Origin: Dehalococcoidia bacterium
Lineage (GTDB): Bacteria; Chloroflexota; Dehalococcoidia; Lucifugimonadales; JAGWBF01
Length of the DNA stretch: 64,000 bases
NCBI GenBank assembly: GCA_965197415.1
Contig: OZ240207.1
Span: forward strand, 1,053,046 to 1,117,045
Reading direction: 5' to 3'
In this document: piece after piece, positions 1 to 64,000 of the stretch
Position numbering within the stretch: the first letter of the stretch is position 1
Layout: each line of letters opens with the position of its first letter
The notes under the pieces: model-generated
Told to the model about the DNA's origin: nothing
The model's input: the letters and a program-made list of their open reading frames with translations, nothing else
Database searches by the model: none
Made by a program: the position numbers and the translations under genes

Positions 1-2304
1 GTCGTAGAAGTAGAAGGGCACCGCGAACCCGTCGGGCACCGTCCCCTCCGGGAAACCAAGCGTGCGAAGCACGGCCAGGTTGGCCGCCTTCACCCCGAAC
101 GCGTCCCAGTCGTCGAACCCAACGTCGTCCAGGTCGGTGATCTGTGTGATCGTCAGATCCCGTTCCGGCGTCTGGGTCTGAGCGGGGCGGGAGTCGGAGT
201 AGTGCGCATCGACCTCGGCGCGGGTGGCCGCGCTGATGGAGTACCCGTCCTCGGTCACCGTATAGTGGACGAAACTGCCGATCAGGCCGGCGATATCGCC
301 GTCGTCGAGGGCGTCGCGGATATATGCGTTGGGGACGCCGTCCTGCACGGCCCGCAGGTTTACGTGCGCCAGCGGCGTCTGGGCCACGGTGGTGATGATG
401 CCGCCAACCCGGGGGAGCTCGTTGGGCAACGACTCATAGATCACGATGTCGCGGGGGTTGGGGCGTCCTTCCAGCGACATGACCCGCAGGAAACCGTATC
501 CCTCCTCCCGGTTGAAGGGAAGGAAATCGACGTCGCGCAGGATGTCCTCCTCCAACAGCACATCGACCCTGGAGTCGTCATAGTCGGTACGTTCCCGGTC
601 ATAGTTCTCTCGCTGTCTTGGCGAGATCGGCCGGTACGTAAGATCGTTGTCCAGCAGAGGCATGCTGGCTGCGAGCACCTCATGGGCAAGGGCCACAGTG
701 GCAAAATCGGGAGCATGATTTGATCCGAATGAGTAGACATAGACGCCCAATTCGCCGTTGGGAGCAAGCACATCGGGGTGGTAGACGATATCGCCGAACA
801 GCCTCCCTTCCCAGTAGCGCCAGTTGGCAATGAGCTGGTTCCTGTAAATGAAACCGTAGTGTGTCTCGGTGTTGCTGAAATAGACGGCCGGCCGGTTGGT
901 TTCATGGCCGAATATCAAGAAGGGGAGGTCCTGTAGATCCGGGTTGTTCACACGGGGCCCGGCAATAATCGTCTCAAATGTCCCGCGGTCGGGAACGGCC
1001 ACCACGCCATCGTCGAAGGGGACGGCAGGCGCGGGGTTCACCGGGTTCATCCCCACCGGGTCCTGGAGTTCGGTAATGTCGTCGATGCAATCGCCGTCAA
1101 CGTCGGCCGGGTCGGCTATAAGATACTTCTCCACCCGGTAGTGCTCCCTGGGGAGGGGCGAGAGCGGCTCGGTCAGCACCGTCGTGCCCTCCTGGCCCAG
1201 TGTCACCGAGGCCACGATCTCGCGATCACCGTCGAGGTCGGGTCGCACGTACAGCACGAAGTAGTCGCCGGTCGTGGAATCGACCGCGATGGCCGTGGAG
1301 TCGACCAGGACGGAGGCTGCCCCCACGGTCACGTCCACCGGCGCCGGGTCATAGCCGCCTCCGGGACAATCCCCTGGCGGCGCAGGCAACAGCGTCCCAA
1401 AGGGCGCGCTGGTCAGCCACTCGTCATTGCCCGCGTCGTCGGTGAAGCTCACCCGGACCATCAGATAGGGCCGTGAGAGCCTGCCCAGGTCGTATCCGGT
1501 CGGCGTGTACGTGGAGCCGGTGGCGTCTGCGATGTCGACGATCAGGACGTCTTCGTTCCGTATCCACTGGTAATTGAAGATGGCGGTGTCCAGCCCGTCG
1601 GCGTCGGCGATGCCCGAGGTGTCCGCCGTCAGGGTCTCGCCCACCTGGGCGGGTCCGGTGATGGCAGGCCGACCCGTCGCCGGGCTGTTGGGTGTGGACG
1701 CAACCGCGTCGGCCCCGGCGCTGATGCTCTCCAACTTCACCGTGATTGAGTCTCCGCGCGCCCAGCCGAGAGCGGTGTCGGTGACGCCGGACCAGGCCAG
1801 ACGGGTAAACGCACCGAGTCTCCAGTGTTCGACCGAGGTCGTGGTGGCGTCGGCCAGATCGTAGGTATGCTCGGCAGTCCCCTTGATTAAGCGGAGCCGC
1901 AGCAGGTCCCGGTCCTCCTTCTCGCCATCCTTGGCCGCCTCGAAGACCAGGGACAATGTGGAGGTGTCTCTGTCCACCAGGAGCTGGACTACCTCGTAAT
2001 CGTTGTCTTCAAAGGTGAATGTCCTCGAAGATACGGTCCCCAACCAATCTCGTCCGGCAAAATTGGAAGTCCAGCCGACGACCGGTGGCCACGTCCTGTC
2101 TGGCGGCGACGGGGCATATACCCTCAGCTTCGTCTCCCAGACGACTGCGGTATCTTCCTGGGCGCTGGCCGTCGGGGCGTGGAAGACGTACGGAAGGGCG
2201 GTCAGGACGACGGCGGCGATCAAAACCGCCAGCACGCACGAGCGCGCGATCCTTTTACCGGCATTACCGGCAGCGTGAGCGGCTCTGGCGGGAGCGGTGG
2301 TCAT
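1..2304 (-). CDS. Exported or signal-anchored multidomain protein, C-terminal end outside window: N-terminal beta-sandwich module, one 'YQW' repeat, a PEP-utilising swivelling-His-like domain and the start of a PPDK_N-type ATP-grasp domain
   Basis: Absent from the ORF track because it has no stop inside the window. My translation of the minus strand is open from ATG 2304-2302 down to position 1, in one frame. N-terminus MTTAPARAAHAAGNAGKRIARSCVLAVLIAAVVLTALPYVFHAPTASA/QE gives a hydrophobic anchor plus an AxA site. Motifs read: RPAITGPAQVGETLTADTSGIADADGL..FNYQW..VSFTDDAGNDEWLTSAPFG (about 1396-1672); VGGIITTVAQTPLAHVNLRAVQDGVP (about 340-410); FGVKAANLAVLRTLGFPEGTVPDGFAVPFYFYD (1-100). Confidence 0.7.
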   Translation of the reverse strand, partial: MTTAPARAAHAAGNAGKRIARSCVLAVLIAAVVLTALPYVFHAPTASAQEDTAVVWETKLRVYAPSPPDRTWPPVVGWTSNFAGRDWLGTVSSRTFTFEDNDYEVVQLLVDRDTSTLSLVFEAAKDGEKEDRDLLRLRLIKGTAEHTYDLADATTTSVEHWRLGAFTRLAWSGVTDTALGWARGDSITVKLESISAGADAVASTPNSPATGRPAITGPAQVGETLTADTSGIADADGLDTAIFNYQWIRNEDVLIVDIADATGSTYTPTGYDLGRLSRPYLMVRVSFTDDAGNDEWLTSAPFGTLLPAPPGDCPGGGYDPAPVDVTVGAASVLVDSTAIAVDSTTGDYFVLYVRPDLDGDREIVASVTLGQEGTTVLTEPLSPLPREHYRVEKYLIADPADVDGDCIDDITELQDPVGMNPVNPAPAVPFDDGVVAVPDRGTFETIIAGPRVNNPDLQDLPFLIFGHETNRPAVYFSNTETHYGFIYRNQLIANWRYWEGRLFGDIVYHPDVLAPNGELGVYVYSFGSNHAPDFATVALAHEVLAASMPLLDNDLTYRPISPRQRENYDRERTDYDDSRVDVLLEEDILRDVDFLPFNREEGYGFLRVMSLEGRPNPRDIVIYESLPNELPRVGGIITTVAQTPLAHVNLRAVQDGVPNAYIRDALDDGDIAGLIGSFVHYTVTEDGYSISAATRAEVDAHYSDSRPAQTQTPERDLTITQITDLDDVGFDDWDAFGVKAANLAVLRTLGFPEGTVPDGFAVPFYFYD

Positions 2305-2774
2305 GGCGTCCAGCCACCCTCAGGGATCGACAGGGCCGCCAGCTCTCGGGCACGACGGAGAGGCGAAGGGCGCGCCGATGCCGCCCGCGCACTCGGCACG
2401 GGCAGGTGAACCGTCGCACTGGTAGCCGCTCCCTCAACCCGCTCGGGACGCCAATCGCCGACCTCGGATTCCAGCGGAGTTTGGAAGAATGGGCCCGCAG
2501 ACGCCGCATCGCGGTACCTGAGCGGAGCCGATGGATATGGGGCGCGCCGTATGCAGGACCGGGCCGTTTCAGGACCCCGTTCGCCCGTCCTCTTACCGGG
2601 CTCCCTTAGAAGACCTGGCTTTCCGGCCATTAGTCTCTCCCTCGCTCGTTCCCTTGTTCACCTGTCACCTGGTCGTTCGTGGCCCCGGATGCCTGACCCT
2701 CAGGCCGAACTTCCGCGGGTACGGGCCACTGTTCGTTTCCGTTGTGCTCGACGATTCCCCCGGCCATTGGTGAT

Positions 2775-3797
2775 TCAGCCTCCCGAGCCCGACGCGTCGT
2801 GGCCGCTGTGCCAGCCGGAGCCGAATGTCATCCCGTCCTGACTGACCAACCAGACGCGCACGTCCTCCGTGGTCACCCAGTTGCCTTCGGCGGTGGCCTC
2901 GAACATATCCGTGCCGAGCAGGTCCTTTAGGTCCGTTCCAACCAGATTCTTGTCGTAGTGGTCTATGACCGTGCCGCTTTCGTCGGCTATGAACGCGAAC
3001 CACTCGCCCTCAACGTTTGGGGTGTTGTTGTAGTACTCAATGGTCGCCGCCAGTCCCGCAAAATCGCTCCCGGGGCTGGCGAAGTAGGCGATGGTCCCCT
3101 CCAGCCCTGCCTGGCGGAACACGCGAGCGGCTGTGGAGACCATGGCCTTGGTGAACTCGTCGGCGTTGACATACCAGCCCGAGGCGAACAGCAGCCCGTC
3201 GTGCTTCACCACCCAGGCGTTCTTCAACTCAAGCGCCCCCGTGTGGCCGGGCCCGATGACACCGTTCTCCGGCTTGCGGTAGACGTAGGACACCCACTTG
3301 CCGTCCCCGGTGGCCGACAGCATGTCCGCGCCATAGTTGTAGCCGTTGGTGTCGGTGCCCACCCAGCCCTTCAGGTCCAGCCCCAGGCGGTAGGGGTTGG
3401 GGTGCGCGATCAGCCGGTCGTCCTCGCCGATGATGAAGACGTACCACTGGCCATCTATGCTCTCCTCCCGGTTGTAGTGGGCGATGGCGGCGTCCCGGCC
3501 CTGGGTCTCGTAACGGGCGATGGCTGCATCTACGAAAAATCTGGTGTACTCGGCGGGGTCGGACCTGGATGGTATGGAGGCCACTACGCCGCGCGCTATC
3601 AGCTCTACTTCAGAGGGGGTGAGGTCGGTTCCCGGCTGTGACGGGGAAGCGTCGGCGAGTTCGGCGCGCACCATCTCCTCCACCTCGGCGCGGGTGAGGC
3701 CCGGCTCCGCGTCGGAGTCCCCACAGGCCGCTACGAGGAGCAGCGCCAGGACGGCCAGCGCCGCCAAGGCGAGAGCCCTCAGCTTCCCGTATTCCAT
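2775..3797 (-). CDS. Lipoprotein with two tandem single-Cache (sCache_2-like) ligand-binding modules and no output domain
   Basis: 340-aa ORF. Lipobox LLLVAAC|GDSD. Cache-type strings: IDGQWYVFIIGEDDRLIAHPNPYRLGLDLKGWVGTDTNGYNYGADML..GKWVSYVYRKP, and a second module EGEWFAFIADESGTVIDHYDKNLVGTDLKDLLGTDMF. Paralog of 5376-6386. Confidence 0.8.
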   Translation of the reverse strand: MEYGKLRALALAALAVLALLLVAACGDSDAEPGLTRAEVEEMVRAELADASPSQPGTDLTPSEVELIARGVVASIPSRSDPAEYTRFFVDAAIARYETQGRDAAIAHYNREESIDGQWYVFIIGEDDRLIAHPNPYRLGLDLKGWVGTDTNGYNYGADMLSATGDGKWVSYVYRKPENGVIGPGHTGALELKNAWVVKHDGLLFASGWYVNADEFTKAMVSTAARVFRQAGLEGTIAYFASPGSDFAGLAATIEYYNNTPNVEGEWFAFIADESGTVIDHYDKNLVGTDLKDLLGTDMFEATAEGNWVTTEDVRVWLVSQDGMTFGSGWHSGHDASGSGG

Positions 3798-3863
3798 GTG
3801 ACCTCCGCTTTCATCGGTATTGCCGCCCGTCGTCGCATGGGCTATCGGTCAACCCTTCAAGCA

Positions 3864-4472
3864 CTACGATCCGCCCGTGCAGTTATCCCCGATAATCGTG
3901 CCGTTCAAGGTGTGGAGGACGATGCAGATCGAGTTCGACGTGCCAACCGTGTACGGCTGCCCCTCCAGCGTTTCCAGCTCGATGGTCAGCGGGCCTGACG
4001 TCGCGAGCCCGATGACATCCGAGAGATCCCAATCGATGGCCGTGCCAGTGCTGTTGTACCTCGCGAGGCCTGTGTCAACACTCGATGGTGAGCCGCTGTT
4101 GGCCTCTGCATAGGTGAAATTGATGTGCGCCACGACTCCGACGTACTGACCAAACAGGCTTCCTCCTCCGCTTCGCGAGATGCGGTAATACGCCCTGGAG
4201 TCGTCGTGCGCCACGGGGTGCTCGGTACCGTCGGGTCCGGCGAGGGTTTCGGTGGGGTGGAGCTTGCCCGGGACGGCAATGTTGTCGTCGGGATTGTTGA
4301 ATATTTGCAGCGTGGTAGTCGTCTGTGCCTGCGCGGAGCCTGCGACCACGGCCATCACGGCCACCGCGACCGCCAGTACCACGGCGGCCACCGGCAGACG
4401 CGGCATCCGGAACAGCCGGCGCCGGAAACCTTCTCCTCCACCGGTCGGTGTGCTGATGCCTTCCTGTTTCAT
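3864..4472 (-). CDS. Small secreted protein of unknown function (paralog A)
   Basis: 202-aa ORF with RBS GAAGGAGG upstream of the ATG. Signal peptide ..AVVAGSAQA/QTTTT. Cys near the C-terminus (ICIVLH..GDNCTGGS). Clear paralog of 4576-5202. Confidence 0.75.
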   Translation of the reverse strand: MKQEGISTPTGGGEGFRRRLFRMPRLPVAAVVLAVAVAVMAVVAGSAQAQTTTTLQIFNNPDDNIAVPGKLHPTETLAGPDGTEHPVAHDDSRAYYRISRSGGGSLFGQYVGVVAHINFTYAEANSGSPSSVDTGLARYNSTGTAIDWDLSDVIGLATSGPLTIELETLEGQPYTVGTSNSICIVLHTLNGTIIGDNCTGGS

Positions 4473-4575
4473 CTCTTAGTTGCCTCCTTCAGCGTGCGCG
4501 AGTGTGCATTCCATTCCGTTTTCATCGTTGTCGCTGCCTGTAGTCGCATGGGGCAATCGGGCACCCCTCCGGGCG

Positions 4576-5202
4576 CTACGATCCGCTCTGGCAGTTGTCT
4601 CCCGTGACGTTGCCGCTCAGGTCGTGGAGGACGATGCAGAGCGAGTGGTTCGTGCCGACCGTGTACGGCTCCCCATCCTTCTCGACCAGCGTGATGGTCA
4701 GCGGACCCGTGGTCTTCGCAAAGGTGGGCGGACCTGCATTGGCCATCATGATGATTGTCGAAAGGCTCCAGGGTGGGCCGAATTTCCCAATGAGACTCCG
4801 TTCACCACTCGTGGGGTTCCCGAAGCCGTTGGCATAGCTGTATTCGAAGCCCGCCACGACCCCATCGCTATTCCTGCTGAAAAGGTTTCCTCCGCCGGAA
4901 GCCGTAACGCGGAAATACGCCTTGGAGTCGTCGTGCGCCACGGGGTACTCGGTACCGTCGGGTCCGGCGAGGGTTTCGGTAGGGTGGAGCTTGCCCGGGA
5001 CGGCGATGGTGTCGCCGTTGGTGTGGTATGCCAATTGCAGCGTGGTCGTCGTCTGAGCCTGCGCGGAGCCTGCGACCACGGCGACGACGGCCACCGCGAC
5101 CGCCAGTACCACGACGGCCAACGCCAGACGCGGCAGCCGGAACAGCCGGCGCCGGAAACCTTCTCCTCCACCGGTCGGTGTGCTGATACCTTCCTGTTTC
5201 AT
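4576..5202 (-). CDS. Small secreted protein of unknown function (paralog B)
   Basis: The track ORF runs 4576-5283. I prefer the internal ATG at 5202 (MKQEGISTP..) because it is preceded by AAGGAGG and matches the start of paralog A. Signal peptide ..VVAGSAQA/QTTTT; C-terminus GDNCQSGS. Confidence 0.75.
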   Translation of the reverse strand: MKQEGISTPTGGGEGFRRRLFRLPRLALAVVVLAVAVAVVAVVAGSAQAQTTTTLQLAYHTNGDTIAVPGKLHPTETLAGPDGTEYPVAHDDSKAYFRVTASGGGNLFSRNSDGVVAGFEYSYANGFGNPTSGERSLIGKFGPPWSLSTIIMMANAGPPTFAKTTGPLTITLVEKDGEPYTVGTNHSLCIVLHDLSGNVTGDNCQSGS

Positions 5203-5375
5203 CTTTGCCTCCTTATTTGGAACCTCTTGTTTTTGTTCGCCCCGCCTCGCCGCCTCGGCTCCGGAGAGAGGTATGCGGACCACGGGAGTCCGGCTGGAGC
5301 GGGTTGCCTGAATTGGGTCTTGGCCCTGGTCATGGTTTCAATCCCCGTGCATGAATGGGCTCCGGGCGCCACCGC

Positions 5376-6386
5376 TCAGTCTCCCGGCTCGTCATTGCCG
5401 CTGTGCCAGCCCGAGCCGAAGGTCATCCCGTCCTGGCCGAGCACCCAGACCCGCACGTCCTCCGTGGTGATCCAGTTGCCCTCCACGGTGACTTCGAAGT
5501 CATCCGTGCCCAGCACGTCTGCAAGGCTCTTCCCCACCATCTCCTTGTGGAAGTGGTCGATGATCGTGCCGCTCTCGTCGGCTACGAAGGCGAACCAGGC
5601 CCCCGCCACGTCTTCGGCGGTGTTGTAGTAGGCGATGGCCGCGTGCAGTCCCGCAAAATCGGTGTCGGGGCTGGCGAAGTAGGCGATGGTGCCCTCCAGA
5701 CCCACCTGGCGGAACACCCGGGCGGCCGTGGCCACCAGGGCCTGGGTGAAGGCGTCGGCGTTGACGTACCAGCCCGAGCCGAACAGCAGGCCGTCGTGCC
5801 GCACCACCCAAGCGTTCTTCAGCTCGAACTCGCCGGTGTAGCCGGGCCCGAAGTCCCCGTGCTCGGGGTTGGCGGACACGTAGGTCACCCACTTGCCCTC
5901 GTCCGTCGCAGAGAGCATCTCCGGGGCGTAGTTGTAGCCGTTGATGTCGGTGCCCACCCAGCCGTTCACGTCCAGCCCCACGCGTTCGGGGTCGGGATGG
6001 GCGACGACGCGGGCGTCCTGGTCGATGATGAAGACGTACCACTGGCCGTCGATGCTCTCCTTGCGGCTGTAGTGGGCGAGGGTGTCCTCCCGGCCCCGGG
6101 TCTCGTAGCGGGCGATGGCCGCGTCCACGACGAACGCGGCGTAGTCGGCGGGGGCCGACCTGGAGGGAATCGAGGCCACCACCCCGCGGGCGATGCGCTC
6201 CGCCTCGGCGGCGGTGACGCCCCCTCCGGGCTGTGGCGGGGCCGGGGCGGCGGCGAGCTCGGCGCGGACGATCTCCCTGACCTCGTCGGCAGTGATGCCC
6301 GGCTCGGCGTCCCCGTCCCCGCAGGCCGCCAGCAGGAGCAGCGCCGCGAGGGCCAGGGCCGCCCATCCTCTCATGTGTTTGATCAT
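5376..6386 (-). CDS. Lipoprotein with two tandem sCache_2-like modules (paralog of 2775-3797)
   Basis: The track ORF runs 5376-6572. I prefer ATG 6386 (MIKHMRGWAALALAALLLLAAC|GDGD) with GGAAGGA upstream. The longer N-terminal extension is Arg/Gly/Pro junk. Cache strings: IDGQWYVFIIDQDARVVAHPDPERVGLDVNGWVGTDINGYNY and AGAWFAFVADESGTIIDHFHKEMVGKSL. Confidence 0.8.
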   Translation of the reverse strand: MIKHMRGWAALALAALLLLAACGDGDAEPGITADEVREIVRAELAAAPAPPQPGGGVTAAEAERIARGVVASIPSRSAPADYAAFVVDAAIARYETRGREDTLAHYSRKESIDGQWYVFIIDQDARVVAHPDPERVGLDVNGWVGTDINGYNYAPEMLSATDEGKWVTYVSANPEHGDFGPGYTGEFELKNAWVVRHDGLLFGSGWYVNADAFTQALVATAARVFRQVGLEGTIAYFASPDTDFAGLHAAIAYYNTAEDVAGAWFAFVADESGTIIDHFHKEMVGKSLADVLGTDDFEVTVEGNWITTEDVRVWVLGQDGMTFGSGWHSGNDEPGD

Positions 6387-6472
6387 TTCATCCTTCCCAT
6401 GAAATCGGTGTTTTTTGCTTTGGGCCCCGGATGGAGGGTGCGGTTCCGCCGGGGGATTTCGGGGCGCCGGAG

Positions 6473-7294
6473 CTACATGCCCGACACGCAGGTCGTGCCG
6501 GGTCCCTCGATGTCCACCTCGGCTACCGGGTCCCGGCCAAGGACATACCCCTCCCCGGCCAGCACCTCCCACGTGAGGGTGCAGACAGGGTTGTTGCTCT
6601 CGTCCACCTCGGAGACCCAGTGGAAGTTCGAGAAGAATTCCTTCCCGGCGGGGAACGTGCGCGTCACGGTTTCTCCGCCTTGCACATAGCTCAGGGTGAA
6701 GCTCAGCGACTCGTCCGCATTCCCGATGCGGCTGAACTCAAACTCCACGGTGTCCTTGTACTCCGCCTCGCTGTCGTTCGCGTAGACGTTGACCATCGGC
6801 AGGGCGGTGATCTTCACGTCAACCTCGTCGTTGTCCGCCCACCCGAACGACGGAAAGAGAAACCATGAGTAGGTGTGGCCATAGGTGGAATCATTCGTAT
6901 AGGTGGCATCCTCGAAGCTGAACGTCTGCCCGCCGATGTGAAGGGTCATGGCCCTCACCTCGCCGTCATTGGCCTGCCTGTTACCAAATCCCACATAGAG
7001 TTGACTGCTAATAATCCGGTCATAGATCAGGGATACCTCGAAAGTGTGTCTCCCCAGAATGAAGCTATCGTCTGAGAGGGACCCGATGCCCACTCCCTCA
7101 GACGTGTACCCCTTGCTGATGATGAAACTCCCCACCGTCATGGTCGAGGACCAGATCTCCTCTCCGTCATCCGAGCTCTGCGCCGAGGCAGGCGAGCCCA
7201 CGGCCAGCAGGGCCGCGATGACCGCCAGCGCCGCTAGGGCCAGCGCTACGGCGGAGCGGATGCCGAACTCCGGTATGAGGTTTTGCATTGTCAT
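6473..7294 (-). CDS. Secreted two-module beta-sandwich protein, tandem paralog 1 of 3
   Basis: 273 aa, starting MTMQNLIPEFGIR.., leader ..ALLAVGSPASA/QSSDDGEEIWSSTMTVG, C-terminus ..NPVCTLTW..IEGPGTTCVSGM. GGAGGA upstream. The second half (TALP..EFEFSRIGNADESLSFTLSY..) has a Calx-beta-like pattern; that fold call is uncertain. Confidence 0.8.
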   Translation of the reverse strand: MTMQNLIPEFGIRSAVALALAALAVIAALLAVGSPASAQSSDDGEEIWSSTMTVGSFIISKGYTSEGVGIGSLSDDSFILGRHTFEVSLIYDRIISSQLYVGFGNRQANDGEVRAMTLHIGGQTFSFEDATYTNDSTYGHTYSWFLFPSFGWADNDEVDVKITALPMVNVYANDSEAEYKDTVEFEFSRIGNADESLSFTLSYVQGGETVTRTFPAGKEFFSNFHWVSEVDESNNPVCTLTWEVLAGEGYVLGRDPVAEVDIEGPGTTCVSGM

Positions 7295-7341
7295 TGCGGT
7301 TGGATTCGTCCTCCGGCCAGGGGCCGCGAGCGGCGCCGGGG

Positions 7342-8187
7342 CTACATGCCCGACATGCAGGTCGTGCCTGGGCCTTCGACGGTCACCACCGCTTCACCCG
7401 GAGAGATGACGTAACCTGGCACGGGCGATATGTACCACGTGATCTCGCAGACCGGGTTGGTGGTGCCCTCCCATACGTCAATGGCCCAGTGAGCGTTGCT
7501 GAAGCTCGCCTGCCCTGCTGCGAACTTGCGCGTCGCCGTCTCTCCGCTTTCGACATGTCCCAGCGTGAAGCTCAGCGCCTCGTCGATGTTCCCGGTGCGG
7601 GTGAACTTGAACTCCGCGGTCGACTCGGCGGCATTATTGTTGCCGCCGTATTCCACCGTGGTCGTGACCGCCTCGATGCCGATGGACTTCTTCTCGGTGA
7701 TCTTCAGGGCTACCGCGTCGCTTGTCGCCCAGCCGAAGCGCGAGGAGAGCGACCAACTGTAGACGTCGCTAAAGGTGCTATCAAACGAATAGGTGGCATC
7801 GTTGAAATCGAACGTCCGCCCGTCGACGTGAAGCGTCCAGGTCTGCTCTTCGAGGGAGTTAAGCGGCTCGTTGATTGCAAAAATCAGCGTGCCGATGGTG
7901 CCGGCAGAGGAGTCGATGATTCCGGTTATCAACTCATTTCCAGTATCCAGGGGGACCCTACCGTCGGAGAGCGAACCTATTCCACCAATGTTTGGATGTC
8001 TGAACCCCTGGCCGATGGGGAAAGCCCCCGTCGTCATCGTTGATGACCAGATCTCTTTGTCATCCGAGCTCTGCGCCGAGGCCGGGGAGCCCACGGCCAG
8101 CAGGGCCGCGACGACCACTGCGGCCACCGCCGCCAGCACGACCGCCCAGCGGATTCCGAACCTTGGGACTGCATTTCTGATTGTCAT
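7342..8187 (-). CDS. Secreted two-module beta-sandwich protein, tandem paralog 2 of 3
   Basis: 281 aa, MTIRNAVPRFGIR.., the same leader LLAVGSPASA/QSSDD, C-terminus ..NPVCEITW..VEGPGTTCMSGM. AAGGAG RBS. Confidence 0.8.
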   Translation of the reverse strand: MTIRNAVPRFGIRWAVVLAAVAAVVVAALLAVGSPASAQSSDDKEIWSSTMTTGAFPIGQGFRHPNIGGIGSLSDGRVPLDTGNELITGIIDSSAGTIGTLIFAINEPLNSLEEQTWTLHVDGRTFDFNDATYSFDSTFSDVYSWSLSSRFGWATSDAVALKITEKKSIGIEAVTTTVEYGGNNNAAESTAEFKFTRTGNIDEALSFTLGHVESGETATRKFAAGQASFSNAHWAIDVWEGTTNPVCEITWYISPVPGYVISPGEAVVTVEGPGTTCMSGM

Positions 8188-8239
8188 TGCGATTGACTCC
8201 TTCTTTTATCGGGGTGGTAGACAGGAAGCGGCGCCGGAG

Positions 8240-9127
8240 CTACATGCTCGACATGCAGGTCGTGCCGGGGCCGCTGACGGCCACCGTCGCCTCAGCTGGG
8301 CTGCCCACGACGTAGCCGTCCCCAGAACGCACTGTCCAGATGATTAAGCAGACAGGGTTGTTGCTGCTGTCCACGTCGACGGCCCAGTGAAAGTTGCTGA
8401 AACTCGATACCCCGGCTTTGAACGTGCGCGTCACGGTCTCTTTGTTGGGGCTGAATACGCCGCCATTAGTCAATTCGAAGCTCAGTGCGTTTTTCGCGCT
8501 GCCGGTGCGGGTGAACCTGAACTCCGCGGTCGACTCGGCGGCATTGTTGTTTCCGCCGTATTCCACCGTGGTTGTGACCGCCTCGATGGTGATGATCGGC
8601 AGCGCGGTGATCTTCACGGCAACCGTCGTCCCTGTCGCCCAATTGAAGCGCGGTAGCGACGGCGTAAAATTCCATGAGTACGTGTGGTAGTTGTCACCGC
8701 CGATGTTATTAACGGCAAAGCCGGCATCCGCAAAGTTGTACGTTCGCCCGCCGATGTGGAGCCGCATGGCATCCTCATCCGTTTGATGTAGCTTTTGGCT
8801 CAATCCGATGCTGAGTTTGTCGGTTCCAATATCGGTGTCAATGAGGTAGAAAATGGAGTATGCGTCACTAATGTCCTGGGCAGGAGAGTCGATTTCACTG
8901 TCAGTGAGATCCCCATACAAGTTGGGGTGCACGTCGTAGTAACCCCTGATGCTGCCGTTGGCTCCCACCGTCATCGTCTGGGAATAGATCTCGTCTCCAT
9001 CATCCGAGCTCTGCGCCGAGGCCGGGGAGCCCACGGCCAGCAGGGCCGCGACGACCACCGCTGCCGCCACCGCCAGCGCCGCCACCGTTCTCATCCCGAA
9101 TCCCGGTAGGAAGTTTCGTATTGTCAT
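8240..9127 (-). CDS. Secreted two-module beta-sandwich protein, tandem paralog 3 of 3
   Basis: The track ORF starts at GTG 9136. By homology with the other two copies (conserved GCAATGACAAT start context) I place the start at ATG 9127 (MTIRNFLPGFGMR..). C-terminus ..NPVCLIIW..VSGPGTTCMSSM. Confidence 0.8.
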   Translation of the reverse strand: MTIRNFLPGFGMRTVAALAVAAAVVVAALLAVGSPASAQSSDDGDEIYSQTMTVGANGSIRGYYDVHPNLYGDLTDSEIDSPAQDISDAYSIFYLIDTDIGTDKLSIGLSQKLHQTDEDAMRLHIGGRTYNFADAGFAVNNIGGDNYHTYSWNFTPSLPRFNWATGTTVAVKITALPIITIEAVTTTVEYGGNNNAAESTAEFRFTRTGSAKNALSFELTNGGVFSPNKETVTRTFKAGVSSFSNFHWAVDVDSSNNPVCLIIWTVRSGDGYVVGSPAEATVAVSGPGTTCMSSM

Positions 9128-9436
9128 TGCGAGCACCTCATTCTTTTCCGCTGGTTGGGGCCGGCTGGAGACGCTGGAATGGCCTGATGCGCCCCGCTGG
9201 GAGACGCGGTCCGGTGGGGGAAGCGACCTGTTGAAGGGCCTGGACTTGCCGGCAGGCCCGGGAGCGGGCCGTCCGGCGCAGGCAGCTCTCTAACCAGCGT
9301 AAGCGACGCAGCGACGGCGGGTTCCATTGCCCCGTCCGCCGCCTCAATTGAATGGACCGTTCTGTCGAACCCGAATCCCATACAAATACCCCCCTGCTCC
9401 TGTCGGCAGGCCGTTCCATGTCATTCTACAGGGACC

Positions 9437-9509
9437 GTGTAAGATGGCTGTTAGAAAAATGGCGAATTGGCATGATATTGGTGTAAGATACGGCCCAAAG
9501 TGCTATAAT
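9437..9509 (+). promoter_or_regulatory. Candidate promoter for the hybrid kinase gene: extended -10 TGcTATAAT with two GTGTAAGAT direct repeats
   Basis: TATAAT at 9504-9509 is preceded by TG at 9501-9502. GTGTAAGAT occurs at 9437-9445 and 9481-9489 (44 bp apart), and the second copy sits at the -35 position. The element lies about 90 nt upstream of ATG 9600, inside the divergent intergenic region. Confidence 0.3.
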
Positions 9510-9599
9510 CGACCCCAAAGCGTTGGCCCCGCTTCATCCAGGCGGCGGCGCTTCCGCGGGTGTTCAACGTGTCCCGCAACCCAGACTTGAGGCGGTGCA

Positions 9600-12035
9600 A
9601 TGAACCGAGACGATGAACGAGACCTGGTGATACAGGCCCTGAGAGACCGGCTGTCCAGGCTGAGCGAGGCCAGCCTGCGCATCAACGAAAGCCTGGACTT
9701 CGACACGGTGCTCCAGGGGGTCCTGGACTCCGCCCGCTCCCTGACCGGGGCCCGCTACGGAGCGATGACGCTCCTCAACGATGCGGTCGAGCTTCCACCC
9801 GATTGGGAGCCCACGGCCAAAGCGCCGGGCAGCAACGCGCCGCTGGTCGATTACTTCACCTCAGGGCTAACGGAGGAGCAGGTCCGCAGGATGCAGGACA
9901 TGCCGGAGCGGATACTCCTCTTCAACTATCTGAGCCGGATTCCAGAGACGTTGCGGATTCCCGACCTCGCCAGCCACACCATCTCTCTGGGTATGGCCGA
10001 GTTCACCGCTCTGCCGGTGGGGCCGTTCCTGTCAGCGCCCCTCCTCTACCAAGGTGACTTCGTGGGCGTCATCTTCCTGGCCAGGGATACGGGGATGGAA
10101 GAGTTTGGCCAGGAGGACGAGGAGACGTTGGTGATGTTCGCGTCCCAGGCGGCAATGGTCATCGCCAACGCCCGCCGGTACCGGGAGGAGCAGCGGGCCA
10201 GGAACGACCTGGAGACGCTGATCAACATCTCTCCGGTGGGTGTGGCGGTCTTCGACGCGAAGACCGGGGCGCCGGTGTCCTTCAACCGGGAAGCCGTGCG
10301 AATCGTCGACAGCCTGCGCGACCCGGACCAACCCCCGGAGCAGTTGCTGGAAGTTCTGTCCTATCGAAGGGCCGACGGACGGGAGATTGCTCCGTTCGAC
10401 ATAGCCAAGGAGCTGATCGCAGGGGACACCGTGCGGGCCGAGGAGATCTTCATCGAGGTCCCCGACGGGCGCAGCGTCACCACCCTGGTGAACGGCACTC
10501 CCATCCATGGGGAGGACGGCCGAATCGTGTCGGTGGTTGTGACCCTACAGGACATGACGGAGTTGGAGGAGCTGGAGCGGCTGCGGGCCGAGTTCCTGGC
10601 AATGGTGAGCCACGAGTTGCGCACGCCCCTGACCTCGGTCAAGGGCTCCATTGCTACCCTGTTGGACCCCCCAACCACCCTCGGCCCCACCGAGATGAGG
10701 CAGTTCTTCCGGATCATCGACTCGCAGATAGACCGGATGCACGTGCTGATAAGCGACCTGCTGGACGTGGCCCGCATCGAGACGGGCACGCTTGCGGTCT
10801 CACCCGAACCGACGGACGTGGCCATACTGGTGGGGGAGGCCGGCAACGGCTTCCGCAGTGCCGGGGGCAGGCACAACATCGAGGTCGAGCTTGCTCCGGA
10901 CCTGCCCTGGGTCATGGCCGACAGGCTGCGCATGGTACAGGTGCTGGGCAATCTGTTGACCAACGCGGCCCGGCACTCGCCCGAGTCGTCCATCATCCGG
11001 GTGACCGCCGTGGGGGAAGGGGTCCACGTTGCGGTGTCGGTCTCCGACCATGGTAGAGGCATTCCCGCCGAGAGCCTGCCGCACCTGTTCCGCAAGTTCT
11101 CCCGGATAGAGTCCCAGGAGCAGGGGGGCGACACGGGCCTGGGCCTTGCCATATGCAAGGGGATAGTTGAAGCGCTCGGGGGCCGCATCTGGGCCGAGAG
11201 CGACGGGCCGGGCCTGGGCGCACGGTTCACCTTCACCCTTCCGACGGTCGAGCAGGCCGGGTACGTCTCTCCGGTGGCCCCCTCCCGGCCCTCGTCCCGC
11301 TCTGCGCGGCGGGCCGAAGCGCTGCGCATCCTGGCTGTAGACGACGACCCCCAGGCGCTCAGGTACGTCCGCGACACTCTCATGAAGGCGGGGTTCGAAC
11401 CGATGGTGACGGCGGACCCGGAGGAGGTCCTGCGTCTCGTGGAGGAGTACAAGCCCCACCTGGTGCTGCTGGACCTGGTGCTCCCGGGTGTCGACGGGAT
11501 GGATCTGATGAAAGACATTGCCGAGATGACGGACGTGCCGGTGATCTTTCTGTCGGCCTACGGCCAGGACAGGCTGGTTGCTCGGGCCTTCGACATGGGC
11601 GCCGCCGACTACATGGTCAAGCCCTTCTCACCGACGGAGCTGTCGGCCAGGATCAGGGCCGCTCTGCGCCGACGAGAGGTGCCTAAGCCGTCGGAGCCCT
11701 ATGTGTTGGGCGATCTGACCATCGACTATGACGAGCGCAGGGTGACCCTCGCCGGCCGCCCGGTCGAGCTGACCGCAAAGGAATACGGGACGCTGGCCGA
11801 ACTGTCGGCCAACGCCGGCCGCGTGCTGACCTACGAGACGCTGCTGCGCCGGGTGTGGGGGCTCGACGCCGACGCCGACATTCGCCCGATGCGGACCGTT
11901 ATAAGCAGCATCCGTCGCAAGCTGGGCGACGCCGCCGAAGACTCCAAGTACGTCCTCACCGAGCTCCGCGTCGGCTATCGGATGCCCAAGGGGGAGAAGC
12001 CGGGGCAGGAGACGGAACCGCCCGCGGCCCCATGA
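9600..12035 (+). CDS. Hybrid sensor histidine kinase fused to a complete OmpR-family response regulator (GAF-PAS-HisKA-HATPase-REC-winged helix)
   Basis: 811 aa. H-box AMVSHELRTPLTSV; HATPase NLLTNAARHS..DHGRGIP..GDTGLGLAICKGIVEALGGRIWAES; receiver LRILAVDDDP..LVLLDLVLPGVDG..KPF; winged helix LTAKEYGTLAELSANAGRVLTYETLLRRVWG..LRVGYRM. Confidence 0.9.
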   Translation: MNRDDERDLVIQALRDRLSRLSEASLRINESLDFDTVLQGVLDSARSLTGARYGAMTLLNDAVELPPDWEPTAKAPGSNAPLVDYFTSGLTEEQVRRMQDMPERILLFNYLSRIPETLRIPDLASHTISLGMAEFTALPVGPFLSAPLLYQGDFVGVIFLARDTGMEEFGQEDEETLVMFASQAAMVIANARRYREEQRARNDLETLINISPVGVAVFDAKTGAPVSFNREAVRIVDSLRDPDQPPEQLLEVLSYRRADGREIAPFDIAKELIAGDTVRAEEIFIEVPDGRSVTTLVNGTPIHGEDGRIVSVVVTLQDMTELEELERLRAEFLAMVSHELRTPLTSVKGSIATLLDPPTTLGPTEMRQFFRIIDSQIDRMHVLISDLLDVARIETGTLAVSPEPTDVAILVGEAGNGFRSAGGRHNIEVELAPDLPWVMADRLRMVQVLGNLLTNAARHSPESSIIRVTAVGEGVHVAVSVSDHGRGIPAESLPHLFRKFSRIESQEQGGDTGLGLAICKGIVEALGGRIWAESDGPGLGARFTFTLPTVEQAGYVSPVAPSRPSSRSARRAEALRILAVDDDPQALRYVRDTLMKAGFEPMVTADPEEVLRLVEEYKPHLVLLDLVLPGVDGMDLMKDIAEMTDVPVIFLSAYGQDRLVARAFDMGAADYMVKPFSPTELSARIRAALRRREVPKPSEPYVLGDLTIDYDERRVTLAGRPVELTAKEYGTLAELSANAGRVLTYETLLRRVWGLDADADIRPMRTVISSIRRKLGDAAEDSKYVLTELRVGYRMPKGEKPGQETEPPAAP

Positions 12036-12057
12036 GCTGCTGTTTACTACCTTATAT

Positions 12058-12990
12058 ATGGGGAGTGAGATGTCTCATCCCGACCTCGCTATAGTCACCG
12101 GCGCCTTCAGCTATACAGGAAGGTACGTCGCCCGGCGTTTGCTTGACCAGGGCGTTCGCGTAAGGACCCTCACCCGCAGCCCGAATGCGGAGGATCCCTT
12201 GGCCGACCATGTGGAGGCGGCCCCCCTGGACTTCTCAGACCCCGATGGGCTGAGCCGCTCGATGCAGGGAGCGGGCGTCTTCTATAACACCTACTGGATT
12301 CGGTACGCGCATGGCCGGGTGACCTTCGATCTCGCGGTGGAGAACACCAGAACGCTCTTTGAGGCTGCCAGGAGGGCTGGTGTCGGCAGGGTGGTTCACT
12401 TCTCGGTGACCAACGCCTCATCGGAGTCCGGGCTGCCGTATTTCAGAGGCAAGGCCGAGGTGGAGGATATGCTGGTGGGCTTGGGAATTCCTTATGCCAT
12501 CATCAGACCGACGCTGGTCTTCGGAGTCGGCGACCTGTTGCTCAACAACATGGCCTGGGCGCTGAGGCGGTTTCCCGTATTTCCCGTCTACGGGAACGGC
12601 GACTACCCGGTTCAGCCCGTCTACATCGAAGACCTCGCGGCCCAAGCCGTGGAGGCTGGCTCTCAAAGCGAGAGCTCCGTGGCCGACGCTGCGGGGCCGG
12701 ATACGTTCTCCTTCGAGGCGCTGCTTCGCCTGCTGGCCTCCTCAATGGGCGTCCGAAGGTGGTTCCTGCACACGCCTCCGCGCGTGGGTCTGGCCTTGAC
12801 CGGGCTGGTGGGCCTGCTGATGCGTGACATGGCGCTTACCCGCGACGAGGTTGTTGGTCTCATGGATGGCCTGCTGACATCGGAAGGCGTGCCAACTGGT
12901 ACGACCACGCTGGCGGACTGGCTGGCAGGGAACGGGGACGGCCTCGGGAGGCGGTACGTGTCCGAGCTGCGGCGCAACTGGCGGGGGTAA
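12058..12990 (+). CDS. NmrA-like / atypical SDR NAD(P)-binding protein
   Basis: 310 aa with Rossmann motif LAIVTGAFSYTGRYVARRLL. The general pattern is that of NmrA/NDUFA9-like epimerase-type proteins. An alternative start ATG 12070 has GGGGAG upstream. Confidence 0.8.
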   Translation: MGSEMSHPDLAIVTGAFSYTGRYVARRLLDQGVRVRTLTRSPNAEDPLADHVEAAPLDFSDPDGLSRSMQGAGVFYNTYWIRYAHGRVTFDLAVENTRTLFEAARRAGVGRVVHFSVTNASSESGLPYFRGKAEVEDMLVGLGIPYAIIRPTLVFGVGDLLLNNMAWALRRFPVFPVYGNGDYPVQPVYIEDLAAQAVEAGSQSESSVADAAGPDTFSFEALLRLLASSMGVRRWFLHTPPRVGLALTGLVGLLMRDMALTRDEVVGLMDGLLTSEGVPTGTTTLADWLAGNGDGLGRRYVSELRRNWRG

Positions 12991-13038
12991 TGGCCAGCGA
13001 ACGGCGAGACGAGAGGAGATTCTTGTCAGGGGAGGGAC

Positions 13039-13884
13039 ATGCCAATACCTGAATCGACACTCTCCAGATGGAGCCATCACCAGGCAGGGACGGCCTTCAA
13101 GCAGGCGCACGTACCCATCCGTGAAGCCCTGGACGCCTACAAGGGGTTGTCGCAGTTCAATTACGAAATATTCCTCCAGGGCTCCTACAAGAACGACACC
13201 AATCTCGGTGGGGACAGCGACGTCGACGTGGTCGTCCGGTTGGCCCAAAAGCTCAAGCCTGGCGTAGCCGCCCTTTCCGGCGAACAGCTTCAGGAAGACG
13301 GTTCCCACAGGTTTGTACTGGAACGCTGGCAGTCGTTTCGAGACCACGCAATGAAGGCGATGCGGGCCAGATTCGGCAATGCCGTGAAGAGCGGTCGCAA
13401 AACTCTGAAGCTGCCCAAGGGCAAGATCCCGGCGGATGCCGACCTCGTGGTGACGCTCAGCTACATGCAGGGCATCGGGTTCTATCTCCCCGATGAGGAA
13501 CGTTGGGTGGTGAGCTACCCGCAGCAGCACCACCAACGGGGATTGAAAAAGGAAAAGGCCACAAACGAGCGGTTCAAGAGGACCATACGCATGTTCAAGG
13601 CGGCCCGGAACCACTTGGTCAGCAAGCGGGTGCTCACCAAAGAAGACGCTCCGTCCTACTTCATCGAGTGTTTGCTCTACAACGTTCCCGACCGGCTATT
13701 CGAACAGAGGCTGGCGGCGACCTATACGGGCATCCTCGACTGGCTGAAGACCGCAAAGCTCAAAGACTTCAAGTGCCAGAACGGCCAGGTGCTCTTGTTC
13801 GGGCAAGGCCGGGAACAGTGGTCCATAAAGAAGGCGCGGACGCTCGCCAAGGCGCTGCAGGAGATGTGGGACAGATGGCATTGA
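13039..13884 (+). CDS. SMODS/CD-NTase-like polymerase-beta-fold nucleotidyltransferase, no adjacent effector
   Basis: 281 aa. Catalytic pattern FLQGSYKNDTNLGGDSDVDVVV (GS..DxD) plus a downstream acidic strand IPADADLVVTL. C-terminal helix pattern APSYFIECLLYNVPD is typical of SMODS/OAS-like NTases. RBS GGGGAGGG. Confidence 0.65.
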   Translation: MPIPESTLSRWSHHQAGTAFKQAHVPIREALDAYKGLSQFNYEIFLQGSYKNDTNLGGDSDVDVVVRLAQKLKPGVAALSGEQLQEDGSHRFVLERWQSFRDHAMKAMRARFGNAVKSGRKTLKLPKGKIPADADLVVTLSYMQGIGFYLPDEERWVVSYPQQHHQRGLKKEKATNERFKRTIRMFKAARNHLVSKRVLTKEDAPSYFIECLLYNVPDRLFEQRLAATYTGILDWLKTAKLKDFKCQNGQVLLFGQGREQWSIKKARTLAKALQEMWDRWH

Positions 13885-13941
13885 GGGTGGATGCCGTCGT
13901 CGACCGGGCCTCGGAGAGACTTCAGCCTTGGCAAGAGTCTG

Positions 13942-13997
13942 TTGACCGTACGAAAAGGGAACTCTATACTTTCATAGACTTTCATCACTTTTCATAC
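13942..13997 (+). promoter_or_regulatory. Sigma70-type promoter plus a triple 10-bp direct-repeat operator in front of the HTH-Druantia operon
   Basis: TTGACC (13942-13947), a 17-nt spacer, then TATACT (13965-13970). Three head-to-tail 10-mers follow: ACTTTCATAG, ACTTTCATCA and CTTTTCATAC (13968-13997). They overlap the -10 and the likely start site, 18 nt before ATG 14015. Confidence 0.45.
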
Positions 13998-14014
13998 GTG
14001 CGGGTGGTATTGAC

Positions 14015-14236
14015 ATGACTTCCACGGAAAGCTGGGTGGACATTGCGGAGGTGGCTGCGCATCTACGGGTGACCAAAGACTCGATATATCGTTGGGTGGA
14101 CTCGAAGAACTTCCCAGCTCACCGCGTAGGTCGTCTGCTCAGATTCAAGCTGTCGGAAGTAGACGACTGGGTGCGGTCTGGAAGTGACGAGGACGCTCCC
14201 TCAGAGGGTGAGCGCAGAAGGACGAATGTCAACTAG
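14015..14236 (+). CDS. Excisionase/MerR-type (HTH_17-like) DNA-binding protein, probable operon regulator
   Basis: 73 aa. WVDIAEVAAHLRVTKDSIYRWVDSKNFPAHRVGRLLRFKLSEVDDWV is the classic AlpA/Xis-type helix-turn-helix. The stop overlaps the next gene start by 11 nt. Confidence 0.8.
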   Translation: MTSTESWVDIAEVAAHLRVTKDSIYRWVDSKNFPAHRVGRLLRFKLSEVDDWVRSGSDEDAPSEGERRRTNVN

Positions 14237-15470
14237 ATCGATTGGTTTCAACTTGGCACTCATTCCTGACGGAGCGGCTTCTGCGGAAACCGATGACTTA
14301 TCACCGTCCTGTGACGATGCCGACGGAGCCTGTCTAAAGGAAGCTATCCATAGCCACCTCTTGAACTTGGGATTCTCCAAGAATGGTAGCGGGTACTTTG
14401 TAGATGGGATTTTGACGAAGCAGAAGATTCGGAATCTGCATGCTGCTCAGCGGCTGGATATTCTGGAGCGGCAGAGGGCCTTTGTCGAAACACATGGTGC
14501 TGAGCTTGCAGAGCACTTTGCGAGCGGTAGCCAGATTGATCCCTCGTTGATTGACCCAGAGCTGGTTGAGGTCTTGCCGGACTCTCTTGATTCTCGGTTA
14601 TTCAGATTTGCTACCCTGTTGTGGTCCGTCCCCGTGTCACAGGGTTTCGGACGTCGACTCCGTTTCCTTGTTAGAGACAGACAGAATGGCTGTCTGATTG
14701 GCCTCTTTGCTCTGGGAGACCCGGTCTTCAATCTTTCTGCGCGGGACAATTGGATCGGTTGGACTCACAAAGACCGTCGTGACCGACTCGTCCATGTCAT
14801 GGATGCCTATGTTGTTGGCGCGGTCCCTCCCTATTCGCAGATGATTGGCGGAAAGCTCGTCGCGGCATTGATGGGCAGCACGGAAGTGAAACGAGCCTAC
14901 GAACGGAAATATCTGGCCCGTCAATCGGTTATTCGCGAGAGGAACCACCGGGCGCGTCTGGTCTTGTTGACTACGACATCGGCGCTGGGAAGGTCATCAA
15001 TCTACAATCGCCTGGCCATACCAGACGGTCCTCGCTTTCTTAGAATCGGAACGACCAAGGGATTCGGCCATTTTCACCTACATGGCAAAATATTCGATTC
15101 GCTTAGAGAGCATCTGAAGGCGAAGGGGCACCCCTATGCTTCAGGCCACAGGTTCGGCATGGGACCGAACTGGAAGCTGCGCGTCGCCAGAGCTGCCCTC
15201 GAAGACGTTGGCATTGATGGGAATTCAATCTTGAAGCACGGCGTCGAGCGAGAGGTGTATGTGATCCCGCTGGCCGACAACTGGAAGGAGGTCCTATCGG
15301 GCAGGCAGAAGAAGGTGCGCTCCCTTACGAGGTCGGCCGCCGAGATATCAGGGTTCTGCCTGAGTCGTTGGATCGTGCCGCGGTCAAATCGTGACAAGAG
15401 CTTTCAGAGCTTCGACAGTGACAGCATCATAACGGCCTTATTGAACGGGGGGCCCGGGTCAGCATGGTAA
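14226..15470 (+). CDS. druA: DUF4338-family protein, Druantia DruA-like
   Basis: The track ORF starts at GTG 14184; ATG 14226 has GAAGGA upstream. DUF4338-type core: LWSVPVSQGFGRRLRFLVRDRQNGCLIGLFALGDPVFNLSARDNWIGWTHKDRRDRLVHVMDAYVVGAVPPYSQMIGGKLVAAL. Confidence 0.75.
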   Translation: MSTRSIGFNLALIPDGAASAETDDLSPSCDDADGACLKEAIHSHLLNLGFSKNGSGYFVDGILTKQKIRNLHAAQRLDILERQRAFVETHGAELAEHFASGSQIDPSLIDPELVEVLPDSLDSRLFRFATLLWSVPVSQGFGRRLRFLVRDRQNGCLIGLFALGDPVFNLSARDNWIGWTHKDRRDRLVHVMDAYVVGAVPPYSQMIGGKLVAALMGSTEVKRAYERKYLARQSVIRERNHRARLVLLTTTSALGRSSIYNRLAIPDGPRFLRIGTTKGFGHFHLHGKIFDSLREHLKAKGHPYASGHRFGMGPNWKLRVARAALEDVGIDGNSILKHGVEREVYVIPLADNWKEVLSGRQKKVRSLTRSAAEISGFCLSRWIVPRSNRDKSFQSFDSDSIITALLNGGPGSAW

Positions 15471-18430
15471 TGGACACTGAGCTTGAGGAATGGCAGGCGC
15501 GCCTGTCGCTGCACTTTTCGACGCTTCGACACAGTCGGCGTGCAAGAGGCGCTACTGAACCGCTCTTCGGACTTGAACATGGACTTTCACAGACGGAAGT
15601 CCAGGAACTTGAGCGCGCAGTGCGAGCCCACATCGCTTATCACCCACCGTCACGGGATCACTGGCTGGCCTGGATAGTGTATTCCGCTGAACTAGGCTAT
15701 CGATACTCCGGTGACGAATACTGGCAGACCTTTGAACAAGAGACGCCTGGATGGTTAGCAAACGGAGACCGGTATAGGATTCGCGAGTTCTACCAGCGGT
15801 TTGTACGAGAGCTCGGTGGAGCAGTTCCATCGGGTCCTTGGGCTGATCACTTCTCCATTATATGTTGGCCCATAACGCATGCCATCCTCCCAAAGGACCT
15901 GCAAATCCAACTGGCTCACACACTCTATGATTCCAGATACCTGCTGACCGAGGATGTCCTCGGGTCGCCAGAGCTTCTGGGGGACCTCATAGCAAGACGT
16001 AGCTGGAATGCCTCATCGCGCTTCCAGAACCTAGCACAGGGGACTCGACTCTTAGGCCAGATAGCCGCCGCTCTTCTCTTTCAAGGACAGGCTAGGTCGG
16101 GTGAGCTCATATACCCTGCTACCCTTGAGAGGATCAGTGAAGATCTAGACCGAGAGCGGCAGGCCCGGGAATGGCTACGGAAGACACGCAGTTCCTTAAG
16201 TGGAGGCGTGCGGATCCGCGGGCTTGGCTCTATCACCAGCCGGGCGGCTCCCTCTAGCATCAATCAATTGGAAGAGGCTAGGTCTACGGTCGCTGCTCTG
16301 GGGATTGAACCGCGCCTCGTGCTTCGACCAGGAGAGACTCCCGGCGTATCGTGGGACGTGTTTCTTGAAATCCCCGACCTCTCGCATCTACTGTTTCGAT
16401 TCCCTCAGACGCGGGCGATATTGACAGGTACTCGCTGCGTAGTTGCAGGGTCATCGGGACGCCCGTTAGCGAGAGGTGGGCTCTTGTATGGCGACCGGCG
16501 GGTAAAGCTTGGTAGGTGGCCGGAACCGGATGAGGTGCTGCTGCAATTCGAGAGCAGTGATTCGCAACTTGATTTTCTCCTTCGCACTGAGTGTCTCCTT
16601 CGCCCAGGTCCCAACTGGCTGTTAAGGGTCGCCTCCGATGGGCTGGCCCATGAGCGCAAGGGCCTGAGAGTTAGGCCCGGTGAACGCTACATCCTCCTAA
16701 GCACCGTAGGGCCAATAGATACGAGCGGACCTGCTACTCCGATAGACGTAGCGTGCGAGGGGGTACATGCAGCGATACTGGACCTGCCCGAGTCCCTCGG
16801 AGCAGATTGGCAAGAATCCATTCAGAAACTAGGGCTCGGGCAGGCAAGGACAATCGAGGTTTGGCCTGCCGGCCTAGCCGCTGCGGCATGGGATGGCGAG
16901 GGTCACGGAGAATGGATAGCCTCGGAACGGCCGTGCCTTGCCATTCTTGCAGATCACCCCCTGGTATCGCTCCGTGTCTCGATGGACACAAGCCCACATC
17001 ACTCCTTTGAACTGACATCCCTAGATCCCGGGGAGCCCCTGTTTCTTGAACTTCCCCAGCTCCCGGTCGGTGTCCATAGGTTGAAGTTCTCCGCACAGAG
17101 TAGTTTGGCAGGCCAGCCTGAGCTTCTTGATGATCAGGAAGCCGTCATCCGCATTCGTGAAGACTTGTCACGGACATCAGTCACTGATCATCGGGGGCCG
17201 CTGTCAGTGCAAGTCGACCCAGTTCATCCCTCAATGGAGGAACTCTGGGACGGTGAGGTCGAGGTTTGGCTTCGAGGTCCACGTAATCGCGAGGTTGTGA
17301 GTCGCGTCTCGTTCTTTGAGAGGAACGGAGGACCTCCGATTCTCGTCAAGCAACTGCCATCGGTCAATTTGCCTATAGGCCCCGAAGATTGGAAGAACCA
17401 TTTCGACAGACACATTCGAAATAGACAGGAAGTGCAGGAGGCTTACGATGCGGCTAACGTCTGCGCGTTGGAGTTCAAGGCTGGTGATTTCGGCGGATAC
17501 ACACTCCGATGCGAACGGCCCTTCACTCCCCTTCGATGGGCATTGAGGCGGGATGGCGGCGCCTACGTGGCCCGGCTGTACGATGACAGCGGCGACCCTG
17601 GGCAACCTGTGTTGAGTCATGTGGCCTTCGAGACTCCGTGTATTGAGCAACAGATCCCATTCGAAACTGATATCCAAGTGCCGGATCGCGGCGGGATGTA
17701 TGTCGCACGAACACCAAGGCATTGCGTTGCGATCATTGTTCCTCCCGTGCTTCACCACGGCTACGGATTTGCGGACCTGGCGCTCACCCCGAACATAGAG
17801 CGATGGACACGATCTCCAGACTCCGCCTTGAGGGTGGTGGAGATTTCGGGCCTGTGGAGCCGGGCGAGGCTGCCCGGTAATGTGATAGCTGCATTCCGAC
17901 GTCAGAAGGTTATGGACGCATTGGCTTGCGAACTCTTCCGTCTTCTATGTGGAGAGAACTGGGCAAGGGCAGAGGAGGAGGCCGCATCTGGAGGGAGAGA
18001 CGCCAGAGTTCTGGAAACCTTAGCCAGTGCGGTTTCCAAGAACCCTACAGAGTCAGGCGCGGGGGCTGTTCTTCTCCGCGATGCGAAAACCATGTCTCTC
18101 CAAGATTGCAGCCATCGAGTTGACCATCTTTGCTCAGTAGCAATGGAATATCGGCTAGTGCCTGAAAGCTTTCGGCGAACGATGACAATCCAGCCGGGGT
18201 CCGCTGGGGTCGTCACTGCCGGGTGGTTAGTGGAACTCGCGTTGAGACTCGCGAGTGATCCTGGCGGCACCGGGCAATGGGCGGGCCCACAGCTGCGCAG
18301 TGGGCTAAACCACTTGATGGACTCGCCGCCTTTGCCGCGAGCCGCGAGACTGGCTGTCATTGCTACTGATTTGTACGTACCCCCCGGGTCTCCATCTGGG
18401 GATCTCTACGCGGGTTGGAGATGGGCATGA
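15464..18430 (+). CDS. Large protein of unknown function in the DruB/DruC (or DruH) position
   Basis: 988-aa ORF with no motif I can name. Its start overlaps the druA stop (ATGGTAATG). Codon usage and G+C match the neighbouring island genes. Confidence 0.8.
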   Translation: MVMDTELEEWQARLSLHFSTLRHSRRARGATEPLFGLEHGLSQTEVQELERAVRAHIAYHPPSRDHWLAWIVYSAELGYRYSGDEYWQTFEQETPGWLANGDRYRIREFYQRFVRELGGAVPSGPWADHFSIICWPITHAILPKDLQIQLAHTLYDSRYLLTEDVLGSPELLGDLIARRSWNASSRFQNLAQGTRLLGQIAAALLFQGQARSGELIYPATLERISEDLDRERQAREWLRKTRSSLSGGVRIRGLGSITSRAAPSSINQLEEARSTVAALGIEPRLVLRPGETPGVSWDVFLEIPDLSHLLFRFPQTRAILTGTRCVVAGSSGRPLARGGLLYGDRRVKLGRWPEPDEVLLQFESSDSQLDFLLRTECLLRPGPNWLLRVASDGLAHERKGLRVRPGERYILLSTVGPIDTSGPATPIDVACEGVHAAILDLPESLGADWQESIQKLGLGQARTIEVWPAGLAAAAWDGEGHGEWIASERPCLAILADHPLVSLRVSMDTSPHHSFELTSLDPGEPLFLELPQLPVGVHRLKFSAQSSLAGQPELLDDQEAVIRIREDLSRTSVTDHRGPLSVQVDPVHPSMEELWDGEVEVWLRGPRNREVVSRVSFFERNGGPPILVKQLPSVNLPIGPEDWKNHFDRHIRNRQEVQEAYDAANVCALEFKAGDFGGYTLRCERPFTPLRWALRRDGGAYVARLYDDSGDPGQPVLSHVAFETPCIEQQIPFETDIQVPDRGGMYVARTPRHCVAIIVPPVLHHGYGFADLALTPNIERWTRSPDSALRVVEISGLWSRARLPGNVIAAFRRQKVMDALACELFRLLCGENWARAEEEAASGGRDARVLETLASAVSKNPTESGAGAVLLRDAKTMSLQDCSHRVDHLCSVAMEYRLVPESFRRTMTIQPGSAGVVTAGWLVELALRLASDPGGTGQWAGPQLRSGLNHLMDSPPLPRAARLAVIATDLYVPPGSPSGDLYAGWRWA

Positions 18431-19506
18431 GACGCCTAAGCGCCAGCGAAGTCCACGCCAGCAAGGTAGCTGAGCTTGGATTGGATGAGACTGCATTGGA
18501 CCTCACCTCGATCGAGGCAATCGCCGCTGCGCTGAGGAGAGCGGCGAACTTCTTGTGCCCTTGCGCAGCAACTACGTTAGTTCGTGCAGTTGCCGAGCCT
18601 TTGCGTGGGCTGATTCAGGACATGGAGGAGACAAGGGAGATAGTCCGGGAAACGCTGGACGCCATGATCGCTATTGGCGACTTCCTTGAGTACCGCGACA
18701 TAGAATCAGATGAGACATCTCGTGCGGCAGTGCTCCTATACGCGGCTCCCCCCAGCTTTGTATCTCGGGACAGTGGCACAGCGATTCTCTTAGGCGTCTC
18801 TACTCCAGCACTCGACAGTCTCGCGGACCGCATCGACTATGAGAACCACCTGCGACGTCTCAGCCCTAGTCTTGGTGAAGACCTCGGTGCAGACCTTGAG
18901 CAACTAGGGTTCAGTGAAGTACCTCAAGACCAGTGGTTGCAAATGCCTCGACGAGAAACCCCGACTCAGCATTTGGCTCACTTGGACCGCCTTCTAAACG
19001 CAGCTGTGCCTTCGGGGGAGGTGGCTGGATTGTCAATACTCGACTGGGACCGCCCGGTCCGGTTCTACCGCGGGCGGTGGACGTCGGCAGGTTCGCTATC
19101 TGGACGGTTTGTGGCGCGGCGTAGTCAGGCCTATGGTGGAGATCTATGGTGCTACATAGAGATAAGCAGCGGAATGCCTGAGCGATTGGTGGATTTTCCA
19201 CTGGGGGACAGTCGATGGCGCGGCTGCGATGAGGCATGGCGTTTGCAGATGGCGATCGACGCCAATAGAGGAAGTGCGCAGGTGTTCAGGATACATCCAG
19301 GCCCAGAGAAATCATATGTGATGCAATTCTTCTCTCCTTTGCCGATGTGGGCTCGACGCAGACTTGACTCGGTAGGACACCTGGTGCCGAGCCCTGGATG
19401 TCTCTTCGCCTATCGATTGGCCGAGGCTGAGTTAGCGGAGGAAGTGCATTTCGCTCATGACGTGCTGTGGCTTGAGGAACTGAACGGCAGCTCAGAACCT
19501 TCATGA
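18415..19506 (+). CDS. Protein of unknown function in the DruC/DruD position
   Basis: 363-aa ORF. Alternative start ATG 18427 forms an ATGA overlap with the upstream stop, which suggests translational coupling. No recognisable motif. Confidence 0.75.
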   Translation: MEMGMRRLSASEVHASKVAELGLDETALDLTSIEAIAAALRRAANFLCPCAATTLVRAVAEPLRGLIQDMEETREIVRETLDAMIAIGDFLEYRDIESDETSRAAVLLYAAPPSFVSRDSGTAILLGVSTPALDSLADRIDYENHLRRLSPSLGEDLGADLEQLGFSEVPQDQWLQMPRRETPTQHLAHLDRLLNAAVPSGEVAGLSILDWDRPVRFYRGRWTSAGSLSGRFVARRSQAYGGDLWCYIEISSGMPERLVDFPLGDSRWRGCDEAWRLQMAIDANRGSAQVFRIHPGPEKSYVMQFFSPLPMWARRRLDSVGHLVPSPGCLFAYRLAEAELAEEVHFAHDVLWLEELNGSSEPS

Positions 19507-19525
19507 GCAGGAGAAAGGGGGGGAG

Positions 19526-22500
19526 ATGTCACTAACTATCATAGAGACCATGCAAGAGATGCAAGGCGCTCTACAGGATTACATCGAAGCGACGTACCAC
19601 ATCAGTCATTCGACCCTTGTAGTTCAGCGCCAGGAGATTCTCCGAACACTTGGCGTCATCCACCAGCGACCCTACTTGGAAAGCACTCCTCGTTACAAGA
19701 CCGGCACGGCGTTCAAGGATCTTGGACTTGACTCGGCCGCCCTTGAAGTCTTCGGCGCTGTCTCCGATGCTGATGGTGAGCTCAACCGCCTGATCTACGA
19801 TCCTCCTTATGAACACCAAGCAGCTTCCACGAAGCTTTCGCTTGTAGACGGCCGTAGCCTCGTGGTCATGACAGGGACTGGGTCTGGCAAAACGGAATGC
19901 TTCCTGTTGCCAATTCTGGGCAAGCTGGCCTCCGAAGCCCAAAGGAAGGGGCAGGTATTTGGAGAAACGGCAGCAGTAAGGGCGATGGTGCTATACCCAA
20001 TGAACGCCTTGGTCAATGACCAACTTGGCCGCCTCAGGCTCATGTTCGCGGACCAACGCATTAGCGGCAAATTCATCAGGTGGTCCGGAAGGCCCGCACG
20101 ATTCGCCCGATATACGAGCCGGACCTTGTACCCGGGAGTACGTGACTCAAGGAAGGACCAAATCAGGCTTGCCCCAATAAGGGACTACTACATCAACAAT
20201 CTGGAAATAGCGGGAGACCCCTCTTCTCCTCAACAAGCTACAGCCAAAGCACTGATCCGGGAACTGCAAGAGCGGGGTAAATGGCCTGCCAAACCCGACC
20301 TGATGAGGTGGTACGGCCAAAGAGGCCAGCGATGGCAGGACTCGAAGACTGGAGAATTCAGGCGAGGTGTAACGCTGCCGGAGGACCCGGAGTTGATTAC
20401 ACGACACGAAATACAAGCAGCACCTCCCGACATCTTGGTCACGAACTACTCGATGTTGGAATACATGATGCTGCGCCCGTTGGAACGGCCAATCTTTGAC
20501 CAAACGCGCGATTGGCTTCGTGCAAACCCAGAAGAGTCATTCCTGTTGGTCATCGACGAGGCTCACCTCTACCGTGGGGCTGCGGGCACAGAGGTAGCGC
20601 TACTCATACGGCGTCTGTGCACACGACTCGGGATTCCGCCAAAGCGTCTACAGGTTATATGCACCAGCGCGAGCATGCAGAATCCAGACTACGCCCTGGA
20701 GTTTGCTGCCCAACTCACAGGAAAGGAATCAGGAGACTTCAGCAAAGTGGAAGGTGAGCTCTTGTTACGTCCCGACGAAGCGAAGGGCTCGGTCGAAGAT
20801 ACCCGCGCGCTAGGGGCGATTGACCTGAGGGCCTTCTACGATGCAGAGACCGACTCTGATCGCATGTCCCACGTTGCAGAGTTCTTACGTTACCGGAGGG
20901 TCGAGCCGTCAGGCCAACTGCATCAAACGTTGCACAGCGCGCTAGAAACTTTCCCGCCCCTGGCGAAACTTATCAACCTGACGATGAGAGAGGCTCAGCC
21001 GGTCGAGGAGCTTTGGGAGGTGCTATCCGATGAAGTCCCTCTTGAAGTCACGACACGCGCAGTCACCAACCTAATCGCCCTCGCTAGCTCGGCTAAGCCT
21101 GATTCAAACCAGCCAGGTTTGATGCCGTGCCGAGTGCACTCCTTCTTCCGGGGTCTCGCCGGACTGTGGGTCTGCATGGACTCTCAATGCAGTGCGCTGC
21201 CTGAAGGTCAACGAGGAGGGCCTTCAGGGAAGCTGTTCAGCCAACCCCGCGATGTATGCGATTGCGGTTCTAGAGTCCTCGAACTCTACACGTGCCGAAA
21301 TTGCGGTACAGCTTACGCTCGAGCCTACACCAATGATGTAGAGGAACCCGATTTCCTTTGGTCAGAGCCGGGCGGAGCGCTAAGGACATTATCTGGGCAA
21401 TACGGCGAATTGAATGCAATCGACCTTCTTCTCGAAGAGCCTGTCTTCGCAGACAGGGTTGAAGCGGCAGACTACGATCTGGTCACAGGACGTTTGAACC
21501 CCCTCAATTTGGGGACGCGGAACCGGCAAGTCTACCTCCGTGCCAACCGTGCGGATCCTCCGGCCACAGATGAGGGCGCCATCGACTCATCCTTGGGTGA
21601 ATTCAAACCGTGCGCAGGGTGCGGCGAGACCGCCGGATTCGGCCGAACCTCTGTTCAGGACCATCAGACCAAGGGTGACCAGCCCTTCCAAGCATTGATT
21701 TCAAAGCAGATTCAGGTGCAGCCCCCTGGTCCCAATCCGGCAACCAAACTAGCCCCCCTTCGCGGGAGGAAAGTCCTTATTTTCTCGGATTCTAGGCAGA
21801 TGGCTGCCCGCTTAGCGCCAAACATCCAGACCTATTCGACGCGAGACGCTTTGCGCCCTCTGATCGTCTTTGGATACGCTCGCCTAAGTGGAAATGCGAC
21901 AATCAACAGATTCCTTTCCCTGGAGGACCTTTACCTTGCAGTGTTGGTCGCAGCAAAGGAGATGGGGGTAAGGCTGAGGCCCGAATTGAAGATCGGTGAG
22001 AGTTTCGAAGGGGAGAATACGGTGGAGCAGGCAGTCGGAAGCGGTGCCTTAGAGGACGATGGTCGACTCTTGGAGCTCCTCATGGAACTCAAGAATTCGC
22101 CACCGCCTGAATCCCTGCTTCGCTCGATCATGGCTTCGATCACCGATAGGTACTATGGTTTGGAGTCGCTCGCGTTAGCATCGCTTGTAGAGCGCCCTGC
22201 CCACACCTCCAAGGTCATGGCTCTGCCTGATATTCCCCAGTATGCGGAGTCAGATGACGAAAAGCTCGCGCTCGCCCGCGCATGGCTACGCTGTTGGATG
22301 AGATCGGGAGTTTGGTTGAGCCGAATGCCAGGAGCGTGGTCGTCTACAGTTGTTCGCTCACACGCAGGCAGATTCCAGGCTATGAGTCGTCTTCTACCCG
22401 ACTCGTCAGGTAGGGGGCTCTTTGAAAGGAAGTGGCTTCCGCAGCTGTTGGAAATGTTTGCCGAGCCGACGACCAGAGGAATGTACCGACTGGCTGGGAA

Positions 22501-25057
22501 AGAGTTGTCGCTGGCGATCGGAGGAGACTGGTCGTACTGCCAATCCTGCCGGACAGCCCAAAGACCCATTCCCGGAAGAATCACTTGTGCCAACTGCGGG
22601 CGTGACGCTACTGAACCCATCGACCCAGACACAGACTCTGTCTTTGTCGCCAGGAAAGGGTATTACCGGACGAGCACATTGGCCGCATTGAAGTCACCGC
22701 CCATACCACCACTGGCGCTCATTGCTGCAGAACACACTGCGCAGGTCAACACCGCACAGGCGGACGAGATATTCTCTAAGGCCGAAGAACACGAGATCCT
22801 CTTTCAAGATGTGGATTTGGGACCTGGGGACACGGGGCGAGAGAGACCGGCGATAGATGTCCTCTCTTGCACGACCACTATGGAAGTTGGCATCGACATA
22901 GGTGCTCTTTCAGGGGTGTCTCTGAGGAACATGCCGCCAGCAAGGGCGAACTACCAACAGCGTGCCGGCCGTGCCGGCCGTCGAGGAACGAATATCGCAA
23001 CCGTAACTGCATTCGGTAGTGCTGACAGTCATGATGAGCACCACTTCGAACATCCAGACCAGATGATCCGAGGAAAGGTCGACGACCCAACACTGACGCT
23101 AGGCAATCCGGTAATTGCGCGACGTCACGTTACGGCACATCTGCTGCAAAGATACCACCAGGCAAGATTACCTCAGATTAGTCCAGAAGATCAGCCCCAT
23201 CTGTTCGCTGTGCTTGGGACGGTCGCGGACTTCAAGAATCCCGGCAAGGTATTGAATCGTGTTGATCTCGAAGAATGGCTGCGCTCGAATGAGGTCGACT
23301 TGAAGGGAGATGTCGATGCATTGCTCCCAAGAGAGGTTGCTGGCACCGAACGCCAAGAACTTCTGGACCGATTAGTCGAAGCAACGCTAGAGTCCATTGA
23401 TACTGCGCTCGAGAACGATTCCCCAGGGTCGGATGAAGGCAGACAGCTAGGCGAGGAAGAAGATACGGCGAGCTTGGAGGCGCCGGATGAGCCTGGTGAG
23501 GAAGGACCTGTCCGAGACCCTTCTGAGAATCTTCTCGACCGCCTGCTCTACAAGGCAGTGCTTCCTCGTTACGCATTTCCCACAGACGTCGCCGGATTTC
23601 ATGTCTTCGACCAAGAGCGCTCAACCCGCTATCGCGCGGCCTTTCGCTATACGCCATCGCAGGGGCTTGCTATTGCGCTTTCTCAGTACGCACCGGGAAA
23701 GGAGGTCTGGATCGATGGCAAACTCTGGACTTCAGGAGCACTCTACTCGCCGATATCGAACGATCGGTACGATGCTTGGAACAGCCGACGGCTTTACTAC
23801 GAATGCAAGAATTGCCACTATGCTCTGACCAGATCTGTGGGGGAAGGAGAAAGGGGAGAGACCCGAAACTGTGAGGGGTGTGGTGGCATAGGAACCATGG
23901 GTCCGGCGAAGAATTGGCTGAGACCTCCTGGGTTTGCACATCCCGTCAGCCGAGAAGAGGGTACGTCGCCAGATGACCAACCCACCAGGAGTTATGCCAC
24001 CCGCGCCAAGTTGACGATGGCCACGCCATCAGATCCAGAGAAGTGGACGGATCTCAATGAGCGTATTCGCAAACACTACGCCAGGGATTATCTTCTCGTC
24101 ACAAACCGTGGGCCGCGTGACGAAGGTTACTCGTATTGCACGAGATGCGGCCTCATCGAACCGACCGCAACGCGGAACGGGCAGGTCGGAACAGACCACC
24201 GTAAGCCATTTCCAGACCCATCCAATCCGAATTGTCCGGGAGCCGGAACGACTACTGGATTGGTGCTAGGAACGGACTTCATCAGCGATGTGCTTCTCAT
24301 ATCTATAGGCACTAGGCCTCCGCTCACCCTGCTTCCTGGGCTGCTGCCCACTAACGTTGCGCTGCGCACTATCAGCGAAGCGCTCACAGTGGCCGCCTGT
24401 AGGCTCTTGGAATTGGACCCCAACGAGTTGCAGGCCGAATACCGACCAGCGCTTACTGAAGATGGGCGCCAAGGTCTCGAAGCAGAGATCTACCTTTATG
24501 ACACTTTGCCCGGTGGTGCTGGCTTTGCTCGGCGTGTCGGTGAACTGGGACTAGATGTCTTTGAGGAAGCCCTACATATCCTGGAGGAATGCCCAGAGAC
24601 CTGCGACCGGTCATGCTACCGCTGCTTAAGAAGCTACAAGAACAAGTTTGAACACGATCTCTTGGATCGTCATCTCGGCGCAAGTCTGCTGAGATATCTG
24701 ATCTACGGAAGCAATCCGACAATGGACGCTGGACGTCTTCAAGGTTCAACTAAACTGCTCTTCGAAGATCTCATTAGACAACAGACCCAGACTACGGCGG
24801 TAGCGTTCAATCACCAGGCGACACTCCCCAGCCTTGGCCCAGTCACGATTCCAATATACGTGAGACGGGCCGATGGAACCGAATTCTTCGTGGGTCTCTG
24901 CGAACCGCTCACGCGCGATACCCCGGCTGATGTTGTGCTCAGGGACGTAAAGCAGTGGTGTCCCACAATCCCGGTCGTGCTCTGCGATGAGATTTTGGTG
25001 TCGCGGAACCTCCCTGCCGCCACGAATCACATTCTGGAGAAGATGGGTTTGGGCTAA
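19526..25057 (+). CDS. druE: Giant SF2 helicase with C-terminal DUF1998/MrfA-type zinc module, Druantia DruE-like
   Basis: 1843 aa. Walker A MTGTGSGKTECF; DEAH box LLVIDEAHLYRGAAGTE; motifs V-VI TTTMEVGIDIGAL..NYQQRAGRAGRRG. Several CxxC ribbons (CDCGSRVLELYTCRNCG; CQSCRT..CANCG; CKNCHY..CEGCG). Terminal cluster CPETCDRSCYRCLRSYKNKFEH. RBS GGGGGGAG. Confidence 0.85.
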   Translation: MSLTIIETMQEMQGALQDYIEATYHISHSTLVVQRQEILRTLGVIHQRPYLESTPRYKTGTAFKDLGLDSAALEVFGAVSDADGELNRLIYDPPYEHQAASTKLSLVDGRSLVVMTGTGSGKTECFLLPILGKLASEAQRKGQVFGETAAVRAMVLYPMNALVNDQLGRLRLMFADQRISGKFIRWSGRPARFARYTSRTLYPGVRDSRKDQIRLAPIRDYYINNLEIAGDPSSPQQATAKALIRELQERGKWPAKPDLMRWYGQRGQRWQDSKTGEFRRGVTLPEDPELITRHEIQAAPPDILVTNYSMLEYMMLRPLERPIFDQTRDWLRANPEESFLLVIDEAHLYRGAAGTEVALLIRRLCTRLGIPPKRLQVICTSASMQNPDYALEFAAQLTGKESGDFSKVEGELLLRPDEAKGSVEDTRALGAIDLRAFYDAETDSDRMSHVAEFLRYRRVEPSGQLHQTLHSALETFPPLAKLINLTMREAQPVEELWEVLSDEVPLEVTTRAVTNLIALASSAKPDSNQPGLMPCRVHSFFRGLAGLWVCMDSQCSALPEGQRGGPSGKLFSQPRDVCDCGSRVLELYTCRNCGTAYARAYTNDVEEPDFLWSEPGGALRTLSGQYGELNAIDLLLEEPVFADRVEAADYDLVTGRLNPLNLGTRNRQVYLRANRADPPATDEGAIDSSLGEFKPCAGCGETAGFGRTSVQDHQTKGDQPFQALISKQIQVQPPGPNPATKLAPLRGRKVLIFSDSRQMAARLAPNIQTYSTRDALRPLIVFGYARLSGNATINRFLSLEDLYLAVLVAAKEMGVRLRPELKIGESFEGENTVEQAVGSGALEDDGRLLELLMELKNSPPPESLLRSIMASITDRYYGLESLALASLVERPAHTSKVMALPDIPQYAESDDEKLALARAWLRCWMRSGVWLSRMPGAWSSTVVRSHAGRFQAMSRLLPDSSGRGLFERKWLPQLLEMFAEPTTRGMYRLAGKELSLAIGGDWSYCQSCRTAQRPIPGRITCANCGRDATEPIDPDTDSVFVARKGYYRTSTLAALKSPPIPPLALIAAEHTAQVNTAQADEIFSKAEEHEILFQDVDLGPGDTGRERPAIDVLSCTTTMEVGIDIGALSGVSLRNMPPARANYQQRAGRAGRRGTNIATVTAFGSADSHDEHHFEHPDQMIRGKVDDPTLTLGNPVIARRHVTAHLLQRYHQARLPQISPEDQPHLFAVLGTVADFKNPGKVLNRVDLEEWLRSNEVDLKGDVDALLPREVAGTERQELLDRLVEATLESIDTALENDSPGSDEGRQLGEEEDTASLEAPDEPGEEGPVRDPSENLLDRLLYKAVLPRYAFPTDVAGFHVFDQERSTRYRAAFRYTPSQGLAIALSQYAPGKEVWIDGKLWTSGALYSPISNDRYDAWNSRRLYYECKNCHYALTRSVGEGERGETRNCEGCGGIGTMGPAKNWLRPPGFAHPVSREEGTSPDDQPTRSYATRAKLTMATPSDPEKWTDLNERIRKHYARDYLLVTNRGPRDEGYSYCTRCGLIEPTATRNGQVGTDHRKPFPDPSNPNCPGAGTTTGLVLGTDFISDVLLISIGTRPPLTLLPGLLPTNVALRTISEALTVAACRLLELDPNELQAEYRPALTEDGRQGLEAEIYLYDTLPGGAGFARRVGELGLDVFEEALHILEECPETCDRSCYRCLRSYKNKFEHDLLDRHLGASLLRYLIYGSNPTMDAGRLQGSTKLLFEDLIRQQTQTTAVAFNHQATLPSLGPVTIPIYVRRADGTEFFVGLCEPLTRDTPADVVLRDVKQWCPTIPVVLCDEILVSRNLPAATNHILEKMGLG

Positions 25058-25090
25058 TTCATACCCATCACGATCTGGAGGAGGCGCGCC

Positions 25091-26398
25091 ATGAGCGTCG
25101 CATGCCCGAAGTGCGGAAATGAGGAATTGAGGTTGGACCCCATCAGTCGGTTCCGTCTCGGAATACCGCAACTCAGCGATCTGGAGCAGGCTGTCGTCGT
25201 GCTGTCTTGTCAGCCGTGTGGCAGCGACTTCCAATTTCGTATCCATGGACGAAATCGACCGAGCTTCTCGCACTTCATGCATGTTGGGGACGATGGCAAG
25301 CCTGAAACGGATGGTCTCCGTCGGGGATACATATCATTGTGGCCTGACACGGTCGTCAAGAAGGCGTCTGTCGATTATCGCTTCGCGCACAAGGATGGGC
25401 AGAATATTCTGTGGCCGATGAACGAGGCCAGGATTCAGACCGGCACAGGCGTCGACCAATACGGCGACCCTGACCTCATGGCGGAGTTCGCGAAGGAGTA
25501 TCTGAAACAGCACTGGGTGCTCTTGAAGCCGGGACGGTTGCCGCAAACACTCGTCGAAGTCATGCCGTCGCTGCTACTGCTGGTCACCGCAGCCGAGCTG
25601 GCGACGAAGGCTTTCGCCCTGCGTTCGAAGGGTGAAACACCCCGAACACACGACCTAGTAGAGCTCTATGACGGCTTGGACCCTGAGCATCGAGCGGCTG
25701 TCGAGTCTCGATTCGGCGGGTGTCGGCTAGTTGTGGGTCTCACATCCATTGGCGCCGATGCTCCTAAGATTCAGGACATATTGGGCACGTACGCCGACAT
25801 CTATGGCGGCAAGCGCGGCGCCTACCAAGAGGCCAAGTTCTACGCCGAGCCCACGACCATGCTGCCAGAGGCTAGCAATTTAAGGGGTGCCAACCTTATC
25901 AAGGGGAACACCCCGTATCCGACTTTCATGCCTTATCTGGTTGAGGCGATCGTGGACTGCTACTACTTCTACTCAGGGCTTGAGCGGCTTCGCAGACGCG
26001 GCGCTGAGATACATGAACTCGGCCCTAACTCAACGAGCCACGGTTACGGAGACTGGGTTCTGAGGCCTTCGTCGTTGGACCTCGCGGTGATCATCGTTTC
26101 ACAACAGGAGTCCAAAGACTCTGGCCACAATGACCTCCCCTCCTTTGCGAGCTTCAAGTCACATCACCCGACTGGCCTCCAGGCCGACTGGATGTACGGA
26201 GGGAGCACTCTTCTCTTCTACGACGCAACCGGCTCAAAGCCTCGGGACGGCATCGAGACCATCGCTGACATTGAATGCCACATCATAAGCGAGGAACAAG
26301 TTCGCATGCACTCCCGCGATCTGGATAGGTTGGCCGACAGACTTGAAGCAATCGACGCCGGAGACACGCCCCTGGGTGCCCTCCCGCCAGTTCGCTAG
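25091..26398 (+). CDS. Zn-ribbon protein with a central HEPN-like helical segment, unknown function, co-oriented 33 nt after druE
   Basis: 435 aa. N-terminal CPKCGNEE..(x31)..CQPCGSD ribbon. The central string LLLLVTAAELATKAFALRSKGETPRTHDLVELYDGL resembles the HEPN (PF05168-type) E-L-x-x-K-A ... T-H-D-L-x-x-L helices. The HEPN call comes from pattern memory only. Confidence 0.6.
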   Translation: MSVACPKCGNEELRLDPISRFRLGIPQLSDLEQAVVVLSCQPCGSDFQFRIHGRNRPSFSHFMHVGDDGKPETDGLRRGYISLWPDTVVKKASVDYRFAHKDGQNILWPMNEARIQTGTGVDQYGDPDLMAEFAKEYLKQHWVLLKPGRLPQTLVEVMPSLLLLVTAAELATKAFALRSKGETPRTHDLVELYDGLDPEHRAAVESRFGGCRLVVGLTSIGADAPKIQDILGTYADIYGGKRGAYQEAKFYAEPTTMLPEASNLRGANLIKGNTPYPTFMPYLVEAIVDCYYFYSGLERLRRRGAEIHELGPNSTSHGYGDWVLRPSSLDLAVIIVSQQESKDSGHNDLPSFASFKSHHPTGLQADWMYGGSTLLFYDATGSKPRDGIETIADIECHIISEEQVRMHSRDLDRLADRLEAIDAGDTPLGALPPVR

Positions 26399-26901
26399 CC
26401 AGGGATAATCCTTCTGTAATGGGCTTCCTGGCAGACCAGACGCCAGCGACCACGGCAACCGCGGGCGCGTAACGCACGAGGATCGGCTACGATCGTCTTC
26501 AAAGCCACCGACAGCGTTGGGCGGGAGGGTGATGGCTATCTAGGTTCACCTGAAGAGGCTCGAACTCCCCGCGAGGACCGCTGTGCCAGGGCTCACAGAG
26601 CCCCCAACCACATCTCGAAGATGGTTCCACCTACTATCCCCTTAGGCCCACCACCGCTTACGGTAGATACCGCAATCTTTGAGATGTCGCTCGGCAGCCT
26701 ATCGGCGCACAGAGGACTCGCGATTCCCGTAGTGTGACGCGCGTGGTGACGGAAGGACGGAAGGAGCGCCGCGCGGGCCCCAGCTCCCAATTATCTGGCG
26801 TCCTCCTCTTCCTGTCCTTAAGCCGTTGGCATCCCCTAGCCTCGCTGGCTCGCCAAATTCTGCTACGATACGATAGGAGTTCCTTGGAGTTCGCTGTTCA
26901 G

Positions 26902-27598
26902 CTAACCCTGTTCCGAAACACGGCTTGAGATACTTACGGTGATAGGGCCTCTTCCGCTGAACCCATGCCCACCTGGGTTCATATAGCCACTGTTACCAAC
27001 ATTTCCAGTTCTTCCCGCGATCATGTATGTATATCGGTGTAATTCAGGTACAGAATCTCTTTCCCTGATGCATATTTGCAAGTGGGTTCCCGAAGGGTCT
27101 AGATAGGCAGTAAACTCGAGGCCCGCGAGCAGTTCGAGAAGCCTCGACGATGTCCATAGATTCTGCTTGACTGGCTCATTGTCCGGTGCTTGAGCAACAG
27201 CTTGGGTATAGCACTTCTGTGCTTCGCTGAATCTCCCCAAGCACATCAGCGCATTCCCCTTGTTGAATGTGGCATGCCAATTGTCAGATGCAACCTCGTT
27301 GTATGCCGAAATCGCCTCTTCGAAGCGGAGCATGTCAGCATACGTGTTGGCCAGATTGAATTGGTATGTGGCGGGACCGGGAGCTAACTCAATCACTTGT
27401 AGATAGTCTTTCAAGGCCCCTCTGTAGTCCTTAAGTTCGACCCTGGAGTTGGCTCGGTTGAAGTAAATCATGTGGCCGATCATGATACTTTGAGGGAATT
27501 TCGTCATCGTGGTGATCGCCCTATCGTAGTCCTCTATCGCCTCGACGTGATTACCCAGTTCGGCGTGAGCGTTGGCTCTCAAGAAATAAATCCTATAG
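26902..27598 (-). pseudogene. C-terminal part (TPR repeats plus an unknown C-terminal domain) of an FRG-TPR gene split by an IS insertion
   Basis: The reading frame is open up to the IS boundary (..YRIYFLRANAHAELGNHVEAIEDYDRAI..). The track reports only the part from the first Met (26902-27582). It joins 29196-30039 in frame once the IS and one ATAG copy are removed. Confidence 0.8.
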
Positions 27599-29195
27599 GA
27601 GTTTGTCTCATAGACTGGTGGGCGAGTTGACTAACACAGGTGTGGGAGCGATGGGCCTGAAGAGAGGTCGGCCCGTCCAGTTCCACCGGCCGCTTGTCGG
27701 GCCCCGGAAAGGTCGTCTGCCTCTCTTAGTTCCATGGGGCCTAGGCCAAGCCCCAAGGGGCTTGGCCACTGCGCCATAGCTTGAGCAAGTTATGGGTCAT
27801 CCCTGCCAGCGACCACTCACTCTGTGCAGCGCCCAACCCCCGTCTCATAAACCGTCGGAACCCCTGTCCTTCCTTGACCTGTCCGAACACCGGCTCCACC
27901 AGTACACCCCGCTTCTTGTACTGAGCTCGGCCTCGCTTTGTCAGCAGCTTGCGCTCCATCCTGTCCCTCGGGCTCAGTCCTTTTGGTATACGCCCTCGGA
28001 GACACCCCTTCTCCCGTAGCATCTTCCGCTGTTTCCAATCCTTGGTGGTGGCAATAAGAAGCTCAGGCATCTCTGGCCAGGAGCAAGCCCTGATGTTGGC
28101 CTCACTCCAGTACCCGGCATCGGCCAGGCCCGCTTTGGGCCGCTCCTCTATGCCGGCTGCCTCCAGAGTATGCGCCATGGTCTGGAGCATCGGCTCCAGT
28201 TGCTGCACATCGTTGGCCTCTTGGGTCACTCCAACGGCTACTATGATCTGCTCCTCGCTCACCACCGCCTGGGCATTGTAGCCCTGCACGTACCCTTGCC
28301 TGGTCTTCATGATGCGGCTGTCCGGGTCGGTGGTATTAGCCTTCGCCTCTTCGGTAGGAAGTGGCTCTACCACCTTGGGCTTTCGCCCCCGCTTCTTTTT
28401 GCCTGTGGCCTCTTCTTCTGCCCGCCGTTGCTCCACGTGCTCTTGGACAGCCTTGGCTGCTGCTTCAGCCTCCCGCTGCAGACGTTCCTTGGCTTCCTTC
28501 AGGCGCTTGAGCCGCTCCCTCCGTCCCCCTAGCCCTTCCGGTAGCTCATCCCCTCGCCGGTCGGGACCGTAATGGGCATCCTCTTCAGCATCCGCTGCCT
28601 TGGCCTCTGCCAACATGCGCTGCACTTCTTCCTCAATGGCCTGGTGGCTCCGGTTGGTGCCCAGCGCCGCATTGGCTGCCACCTTCGTCCCATCAAGAGC
28701 CACTACCCCCAGCTTCACCAGACCCGCTTCATGGCATAACCTCAGTACCTCTACAAAGAGCTCCTCCAGCGCCTCCTCCTGCTCCGCTCTAAAGCGACAG
28801 ATGGTACGGAAGTCTGGCTGCCGGTTCGCCGCCACCACCCGGAAACCTACATCTTCCTCGAGAGCACGGGCTATGCGCCTGGAACTCCGTAGACCCAGGC
28901 AGTAGGCGTACAACAGGATGGCCACCATCATTTCCGGATCGTAGGCCGCTGCACCCCAGCCATCACTTCGGTAGGCTGCATAGAACTCCCTCAGATCCAT
29001 CTGGCCTACTGCATCCACAATGAACCAGGCCAGGTGACCCTCCCTCAACCAATCCCTCATGGACGGCGGCATCAAGTAGCTCTGGTCTCGCTCACAGCGC
29101 AGAAGGTTATAAGCCATAGTATCGTACCTGCCAGTTGTTTCTACCAGCTTACTGCTTCACCAACCCCACGGAAAGAGAGTCTATGGGACACGCTC
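27599..29195 (-). mobile_element. IS5/IS1182-type insertion sequence, 1597 bp, complete
   Basis: Imperfect 18-bp terminal inverted repeats: GAGTTTGTCTCATAGACT (27599-27616) and AGTCTATGGGACACGCTC (29178-29195), 15/18 complementary. They are flanked by a 4-bp direct repeat ATAG (27595-27598 and 29196-29199). The element carries one DDE transposase ORF. Confidence 0.8.
27741..29117 (-). CDS. IS1182-family DDE transposase
   Basis: 458 aa. N-terminal InsH/DUF772-type block LLRCERDQSYLMPPSMRDWLREGHLAWFIVDAV..AAYDPEMMVAILLYAYCLGLRSSRRIA. DDE candidates VALDGTKV, LADAGYWS, EPVFGQVKE. Central coiled-coil Lys/Glu-rich linker. Confidence 0.85.
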   Translation of the reverse strand: MAYNLLRCERDQSYLMPPSMRDWLREGHLAWFIVDAVGQMDLREFYAAYRSDGWGAAAYDPEMMVAILLYAYCLGLRSSRRIARALEEDVGFRVVAANRQPDFRTICRFRAEQEEALEELFVEVLRLCHEAGLVKLGVVALDGTKVAANAALGTNRSHQAIEEEVQRMLAEAKAADAEEDAHYGPDRRGDELPEGLGGRRERLKRLKEAKERLQREAEAAAKAVQEHVEQRRAEEEATGKKKRGRKPKVVEPLPTEEAKANTTDPDSRIMKTRQGYVQGYNAQAVVSEEQIIVAVGVTQEANDVQQLEPMLQTMAHTLEAAGIEERPKAGLADAGYWSEANIRACSWPEMPELLIATTKDWKQRKMLREKGCLRGRIPKGLSPRDRMERKLLTKRGRAQYKKRGVLVEPVFGQVKEGQGFRRFMRRGLGAAQSEWSLAGMTHNLLKLWRSGQAPWGLA

Positions 29196-30039
29196 ATAGT
29201 GGTCGGGATTGAGGTCCACGAACCTGCCGTAGGCCTCTATGGCGTGTTGAAATGCACCTTGCTGGTAATACCGATTCCCTGCGATGAGATAATCGTCCTG
29301 GCTGAGTGAAACGGGATATGCAACACGGTTGGTCTCTGCGAAGCCGTGTGCGTCCAGAAACAATGACCTGTGGCTTACATCAAGCAGTCCGAGTTCTCCG
29401 ATGAGTTCATGTTTATCCTTCTGGGCGATTTTGATTTCCGCGATCACATTGCTATCCTCGGAGATCTTCGGCCTCCCGATGACAAACACGCTGCGTTGCC
29501 TGAGTATCCTAGCCAACGCGTCTCCACTTGCCATAGGTTCCCAATACGCTATGTTCGGAGGTTCTCCCTTCGGAAGGAATAGGCTTGCGACTCCCTGCTC
29601 GCTCTCGTCACTTGGGATCATAGCTACCTGAATGGGATCATTCAGATTCATGACGAACAACTTCCCATCTGCCTCAGGTTCTTCGCAAGCGAACCAGAGT
29701 CCGACAAGCGGGTTCCAACTGAAATCCAGCAAACCGGTGGCGGCTCTCAGATGTTGCAATTTGGCGAGCAACTGCAAGTCCGAAAGCTCACGCCCCAATT
29801 CAATGCCAAGTCCCTGTGTGCGTGCCGGAGCAATTAGTGTGCTGTTGTGATAGTCCAGATAGAGACTTGGAAATTCAGGACTATTTTGTACACCTTCTCC
29901 ACGATGCTTTCTCAACCTTCGCGTCGCCGCGGAGTGAAGAGGCCAGTGTGCATTGCCCTGTCCAACTAAAGGCGTAGGTTCCAACACCCAATGCCGTGGT
30001 GGTATCGCTGATCTTGCTCAGATACTCGTTAAGTTTCAT
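29196..30039 (-). pseudogene. N-terminal part (FRG domain plus first TPR) of the IS-split FRG-TPR gene, probably also frameshifted near its 5-prime end
   Basis: FRG motifs: LVGQGNAHWPLHSAATR, LAKLQHLRAATGLLDFSWNPLVGLWFAC, RILRQRSVFVIG. The ORF runs into the IS and stops there (..NPDHYERVP*). ATG 30039-30037 lies 5 nt after the RES stop in the pre-IS66 arrangement, but is in a different frame from the FRG frame (track start GTG 29987). Confidence 0.7.
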
Positions 30040-30040
30040 G

Positions 30041-31585
30041 GTAATTGATTAGCGGGTTAGGCGGCCCGTGGAGGGGTTGCGGTGGTGGATGGGAGATGTT
30101 TTAGACTTTGGCTATGTGTGAGGCCAAAGGCATCCGTCCCTGTGAACGCGACGAGCTGATGACGCTGGTCAAGGGGCTGCAGAGGCAGATTGCCCAGTTG
30201 CAAGGGCAGAACGCCCAGTTGGCGGCGGCCAACGAACGGTTGAGCAAGCAACTCGCAGAACTCCAGCGAGCCGGAAAGCGGCAGGCGGCTCCGTTCTCCA
30301 AGGGCAGGCGGACCTCCAGCCCCAAGCGGCCTGGGCGCAAGCCGGGTCAAGGGATGTTCAGCTACCGCAAGCTGCCGTCCCCAGATCAGGTCACAGAGCC
30401 GATCGTAGAGGTGACCGTACCTGGGGACACATGTCCTGGATGCGGAGGCAGACTCGAGGATGAGGGAATGGGAGTTGCCTACGTGACAGACATTCCTCCG
30501 ATTCGGCGTCCGCAGGTGACGGCGTACCGGGTGCAGATATGCCGGTGCCGGTCCTGCGGCAGGCAGGTCCGAGGCCGGCATCCCGATGTTGCCCCGGACC
30601 AGTACGGGGCCAGCGCCCATCGGGTTGGGAGGCGAGTGATGGCGGCGGCTCACGTGCTCCACTACGGGGTGGGCGTTCCGGTAAGAAAGGTTCCCGCTGT
30701 GCTCAGAGCGCTGACCGGAGTGGAAGTGAGTCAGGGAGCGATCAGCCAGGACGCGCTGCGACGTGCCACGGGTGCTGTGGGGGAAGCCTACCACAAGCTG
30801 CGGACATCGGTGGGTGTGAGTCGACTCGTCCACACCGATGACACTGGATGGCGCGTGGGGGGTGAGTCCGCCTTTCTGATGGCCTTCGAGACGGATGAGG
30901 CTACGGTATACCAGGTCCGTGCTCGTCACCGGAACGAAGAGGTGCGCGAGGTGGTTCCGTCGGACTATGGCGGAGTGATGGTGACGGACCGGGGGCGGAG
31001 CTACGATGCTCAGGCTCTGTCCGGGGTGAAGCAACAGAAGTGCCTGGCCCATGTGCTGCGCTCGATCAGTGAGGTGGTACAGACCAGGACAGGGAGAGGA
31101 CGCAGCTTCGGCAAGCGTCTGAAGGGTCTTCTCAGAGAAGCGATGGAACTGTGGGGGGCATATCACCGGGGAGAGGCGTCGGACTTTGGTGTGCAGGCCG
31201 AGCGGTTGAAGCGAGAGGTGAGATATCATCTCCGCGACCGTCCGATGGCGGATGCGGACAACTACAGGCTGCAGAACGAGCTCGGCTGGCACGACGATCG
31301 GGGCAACCTGCTGCGTTTTCTGGACGATCCGAGCATTGAGCCGACCAACAACCGTGCTGAGCGAGCGCTCCGCCCGGCAGTGATCGCGCGGAAGGTGTCG
31401 CACTGCTCGAAGAGCGTCGAGGGCGCCGATGCCTTCTCGGCGTTCACCAGCGTAATCAGAACTCTGGCCCGCAATGGTGGCGACCGGTCTGTGGTGGATC
31501 GGCTCTGCGATGTGTTCAGCGGCGCTCCCCGCCACTCTCCTTCACTCTGAACCTCTCCACAGACTCCCCTCCGCTAATCAATTAC
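30041..31585 (+). mobile_element. IS66-family insertion sequence, single-ORF (ISBst12-like) type, 1545 bp, complete
   Basis: Perfect 15-bp terminal inverted repeats: GTAATTGATTAGCGG (30041-30055) and CCGCTAATCAATTAC (31571-31585). They are flanked by an 8-bp direct repeat GTTTCATG (30033-30040 and 31586-31593). An 8-bp duplication is the IS66-family hallmark. Confidence 0.9.
30108..31550 (+). CDS. IS66-family transposase (TnpC-like)
   Basis: 480 aa. N-terminal leucine-zipper-like QLQGQNAQLAAANERLSKQLAELQ; zinc finger CPGCGG..CRCRSCG; DDE region HTDDTGW.., VMVTDRGRSYD; signature EPTNNRAERALRP. Confidence 0.9.
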   Translation: MAMCEAKGIRPCERDELMTLVKGLQRQIAQLQGQNAQLAAANERLSKQLAELQRAGKRQAAPFSKGRRTSSPKRPGRKPGQGMFSYRKLPSPDQVTEPIVEVTVPGDTCPGCGGRLEDEGMGVAYVTDIPPIRRPQVTAYRVQICRCRSCGRQVRGRHPDVAPDQYGASAHRVGRRVMAAAHVLHYGVGVPVRKVPAVLRALTGVEVSQGAISQDALRRATGAVGEAYHKLRTSVGVSRLVHTDDTGWRVGGESAFLMAFETDEATVYQVRARHRNEEVREVVPSDYGGVMVTDRGRSYDAQALSGVKQQKCLAHVLRSISEVVQTRTGRGRSFGKRLKGLLREAMELWGAYHRGEASDFGVQAERLKREVRYHLRDRPMADADNYRLQNELGWHDDRGNLLRFLDDPSIEPTNNRAERALRPAVIARKVSHCSKSVEGADAFSAFTSVIRTLARNGGDRSVVDRLCDVFSGAPRHSPSL

Positions 31586-31597
31586 GTTTCATGTTAG

Positions 31598-33124
31598 TCA
31601 GTCGGCATCCTCAGCCAGCTGCTGTCCCGCTTCCTGATCTTGGTCCTGATTCCTCCGGGAGACAGTAACCTTGGGAGTCGGTACAGCAAAATGAAACCTT
31701 ACCGTGCCACCCGACACCTTGTGATCACGGTTTAAGGGAAGGGCTTTGGTTTCATACTTAACTCCAGAAACAGCTAGAACCTTCAGACTTTGCGGGTCGA
31801 GCCTAAGTATGCTGTCCCCGTGATTGACTTGGGTTTCTGGGTTAACGGTCGTAGGATCTGCACCACTCTGTTCATTTGCCGCAGTTGCTCCCTGGGGTTC
31901 AGTTTGGATAATTGAATCTTCGCTCGTTTCGGTTCCCGGCTGTGGAATACCCGACCGTGGTGGTATCCTGACTCGAAGACCGGGAGCCGGTTCGTCAGCC
32001 TCGACACTACGGGCACCGACAAACAGCACTACGTTGCGTCCGCCCTTTCCGGTCTGGGCTGAACTGAAGATAATCCCATGAAGGCGAGGTTCGACCCGGT
32101 TGGCCAGATACTCGGATACAATCTGGGTTGCAATATATTCTCGTGCCTCCTCCTGCGGCATGACAGGCCTGCTCATTTCACCAACCAATTCCTTTAGGAA
32201 CCTCTCTCGGCTTCGTTTTTCAATGTAATCGGGATCAAAGTGACTGACCTCGGAATCCGGGTTCGACAGTGCTTCAAGATCAAGGACGTTGATCGGGCTC
32301 AACAGGTCGAACTTCACAAGGACCACGAAGCTCCCCACAGGGGCACGAACCTCTGACACGCATGTTTCTTCTTCTAAGGCACCGTAGAAGACCGGAATGC
32401 CCTCAGCGTTCATTCGGCCGGCCGTAGCCTTGTCCGAAGGGGGAGGACCGAGCCGACTACTCAAGGATTCGAGTATCGACTGTATTTCCGACTCTGAATG
32501 CGCTGTCCGAGCTCGCCAAAAAGAGCTATCCTTGTCGCCCGGATGTATTTCACGAACAACTGGTTTGCCCCAGATCGTCCTAAGAGAAGCCAAGTCTTCG
32601 AAAATTCTTTCTAATGTGGCCGCAGTGGTAGCGCCGAAGAACCGGGCACAGGTACGGATTTCTTCTTTGGAGTCCCACCAGGCTGAGCGGAGGTCTGAGG
32701 CGTCAGCCTCCTGTTCTATATGCAACATCCTATGGTTGTAAGGGTTCTCCTCTTCTCCTGCGACGGTTTCCGTCTGAGCCAGCCTCTTGAACAAATTCTC
32801 CCTCACGTCCGCCGCGATGCCTTGTTCAATGCCAGCAACGTCTGCTATAACGGTTTCGGCGTCGTCCGAGCCTTGCCTAAATTGTTCCGGTACATCGCAC
32901 TCAGGGACTGGTATGAAGTGCTCTTCCAACACGCGATGGATGCGGTTGGCCAGATCCGCCAGGGTAAACGCAGGATTTGTCGCACGGCAATAGGTGCACT
33001 CCCCTCGGGTACCTTCTTGCTCTACCTGTTTGGCTAGGAACTTGTCGCCTATGCAGGCGTGGCACACATGCTGAGACCCTTCAGGCTTCAAACCGCTATC
33101 TCCAGTGGTTGTTAGGATCGACAT
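31598..33124 (-). CDS. RES-domain protein with an N-terminal zinc ribbon (HEPN/RES-NTD1-like) and an uncharacterised C-terminal extension
   Basis: 508 aa. CHAC-x18-CTYC ribbon. RES signature: FWRAR.., AGRMNAEGIPVFYGALEEETCVSEV.., GIIFSSAQTGKGGRNVVLF (Arg, Glu and Ser positions all present). Confidence 0.8.
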   Translation of the reverse strand: MSILTTTGDSGLKPEGSQHVCHACIGDKFLAKQVEQEGTRGECTYCRATNPAFTLADLANRIHRVLEEHFIPVPECDVPEQFRQGSDDAETVIADVAGIEQGIAADVRENLFKRLAQTETVAGEEENPYNHRMLHIEQEADASDLRSAWWDSKEEIRTCARFFGATTAATLERIFEDLASLRTIWGKPVVREIHPGDKDSSFWRARTAHSESEIQSILESLSSRLGPPPSDKATAGRMNAEGIPVFYGALEEETCVSEVRAPVGSFVVLVKFDLLSPINVLDLEALSNPDSEVSHFDPDYIEKRSRERFLKELVGEMSRPVMPQEEAREYIATQIVSEYLANRVEPRLHGIIFSSAQTGKGGRNVVLFVGARSVEADEPAPGLRVRIPPRSGIPQPGTETSEDSIIQTEPQGATAANEQSGADPTTVNPETQVNHGDSILRLDPQSLKVLAVSGVKYETKALPLNRDHKVSGGTVRFHFAVPTPKVTVSRRNQDQDQEAGQQLAEDAD

Positions 33125-33565
33125 CTACCATCAGGCGCGACCCTTGCCCGGGCTGCCGCCTACTGGGGATTCCATGTGTCCTGAGCTCGGCTTTCTTGAC
33201 GTCCTCAAGTATCAGGTCTGCGTAGCGAGGTTTCAGTGAGAGGAGCAGGGGTTTCGGTGACTGCTCCAAGTAGTCGTCGAGTTGCCCGACGTACTCGGGG
33301 TTAGGGTTGAAGCCTCCCGCGGTCCCGATCCTGCGCTTGAACTCAATGAATGTGTCGAGAACCGCGAGGTCCACGGCGCGGCGCGAACCTTGGGCGGGTG
33401 GATTCTCCTCAATGATCTCCTTATCCTCACGAGGCCCGTGAGGATAAGGAGATTACGAACGGCGCTGGTGATGTTCGCCTCGGGCTCGCCAGCATCGTGC
33501 CGCCGCAGAATCTCGGCGGCAGCCTGGGCGTACCGGGCATCGCTGTAGTCTATCTGAATGGACAC
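33096..33565 (-). pseudogene. Frameshifted gene debris: PD-(D/E)xK nuclease-like N-terminal fragment followed by a truncated ASCH-like fragment
   Basis: Two overlapping track ORFs (33233-33565 and 33096-33374) read through in different frames: ..ANITSAVRNLLILTGLV / EDKEIIEENPPAQGSRRAVDLAVLDTFIEFKRRIG (D..ExK pattern), then LLLSLKPRYADLILEDVKKAELR (ASCH-type start). This is cut off by the start of the RES gene. Confidence 0.45.
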
Positions 33566-33656
33566 TTAGGCCCTCAGCACCTTTAGGTTTCAACAGAGCG
33601 TACCGGAGGATGAGACCGCACGCCGGTGCGTTACCCATTCGAATCAGCTCGATCCA

Positions 33657-34106
33657 CTACTCCGGCGTAACGAACTCCCCTAGCCAGCGCACACTGTCAA
33701 TGCTTGGACTTGCCGCCCGGTAGAACCTCTCGTCGGCTGTCCATAGCTCGCAGCCGAAACTCTCCGCCAACGCGAGGTAATGGGCGTCGTAGGCCGCGTT
33801 CTGACTGAGTTGGCTTGCAAGTTGCAGCGCTCTGACGTGGAGGCCCGGCGGCTGGTGGAGTTCGAGCCGCGACTCAAGCAGCCGTGCAATCATGCGGGTA
33901 CTATCGCCGACGTTCAACTCCCCCCGCAAGACGCGCCGGTGGAGAGCGTTGGCGACCTCAAAGGGCATGAGGTGTGGGGCGATGCGGGTTACGTCCCGGG
34001 CAACCCAGGATTGGAGGGCCGCGTGGGCCTTATCAGAGTCATCCTCTTCAACCAACCACTTGACCGCCAGACTCGCATCGACGACTACGGACCCGTTCAC
34101 GCCCAC
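33657..34106 (-). CDS. vapC: PIN-domain toxin VapC
   Basis: 149 aa. VVVDASLAVKWLVEED.., ..PHLMPFEVANAL.., ..YDAHYLALAESFGCELWTADERF gives the acidic PIN residues in the expected order. The start overlaps the vapB stop (GTG 34106, or a GTGA overlap at 34100). Confidence 0.85.
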   Translation of the reverse strand: MGVNGSVVVDASLAVKWLVEEDDSDKAHAALQSWVARDVTRIAPHLMPFEVANALHRRVLRGELNVGDSTRMIARLLESRLELHQPPGLHVRALQLASQLSQNAAYDAHYLALAESFGCELWTADERFYRAASPSIDSVRWLGEFVTPE

Positions 34107-34399
34107 CCCGCGGTTTCGGCATCCCTGATCTCACGGGCTTCACGGATCAAGTCGGCGGAACTCCCAGGAAGAGGTTTGCCCCCGAAAATCTCCTCCCGGA
34201 GCTCTGCAAACAACTCGTCGTCCGGCTTGTCGGACAACAGTCCGGCCATCCCGTTGGATTCGTCCCTTGTCAACTCCCGATCAATGGCGGCCTGGCAGTA
34301 TCCACGCATACTGACGCCTTTGAGTGCAGCAATGGCTTTAAGCCGTCGCTGAAAGGTGGGGTTCAAGTCCAATGTGAGTCTCTTCTTCTTAGCTTCCAT
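34097..34399 (-). CDS. vapB: Ribbon-helix-helix antitoxin VapB
   Basis: 100 aa. KKRLTLDLNPTFQRRLKAIAALKGVSMRGYCQAAIDREL is a CopG/RHH-type N-terminus. The gene is immediately upstream of, and overlapping, the PIN gene. Confidence 0.75.
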   Translation of the reverse strand: MEAKKKRLTLDLNPTFQRRLKAIAALKGVSMRGYCQAAIDRELTRDESNGMAGLLSDKPDDELFAELREEIFGGKPLPGSSADLIREAREIRDAETAGWA

Positions 34400-34551
34400 C
34401 GCCTATGCCTCGCCAAGTTGATGCTACAAGGTAAGAATATGATAAACACGGAAAGATAATCAATACCCCGATAAGAAATGGGGAACCGGAGATACCCGAA
34501 TCCTGCGCCTAGCGCCCCTAGCTGAGAACGTCCTCTTGCTCCTGCCCCATC

Positions 34552-34680
34552 CCCCTTCTCCATCCGGTAGCCGACCCTGGGCTCGATGAAGATGTAGGCG
34601 GGATGGTCAGTGTCGTCGCCCGGCTTGCGGCGGAGCTGCTTCGCCGCAAGCCGCAGCCTCTGCAAGTTGCCGAAGCAGTC
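34552..34680 (-). pseudogene. Remnant of the last ~45 codons of an OmpR-family winged-helix regulator
   Basis: ..NLQRLRLAAKQLRRKPGDDTDHPAYIFIEPRVGYRMEKG parallels the C-terminus of the intact regulator domain at 11900-12000 (..ISSIRRKLGDAAEDSKYVLTELRVGYRMPKG). No receiver domain or N-terminal half of the DNA-binding domain lies upstream; a stop is in frame at about 34700. Confidence 0.6.
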
Positions 34681-35049
34681 CGTGTCGCTAGTCATCCAGC
34701 AGCCCGTGCGGCACAGCCCAGATCACCTCCTCACCGTCCCCGGCGTAACCGACGCATCTCGAACTCCCCGGACCCCTCCAGCATGAACCGCAGACTTCCC
34801 CTAATGACAGGGCAAGGCATAGACAAACGCCTATAGCTTGTGTGGTTCATACGCCCTTGATGCCTTCCAGCATATTGGACTAGATTCTAGTATAAGAATA
34901 AGCGATGGACGGGTATTTCCACCTAGCCGGTTTGCCCACTTGTACCCCCCCCATTTCGAGACTGAGCCCACCGCTCCGGGTGGAGGGACATATCGCATTC
35001 CAGCCGAATCTGCCGTAATCCAACCTGACGGAGACGAGTCCTGAATCCA

Positions 35050-36267
35050 GTGAGCACACCCGCCAGCGGGCTTCCAGCCTTCCTGCGCAGCTTCGACCTG
35101 CCGGAGCCGGGCGAGCTGCGCCGCGTGGCCAGGGTCTATGTCTGGGGACGCTGGTTCGTCCTGTCTATTGCCACGTTCGCCTGGCTATACCCACTCAACG
35201 TCGACGAGGTGGTATACGCGCCGAACGTAGCCCTTGCAATACTGCTGCTCGCCACCAACGGATACCTGCACTTCCGGCTGGCCACGGAGAGGTCCGTGTC
35301 CTGGCGGTGGATGCTCGCGCTGAGCGCCCTGGACCTGGCGATGCTCAGCGGCGGCGTTGCGGCGCACCGGGGGTTCGAGTCCCCCTTCTTCGTGGGGTAC
35401 TACCCGTCCCTGGCCATGTTCGCGGTGGTCTTCGGATCGGTCAGGCTCACCCTCGTCTGGGTCACGATGGCGGCGGCCGTCTACGCGGCCCTCTGCCTCG
35501 CGGTGGAGCCCGGGCTGGACTTCTCGGCGAATGATGAGGAGATACTGCTCATACGGGTTGCCGGGATGTACACGGTGGTGGTCGTCGTCAACCTGGTCTC
35601 CAGGGTGGAGCGGATAAGGAGGATGGAGGCGGTGGAGAGGGAGCGGGTGCTCCAGCGGGAGCGGATCGAGCTCTCCCACGCCATCCACAACACGATGGCC
35701 CAGTCCGCCTACATGATAGGGATGGGCATCGAGAGGGCGAAGGAGCTTGCCGACCGGTCCAACGAGGAGCTGGTGTCCACGCTCGAAGAGACCTCGGCCC
35801 TGTCCAGGTCGGCGATGTGGGAGATGCGGCACCCGATGGAGATCGGGGAGATCTTCTATGGCATGGAGCTAGGCGGGGTGCTGGAGTCGCTGGCGGCGAC
35901 CTTCTCGACCATCTCCTCCATACCCGCCGAGATGGTGCAGTCGGGCGTCGAGCCGCCCCTGCCCATCGCAACGCGGGGAGCGCTGTTCTCCATCGCCTTT
36001 AACGCCCTGACCAACGCGCTTCGCCACTCCAATGCGAGTCGTGTCCGCGTCGGCCTCGACTTCGAGCGGGACGGCCTGCGGATGTCGATTGCCGACGATG
36101 GGACCGGCCTCCCCGACGACTACGCAACGCGCGGCCAGGGCTTCAGGAACATGAGGGAGGACGCCGAGCGGCTGGGCGGCAGGCTCGTCGTGGAGACGAA
36201 CGGCCCCGAGTGGAGAACCGCTGTGACCTGCGAGCTTCCCTACAGGCATATGAGAGGAGGGAGTTGA
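35050..36267 (+). CDS. Membrane-embedded NarL-partner (HisKA_3) sensor histidine kinase
   Basis: 405 aa with a GTG start. The N-terminal half is polytopic hydrophobic. H-box ERIELSHAIHNTMAQSAYMI. HATPase ALTNALRHSNASRVRVGL..ADDGTGLP..GQGFRNMREDAERLGGRLVVET. Confidence 0.85.
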   Translation: MSTPASGLPAFLRSFDLPEPGELRRVARVYVWGRWFVLSIATFAWLYPLNVDEVVYAPNVALAILLLATNGYLHFRLATERSVSWRWMLALSALDLAMLSGGVAAHRGFESPFFVGYYPSLAMFAVVFGSVRLTLVWVTMAAAVYAALCLAVEPGLDFSANDEEILLIRVAGMYTVVVVVNLVSRVERIRRMEAVERERVLQRERIELSHAIHNTMAQSAYMIGMGIERAKELADRSNEELVSTLEETSALSRSAMWEMRHPMEIGEIFYGMELGGVLESLAATFSTISSIPAEMVQSGVEPPLPIATRGALFSIAFNALTNALRHSNASRVRVGLDFERDGLRMSIADDGTGLPDDYATRGQGFRNMREDAERLGGRLVVETNGPEWRTAVTCELPYRHMRGGS

Positions 36268-36268
36268 A

Positions 36269-36934
36269 ATGGCTTCGACACCGGTCAGAGTCTTGCTGGT
36301 GGACGACCACCCGGTGATGCGCGACGGTCTCCAGCAGCTGCTGGAGCGGACCGGCGAGTTCGAGGTGGTGGGACACGCCGGAGACGGCGAGGAGGCGGAG
36401 CGAGTGGCGAAGGAGGTTCTCCCGGACCTCATCATCATGGACGTGCTGATGCCGGGCAGGGACGGGATAGATGCGTGCCGGGAGATCATAGACGCCCTGG
36501 CGGACGTCAGGGTGCTCATGCTGACCGCCTCCACAGAGAAGGACGCCGTCATAGAGGCGGTGGCCGCCGGCGCCGACGGCTACCTTCAGAAGTTCACCGG
36601 GACGGAGCAGCTGTTGGCCATGGTCAGGGACGTAGCCGGAGGCGAGTACCGGATGCCCCGGGACGTGATGAGACGGGTGTTCAGGCGGCTGCGCCACCTG
36701 CCGGAGGATATCGATTCGCCCCGGCGGAAGGCGTTGACATCGAGGGAGAAGGAGATACTCGCACAGTTCGCGCAGGGGATGTCGTACGCCGCCATCGCCG
36801 AGACCAGGGGCAACCGCTCATCGACGGTCCGCAACACCATCTACCACATACAGGACAAGCTGGGATTCGGCAGCAAGCAGGAGATCGTCGTCTGGGCCGT
36901 GCGAAACGGATTGGTGGACCGAGATCTCGACTGA
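36269..36934 (+). CDS. NarL/LuxR-family response regulator
   Basis: 221 aa. VRVLLVDDHPVMRDGL..DLIIMDVLMPGRDG..LTAS receiver, plus C-terminal LTSREKEILAQFAQGMSYAAIAETRGNRSSTVRNTIYHIQDKLG LuxR-type HTH. The start lies 1 nt after the kinase stop. Confidence 0.9.
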   Translation: MASTPVRVLLVDDHPVMRDGLQQLLERTGEFEVVGHAGDGEEAERVAKEVLPDLIIMDVLMPGRDGIDACREIIDALADVRVLMLTASTEKDAVIEAVAAGADGYLQKFTGTEQLLAMVRDVAGGEYRMPRDVMRRVFRRLRHLPEDIDSPRRKALTSREKEILAQFAQGMSYAAIAETRGNRSSTVRNTIYHIQDKLGFGSKQEIVVWAVRNGLVDRDLD

Positions 36935-37105
36935 ATTTCTCCCGCACCAACTCCCCATGACTCGATAGCGCCTCCACCGCCCGCCCAACGTCCCCCGGCA
37001 AGGCGGTCCCGCAGCATTCGCGCCGCAAGCCCTCCTGCCTTGCCCCGCCGTCGGCCCGCCGGGAACCGAGGAAGCAGACCGACAGGCAACGGAGCGATCA
37101 GCGAC

Positions 37106-37134
37106 GAGGCCCCTGCTGTAACGGCGGGGGCCTC
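37106..37134 (+). terminator. Possible terminator hairpin after the two-component operon
   Basis: GAGGCCCC (37106-37113) pairs with GGGGCCTC (37127-37134) around a 13-nt loop. It is followed by CGGCTTGTT, a weak U tract. Confidence 0.3.
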
Positions 37135-37293
37135 CGGCTTGTTCCAGACCGCCGCAGCGATTCCTACACTCACACCCACGCCCCGCCCGCTCCCCGCCAT
37201 TCCCCCGACTCCGATGGGAGTCCCTTTGAGCGTCCGCTTCGCTTCCTGAACATGCTGGGCTGAGACCTGACGCGGCATGGGCATAGGCCGTTT

Positions 37294-37334
37294 GTAGGCA
37301 TTTGCCTACACAATCCCTATAGGCAAATGCCTAG
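37294..37334. promoter_or_regulatory. Two 7-2-7 inverted-repeat sites, candidate NarL/LuxR-type operators
   Basis: GTAGGCA-TT-TGCCTAC (37294-37309) and aTAGGCA-AA-TGCCTAg (37319-37334), with centres 25 bp apart. They lie between the NarL-type regulator gene and the giant gene. Confidence 0.4.
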
Positions 37335-37592
37335 CAGCAAACTCTATACATCCGGCCTGGAGGCTCTCTACGATTTATGTTGACGAGGGCTGCTTTTCGA
37401 GCGGTCAGTCTTGTCATGGGCAACGAACAGTCCAGGCAAACACACGACGTTGGGCGATGGGAGCGATGACCAGTACCGGCAGACGAGGAACCCCAATCCT
37501 CGACGGAGGAGAGACGGCCGTCGCGGCGACCCGTGTTGCCGTGAGGCCCGCTACCCGGTCCGACTTCCGTCGCAAACTAGCACAGACGTTCA

Positions 37593-37609
37593 CCCCCCCC
37601 CCCCCCCCC
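37593..37609. repeat. C17 homopolymer tract
   Basis: I count 17 consecutive C (37593-37609), followed by GATTTTTG. The tract lies about 245 nt upstream of the giant-gene start codon. Confidence 0.9.
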
Positions 37610-37854
37610 GATTTTTGTCTCCAGGCTGTAATGGGGCCGCTCCCGCCCTCGCCTGCATCACCGTTCGACAACGCGCCCAGCGCCCTCGGAGTGCGTGGGG
37701 AACGGCGCAGGAGGCTGCTCCACAGGCCGAACGCTGGTGCGCTCTGTGACTCTCGAGGCGGCGATGGCTTACCCAACGGTCCCCATAGACCGAGCCTCGG
37801 CGACCGCAGCGTGTGGCGGGCAGGTCATCACTCGCGCTCGACGGAGGAAGCGTG

Positions 37855-40800
37855 ATGGCTCTTACCAATAGACAACGATTCCCTGTCCTGCTCATCCTCA
37901 TTATTGCCGCGCTCGCCCTCTTCCTCGCAGGCGCTCCGGCCCGGGCTCAGGAGGGCTCGGCGCCCGACGCGCCCACGGGCCTGACCGTCGCCAGTGTCAG
38001 CCACGACTCCGTTGAGCTGGACTGGGACGACTCCGGCGACTCCTCCATCACCCACTACCAGGTATTCAGGCGGGACCGCGCCGTCCATGACGCCGGCGAG
38101 TTCGTCATCATCGAGGGGGACACGGGATCGACGGCCACGGAGTATACCGATGCGACCGTGGAGGCCGACGAGGAGTACGTCTACCGGGTCAAGGCGGTGA
38201 ACGCGTACGGGGCCAGCCCGTGGTCCGACCACGTCAGAGCCGACACGCCGACAGGTCCGGGACAGGAAACGGTCTACACCTATGAGGACGGCGACCGGAC
38301 TATCCGGGTCATCCTACAGGGAGTCCTCGTCCTCCAGGAGACCGGCGCCGACACTCCTTCGGACGGTGTAGTGCGCAGGGCGGCCGGAGGCAACATCGTC
38401 CGACAACAATCGGGAGACGGCGGCGCCGACCTACCGGTGTTTCGCTCTTCGGGAGGCGCGTTGATGACCCTGCCCGGCGGCGTGCTGCTCGCGCTGGACC
38501 CGGAGTGGGACGAGGCCATGGTCAATGGCTTCTTCGCGCGGAACAACATCTGGAAAGGACGAGTATCAGAGCTGGACTACATACCGAACGGGTTCTTCGT
38601 GCGGACCGAACCGGGTTTTCCGTCATTGGAGCTGGCCAATGCGTTGGCGGGGCAGAAGGGCGTCCTGGTTTCCAGCCCGAACTGGTGGCGCGAGGTTGGG
38701 ACGAGACAGGAACCGGGAGAGACGGACAGCGACGGCGGCGAGGCCGCTCAGGAGGCCGGGGGCATCAACCCCCGCAATTCCGGCTTTGATGAAGCGTATA
38801 ATCTTACGCTTGATAATCCAACCGGCTACTTCGGCTCTATCTCTCCCGCCAACGACATTGACTACTTCAAGCTGGACCTGTCGGGCGAAACCGGGACCAC
38901 CGACGTGCGCATTAATATTCATACGGAAATCTTCACCTTTGTGGAACTGTATGACAGCGACAGAGAGTCCCTCATGGAAACCTACAAACTGACACGCGAT
39001 CCTTCGCTGCTGGCGAGCCTCCCATCAGGCGTTTACTACGTGACAGTTCGTGGCCCAGGTTCCCTTTTCAGTGGTATCACCGTCACCGGCGACTACAGGC
39101 TGTGGGCCTTCACCGTCACGGCGACGAATGTGTCCCTGGGCTCCTCGGTGGCCGCGAGCATCGGCTCCTCCTACTCTAGTAACTACTTCAAGCTGGACCT
39201 GTCGGGCCAAACCGAGGACACCGACGTATCGGTATTCACGGTCAGCGATGACTTTGCGCCTCAGATAGAAGGACCGTCAGGGTCCCTGCAAGGATTGCAA
39301 AACGTAGACGCTTTGGGTGATAGAAAGTGGGTTGTCTATTGGAGCGGTGACAACCTTTCTCCAGGAGTACACCTTTTTCGCGTTCACGGCGACGGCGATA
39401 CCGGAGACTATACCCTGCGCGTCGCGGCCGTGCCGGATCACGGCAGCACGACGGCCACAGCCGCAGACCTGAATCTCGATGCCCCAACGTCCGGCAAGCT
39501 CACCTCGGCAACCGACGCGGACTATTTCAAGCTCGTGCTCCCAGAGGCCAAGAACCTTGCCATCATGGCTTTTTCTAATGTCAATCCGGTCATGTTTGAC
39601 TCGGGCGCCACAGAGATACCAGTAAATATAGAGATAGCCGATGGTGGATACAATGCGATTGTTGACGACTTCGCATCCGGCACGCACTACGTCAAGATAG
39701 CTAGTACTGCCCATATTGATACTACTCATACTGATGATGGCACCCTTGTCAGCAATACGAGCCAACTCCGTCCCAATACGGTCCAAATGCAGACTTCTAA
39801 CTACGCTCAGGCCTTCACAACCGGAGCCAACGCTGCCGGCTACGCCCTCAGCAGCGTCAAAGTCGTCTCCACGGATGCTGCGGGCGATGGTTTTACTGTC
39901 GCCGTGTACACCGTCGACGGCGATGGCCATCCCGATACACCCCACGCCTTGCTCACCACTCCGGACAGCTTCGCCGCGGGGACCCTTGTCTTCACCGCCC
40001 TCGCCAACGCCACTCTTGAGCCGAATACAACCTACGCCCTGGTCTTTGACGTGTCGTCTTCACCCGCAGATGTGGGTATCACCTTATCGAACGACGAGGA
40101 CTCGGACGCCGCAGCCGGGTGGAGCATTGCCAATACCTACTACCTCACAGGTCCGACAGGCTGGGAACCAGCCAGCTCAACCGCGTCGATTCGCATCGCC
40201 ATCGAGGGCGCCGCCGCCCCGGTTTCCTACGCGCTCTATGCCTACGAGGACACCGGCTACGGGACATGGTTCGACGGCTGCGCAGACGATACGGAGGACC
40301 TGGGCATCTCAACTATCAACGACCCTCTCTATGCCTGCCAGTGGCACCTGAAGGACATCAACGTCGAGTCGGTCTGGGCTGGCAGCATCACGGGCGCGGG
40401 TGTGAACGTCGCCGTGGTGGACGACACGATCGACTATAGCCATGCCGACCTCAGCGACAACATCAACAGCGCGCTCAATCACGATTACGGAGCCCGCAGC
40501 AACGCCTACCGTCCCGCCGAGCACCACGGCACGAACGTCGCGGGCGTGATTGCGGCCCGGGACAACACTATCGGCGTGCGGGGCGTGGTCCCCAGGGCGA
40601 CCATCTACGGGCATAACCTATTGGCTGATGGGCAAATTTACGCCACTGATATGAACGAGGTGGACGCCATGTCCCGCAACCGGATGACAACAGCCGTGTC
40701 CAACAACAGTTGGGGGCCTGCCGACGGTTTTGGTTTTGACAAGGCTCCCGCACTGTGGGGAATGGCGATTGACAGCGGCGTCAAGGAAGGCTACGCCGGC

Positions 40801-43800
40801 AAAGGGGTCTTCTATGCCTGGGCCGGCGGCAATGGACATCAGTCTCAAGACAACTCCAACTTCGACGAGTACGCCAACTATTACGGCGTCACGGCCGTGT
40901 GCGCGGTGGGTGACGACGGGGCCAGAGCCGCCTACTCGGAGCGGGGCGCCAACCTGTGGGTCTGCGCCCCGTCGGACGGTGGCTACCGGAGCATCGTCAC
41001 CACGGAGAATTCCGACCGCTACACAAACACCTTCGGTGGCACCTCCTCTGCGACCCCCAAGGTCGCCGGCGTGGCCGCGCTGCTGCGTCATGCCAACCCG
41101 GACCTGACGTGGCGGGACCTGAAGCTGATCCTGGCCGGCTCGGCGCGCAAGAACGACCCCACAAACACCGGCTGGCGGAATGGCGCCCGCAAGTACGGCT
41201 CGACCGACAGCGCGGACCGCTATCACTTCAACCACGGATACGGGTTCGGGGTGGTTGACGCCGCCGCCGCAGTGGCCCTGGCGCAGGACTGGAGCACTCT
41301 CCCTGAGTTCAAGAATGCATCATCGGCATCGGGCACGCTCAACAGCACCATCCCCGAGTACCCAGCCAGTGGTATCACCTCCTCGCTCTCTCTGGACACC
41401 GAGATGGATTTCACAGAGTTCGTCGAGGTAACCGTCACAATCGACCACCCATTCTGGCGCGACCTGCGGATAGAGTTGGTGTCGCCGACAGGGACCGTTT
41501 CCACATTGGCCCTTCCACTGCACTCTACAGGCACTATACCGGGCTCCGACAGCACTTTCTCGCCGGGCACGTTCCGCTTCGGCTCGGCAAAGCATCTGGG
41601 TGAGGACCCCAACGGTACGTGGACGCTACGGGTCGCCGATGAGCTGGCTTCTGACCAAGGCACGCTCACAAGCTGGAGCATCAAGGTCTATGGTCACCGG
41701 GGCATTCCCGACCTGGTGGTTGAATCGCCTTCGGTCAGCGACAGCAGCCTGCTGACGGGCGCGTCCTTCACCCTCAGGGCCACGGTGCGCAACCAAGGCG
41801 GCAGCGAGGCGGCCAGCAGCACCCTGACCTACTACCGCTCCACCGACGACACCATCGACACGAACGACAGCTCCGTAGGCACGGACCCGGTGAGCGGGCT
41901 GGCGGTGGCGGGAACCAGTGCTGAGTCCATCGACCTGACCGCGCCATCCACGACGGGGACGTACTACTACGGGGCCTGCGTGGACGCGGTGACGAATGAG
42001 TCCGACACGACGAACAACTGCTCGGCGGCGGTGGCGGTAACTGTGGTCGGCCCCCCCGACCTGGTGGTGGTCACGCCGACGGTCACCGACAGCAGCCCGC
42101 TGACGGGCGCGTCCTTCACCCTCAGGGCCACGGTGCGCAACCAAGGCGGCAGCGAGGCGGCCAGCAGCACCCTGACCTACTACCGCTCCACCGACGACAC
42201 CATCGACACGAACGACAGCTCCGTAGGCACGGACCCGGTGAGCGGGCTGGCGGTGGCGGGAACCAGTGCTGAGTCCATCGACCTGACCGCGCCATCCACG
42301 ACGGGGACGTACTACTACGGGGCCTGCGTGGACGCGGTGACGAATGAGTCCGACACGACGAACAACTGCTCGGCGGCGGTGGCGGTAACTGTGGTCGGCC
42401 CCCCCGACCTGGTGGTGGTCACGCCGACGGTCACCGACAGCAGCCCGCTGACGGGCGCGTCCTTCACCCTCAGGGCCACGGTGCGCAATCAGGGCGGCAG
42501 CGAGGCGGCCGCCAGCACCCTGCGCTACTACCGCTCCACCAACGCCACCATCGACACGAACGACAGCTCAGTCGGCACGGACCCAGTGAGCGGGCTGGCG
42601 GCGGCGGGAACCAGTGCCGAGTCCATCAACCTGACCGCGCCGTCTACAGCGGGGACGTACTACTACGGGGCCTGCGTGAGCACGGTGACGAACGAGTCCG
42701 CCACTGGGAACAACTGCTCGACGGCGGTGAGGGTGACCGTGGTCAGGCGACCCGACCTAGTGGTGGGCACGCCGACGGTCAGCGACAGCAGCCTACTGAC
42801 GGGCGCGTCCTTCACCCTCAGGGCCACGGTGCGCAACCAGGGCGGCAGCGAGGCGGCCGCCAGCACCCTGCGCTACTACCGCTCCACCAACGCCACCATC
42901 GACACGAACGACAGCTCAGTAGGCACGGACACGGTGTCCAGTCTGAGCGCGGGGGCGAGCAGCGCCCAGTCGACCAGCGTGATCGCTCCGGCTACGGCGG
43001 GGACGTACTACTACGGGGCCTGCGTGAGCACGGTGACGAACGAGTCCGCCACTGGGAACAACTGCTCGGCGGCGGTGAGGGTGACCGTGGTCGGCCCCCC
43101 CGACCTGGTGGTGGTCACGCCGACGGTCAGCGACAGCAGCCCGTTGACGGGCGCGTCCTTCACCCTCAGGGCCACGGTGCGCAACCACGGCGGCGCGGCG
43201 GCGGGCAGTACCATCCTGACCTACTACCGCTCCAGCGACGCCACCATCGCCACGAACGACACCTCAGTAGGCACGGACACGGTGTCCAGTCTGAGCGCGG
43301 GGAATACCAGCGCCCAGTCGACCAGCGTGACCGCTCCGGCTACGGCGGGGACCTACTACTACGGGGCATGCGTGCGCGCGGTGGCGGATGAGTCCGACAC
43401 GACGAACAACTGCTCGACGGCGGTGGCGGCGACCGTGGTCGCGCCCCCCGACCTGGTGGTGGTCACGCCGACGGTCAGCGACAGCAGCCTGCTGACGGGC
43501 GCGTCCTTCACCCTCAGGGCCACGGTGAGCAACCAGGGCGGCAGCGAGGCGGCCGCCAGCACCCTGCGCTACTACCGCTCCAGCAACGCCACCATCGACA
43601 CGAACGACAGCTCAGTAGGCACGGACACGGTGTCCAGTCTGAGCGCGGGGAATACCAGCGTCCAGTCGACCAGCGTGACCGCGCCGTCTACGGCGGGCAC
43701 GTACTACTACGGCGCCTGCGTGTTCCCGGTGGCGGATGAGTCCGCCACCGGGAACAACTGCTCGGCGGCGGTGAGGGTGACCGTGGTCGGCCCCCCCGAC

Positions 43801-46800
43801 CTGGTGGTGGTCACGCCCAGTGTCAGCGACAGCAGCCCGCTGACGGGCGCGTCCTTCGACCTCAGCGCCACGGTGCGCAACCAGGGCGGCAGCGCGGCGA
43901 GCAGCACCACCCTGCGCTACTACCGCTCCACCGACTCGACCATATCATCCAGCGACACGCCCGCGGGCACGGACTCGGTGAGCGGGCTGGGCGCGGGGAA
44001 TACCAGCGCCGAGTCGATCAGGCTGACGGCGCCGGCTACGGCGGGGACGTACTACTACGGGGCCTGCGTGAGCACGGTGACGAATGAGTCCGCCACTGGG
44101 AACAACTGCTCGGCGGCGGTGAGGGTGACCGTGACCTCGCCCGACCTGGTGGTGGACCCGCCCACGGTGAGCGACAGCAGCCTGCTGACGGGCGCGTCCT
44201 TCACCCTCAGCGCCACGGTGCGCAACCAGGGCAACGGAGCGGCGGGCAGCAGCACCCTGCGCTACTACGGCTCCAGCGACGCCACCATCACCACGAGCGA
44301 CACCTATCTCGGCATGGACCCGGTAATCGGGCTGGGCGCGGGGGCGGACAGCCCCGAGTCGATCAGCGTGATCGCGCCGTCTACGGCGGGCACGTACTAC
44401 TACGGGGCCTGCGTGAACACGGTGACGAACGAGTCCGCCGCTGGGAACAACTGCTCGACGGCGGTGAGGGTGACCGTGGTCGGCCCCCCCGACCTGGTGG
44501 TGGTCACGCCGACGGTCAGCGACAGCAGCCCGTTGACGGGCGCGTCCTTCACCCTCAGGGCCACGGTGCGCAACCAGGGCGGCGCGGCGGCGGGCAGCAC
44601 CACCCTGCGCTACTACCGCTCCACCGACTCGACCATATCATCCAGCGACACGCCCGCGGGCACGGACTCGGTGTCCAGTCTGGGCGCGGGGGCGAGCAGC
44701 GCCCAGTCGATCAGGCTGACCGCGCCGGCTACGACGGGGACGTACTACTACGGGGCCTGCGTGGGCACGGTGTCCGGCGAATCGGCTACGACGAACAACT
44801 GCTCGGCGGCGGTGACGGTGACCGTGACGGCGCCGGACCTGGTGGTAGAAGCGCCGACGGTCAGCGACAGCAGCCCGTTGACGGGCGCGTCCTTCACCCT
44901 CAGGGCCACGGTGCGCAACCAGGGCGGCGCGGCGGCGGGCAGCACCACCCTGCGCTACTACCGCTCCACCGACTCGACCATATCATCCAGCGACACGCCC
45001 GCGGGCACGGACTCGGTGTCCAGTCTGGGCGCGGGGAATACCAGCGCCGAGTCGATCAGCCTGGCGGCGCCGGCTACGGCGGGGACCTACTACTACGGGG
45101 CCTGCGTGGGCACGGTGACGAATGAGTCCGATACGGCGAACAACTGCTCGGCGGCGGTGAGGGTGACCGTGGTCGCGCCCCCCGACCTGGTGGTGGGCAC
45201 GCCCACGGTCAGCAACAGCAATCCGGCAGCGGGGATGGCCCTCACCCTCAACGCCATGGTGCGCAACCAGGGCGGCAGCACGGCGGGCAGCACCACCCTG
45301 ACCTACTACCGCTCAACCAACCCCACGATCGCCACGAACGACACCTCCGTCGGCACGGACCCGGTGAGCGGGCTGGGCGCGGGGAGCACCAGCGCCCAGT
45401 CGACCAGCGTGACCGCGCCGGCTACGGCGGGGACCTACTACTACGGGGCCTGCGTGGGCAGGGTGACGAACGAGTCCGATACGACGAACAACTGCTCCGT
45501 GGCGGTGGCGGTGACCGTGGGGGCGGCGCCCGCGCCGGACCTGGTGGTAGAAGCGCCTTCGGTCAGCGACAGCAGTCCGCTGACTGGCGCGTCCTTCACC
45601 CTCAGGGCCACGGTGCGCAACCTGGGCAGCGGGGCGGCGGGCAGCAGCACCCTGCGCTACTACCGCTCCAGCGACGCCACCATCTCCACGAGCGACACGC
45701 TCGAACCAAGCACGGCTGCGGTGGGCGTGTTGCGCCCGGGGGCGACCGTCACCCAGGCGATTCCTCTGACCGCGCCGTTTACGACAGGGACCTATTACTA
45801 CTACGCCTGCGTGGACATGGTGACGGACGAGTCCAACACTGGGAACAACTGCTCGGCGCCGGTGGCGGTGACCGTGGGTGTAGCGCCGGTCTTCAGCGAG
45901 GGAGCCGGCACAGAGCGCAGTGTGGCGGAGAACACTGTCTCGGGCATGAACGTGGGGCCTGCGGTAACGGCCACCGACGCCGACAACGACACCCTGACCT
46001 ACAGCCTGGAGGGGACGGACGCGGACTCCTTCTCCATCATGTCGACCAGGGGGCAGATCCAGACCAGCGCCGAACTGAACCACGAGGCCAGGCCGAGCTA
46101 CTCGGTGACGGTGAGGGCCGACGACGGCAAGGGGGGCAGGGCCACCATCGGGGTGACCATCAGGGTCACTGACGTCAACGAGCCGCCGACAGTCGACGGC
46201 GAAGACCACCTGACTATCTTCGAGAATGACGACCTCATCGCGTCATATTCGGCCAGCGACCCGGAGGGAGTCGCGTCCACCTTCACATGGAGCGTCGCCG
46301 GTACCGACCGCGGCGACTTCAACATCGACAGGAATACGGGGGAACTGACCTTCCGCAACACCCCCAACTACGAGAGTCCCGCCGATTCCAACCGGGACAA
46401 CGTGTACGTTTTCACGGTGCGGGCTACCGATGAAGGCGGCCTCAGCGGTTCGCTGGAGGTGACGGCTACGGTTGCAAACGTCGACGAGCCACCCACCATA
46501 ACCGGCAGCGCAACCCCGCCGGACTTCCCGGAAAACGGCGTCCGGTCGGTGGCTACCTACCAGGCCACCGACCCGGAGGAACGGACAATTGCCTGGGGCC
46601 TTTCGGGGACCGACAGCGACGACTTCAACATCAACGAGGGGGTGTTGACCTTCGCAAACATTCCCGACTTCGAAAAGCCGACGGATTCGGGCGGGAACAA
46701 CGTGTACAACGTGGTGGTGCAAGCCAGCGACGACAGTATCCCGCCCAACACCGCCACCCTGCAGGTAACCGTCACCGTGATCAACGCCGCTGGAGTCGAG

Positions 46801-49800
46801 GAACCCTCCATAACCACCAGCCGGCCCTCCCTGACGTTACAGGAGAACGGGACGGGTACGATCTTTACCTTCCGCGCACGGGACCCCCAGGGGAGGCCCA
46901 TCGCCTGGTCACTGACAGGCGCGGACGAGAGCAACTTCACGATCAGCGACGGCGCGTTAACGTTCAACGATTCGCCGAACTTTGAGGATCCCGCCGACGC
47001 CAACGGGGACAACGTCTATGAACTGACGGTGGTGGTGACCGACGAACAGGGCCTGACCGACAGCTTTGAATTCACCGTCACCGTCACCAACCACCACGAG
47101 AACCGGGAACCGGCCATCACCACCAGTCCCAGCAGTGGCCTGACCTACCAGAAACTGAACCACCAGGAGAACCGCACCTCCACGGTCCATACCTACAGGG
47201 CCAGGAACTACGGGCCTGGCTCCATCAGCTGGACCCTGAGAGGGGCTGACTTCAGCTTCTTCGATATCAGCCCACAGGGAGCGCTGACCTTCAAGAACGC
47301 TCCCAATTATGAAACGCTTGGTAGCTCGGATGGCGACAATGACTACGAAATTGCCGTCGTGGCCTCCAACTCAGGAGGTTATTCCGACGAGTTGAACGTG
47401 GTAATCACCGTCACCGACGTGAACGAAGGGCCGGAGATAAGCCGGGTGGGTAGCGCTCCCGGCAGCGTGCCGGAGAACCAGGACCGAAACCAGGTGCTGT
47501 CCCGGTACACCGCCACCGATCCTGAGAATCCCAGTGCGGACATCACCCGCTGGAGCACATCGGGCAGCGACGGCGGCGACTTCGTGATCAGCGAACAGGG
47601 GGAGCTGCGGTTCCGCAACACCCCTGACTTCGAGCGTCCCGCCGACTCCAACCGGGACAACGAGTACGTATTCACGGTGCGGGCCTACGACGGGCGGTAC
47701 TATGGCTCCTTCGACGTGACCGTCACGGTCACCGACGTGAACGAGCCGCCCACCATCACGACGACAGGCAGCTCGGCGACGGCGCTGCGGCAGAACGAGA
47801 ACGTGACCTCGCGGCTGTACACCTACCGGGCCACCGACCCGGAGGGCGCCGACACGGTTACCTGGTCGGTGGTAGGGGTGGACAAGGACTTCTTCACCAT
47901 CGATGAGAGGGGCCAGTTCTCCTTCAAGGAGGAGAATGCACCCGACTTCGAGGACCCAGCGGACTCGGACCGGAACAACGTCTACAACGTGGTGGTGCAG
48001 GCCACGGACGACGACAACAACACCGCCCCGCTGGACGTGACGGTGACGGTGCGGGAGGTGAACGAGGGGCCTGAAGTAACCAGTGGTTCGCCCAGCTTCA
48101 CCATAAGCGAGAACCAGGACCTGCCCAACGCCGTCTACACGGGGTTCGACCCCGAGGGGGGCACGGTGACCCGGTGGACCGTGGGAGGTACTGACGGCGG
48201 CGACTTCATCATCACCGACACCAGCGCGCAGACGGGGCAAAACTCCGCCGAACTGACCTTCCGGAACACCCCTGACTTCGAGCGGCCCGCCGATTCCAAC
48301 CGGGATAGCGTGTACGAGGTCACGGTCCGGCCCTACGACGGGCGGTACTATGGCTCCTTCGACGTGACCGTCACGGTCACCGACGTGAACGAGCCGCCCA
48401 CCATCACGACGACAGGCAGCTCGGCGACGGCGCTGCGGCAGAACGAGAACGTGACCTCGCGGCTGTACACCTACCGGGCCACCGACCCGGAGGGCGCCGA
48501 CACGGTTACCTGGTCGGTGGAGGGAGTGGACAAGGACTTCTTCACCATCGATGAGAGGGGCCAGTTCTCCTTCAAGGAGGAGAATGCACCCGACTTCGAG
48601 GACCCAGCGGACTCGGACCGGAACAACGTCTACAACGTGGTGGTGCAGGCCACGGACGACGACAACAACACCGCCCCGCTGGACGTGACGGTGACGGTGC
48701 GGGAGGTGAACGAGGGGCCTGAAGTAACCAGTGGTTCGCCCAGCTTCACCATAAGCGAGAACCAGGACCTGCCCAACGCCGTCTACACGGGGTTCGACCC
48801 CGAGGGGGGCACGGTGACCCGGTGGACCGTGGGAGGTACTGACGGCGGCGACTTCATCATCACCGACACCAGCGCGCAGACGGGGCAAAACTCCGCCGAA
48901 CTGACCTTCCGGAACACCCCTGACTTCGAGCGGCCCGCCGATTCCAACCGGGATAGCGTGTACGAGGTCACGGTCCGGCCCTACGACGGGCGGTACTATG
49001 GCTCCTTCGACGTGACCGTCACGGTCACCGACGTGAACGAGCCGCCCACCATCACGACGACAAGCAGCTCGGCGACGGCGCTGCGGCAGAACGAGAACGT
49101 GACCTCGCGGCTGTACACCTACCGGGCCACCGACCCGGAGGGCGCCGACACGGTTACCTGGTCGGTGGAGGGAGTGGACAAGGACTTCTTCACCATCGAT
49201 GAGAGGGGCCAGTTCTCCTTCAAGGAGGAGAATGCACCCGACTTCGAGGACCCAGCGGACTCGGACCGGAACAACGTCTACAACGTGGTGGTGCAGGCCA
49301 CGGACGACGACAACAACACCGCCCCGCTGGACGTGACGGTGACGGTGCGGGAGGTGAACGAGGGGCCTGAAGTAACCAGTGGTTCGCCCAGCTTCACCAT
49401 AAGCGAGAACCAGGACCTGCCCAACGCCGTCTACACGGGGTTCGACCCCGAGGGGGGCACGGTGACCCGGTGGACCGTGGGAGGTACTGACGGCGGCGAC
49501 TTCATCATCACCGACACCAGCGCGCAGACGGGGCAAAACTCCGCCGAACTGACCTTCCGGAACACCCCTGACTTCGAGCGGCCCGCCGATTCCAACCGGG
49601 ATAGCGTGTACGAGGTCACGGTCCGGCCCTACGACGGGCGGTACTATGGCTCCTTCGACGTGACCGTCACGGTCACCGACGTGAACGAGCCGCCCACCAT
49701 CACGACGACAAGCAGCTCGGCGACGGCGCTGCGGCAGAACGAGAACGTGACCTCGCGGCTGTACACCTACCGGGCCACCGACCCGGAGGGCGCCGACACG

Positions 49801-52800
49801 GTTACCTGGTCGGTGGAGGGAGTGGACAAGGACTTCTTCACCATCGATGAGAGGGGCCAGTTCTCCTTCAAGGAGGAGAATGCACCCAACTTCGAGGACC
49901 CAGCGGACTCGGACCGGAACAACGTCTACAACGTGGTGGTGCAGGCCACGGACGACGACAACAACACCGCCCCGCTGGACGTGACGGTGACGGTCGCAAA
50001 CGACGCGGAGGGCGAGGAGCCCACCATCACCACCCGCCGTCCGCCCGCCACCTACCGGGAGAACGACACCCGCACGGTCTACACATTCCGGGCCTCCGAC
50101 CCCCAGCGTGGCGCCACCATCACTTGGACGTTGGAGGGCACGGATAGGGAAGACTTCACCATCACTGCCGACAGCAGCGGACGGGGAGTGCTGGCGTTCA
50201 TCAGCCCGCCCGACTATGAGAACCCTGAGGACTCGGATAGGGGGAGCGACTACGAGCTGACAGTCATCGCCACCGACGAGGACAGCCACGTCGACAGGCT
50301 CTCGTTCACCATCATCGTCACCGAGGTGGACGAGGGGCCGGAAGTGTCGGGACCGTCCAGCTTTAGCATCAACGAGAATGAAAGCCTACCCGACGCAGTC
50401 TATACCGCCAGGGATCCCGAGGGCTCCAACGTGGCCCGCTGGAGCGTGGGCGGCCGGGACGGCGGCGACTTCTTCATCACCCAGGGGGGCACCCTGTACT
50501 TCCGCTCCCCGCCCGACTACGAACGTCCCGCCGACTCCGACCGGGACAACGTGTACGAGGTGACCATCCAGCCCTCCGACGGCAGGAACAACGGCGCCTA
50601 CCCGGTGACCGTCACCGTCGGCAACGTCAACGAGCCGCCTGAGATCAGGAGCGGCAGCAAGACATCGTTCATGCAGCCGGAGAACCGCACGTCACGGCTT
50701 CACACTTACAGTGCCGCGGACCCGGAGGGCGGCACGGTGACGTGGGCGGTGGTAGGCCCAGACGCCGGACTGTTCACCATCGACGAGAGGGGACAGTTCT
50801 CCTTTAGAGAAGAAAACCCGCCGGACTTTGACAACCCCGGCGATGTTGGGAAGGACAACGTCTACGACGTGACCATCCAGGCGCGTGACCCCCAGTCCAA
50901 AACCGCGAGCCTGCCGGTCACGGTGACGGTAACCGAGGTCAATGAGGGGCCGGTGATCACCCGGGACGGCGACCTCTTCGGGAGTCCCCCCGGCAGCGTA
51001 CCGGAGAACACTCCCGTCACCCAGGTGCTGGCCACCTATACGGCCACGGACCCGGAGCGGCCCAGCGTGAAGATCACCCGGTGGAGCACATCGGGCCGGG
51101 ACGGCGGGGACTTCGTCATCAACGCCCTGGGGGAGCTCATGTTCCGGAACCCGCCCGACCACGAGCGGCCTGCCGATTCCAATCGGGACAACGTGTATGA
51201 GGTGACGGTCCGCGCGTCGGACGGGCGGAACACGGGCACCCTGGAGGAGGTGCAGAGGGTGACGGTGACCGGCGTCGACGAGGCGCCCACCATCACCACC
51301 ACCAGCCGGACCTCCTTCACCCAGCCGGAGGACCGGACCTCCACCCTGTACACCTTCCGGGCCACCGACCCGGAGGGGGAGGCGGTCACATGGGTGCCGG
51401 GCGGAACCGACGGGAGCGCCTTCACCATTGACGAACGGGGCGCGCTGTCCTTCACCAACCAGCCAGACTTTGAGAGTCCCACGGACTCGGGCGGGGACAA
51501 CGTGTATGAGGTGACGATTCAGGCGTCGGACGGGCGGAACAGGGACACCCTTGATGTGACCGTCACGGTCACCGACCACAACGATGGCGTGGAGCCGACC
51601 ATCAGCACCCGGCGTCCGCCCGCCACCTACCGGGAGAACGACACCCGCGCGGTCTACACCTTCCGGGCCTCCGACCCCCAGCGGGGCGCCACCATCACCT
51701 GGAAGCTGGAGGGCACGGACAGGGAAGACTTCACCCTGGACACGGACAGCAGGGGCCGGGCAGTGCTGGCCTTCCGGAACTCGCCTGATTTCGAGAGCCC
51801 CGCCGATGCGGACCAGGACAACGTCTACGAACTGGCGGTGGTGGCCACCGATGAAGAGGGCAACTCCGACCGGCTGGACTTCGCCATCATCGTCACCGAC
51901 CACAACGAGGGTGTGGAGCCGACCATCAGCACCCGGCGTCCGCCCGCCACCTACCGGGAGAACGACACCGGCCCGGTCTACACCTTCCGGGCCTCCGACC
52001 CCCAGCGCGGCACCACCATCAACTGGACGCTGGAGGGGACCGATGCCGAGGACTTCACCCTGACCGCCGACGACAGCGGACGGGGAGCGCTGGCGTTCCG
52101 GAACTTGCCTGACTTTGAGAACCCCGTTGATGCGGGGCAGGACAACGTCTACGAACTGGCGGTGGTGGCCGCCGATAATGACGGCAACTCCGACCGGGTG
52201 GACTTCGCCATCACCGTCACCGACGTAAACGAAGGGCCGGTGATCACCCTGGAGGGCACGGCAACCACCAGCGTTCCGGAGAACACTGCCGACACCAAGG
52301 TGCTGGCCGATTACACGGCCACGGACCCCGAAGACCCCACGGCAAACATCTTCCGCTGGAGCACCGCGGGCCGGGACGGAGGGGACTTCGTCATCAGCGA
52401 CCTGGGAGAGCTGCGGTTCCGGTCCTCGCCGGACTACGAGCGGCCCGCCGACTCCGACCGGAACAATGTGTACGAGCTCACCGTCCGGGCCTACGACGGC
52501 CGGGTCTATGGCGCCCATGACGTGACGGTGACGGTGACCCAGGTGAACGAGGCCCCGGTCATCACCACGAAGAGCAGGACCGAGTTCACCCTGAGGGAAA
52601 ACTTCACCGCTGTCCTGTACACCTACCGGGCGACGGACCAGGACGAAGACGACGCAGTCACATGGTCGGTGAAGGGAGCCGACGGAGGGGACTTCGCCAT
52701 CTACAAGGGCATCCTCAACTTCCGCCTGCTGCCGGACCTTGAGAACCCGGCGGACGCCGATGAGGACAACGTGTACGAGATCACCGTGGTGGCCGCTGAC

Positions 52801-55800
52801 CGCGCGGGGCTGCGGGACACCGTCGATGCCGTCATCACCATCACCGACCAGTCCGAGGGGCCCGTGATCGCGGGACCGATCTCATACACCGTGGCGGAGA
52901 GCTACGACATCGCCGGGGTCCTGGGGTCCTACACCGCCACCGACGCCAAGGACAACCGCCCGGTGCACCCCCGGTGGTCCCTGTCGGGACGGGACGGCGG
53001 CGACTTCACCATCAACGAGGATGGAGAGCTCACCTTCAGGAACATCCCCGACTACGACCGGCCCGCGGACGCCAACCGGGACAGCGTGTACGAGGTGACG
53101 GTGCGGGGCCACGACAGCCGGGCCTACGGCAACCTGAACGTGACGGTGACCGTCACAGATGTCAACGAGCACGACCCGGTGGTCACGGGCCGGGAAACCC
53201 TGAGCTTCCGGGAGAACACCGCCGTCGAAACCCGGCTGCACACCTACCGGGCCACGGACGGGGACCGGGATACCAGCTTCATCTGGTCGCTGGAGGGTGA
53301 TGACGAGGACGACTTCGCTATAGACCAGGGGGGAGTCCTGACCTTCAGCGCGCCGCCCGATTACGAGGGGCCTGCCGACAAGGACAACGACAGCGTGTAC
53401 CGGGTGACGGTGGTGGCGTCGGATGATGGGGCGAAACGAGGAACGCTGGGCGTGACCGTCACCGTCACCGAGCAGAACGAAGGGCCGGTGGTGTCGGGCA
53501 CGCCTGAGTTCACCGTCGTTGAGAACCAGCATCTGCCGCGCAGCGCCATCTACACCGCCCGGGACCCGGAGGCTGTTGGCGGGGTCGCCACCACCATCCG
53601 CTGGAGCGTTTCGGGCCGGGACGGCGGGGACTTCACCATTCACCGGGATACGGGAGTGCTAACCTTCCGCACCCCGCCGGACCACGAGCGTCCCGCGGAC
53701 GCCGACCGGAACAACGTGTACGAGGTCACCGTGAGGGCCCACGACGGCCGGAACTACGGCAACTTCCAGGTGACGGTGACGGTGGAGGACGTGGCCGAGA
53801 TCACCGGACCCGCCGCCATCACTCGGACGGAGAACTTCAAGGGCGACCTGGCGACCTATTCCCCCGCCGGCCAGGGAGACCTGGCCGTGGAGCCCTCCTG
53901 GCGGCTTACCGGCGCCGACAGCGGCGACTTCACCATCGACCGCGAGAGCGGGGAGCTGACCTTCCGGTCCACGCCCGACCACGAGCGGCCCGCCGACTCC
54001 AACCGGGACAACGTGTACAACTTCACCGTGCAGGTCTCCGACGGCAGCTACCACGGGACGCTGGACGTGATCGTGACGGTGGATGCGGTGAACGAACCTC
54101 CGGTCGTCACCGGAAGGGACAGCCTGAGCTTCCGGGAGAACACCCCAGTCACCACCCACCTCCACACCTACCGGGCCACCGACCCGGAGGGGGACGACTT
54201 CGCCTGGGACCTGGGCGGCTTGGACGCGAGTGACTTTACCATCACCACCGACAGCAGCGGGAGGGGCGTGCTGACCTTTGCCTCTCCGCCCAACTTTGAC
54301 ATCCCCAGCGGGTCCGGCGCTCACGTCAACGAGTACCTGGTGACGGTGGTTGCCTCGGACGGCACAAACCGGGGCACCCTGGACGTCACCGTCACCGTCA
54401 CCGACCAGAACGAGGGAGCGGTGGTCACCGGCGACCAGACCATCGCCGTACGGGAGAACCAGGACCCGGCCGTTACCTTGGCAACCTACTCCGCCACCGA
54501 CCCGGAGAACCAGCCCATCACCCGCTGGAGCCTGTCCGGCAGCGACGGCGGCGACTTCCTGATCAGCCCGACCGGCGAGCTGACGTTCCGCAACATGCCG
54601 GACTACGATCGTCCCGCCGACTCCAACCGGGACAACGAGTACATGGTCACCGTGCGGGCCTACGACGGGCGCACCTACGGCAGCCTGGACGTCACCATCA
54701 CGGTGAGCAACGTGAACGAGCACGCTCCCGTCATCCGCAAAGGCAGCCGCACCTCCTTCACCTACCGGGAGGAGGGCACGGCGGCCCTGTACACCTACAG
54801 AGCCACCGACGGCGACAAGGACGACACCATCACCTGGACCACGAAAGGGACCGACAGCGGAGACTTCACCATCAACGGTGACACCGGGGAGCTGACCTTC
54901 CGCACCCCGCCGGACCACGAGCAGCCCGCCGACGCCGGCCAGGACAACGTGTACAACCTTACCGTCGTGGCCACCGACATCGGCAGGCTGACCGACAGCC
55001 TGGACGTCATCGTCACCGTGACGGCGGTGGACGAAGGGCCGAAGGTCACCGGCATGACGACCTACACCGTGCCCGAAGGCCAGGAGCTCGCCGGAGCCAG
55101 ATTCACCGCTCAAGACCCGGAGGATGCCAGCGCTGCCGTATCCAGTTGGAGGCTGGCGGGGTCCGACGCCGGGGACTTCACCATCACCGGCGCCGACCAG
55201 AACTCCGCCCAACTGGCCTTCCGCAACCCGCCGGACTACGACCGGCCGGCCGACTCCAACCGGGACAATGAGTACCTGGTGACCATCCGCGCCTACAACG
55301 GGAACACCTACGGCTCCCTGGATGTGACGGTGACGGTCACCGACGAGAACGAGGCGGCGCCGGTGGTGACGGGGCGGGACACGCTGACCTTCCGCGAGAA
55401 CACCCCGGTGACCACCCGCCTGTACACCTACCGGGCCACGGACACGGACCGGGATACGGAGATCACCTGGTCGGTGGAGGGCGACGATGGGAACAACTTC
55501 GCGATAGAGGAGGGAGTTCTGACCTTCAGCGCTCCGCCCGATTATGAGGTGCCTACCGACAGCGACGGGAACAACGTGTACCAGGTGATGGTGGTTGCCT
55601 CGGACAGCACAAAGCGGGGCACACTGGACGTGATCGTGACCGTGACCGACGTGAACGAGGGGCCGGTCATAGAGGTCACCAGCGCCAATACCGACATCAC
55701 GGCAGAGGAGAACACGGCCACGGACCGGGTCCTGGCCACCTACGCCGCCACCGACCCGGAGGACCCGGACCTGGAAATAACCCGCTGGAGCGTCACCGGC

Positions 55801-58800
55801 CGGGACGGTGGGGACTTCACCATCAACGAGGATGGGGAGCTGACCTTCCGCAACCCACCGGACCACGAGCGTCCCGCCGACTCCGGCCGGGACAACATGT
55901 ACGAGGTAACGGTGCGAGCCTCCGACGGGCGAGTGTACGGCGCCCATGACGTGACGGTGACGGTGGAGGCGGTGGACGAGGCCCCCGAGTTCCGTAGTGG
56001 CAGCCGGGACTCCTTCTCCTACCGGGAGAACGGCACCGCCGCCCTCTACACCTACCGGGCCACCGACCCGGAGGGAGCCGAGGTCGCATGGTCGGTCAGC
56101 GGCGCCGACGGCGGGGCCTTCACCATCGACCGGAATACGGGAGTGCTGAACTTCAGGGAACCGCCGGACCATGACGACCCGGCGGACGATGGTCGGGACA
56201 ACGAATACCTTGTGACGGTGGTGGCCACTGACCAGACGGGCCGCGCCGCCAGCCTGCCGGTGACGGTGACGGTAACCGACGTGAACGAAGGACCGGAGAT
56301 AGCCGAAACCGGGACCAACACCGCCATCACGGTGGACGAGAACTACGATCAAGTCCTGGCCACCTACAGCGCCACCGACCCGGAGGACCCGACTGCCAAA
56401 ATCACCCGCTGGAGCGTCACCGGCCGGGACGGAGGGGACTTCACCATCAGCGAGAGTGGCGAGCTGAGCTTCCGCAACCCGCCGGACAGCGAGCGGCCCG
56501 CCGACGCCAACCGGGATAGCGTCTACGATGTCACCGTCCGGGCCTCCGATGGGCGGTACTACGGGACGCTTGACGTAGTGGTCACCGTGGAGGCCGTGGA
56601 CGAGGCGCCCGAGTTCCAGCGCAATACCCAGGACTCCTTCGTCTACCCGGAGAACGGCGCCTCTGCAATCTACACCTACCGGGCCAGCGACCCGGAGGGC
56701 AGCGACGTCACCTGGGGCCTGTCGGGGACAGACAGCGGCGCCTTCTCCATAGGCAAGACGGGCGTCCTCACCTTCAACAGCCCGCCGGACTACGAAGACC
56801 CGGCGGACAGGGACGACGACAATGTGTACCAGGTGGTGGTGCAGGCCAGCGACGACAGTTCCCCGCGCAACACCGCCTCCCTGGACGTGACGGTTACGGT
56901 TACCAATCTGACCGATGCGAGAGCCGTCATCCGGGGTACGGCGCAGGTGGGCCGGACTCTGACGGCAGAGACGTCGGGCATCCCCGACGAGGACAGGAGG
57001 GACAGGGTCGACTTCAGCTACCAGTGGCTGGCCGACGACAAGGACATAGAGGGTGCGACTGACCCAACCTACGAGATAACCGAAAGGGACGAGGGCAAGG
57101 CCATCAAGGTGAGGGTCACGTTTACAGACAACGCGGGCAAAGAGGAGACGCTGACCAGCGCGGCCACGGCGCCTGTGAAGCCGGCCCAGTCCAACGAACC
57201 CGCCGCGGGCCTGCCAACCATCAGCGGCACGGCGCAGGTGGGAGAAACGCTGACAGCGGATACGTCGGGCATATCCGATGCCGACGGTATGACCAACGCC
57301 GTGTTCAGATACCAGTGGACACGGTGGGACGGCGACACCGATGAGGACATTGAGGGCGCTACCGACCCGACTTATGAAGTTTCCGACGAGGACGAGGGCA
57401 AGACCATCAGGTTGAGGGTCGGCTTCAGCGACGACCGGGGCAACGACGAGGCGCTGACCAGCGCGGCCACCGGCGCCGTGGCGGCGAGACCCGCGCAGTT
57501 GACGGCGACATTCCCGGCCAGCCCGTTCCAGTCGTCCCGTCACAAGGGGGACGACGACCGGCCCCAGGTGATTGTCGCCTTCAACCTGCCGGTGCAGTCC
57601 TTCGACAAGACCACACCCTCAGTGTCGTTGACCGGGGCCACGGTGTCCAGCTTGGTCCGGCACGAGGAGGACGGACTGGAGAACGCCTGGGTGTTCTTCC
57701 TGGACCCTGAAGGCAACGACGTCGTCGTGTTCACCCTGGTTGCGGGTCAGTCGTGCGACGGGGGCGGAATCTGCACCGGGGAGGGGAAGATGCTGTCCGA
57801 AGGTGGGACGATCACCCTCCCCGGACCGGACGAGGAAGACAAGCCTGACAATACGGACTCGAATGAACCCAACAGCCCCGCCACGGGCCTGCCAACCATC
57901 AACGGCACGGCGCAGGTGGGGGAGACGCTGACGGCGGACACGTCTGGGATCATCGACGCCGACGGGCTTAGCAACGTCCAATACGAGTACCAGTGGCTGG
58001 CCGACGACGCTGAAGTCGCAGGCGCCACCGGCTCGACCTACACGCTGACCGATAGCGAAGAAAGCAAGACAGTCAAGGTGCAGGTCAGCTTCACCGACGA
58101 CGCCGACAACGAGGAGTTACTGACCAGCGCGGCGACGGGCGCGGTGGCCGGTGCGCAACCCACGGAACCGCCCACCAAGCCCAGTGGCCTCTCCGCCACG
58201 GCGTCGCACGACTCGGTGACCCTCACCTGGGACGACCCCGGCGACGACACCATCACCGGCTACGTGATCCTGCGCCGCATTCCAGGGGTCGACCCGGAGG
58301 GCCAGTTTGATGAGCTGGTGGCGGACACGGGCACGGCCGCTACCACCTACACCGACGACACGGTGTCGGCGGAGACGCGCTATACCTACCGTATCAAGGC
58401 CATCAACGAGCACGGGGTGAGCGAGCGCTCGCGCTGGGTCCACATCGACACCCCGGTGGCCCCGGCCCCGGAGGAGGAGCAGGCTGCCGAGCCGCCCGCC
58501 AAGGCAACGGGCCTCTCCTCCGAGGTCTCCCACAACATGGTGATCCTCACCTGGGACGACCCGAATGACGACAGCATAACCGGCTACCTGATCCTGAGGC
58601 GCGACAAGGACATCCACGAGGAGGGAACGTTCCTCACCGTCGCCCCTGACACCGGCTCGTCGGAGACGACCTACGTCGACGCCAGCGTCGAGCCGGAGCG
58701 GCGCTACGTCTACCGCATCAAGGCCATCAACGCCAGCGGAGTGAGCGAAATATTCTCATGGGTCCGGGCCTACACGCCCGCAGTCCCCGACCCCGCGCCG

Positions 58801-59109
58801 GAGGCGCCCTCCAAGCCAACGAGTCTCTCCGCCACGTTCTCACACGACTCTGTGACCCTCACCTGGGACGACCCCGACGACGACAGCATCACCGGCTATG
58901 TGATCCTGCGGCGCGACAAGGACCTTCAACCCGAGGAGGGAACGTTCTTCACCGTCACGTCCGACACCGGCTCTGCGGAGACGACCTTCACCGACGATAC
59001 GGCAGAGCCGGATAAGAGATACGTGTACCGGATCAAGGCGATCAACGAGCACGGGGAGATGAGCGAGATCTCCAGCTGGGTGCGGGCCTACACGCCGGCG
59101 GCGGCGTAG
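37855..59109 (+). CDS. Giant (7,084-aa) exported multidomain protein: FN3, PPC-like domains, kexin-like S8 protease with P-domain, 12 CARDB repeats, about 35 cadherin-like repeats, 'YQW' repeats, 3 C-terminal FN3
   Basis: Single uninterrupted ORF (track 37813-59109). I prefer ATG 37855, which is preceded by GGAGGAAG. Signal peptide MALTNRQRFPVLLILIIAALALFLAGAPARA/QE. Domain strings are listed in the sub-features and findings. Confidence 0.9.
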   Translation: MALTNRQRFPVLLILIIAALALFLAGAPARAQEGSAPDAPTGLTVASVSHDSVELDWDDSGDSSITHYQVFRRDRAVHDAGEFVIIEGDTGSTATEYTDATVEADEEYVYRVKAVNAYGASPWSDHVRADTPTGPGQETVYTYEDGDRTIRVILQGVLVLQETGADTPSDGVVRRAAGGNIVRQQSGDGGADLPVFRSSGGALMTLPGGVLLALDPEWDEAMVNGFFARNNIWKGRVSELDYIPNGFFVRTEPGFPSLELANALAGQKGVLVSSPNWWREVGTRQEPGETDSDGGEAAQEAGGINPRNSGFDEAYNLTLDNPTGYFGSISPANDIDYFKLDLSGETGTTDVRINIHTEIFTFVELYDSDRESLMETYKLTRDPSLLASLPSGVYYVTVRGPGSLFSGITVTGDYRLWAFTVTATNVSLGSSVAASIGSSYSSNYFKLDLSGQTEDTDVSVFTVSDDFAPQIEGPSGSLQGLQNVDALGDRKWVVYWSGDNLSPGVHLFRVHGDGDTGDYTLRVAAVPDHGSTTATAADLNLDAPTSGKLTSATDADYFKLVLPEAKNLAIMAFSNVNPVMFDSGATEIPVNIEIADGGYNAIVDDFASGTHYVKIASTAHIDTTHTDDGTLVSNTSQLRPNTVQMQTSNYAQAFTTGANAAGYALSSVKVVSTDAAGDGFTVAVYTVDGDGHPDTPHALLTTPDSFAAGTLVFTALANATLEPNTTYALVFDVSSSPADVGITLSNDEDSDAAAGWSIANTYYLTGPTGWEPASSTASIRIAIEGAAAPVSYALYAYEDTGYGTWFDGCADDTEDLGISTINDPLYACQWHLKDINVESVWAGSITGAGVNVAVVDDTIDYSHADLSDNINSALNHDYGARSNAYRPAEHHGTNVAGVIAARDNTIGVRGVVPRATIYGHNLLADGQIYATDMNEVDAMSRNRMTTAVSNNSWGPADGFGFDKAPALWGMAIDSGVKEGYAGKGVFYAWAGGNGHQSQDNSNFDEYANYYGVTAVCAVGDDGARAAYSERGANLWVCAPSDGGYRSIVTTENSDRYTNTFGGTSSATPKVAGVAALLRHANPDLTWRDLKLILAGSARKNDPTNTGWRNGARKYGSTDSADRYHFNHGYGFGVVDAAAAVALAQDWSTLPEFKNASSASGTLNSTIPEYPASGITSSLSLDTEMDFTEFVEVTVTIDHPFWRDLRIELVSPTGTVSTLALPLHSTGTIPGSDSTFSPGTFRFGSAKHLGEDPNGTWTLRVADELASDQGTLTSWSIKVYGHRGIPDLVVESPSVSDSSLLTGASFTLRATVRNQGGSEAASSTLTYYRSTDDTIDTNDSSVGTDPVSGLAVAGTSAESIDLTAPSTTGTYYYGACVDAVTNESDTTNNCSAAVAVTVVGPPDLVVVTPTVTDSSPLTGASFTLRATVRNQGGSEAASSTLTYYRSTDDTIDTNDSSVGTDPVSGLAVAGTSAESIDLTAPSTTGTYYYGACVDAVTNESDTTNNCSAAVAVTVVGPPDLVVVTPTVTDSSPLTGASFTLRATVRNQGGSEAAASTLRYYRSTNATIDTNDSSVGTDPVSGLAAAGTSAESINLTAPSTAGTYYYGACVSTVTNESATGNNCSTAVRVTVVRRPDLVVGTPTVSDSSLLTGASFTLRATVRNQGGSEAAASTLRYYRSTNATIDTNDSSVGTDTVSSLSAGASSAQSTSVIAPATAGTYYYGACVSTVTNESATGNNCSAAVRVTVVGPPDLVVVTPTVSDSSPLTGASFTLRATVRNHGGAAAGSTILTYYRSSDATIATNDTSVGTDTVSSLSAGNTSAQSTSVTAPATAGTYYYGACVRAVADESDTTNNCSTAVAATVVAPPDLVVVTPTVSDSSLLTGASFTLRATVSNQGGSEAAASTLRYYRSSNATIDTNDSSVGTDTVSSLSAGNTSVQSTSVTAPSTAGTYYYGACVFPVADESATGNNCSAAVRVTVVGPPDLVVVTPSVSDSSPLTGASFDLSATVRNQGGSAASSTTLRYYRSTDSTISSSDTPAGTDSVSGLGAGNTSAESIRLTAPATAGTYYYGACVSTVTNESATGNNCSAAVRVTVTSPDLVVDPPTVSDSSLLTGASFTLSATVRNQGNGAAGSSTLRYYGSSDATITTSDTYLGMDPVIGLGAGADSPESISVIAPSTAGTYYYGACVNTVTNESAAGNNCSTAVRVTVVGPPDLVVVTPTVSDSSPLTGASFTLRATVRNQGGAAAGSTTLRYYRSTDSTISSSDTPAGTDSVSSLGAGASSAQSIRLTAPATTGTYYYGACVGTVSGESATTNNCSAAVTVTVTAPDLVVEAPTVSDSSPLTGASFTLRATVRNQGGAAAGSTTLRYYRSTDSTISSSDTPAGTDSVSSLGAGNTSAESISLAAPATAGTYYYGACVGTVTNESDTANNCSAAVRVTVVAPPDLVVGTPTVSNSNPAAGMALTLNAMVRNQGGSTAGSTTLTYYRSTNPTIATNDTSVGTDPVSGLGAGSTSAQSTSVTAPATAGTYYYGACVGRVTNESDTTNNCSVAVAVTVGAAPAPDLVVEAPSVSDSSPLTGASFTLRATVRNLGSGAAGSSTLRYYRSSDATISTSDTLEPSTAAVGVLRPGATVTQAIPLTAPFTTGTYYYYACVDMVTDESNTGNNCSAPVAVTVGVAPVFSEGAGTERSVAENTVSGMNVGPAVTATDADNDTLTYSLEGTDADSFSIMSTRGQIQTSAELNHEARPSYSVTVRADDGKGGRATIGVTIRVTDVNEPPTVDGEDHLTIFENDDLIASYSASDPEGVASTFTWSVAGTDRGDFNIDRNTGELTFRNTPNYESPADSNRDNVYVFTVRATDEGGLSGSLEVTATVANVDEPPTITGSATPPDFPENGVRSVATYQATDPEERTIAWGLSGTDSDDFNINEGVLTFANIPDFEKPTDSGGNNVYNVVVQASDDSIPPNTATLQVTVTVINAAGVEEPSITTSRPSLTLQENGTGTIFTFRARDPQGRPIAWSLTGADESNFTISDGALTFNDSPNFEDPADANGDNVYELTVVVTDEQGLTDSFEFTVTVTNHHENREPAITTSPSSGLTYQKLNHQENRTSTVHTYRARNYGPGSISWTLRGADFSFFDISPQGALTFKNAPNYETLGSSDGDNDYEIAVVASNSGGYSDELNVVITVTDVNEGPEISRVGSAPGSVPENQDRNQVLSRYTATDPENPSADITRWSTSGSDGGDFVISEQGELRFRNTPDFERPADSNRDNEYVFTVRAYDGRYYGSFDVTVTVTDVNEPPTITTTGSSATALRQNENVTSRLYTYRATDPEGADTVTWSVVGVDKDFFTIDERGQFSFKEENAPDFEDPADSDRNNVYNVVVQATDDDNNTAPLDVTVTVREVNEGPEVTSGSPSFTISENQDLPNAVYTGFDPEGGTVTRWTVGGTDGGDFIITDTSAQTGQNSAELTFRNTPDFERPADSNRDSVYEVTVRPYDGRYYGSFDVTVTVTDVNEPPTITTTGSSATALRQNENVTSRLYTYRATDPEGADTVTWSVEGVDKDFFTIDERGQFSFKEENAPDFEDPADSDRNNVYNVVVQATDDDNNTAPLDVTVTVREVNEGPEVTSGSPSFTISENQDLPNAVYTGFDPEGGTVTRWTVGGTDGGDFIITDTSAQTGQNSAELTFRNTPDFERPADSNRDSVYEVTVRPYDGRYYGSFDVTVTVTDVNEPPTITTTSSSATALRQNENVTSRLYTYRATDPEGADTVTWSVEGVDKDFFTIDERGQFSFKEENAPDFEDPADSDRNNVYNVVVQATDDDNNTAPLDVTVTVREVNEGPEVTSGSPSFTISENQDLPNAVYTGFDPEGGTVTRWTVGGTDGGDFIITDTSAQTGQNSAELTFRNTPDFERPADSNRDSVYEVTVRPYDGRYYGSFDVTVTVTDVNEPPTITTTSSSATALRQNENVTSRLYTYRATDPEGADTVTWSVEGVDKDFFTIDERGQFSFKEENAPNFEDPADSDRNNVYNVVVQATDDDNNTAPLDVTVTVANDAEGEEPTITTRRPPATYRENDTRTVYTFRASDPQRGATITWTLEGTDREDFTITADSSGRGVLAFISPPDYENPEDSDRGSDYELTVIATDEDSHVDRLSFTIIVTEVDEGPEVSGPSSFSINENESLPDAVYTARDPEGSNVARWSVGGRDGGDFFITQGGTLYFRSPPDYERPADSDRDNVYEVTIQPSDGRNNGAYPVTVTVGNVNEPPEIRSGSKTSFMQPENRTSRLHTYSAADPEGGTVTWAVVGPDAGLFTIDERGQFSFREENPPDFDNPGDVGKDNVYDVTIQARDPQSKTASLPVTVTVTEVNEGPVITRDGDLFGSPPGSVPENTPVTQVLATYTATDPERPSVKITRWSTSGRDGGDFVINALGELMFRNPPDHERPADSNRDNVYEVTVRASDGRNTGTLEEVQRVTVTGVDEAPTITTTSRTSFTQPEDRTSTLYTFRATDPEGEAVTWVPGGTDGSAFTIDERGALSFTNQPDFESPTDSGGDNVYEVTIQASDGRNRDTLDVTVTVTDHNDGVEPTISTRRPPATYRENDTRAVYTFRASDPQRGATITWKLEGTDREDFTLDTDSRGRAVLAFRNSPDFESPADADQDNVYELAVVATDEEGNSDRLDFAIIVTDHNEGVEPTISTRRPPATYRENDTGPVYTFRASDPQRGTTINWTLEGTDAEDFTLTADDSGRGALAFRNLPDFENPVDAGQDNVYELAVVAADNDGNSDRVDFAITVTDVNEGPVITLEGTATTSVPENTADTKVLADYTATDPEDPTANIFRWSTAGRDGGDFVISDLGELRFRSSPDYERPADSDRNNVYELTVRAYDGRVYGAHDVTVTVTQVNEAPVITTKSRTEFTLRENFTAVLYTYRATDQDEDDAVTWSVKGADGGDFAIYKGILNFRLLPDLENPADADEDNVYEITVVAADRAGLRDTVDAVITITDQSEGPVIAGPISYTVAESYDIAGVLGSYTATDAKDNRPVHPRWSLSGRDGGDFTINEDGELTFRNIPDYDRPADANRDSVYEVTVRGHDSRAYGNLNVTVTVTDVNEHDPVVTGRETLSFRENTAVETRLHTYRATDGDRDTSFIWSLEGDDEDDFAIDQGGVLTFSAPPDYEGPADKDNDSVYRVTVVASDDGAKRGTLGVTVTVTEQNEGPVVSGTPEFTVVENQHLPRSAIYTARDPEAVGGVATTIRWSVSGRDGGDFTIHRDTGVLTFRTPPDHERPADADRNNVYEVTVRAHDGRNYGNFQVTVTVEDVAEITGPAAITRTENFKGDLATYSPAGQGDLAVEPSWRLTGADSGDFTIDRESGELTFRSTPDHERPADSNRDNVYNFTVQVSDGSYHGTLDVIVTVDAVNEPPVVTGRDSLSFRENTPVTTHLHTYRATDPEGDDFAWDLGGLDASDFTITTDSSGRGVLTFASPPNFDIPSGSGAHVNEYLVTVVASDGTNRGTLDVTVTVTDQNEGAVVTGDQTIAVRENQDPAVTLATYSATDPENQPITRWSLSGSDGGDFLISPTGELTFRNMPDYDRPADSNRDNEYMVTVRAYDGRTYGSLDVTITVSNVNEHAPVIRKGSRTSFTYREEGTAALYTYRATDGDKDDTITWTTKGTDSGDFTINGDTGELTFRTPPDHEQPADAGQDNVYNLTVVATDIGRLTDSLDVIVTVTAVDEGPKVTGMTTYTVPEGQELAGARFTAQDPEDASAAVSSWRLAGSDAGDFTITGADQNSAQLAFRNPPDYDRPADSNRDNEYLVTIRAYNGNTYGSLDVTVTVTDENEAAPVVTGRDTLTFRENTPVTTRLYTYRATDTDRDTEITWSVEGDDGNNFAIEEGVLTFSAPPDYEVPTDSDGNNVYQVMVVASDSTKRGTLDVIVTVTDVNEGPVIEVTSANTDITAEENTATDRVLATYAATDPEDPDLEITRWSVTGRDGGDFTINEDGELTFRNPPDHERPADSGRDNMYEVTVRASDGRVYGAHDVTVTVEAVDEAPEFRSGSRDSFSYRENGTAALYTYRATDPEGAEVAWSVSGADGGAFTIDRNTGVLNFREPPDHDDPADDGRDNEYLVTVVATDQTGRAASLPVTVTVTDVNEGPEIAETGTNTAITVDENYDQVLATYSATDPEDPTAKITRWSVTGRDGGDFTISESGELSFRNPPDSERPADANRDSVYDVTVRASDGRYYGTLDVVVTVEAVDEAPEFQRNTQDSFVYPENGASAIYTYRASDPEGSDVTWGLSGTDSGAFSIGKTGVLTFNSPPDYEDPADRDDDNVYQVVVQASDDSSPRNTASLDVTVTVTNLTDARAVIRGTAQVGRTLTAETSGIPDEDRRDRVDFSYQWLADDKDIEGATDPTYEITERDEGKAIKVRVTFTDNAGKEETLTSAATAPVKPAQSNEPAAGLPTISGTAQVGETLTADTSGISDADGMTNAVFRYQWTRWDGDTDEDIEGATDPTYEVSDEDEGKTIRLRVGFSDDRGNDEALTSAATGAVAARPAQLTATFPASPFQSSRHKGDDDRPQVIVAFNLPVQSFDKTTPSVSLTGATVSSLVRHEEDGLENAWVFFLDPEGNDVVVFTLVAGQSCDGGGICTGEGKMLSEGGTITLPGPDEEDKPDNTDSNEPNSPATGLPTINGTAQVGETLTADTSGIIDADGLSNVQYEYQWLADDAEVAGATGSTYTLTDSEESKTVKVQVSFTDDADNEELLTSAATGAVAGAQPTEPPTKPSGLSATASHDSVTLTWDDPGDDTITGYVILRRIPGVDPEGQFDELVADTGTAATTYTDDTVSAETRYTYRIKAINEHGVSERSRWVHIDTPVAPAPEEEQAAEPPAKATGLSSEVSHNMVILTWDDPNDDSITGYLILRRDKDIHEEGTFLTVAPDTGSSETTYVDASVEPERRYVYRIKAINASGVSEIFSWVRAYTPAVPDPAPEAPSKPTSLSATFSHDSVTLTWDDPDDDSITGYVILRRDKDLQPEEGTFFTVTSDTGSAETTFTDDTAEPDKRYVYRIKAINEHGEMSEISSWVRAYTPAAA
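40321..41700 (+). other. Subtilisin/kexin-like S8 peptidase domain followed by a proprotein-convertase P-domain (inside the giant ORF)
   Basis: Catalytic triad contexts: GVNVAVVDDTIDYSH (Asp), EHHGTNVAGVIAA (His), FGGTSSATPKVAGVAALL (Ser), plus the oxyanion-region NNSWGP. P-domain: FVEVTVTIDHPFWRDLRIELVSPTGTVSTL..NGTWTLRVADELASDQGTLTSWSIKVYG. Confidence 0.8.
41707..45884 (+). repeat. Twelve tandem ~348-bp (116-aa) CARDB-like coding repeats
   Basis: Unit: PDLVV..P.VSDSS.LTGASFTLRATVRNQGG..A.S.TL.YYRS.D.TI...D..VGTD.V..L.AG..S...I.LTAP...GTYYYGACV..V..ES...NNCS.AV.VTV. I count 12 PDLVV starts. Copies 1 and 2 are identical over about 350 nt (roughly 41760-42110 vs 42108-42460). Confidence 0.85.
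45885..56915 (+). repeat. About 35 tandem cadherin-like coding repeats (~105 aa each)
   Basis: Recurrent unit: ..E N....V..Y.A.DPE......W.L.G.D...F.I...G.L.F...PD(F/Y)E.P.D....DN.Y.V.V.A.D......L.V.VTV.DVNE.P. I count about 35 DVNE/VDE-type domain ends. Confidence 0.8.
47690..49985 (+). repeat. Near-identical 648-bp tandem duplication (two cadherin domains per unit), about 3.5 copies
   Basis: The string GACGTGACCG recurs at 47713, 48361, 49009 and 49657, an exact 648-nt period. Copies differ by only a few substitutions (for example GGTAGGGGTG vs GGAGGGAGTG, and GACAGGCAGC vs GACAAGCAGC). The track shows identical shadow ORFs at 48135, 48783 and 49431. Confidence 0.9.
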
Positions 59110-59179
59110 CCGGTAGCGAGGACTGCGACGCCGAGGGAGCCGTCTGCACGAGAGGCGGCAGAAAGCTGTCCAACGAGTT

Positions 59180-59205
59180 GGCGCCGACCGTCAGGGGTCG
59201 GCGCC
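59180..59205 (+). terminator. Perfect 10-bp stem hairpin downstream of the giant gene, possibly an I-shaped terminator with no U tract
   Basis: GGCGCCGACC (59180-59189), loop GTCAGG, GGTCGGCGCC (59196-59205), 71 nt after the stop codon. Confidence 0.4.
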
Positions 59206-59211
59206 GGTAGA

Positions 59212-59291
59212 GGGCAACAAAAAAGCCCGCACACATGGATAGAGCGGGGGAGGCCGCCGTCCTGCGGCAAAGCGGAGCCGTGGCCTCCCCC
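59212..59291. repeat. Copy A of a ~75-80-nt structured intergenic element (A-tract plus two hairpins)
   Basis: GGGCAACAAAAAAGCCCGCACACATGGATAGAGCGGGGGAGGCCGCCGTCCTGCGGC..GGCCTCCCCC. It aligns with copy B at 61188-61261. A 10-bp stem GGGGGAGGCC/GGCCTCCCCC is present. Read on the minus strand, the small hairpin CCCGC..GCGGG is followed by T6. Confidence 0.6.
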
Positions 59292-59401
59292 AAGGCTCCG
59301 GGTTGGACCGACTGCGGGCGCTTGCGCCCCGCACGCCGTCCCGCCTGGGCATCGCAGTTGGAGAGAGATCGCAGCCGTCCTGCGGAAGGACAGGCGATTC
59401 C

Positions 59402-59647
59402 ATGCCTCGACAGCGCATCCACCATAGCAGAGTGACCTACCAGGTCCCCCACGACTTCCCGGAGCGCTTGGAGCGGTTCAAGGAGGAGTCGGACCTGTCG
59501 TGGGCGGAGATTGCACGCCGTCTCGACGTCCACCACGAGACGCTGCGGCGCTGGAGGAAGGGACGGGCTCGTCCCAGTATGCGGAACATGATGGCGCTGG
59601 TGGCCCTGGCGAGACCCCTGGGCCTAGCCCACCTGTTCACCGACTAG
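59402..59647 (+). CDS. Small helix-turn-helix protein
   Basis: The track ORF starts at 59303. I prefer the internal ATG 59402 (MPRQRIHHSRV..), because the upstream part is Arg/Pro/Ser junk. HTH string: LSWAEIARRLDVHHETLRRWRKGRARPSMRNMMALV. Confidence 0.6.
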   Translation: MPRQRIHHSRVTYQVPHDFPERLERFKEESDLSWAEIARRLDVHHETLRRWRKGRARPSMRNMMALVALARPLGLAHLFTD

Positions 59648-59966
59648 CGAGTCGGCGCTCCGGCGAGCGCCTGCGACCGCAGAGCCGGAAACGCAAAGAG
59701 AGCGTCACACATGGCCGGGCCTCTCCCCATCCGCACCCGTCACCCCGGCGTTGCCTTACGGGAGCGGCTGCATCATCATAGAGGCATCGTTGGCGGCAGT
59801 CCCGTAGGAGAGAGGCCGCGAGGGGACGGCCCGGCGCGGAGTCTCGCCGGTGAAGGCTGGCTCGAGTCCGGGCAGCAGGGCGCAGCCTGCGCCATCCAGG
59901 GCCTCCGTCCGCGCAACGAGGGACCCGCCCGGTAGAGAGAACGCCAGGACATACGGGAGGAGCGTC

Positions 59967-61118
59967 ATGAACGAGGAGCATGACGGGACGGACCAGGGGA
60001 AGCCATCGGAGGAAGAGTACGAAAGGTTCCGCAGGATGATGGACGGCATGGGCCGCGAGGGCATCCGGCGCATGGTCCAGCATCTGACGGAGAGGATCGA
60101 GGCGGACCCCCGCGACGCCGAAGCCCTGGGCGGCAGGGGGCTGGCGTACGCCGAGCTGGGGGAGCACCGCCTTGCGGCGGAGGACTACGGCAGGGTTATT
60201 GCCCTGGACCCCGGCAACGCGGGCGCCCACCTCGGCAGGGCGCGCGCCTACTCCGCTATGGAGGACCACCGCCTAGCGGTGGAGGACTACGACGCCGCCA
60301 TCCGCCTGGCCCCCGGCGACGCGGTGGCGCACTACAGCCGGGGGGCGTGCAAGGCGGAGCTGGGCGACCTGGCCGGGGCGATGAGCGACTTCGACGTGGC
60401 CGTCACCATGGCCCCCGGCGACGCCGACGCCCACTACAACAGGGGATTGACCCAGGTGGCGATGGGCAAGCGCCACCGGGCGGTGAAGGACCTGAGCAGG
60501 GCCATAGACTTGAACCCCAACCTAGCCGACGCCCACTACCACAGGGGCATGGCCTACCGCGACATGGGCCGGATGGACAGGGCGGTCAGGGACTTCGGCG
60601 CCGCCATCGAGATCGAAGAGAGGTACGGCCTCGCCTACTACGCCAGGGGGATCACCAACGTCAACCTGGGAGCGCACGAGGCCGCGCTGGGCGACTTCGA
60701 CGCCGTGCTGGGGCTCGACCCCGACAACGCCCCGGCGCTCCGGGGCAGGGGCATCGCCCTGGGCAGCCTGGGCCGCTACGACGAGGCGGTCGGAGACTTC
60801 GACCGGTCCCTGGAGCTTAACCCCGGCAACGCCGAGGCCCTGGCGGCCCGGGGGCTGGCCCACAGCAGCCTGGAGCGGCACGAGCTGGCGATAGAGGACT
60901 ACGGCAGGGTCCTGGACATCGACCCCCGGAACACGAACGTCCTCTACAGCCGGGGGATCGCCCGGATGTACGAGGCCCGGTTCGAGAGCGCCGTCGAGGA
61001 CTTCGATGCGATCCTCGGCATCGAGCCGGGGCACGCCGCGGCGCGGGGGGCGAGGGAGTTGGCCCGCGAGACGCTGGAGATGCGGGGCGGCGCGGGCGAG
61101 GGGCAGGCGGCGCGGTAG
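59967..61118 (+). CDS. Tetratricopeptide-repeat protein (about 9-10 TPRs)
   Basis: The track ORF starts at 59850. ATG 59967 has GGGAGGAG upstream (MNEEHDGTDQGK..). Regular 34-aa repeats follow, of the type A.A...RG.AY..LG....A..D(Y/F)..A(I/L).L.P. Confidence 0.85.
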   Translation: MNEEHDGTDQGKPSEEEYERFRRMMDGMGREGIRRMVQHLTERIEADPRDAEALGGRGLAYAELGEHRLAAEDYGRVIALDPGNAGAHLGRARAYSAMEDHRLAVEDYDAAIRLAPGDAVAHYSRGACKAELGDLAGAMSDFDVAVTMAPGDADAHYNRGLTQVAMGKRHRAVKDLSRAIDLNPNLADAHYHRGMAYRDMGRMDRAVRDFGAAIEIEERYGLAYYARGITNVNLGAHEAALGDFDAVLGLDPDNAPALRGRGIALGSLGRYDEAVGDFDRSLELNPGNAEALAARGLAHSSLERHELAIEDYGRVLDIDPRNTNVLYSRGIARMYEARFESAVEDFDAILGIEPGHAAARGARELARETLEMRGGAGEGQAAR

Positions 61119-61187
61119 CGCCGCCGCGCGGACGTGAGCGCCCGCTGCCCCCACTTCAGGGGTATCGAGAGGCCGGGCGCTGATTTC

Positions 61188-61261
61188 GGGCAACAAAAAA
61201 AGGCGGCATACATGAGAAGCAGGGGGGGAGACCGCCGTCGATGCGGCGACGGCCTCCCCCC
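61188..61261. repeat. Copy B of the structured intergenic element; on the minus strand it reads as hairpins followed by T7 (terminator-like for the 4xHTH gene)
   Basis: GGGCAACAAAAAAAGGCGGCATACATGAGAAGCAGGGGGGGAGACCGCCGTCGATGCGGCGACGGCCTCCCCCC. It lies between convergent genes (stops at 61118 and 61308). A further 12-bp stem GCGACGGCCCGG/CCGGGCCGTCGC lies at 61265-61297. Confidence 0.55.
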
Positions 61262-61307
61262 TGAGCGACGGCCCGGTGTCTTGCGCCGGGCCGTCGCCCA
61301 CGCCTCA

Positions 61308-62411
61308 CTATGCGGCTGCCGGTTCCGGCTGCTTGAGCATGGCGGAGTAGCCGGGCATCAGGACGGGCGTCATCGACAACCGGCCCGCGCCGTCGTACCC
61401 GGCGCGGTAGGCGAACTCCGCCTTCGCGCCCCAGGGCACCCGGCCGCCGACCCGAATGGAGCCGCCGCCGGACTTGGCGCCGCGCCCGGGGCCACCCGCG
61501 CCGCGAACGACCATCCCGCTCCGCTCGCCCTTCCGCCAGCCCAGCACCTTCACCTCGGCGGGCATGACCCGCTCCGCCTTCGTGGGTTGGAACAGGACGC
61601 CGTGCAGCCTCTTCAGAACGTCCGGCGACAGGTTGTTCCTGCCGTTCATGATCTGAGAGAGATTGGAGGAGCTGATGCCGGCGCGCCGGGCGACCTCGTT
61701 CTGGCTGAAGCCGTGGGCGTTCATCCGGTCCCACACGGCCTCCCGGTCGATGCAGGCAGGCTGCGCGGGCGCGACCTTCGCCGGAGCCTCCAGCGCCGAC
61801 TCCATCCTGGCCTGGACCTTCACACCCATGTTGCTATGACCCCGCGCCACCATTGACATGTAGCTGTAGGAGACGCCCACGCGGTCGGCCAGGTCCCGCA
61901 GGCTCATGCCCAACTCCCTGGCCCGCTCCCGGATGTAGCTGCTCTCCCCGGCCACGACGACGCCCTGGCGGTTGGCGCACTTGGCGGGCGCGACCTTCGC
62001 CGGACCGTGCAACGCCGACTCGACCCTGGCCTGGACCTTGACGCCCATGTTCTGGCGGCCACGGGCAACCTGCGTCATGTAGCTGTAGGACACGCCAACG
62101 CGGTCGGCCAGGTCATGCATGGTCATGCCCAGGGTGCGTGCGCGCTCCCTGATGAAGCTGCTCTCGCCGGTCACGACGCCGCCCTGGCGGTAGACGGTCC
62201 CCTGACCGGGGACCTCTCCCAGCACCGCCACGACCTTCTCCCGCATCTTGGGAGTCCACGGCCTTTTCCCGTTCGCAATCTGCGAAAGGTAGCCAACAGA
62301 CACGTCCATCAGCGCCGCAAGCTCCTTCATGGTGATCCCGCGCCGCCTCGCCGCAGCCCTGAGCTCGCTCTCCGCCGTCCTGGTTCCGGTTGCCATCGTT
62401 GCCGTAGTCAT
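61308..62411 (-). CDS. Protein with four tandem Xre/Cro-type HTH domains plus a Gly/Arg-rich C-terminal region
   Basis: 367 aa. The four HTH units are ITMKELAALMDVSVGYLSQIANGKR; MTMHDLADRVGVSYSYMTQVARGRQ; MSLRDLADRVGVSYSYMSMVARGHS; FSQNEVARRAGISSSNLSQIMNGRN. Units 2 and 3 are near-duplicates. GGAGGA RBS. Confidence 0.85.
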   Translation of the reverse strand: MTTATMATGTRTAESELRAAARRRGITMKELAALMDVSVGYLSQIANGKRPWTPKMREKVVAVLGEVPGQGTVYRQGGVVTGESSFIRERARTLGMTMHDLADRVGVSYSYMTQVARGRQNMGVKVQARVESALHGPAKVAPAKCANRQGVVVAGESSYIRERARELGMSLRDLADRVGVSYSYMSMVARGHSNMGVKVQARMESALEAPAKVAPAQPACIDREAVWDRMNAHGFSQNEVARRAGISSSNLSQIMNGRNNLSPDVLKRLHGVLFQPTKAERVMPAEVKVLGWRKGERSGMVVRGAGGPGRGAKSGGGSIRVGGRVPWGAKAEFAYRAGYDGAGRLSMTPVLMPGYSAMLKQPEPAAA

Positions 62412-62467
62412 CGGTCAGTCCTCCTTCTGTTGTGTTGTGTTGCCTTTGGCCTGCGCCCGCTTGCGGG

Positions 62468-62507
62468 CAAAGAAGAAGGGCCGCCCCCGGCGAACGAGGA
62501 CGGCCCT
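62468..62507 (-). terminator. Minus-strand hairpin plus T-rich tail, located in the leader of the 4xHTH gene
   Basis: AGGGCCG (62477-62483) pairs with CGGCCCT (62501-62507). On the minus strand the hairpin is followed by TCTTCTTTG. Confidence 0.3.
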
Positions 62508-63012
62508 TATGAATGGGGATGTGTTGTGAGACCCGGAGGCCCCGCCGTCAGCGGCGATGGACCTCGTTGACGCGCATGGACTCCTCCTTTCAGGTGCTGA
62601 CCCGTGCCGGGCATCCGTGGCGCGGGTACTTCGTGATGGGACTGGTTGACGCTGGACGCACTCCGCCCACGGTCGGATGCCGGACGCGGAAGACGGAGTG
62701 GGGTGAGAGAGGGCGCAGCTCGCCCCAGGGTGATTCGTTGGGAGAATCGACTGCCGGGGGAGCTGCTATGAGGGGAGCGGCTGTCCTACTACTTCATTGC
62801 AGGTCAGCGCATGGGAGAAAGACGCAGCTCGCCCAGGGTGAACAACGTCAGTGGGAGAGGTGCGAGACGTGAAGCGGCGAGCCTGCTTTCAACGGCAGAC
62901 CGGCGCATGTCGAAGGTGCGGCCCGGCTGCGTGTCAGCCATGCCGCAGGGCATGGGGAGTCGGTCGAAACGACAGACGCATTTCGACCGACTGGTGGAGG
63001 ACGGGGCGCGGG

Positions 63013-63300
63013 GTGCACTCCGTCCTTCGTGTCCAACGGATGAGGCGATCAACCCCAACCGGCAGACTGGTTCCCAACGGAAGGAGCGATCAACCCCGAC
63101 CGTCAGGCGGGTGTCCAGCGGCGGAAGCGATCAACCCCCAAGCGCCGGACTGGGTGTCCAGCGGGCGGAGGGCTTATCACTCCAACCGCCGGACTTGGAC
63201 CGAGGACGAAGGACCAGCGTCAACTCCGTCGTATCAGCCCGCGCTGCCTGCGAAGGACCAACGTCAAACTCCGCATTGCCAGCATTCCCTCGTGGGAGAC
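63013..63300. repeat. Array of about 7 degenerate direct repeats of 41-45 bp (iteron-like), non-coding
   Basis: The best units start at 63045, 63086 and 63127 (GCGATCAACCCC-n-CCG.CAG.C.GG.T.CCA(A/G)CGG..GAAG). Degenerate units start near 63013, 63172, 63216 and 63260. Spacing is 41, 41, 45, 44 and 44 bp. Confidence 0.7.
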
Positions 63301-63511
63301 CGGGGGAGAGCGAATCATCCTCCGGTCATGCCCGTGCAACAGGGATCACGCACCCAGGTTTCTATGGTCGGAAACCTTGGAAAAAGCCTAACAGCACGCT
63401 CATTATCAACGGCCCGAGACCCGCAAAAGAGGGCCTGCGGCCCCCCTTTCGCAAACCGCCGCCAAATCGTTCACTAAAGTTGCCTGCAAAGCCGCCGCAC
63501 TCCCGGCCCGG

Positions 63512-64000
63512 CTACCGCCACAACAGTCGGAGGGTCAGCGTGTTCAGAAACTCCCGCTTTTTGAGCGCTCTCCGCGTGTCGAAGAGCGCCGTCCGGCGAT
63601 GGGTGACCTGCCCGTTGCGGTCGAAGCCCCTCAGCGGAAACCTAGCCGGGGGGAGCGTCATGCCGTGGTCTTCGAGCAGGCCCAGCTCCAAAGTCAGGAA
63701 CCGCTCCTCGGTGCGCAGCCAGTCCAGGCTCTTCCCCTCGTTGGGGTGAGCGTCCTTCAGACCCCGCCACTCGACGATCATCGGCCACGCCTTCCCGAAC
63801 ACCTCCTCGTCGTCCTCGGCGGGCTCCAGGGTCACGAGGTCGGGGTACTCTCGCCGCAACCTGGGCCTCGGCGGGGGTTTCCTGCCCATGCCCGGCGCAC
63901 CGCTCTCCGAGCCGTCCGCTGCCGCCTGGGAGGGACCGGCGCCGGCGTGACCGGCCCCGGTCCCCTGGGCATCGCTTCGCTTCAGGGCTTCGACCCGGCC
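63512..64000 (-). CDS. Hypothetical protein, possibly extending beyond the window end
   Basis: The track ORF is 63512-63889 (125 aa, ..LDWLRTEERFLTLELGLLEDHGMTLPP..). The same frame stays open from 63890 to 64000 (..GRVEALKRSDAQGTGAGHAGAGPSQAAADGSESGAPG-MGRK..), so the true start may lie outside the window. Confidence 0.5.
   Translation of the reverse strand, partial: GRVEALKRSDAQGTGAGHAGAGPSQAAADGSESGAPGMGRKPPPRPRLRREYPDLVTLEPAEDDEEVFGKAWPMIVEWRGLKDAHPNEGKSLDWLRTEERFLTLELGLLEDHGMTLPPARFPLRGFDRNGQVTHRRTALFDTRRALKKREFLNTLTLRLLWR

Follow-up and report, generated by a model that had tools for sequence, protein, structure and literature searches.

Does an intact RES-type gene that lies beside a broken neighbour mark the remains of a two-gene system, and how would the surviving half then be restrained? 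This question is raised by positions 26902-33124 of a 64,000-nt stretch of DNA (the window) from a Dehalococcoidia bacterium (Chloroflexota; assembly GCA_965197415.1, contig OZ240207.1), where an intact RES-type gene adjoins an FRG-TPR gene that is broken by two transposable elements and one frameshift. A sequence-only reading had proposed that RES effector and FRG-TPR partner are a candidate defence or toxin-antitoxin (TA)-like module; here, the locus is compared with about 90 related loci. The host is a sponge-associated Dehalococcoidia; the region, in which a cyclase, a Druantia type I system (DruA/D/E) and VapBC flank RES/FRG-TPR (Pfam, PADLOC), forms a decaying part of a defence island. 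Directly upstream of RES, at 33096-33565, lie gene remnants whose open reading frames (ORFs) have no Pfam match. The evidence supports the view that both genes are of conflict/defence type and that they stand, in sister strains, as an intact pair with 5-nt spacing inside a defence island.

The RES gene and its broken neighbour

The RES gene (31598..33124, minus strand; ORF, Pfam) is still intact, as had been read from the letters, and its 508-aa product (ORF 33124..31598) combines a Zn-ribbon, a probable HEPN/RES-NTD1 segment, a RES domain and a low-confidence C-terminal tail of ~130 aa. The Zn-ribbon has the form CxxC...CxxC (aa 21-46; 32987..33064, minus strand), and its cysteines C21, C24, C43 and C46 are unchanged in all 21 homologs of alignment A1 (41-88% identity). 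The RES catalytic domain (aa 223-379; 31988..32458, minus strand) matches Pfam PF08808 with E=1.4e-15 and 58.1 bits (cut-off 23.2), and contains R237, E258 and S355, which are invariant in the same alignment and are the putative catalytic residues. The NTD1 match (PF18870) on the window protein is weak (E=0.0075; 17 bits, below the Pfam cut-off of 27.4); a precomputed PF18870 match is found in many full-length homologs, the homolog in the distant genome L021 scores 35.8 bits, and many of the 437 RES homologs found carry PF18870 together with PF08808. The closest fold match is NatT (8qnl_C, probability 0.94), and neither the RES family profile nor the RES domain gave a meaningful sequence match in the PDB to any solved RES toxin. 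Relative to L001, an intact RES + FRG-TPR locus that is 98% identical to the window, RES has a pN/pS of 0.24, based on 23 differences, and the gene stays intact under purifying selection. The corresponding value for FRG-TPR is 0.49, based on 19 differences; 23 and 19 differences are too few for the contrast to serve as a sign of relaxed selection on the pseudogene, and this interpretation was dropped.

The FRG-TPR pseudogene lies on the minus strand in two parts: a 5' part with the FRG domain and the first TPR (29196..30039; 98.6% nucleotide identity to L001 9523-10369, one gap), and a 3' part with TPRs 2-5 and a C-terminal beta domain (26902..27598; 97.4% nucleotide identity to L001 10366-11306), which ends with the stop codon at 26902-26904. 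The start codon was hit by an IS66-family element of 1545 bp (30041..31585, plus strand; Pfam, NCBIfam, inverted repeats, empty site) with one transposase ORF (30108-31550, plus strand). Its target-site duplication reads CATGAAAC on the coding strand: copy 1 (31586..31593) holds the original FRG-TPR start codon, and copy 2 (30033..30040) repeats CATGAAAC with an ATG (30039-30037) that is now severed from its leader and ribosome-binding site. The features of the family are all present, i.e., a DDE transposase (Pfam DDE_Tnp_IS66 5.6e-29; NCBIfam transpos_IS66 208.5 bits, cut-off 180), an 8-bp duplication and terminal inverted repeats, here 15 nt and perfect (31585-31571 / 30055-30041). Classical IS66 elements have a three-ORF tnpA/tnpB/tnpC organisation; the window element is of a single-ORF type without this trio, but shares with them the transposase above cut-off, the 8-bp duplication and the inverted repeats. 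Other copies of the element diverge at 31586/7, and the empty-site joint from 30032 to 31586 occurs in contigs of four other public runs (1553 nt skipped, 8 ambiguous letters). Excision leaves TGA-CTAAC-ATG, the same as in intact L001, so that the predicted position of the RES stop codon (TGA 31600-31598), 5 nt before an ATG, is found both in L001 and in the empty-site contigs.

The TPR region is split by an IS1182-family element of 1597 bp (27599..29195, minus strand; Pfam, NCBIfam, ends and duplication, empty site), whose transposase (29117..27741, minus strand) matches Pfam DUF772/DDE_Tnp_1_6 and NCBIfam transpos_IS1182 (328 bits, cut-off 270). The element shares with its family the transposase above the curated cut-off, the terminal inverted repeats, which match at 15/18 positions, and the short target duplication of 4 bp (ATAG on the plus strand, at 29196-29199 and 27595-27598), and the family assignment has all three. 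Other copies diverge at 27599 and 29198, and the empty-site joint from 27594 to 29196 is present in contigs of four other public runs, with 1601 nt skipped and 4 ambiguous letters. Excision restores ...DLNPDHY|RIYFLRANAH..., which is identical to the intact homolog; a 7-bp CTATGAG duplication was considered as well and is in frame, but would insert 5 extra residues and is contradicted by the intact homolog and by the 4 ambiguous empty-site letters. L001 and the empty-site contigs thereby confirm both excisions exactly.

Although both insertions are real, they do not account for all of the damage. At 29967-29964 (29964..29967, minus strand; alignment to L001, frames), AGTT replaces AGA, the Arg codon of the A-F-R-G-Q motif, so that the motif is destroyed and the frame is shifted by +1: the ORF that starts at the ATG (30039..29881) does not share a frame with the FRG body (29987..29181). 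Because of this third lesion, two statements of the sequence-only reading were incomplete, namely that two IS insertions had knocked the gene out and that all motifs were present (the invariant RES residues are kept, the FRG motif Arg is not); likewise, the fusion across the IS1182-family site is in frame as in L001, but no single open frame spans 29196-30039. Runs X8, X10 and X11 carry the unshifted AGA allele, and X9 carries the AGTT allele of the window; since both alleles are found in other runs, the frameshift is probably a real polymorphism and not an assembly error.

With all lesions reversed, the product has 511 aa, close to the ~500 aa that had been anticipated, and consists of FRG, ~5 TPRs (Pfam matches) and an unassigned C-terminal domain of ~70 aa. 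On the restored reading, the FRG domain scores 9.8e-10 and 39.7 bits (Pfam PF08867, cut-off 25), and 14 PADLOC PDC-S15 models match, the best with 2e-18 (2.1e-18) over aa 3-236. The last 86 aa have no Pfam match; the C-terminal beta domain is Gly/Asn-rich, and its G/N columns are conserved in alignment A2. A fold search with the full-length protein returned TPR proteins only, which swamp any FRG signal, a PDB sequence search with the FRG domain gave no meaningful match, and hhalign of the FRG against the RES profile gave no shared-fold signal (probability 0.4%). FRG had been called functionally uncharacterised, which needs qualifying: Frg, like RES, has been placed in the ADP-ribosyltransferase (ART) superfamily, clades of which are deployed in prokaryotic immunity (PMC9503650). 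An NAD+-directed effector role may therefore be assigned to FRG, and FRG-TPR would be a second effector-bearing protein and not likely an antitoxin.

Origin and distribution of the pair

Had the two genes evolved as partners, they should be found together elsewhere. The pair is present in L001 and in a sister copy (L069), and contigs of four other runs carry it with the insertion sites empty; intact copies with both genes on one strand and only 5 nt apart come from at least three samples, and all of these loci are ≥98% identical to each other. RES at ≤89% identity and FRG-TPR at ≤91% identity are already unpaired. Among 65 other RES-bearing genomes from many phyla, none has FRG-TPR adjacent to RES (neighbourhoods and HMM check), and in the other direction, all 7 FRG-TPR homologs from beyond the paired lineage stand alone (91, 85, 81, 80, 74, 70 and 45% identity), in a small sample of 9 distinct non-paired full-length loci. 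The search for intact pairs in other genomes that the sequence-only reading had proposed thus went against its module, as did the chimeric joint described below, and a functional or co-evolving pair is not supported.

Each family is abundant alone, with 437 RES and 489 FRG-TPR matches; a profile scan of metagenome contigs for FRG-TPR gave 9 loci only, mostly short. Neighbours of the solitary FRG-TPR homologs include GmrSD, Fic, SLATT, restriction-modification (R-M) and TA genes. Elsewhere, RES homologs are in tight association with a range of defence genes (SNF2-NOV_C, HsdR, DUF1156, PLD-SNF2, PglZ) or stand alone, as on 788 plasmid records, and plasmids of Klebsiella and E. coli commonly carry ZnR-NTD1-RES proteins. 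Two further associations were considered and rejected: in L021, RES and an FRG-TPR-like gene lie 3.4 kb apart with a DnaE2 fragment and SRAP between them, and the latter gene is split by a stop, so that it does not qualify as a second independent pair; and a repeated association between RES and genes for SRAP and a translesion polymerase (L002, L021, E. coli plasmid) holds for only 2/68 loci.

How the genes came together can be followed by setting L001 and the window against RES-only (L002, L010) and FRG-TPR-only (L071) loci. RES-only nucleotide homology ends at L001 9510 and FRG-TPR-only homology starts at 9503-9524; in the window, this switch falls on a TGAGG microhomology (31609..31613, minus strand), the point at which the RES-only loci part from the pair and the leader of FRG-TPR sets in. 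By this comparison, the junction is a chimeric recombination scar, legible base by base. In one recent sponge-symbiont lineage, the two cassettes would have been joined by illegitimate recombination at TGAGG, an event that would have swapped the last ~11 RES codons for 4 codons of FRG-TPR leader and thereby created the 5-nt spacing.

Joint or independent function

We consider it likely, with a probability of about 0.7, that RES and FRG-TPR, recently joined, are independent immune genes of the abortive-infection type, each complete in one polypeptide, and that RES needs no FRG-TPR. That FRG-TPR could be lost with RES kept intact, at the pN/pS given above, is counted as support. The anatomy, the lesions, the missing co-occurrence, the chimeric joint and the defence-island setting are observed; NADase chemistry, autoinhibition and anti-phage function are inferred. 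The Zn-ribbon and HEPN/RES-NTD1 would form a sensor/autoinhibitory part fused to the RES effector, which would degrade or phosphorolyse NAD+; in FRG-TPR, a putative NAD+-directed FRG effector would be joined to a sensing/oligomerisation part made of the ~5 TPRs and the small C-terminal domain. In the window strain, FRG-TPR has since been hit three times, by the IS66-family element on its start codon, by AGA>AGTT in the F-R-G motif and by the IS1182-family element in the TPRs. RES activity would be independent of it; before infection, the N-terminal module of RES presumably keeps the effector in check. The question of how RES is restrained without FRG-TPR largely dissolves, as neither FRG-TPR nor an Xre antitoxin normally accompanies this RES family, which has its own N-terminal Zn-ribbon/NTD1.

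At least three samples keep this 5-nt spacing, which would allow co-transcription, so that the two genes may to some degree be functionally coupled in this lineage. A functional two-gene defence operon, in which a RES effector works with FRG-TPR as sensor/regulator or signal-generating partner and of which half survives in the window strain, would fit this same-strand arrangement, the literature that ties both domains to NAD+/ADP-ribose chemistry, and the occurrence of both gene types within 3.4 kb in the distant genome L021. It is nevertheless unlikely, given that adjacency is confined to the nearly identical loci while each family is abundant alone, that the RES C-terminus was overwritten by the FRG-TPR leader, and that in L021 unrelated genes intervene and a stop interrupts the FRG-TPR-like gene. 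Even less probable is a bolder variant, in which the TGAGG fusion made a real bicistronic operon whose two NAD+-directed ART-superfamily proteins cooperate, e.g., with FRG-TPR sensing infection and making an NAD+-derived signal or priming RES; if true, a new composite defence system would have been caught at birth, already dismantled by IS elements in one strain. That FRG-TPR is the antitoxin or restrainer of a RES toxin can hardly be credited: canonical RES toxins (RES-Xre) need an antitoxin (PMC9503650), and a downstream gene behind a short spacer resembles TA operons, but in the window strain three-fold inactivation of FRG-TPR is tolerated although RES is intact and evolves under purifying selection, more than 60 genomes have this RES family without FRG-TPR, and FRG-TPR, at 511 aa, has a putative enzymatic domain of its own and usually stands alone. 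No Xre-type gene adjoins RES in the window either (Pfam scan); in a general comparison of neighbourhoods, the genes next to RES in the 65 genomes are highly varied.

There is an outside chance that the whole cassette is dead cargo, with RES also silent (e.g., unexpressed after upstream rearrangements) and merely undegraded so far. RES fragments are at trace level in four metatranscriptomes, gene remnants lie directly upstream in an IS-ridden region, and RES of the L069 sister copy is frameshifted in the Zn-ribbon. However, contig-based RNA depth poorly measures absence, the L069 frameshift may be an error because its assembly coverage is 6x, and the RES ORF of the window is full-length, with all family-invariant residues kept and a low pN/pS. 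On the favoured reading of two independent cassettes, the locus offers a clean case study of the assembly and later erosion of defence islands, in which intact FRG-TPR alleles persist in the same host population beside a thrice-lesioned one, and it illustrates that operon-like tight spacing alone is insufficient to infer a functional gene pair.

Relation to known systems

RES and FRG-TPR are fresh members of already known families and not a new kind of system; both abundant families, ZnR-NTD1-RES and FRG-TPR (PDC-S15-like), are good candidates for single-gene phage-defence and NAD+-depletion assays. The Zn ribbon + HEPN/RES-NTD1 + RES architecture was catalogued in 2013 and read as Abi-like (Anantharaman et al., Biol Direct, PMC3710099, Table 2), and many plasmid-borne members are labelled 'RES family NAD+ phosphorylase' by NCBI; an experimental test of any member was not found in the literature. 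The window protein probably shares their three-part architecture and has their length (~450-520 aa), and its family likewise occurs alone or within R-M/BREX-type defence loci without a dedicated antitoxin gene. The window protein is, however, only ~30% identical to the plasmid-borne enterobacterial members, adds the ~130-aa tail, and has a sub-threshold NTD1 match.

FRG-TPR is assigned to the single-gene defence candidate family PDC-S15 of PADLOC, with which it shares the FRG domain and for which no published anti-phage test was found in the literature, and both are typically solitary in defence islands; the PDC-S15 models span the FRG half only, whereas the window protein also has its TPRs and a Gly/Asn-rich domain at the C-terminus. 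With the RES-Xre type II TA systems (NatT/NatR, PDB 8QNL; P. putida RES-Xre; MbcT/MbcA), RES shares the RES domain, NatT being its best structural match, but at 508 aa with large N-terminal additions it exceeds the RES-Xre toxins of about 150-250 aa, and its gene has no adjacent Xre/DUF2384 antitoxin in the window (Pfam). By analogy with these toxins, the RES domain is expected to degrade or phosphorolyse NAD+.

Anatomy of the disrupted locus

The RES gene is still intact, as the sequence-only reading had stated, with a full ORF of 508 aa (33124..31598, minus strand). The FRG-TPR gene downstream carries two insertions. The IS66-family element of 1545 bp (30041-31585) is identified by inverted termini that match perfectly over 15 nt (31585-31571 and 30055-30041), a transposase (30108-31550, plus strand; NCBIfam 208.5 bits, cut-off 180) and a duplication: the RES stop codon (TGA, 31600-31598) is followed by CTAA and then by CATGAAAC at 31593-31586, a second copy of which lies on the other side of the element (30040-30033). 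Removal of the 1545 bp and one repeat yields TGA-CTAAC-ATG-AAA-CTT, i.e., the proposed RES stop 5 nt before an ATG. The IS1182-family element of 1597 bp (27599-29195) has a transposase (29117..27741, minus strand; NCBIfam 328 bits, cut-off 270), terminal inverted repeats matching at 15/18 positions, and flanking ATAG copies on the plus strand (29196-29199 and 27595-27598). In L001, an intact homologous locus, 5 nt separate a RES gene 98% identical to that of the window from an FRG-TPR gene of 511 aa, which reads ...DLNPDHY/RIYFLRANAH... across the IS1182 site. Since the window/L001 alignment blocks on either side of the element share exactly 4 nt, the ATAG junction had been placed correctly.

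Both sites are empty in contigs from four other public runs of sponge-associated samples, each of which carries both empty joints at a depth similar to that of the flanking genes. At the IS66 site, these contigs pass from 30032 to 31586, skipping 1553 nt (1545+8, with 8 ambiguous letters), and at the IS1182 site from 27594 to 29196, skipping 1601 nt (1597+4, with 4 ambiguous letters). The termini are confirmed by metatranscriptomes, in which other copies of both elements part from the window at 27599, 29198 and 31586/7. Contig depth over both elements (27599-29195 and 30041-31585) is 100-300 times that of flanking genes in runs X8 and X9, and in the metatranscriptomes the IS1182-type element is well represented and the IS66-type element is present in parts; both families are very high-copy and active in the community.

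One further lesion, the third, had escaped notice. The ORF led by the ATG (30039..29881) is out of frame with the FRG body (29987..29181): at 29967-29964 the window reads AGTT where L001 has AGA, the arginine codon of the A-F-R-G-Q signature, so that the motif arginine is lost and the frame is shifted. Runs X8, X10 and X11 contain the unshifted allele and run X9 that of the window, so this difference is probably a real polymorphism and not an assembly error. Both insertions proposed to inactivate FRG-TPR are real, but the lesions number three; deleting the two elements leaves the frameshift in place, and the FRG motifs are not all present. The missed frameshift aside, the locus anatomy is real and had been well reconstructed.

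Distribution and origin of the gene pair

The sequence-only reading took RES and FRG-TPR for a two-gene module. The RES family counts 437 proteins. Scanning one genome per species with its profile gave 65 RES loci, the closest (69-78% identity) all in Dehalococcoidia MAGs and the distant ones (30-45%) in Nitrospirales, Latescibacterota, Rhizobiales, Acidobacteriota and others; across these 65 loci, neither tblastn nor the family HMM placed an FRG-TPR gene next to RES. The lone exception, L021, has a 24%-identical FRG-TPR-like gene 3.4 kb from RES, which is rejected as a neighbour: a stop codon interrupts it, and a DnaE2 fragment and an SRAP gene intervene between it and RES. In the RES-only locus L002 (RES 89% identical), IS debris follows RES, with no FRG remnant. 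The FRG-TPR family is large, with 489 hits that remain full-length to about 42% identity, and its homologs at 91, 85, 81, 80, 74, 70 and 45% identity are every one solitary, with GmrSD, Fic, SLATT, R-M, VapBC and integrase genes as neighbours. An HMM check from this side found RES in L069 and L070 only, both members of the window's own lineage (identity of 98% or more), to which the pair is confined. L069 (1288-2806), a sister locus from another sample and 99.7% identical to L001, is the reverse of the window, with RES frameshifted within the Zn-ribbon region and FRG-TPR intact; at a coverage of only 6x, this frameshift may be an assembly error.

The alignment of RES-only loci to L001 is confined to 7989-9510, and that of FRG-TPR-only loci begins only at 9503-9524 and runs onward. 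The sequence at the joint is GGCTGAGGATGCCGACTGACTAACATG in L001 and the window; the same place in RES-only L002 and L010 reads GGCTGAGG, followed by 11 further codons (AEVEPKLQTSS-stop), and the leader of the solitary FRG-TPR gene in L071 reads GGTTGAGGATTCCGACTGACAAACATG. These sequences show that TGAGG (window 31609-31613) is the point at which the pair was joined, and that the RES C-terminus EDAD-stop together with the 5-nt spacer is former FRG-TPR leader. What had been taken for a module is a juxtaposition of recent date, restricted to one lineage, and not a system. Upstream of RES, window/L001 homology reaches ~270 nt only. Two overlapping short ORFs of 92 and 110 aa between VapC and RES (33096-33565, minus strand) have no Pfam match and look like broken-gene remnants.

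Defence-gene surroundings

The cassette lies between a Druantia type I locus (14184-25057, plus strand) and a VapBC pair. DruA (14184-15470), DruD (18415-19506) and DruE (19526-25057) match strongly (E values from 5e-139 to 0), and a 988-aa gene at the DruB/DruC position (15464-18430, plus strand), which has no PADLOC, Pfam or NCBIfam match, could be a DruB/C that is fused or has diverged. A 435-aa protein (25091-26398, plus strand), which begins 34 nt past DruE, has an N-terminal CxxC...CxxC and a weak HEPN hint (E=0.007). Pfam, PADLOC and NCBIfam assign it to no family; it could be either a Druantia accessory gene or another orphan defence gene. A CD-NTase-like nucleotidyltransferase/cyclase of 281 aa (13039-13884, plus strand) matches PADLOC "Cyclase" PDLC00788 over its full length (3.7e-80) and NCBIfam "DS2_2 anti-phage nucleotidyltransferase" at 216 bits, under the cut-off of 350; beside it, between an NAD-epimerase gene and DruA, no effector gene is obvious. 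Weak PADLOC matches of an 811-aa product (9600-12035, plus strand) to PD-T4-6 and SduA are spurious; Pfam identifies a hybrid histidine kinase/response regulator (GAF-PAS-HisKA-HATPase-REC-Trans_reg_C). The VapBC pair (33657-34399, minus strand) consists of VapC (PIN, 149 aa) and an RHH/ParD-like antitoxin (100 aa), whose genes overlap by 10 nt, and a comparable PIN-RHH pair stands beside the solitary FRG-TPR gene of L087. A giant ORF of 7098 aa (37813-59109, plus strand), whose first 3000 aa were scanned, contains fn3, subtilase S8 + P-domain, at least 12 CARDB repeats, DUF11 and cadherin, and presumably encodes a huge surface protein of a sponge symbiont.

At other loci, the genes tightly coupled to RES homologs encode SNF2-NOV_C helicases (three loci), a type I HsdR, DUF1156 methyltransferases, one PLD-SNF2 protein and one PglZ protein. 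In L007, L011 and L022, the RES homolog lies immediately downstream of a large SNF2-helicase with a NOV_C (DUF3883-like) C-terminal domain, and in L003 about 7 kb from such a protein, a pairing that may recur in part of the RES family. Homologs of about 30% identity, annotated "RES family NAD+ phosphorylase", occur in 788 plasmid records (486 from Klebsiella).

Two putative single-protein immune genes

In the RES protein, the RES domain (aa 223-379, Pfam E=1.4e-15) is accompanied by a sub-threshold Pfam match to HEPN/RES-NTD1 and by C21, C24, C43 and C46, invariant among the 21 homologs compared; PADLOC and NCBIfam searches gave no match. The architecture assigned to it, Zn ribbon + HEPN/RES-NTD1 + RES, has an entry in Table 2 of Anantharaman et al. 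(2013; PMC3710099), who describe N-terminal domains of this type fused to toxin domains as abortive-infection-like arrangements. In the restored FRG-TPR protein, an FRG domain (aa 22-124, Pfam 9.8e-10) precedes about five TPRs (aa ~250-430), and these are followed by a Gly/Asn-rich beta domain at the C-terminus, which is conserved and has no match in Pfam. Across the family, this small domain of ~70 aa (aa ~440-511 of the FRG-TPR protein P0121; window 26902-27120) carries the strongly conserved motif GRxGNVGNxG...GGxGFxGK. According to Iyer et al. (2022; PMC9503650), RES and Frg both belong to the ADP-ribosyltransferase superfamily and are used in prokaryotic immunity. Searches here gave no corroboration of the Frg placement: profile-profile comparison of FRG with RES gave no signal, a search of the PDB with the FRG sequence gave no match, and the FRG-TPR fold search was swamped by TPRs.

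From these domain families and the literature, we infer that the two are probably self-contained single-protein immune genes, each combining its own sensing or regulatory part (ZnR+NTD1 in the RES protein, TPR plus C-terminal domain in FRG-TPR) with a putative NAD+-directed effector (RES and FRG, respectively). The RES protein is most likely independent of FRG-TPR. Consistent with this, RES has a solitary distribution, the triple knockout of FRG-TPR is tolerated, and a pN/pS of 0.24 (vs 0.49 for the FRG-TPR remnant, both on small counts) suggests that RES is under purifying selection. Silent decay of RES is conceivable as well, as metatranscriptomes hold RES fragments at trace level only.

Both genes belong to known or predicted families, as new members. 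The closest PDB structure to the RES AlphaFold model (pLDDT 71.8) is NatT (probability 0.94), the RES toxin of the NatR-NatT system. The N-terminal half of FRG-TPR matches 14 PADLOC models of PDC-S15 (best 2e-18), mentions of which were found in survey papers only, and thereby resembles a single-gene defence candidate.
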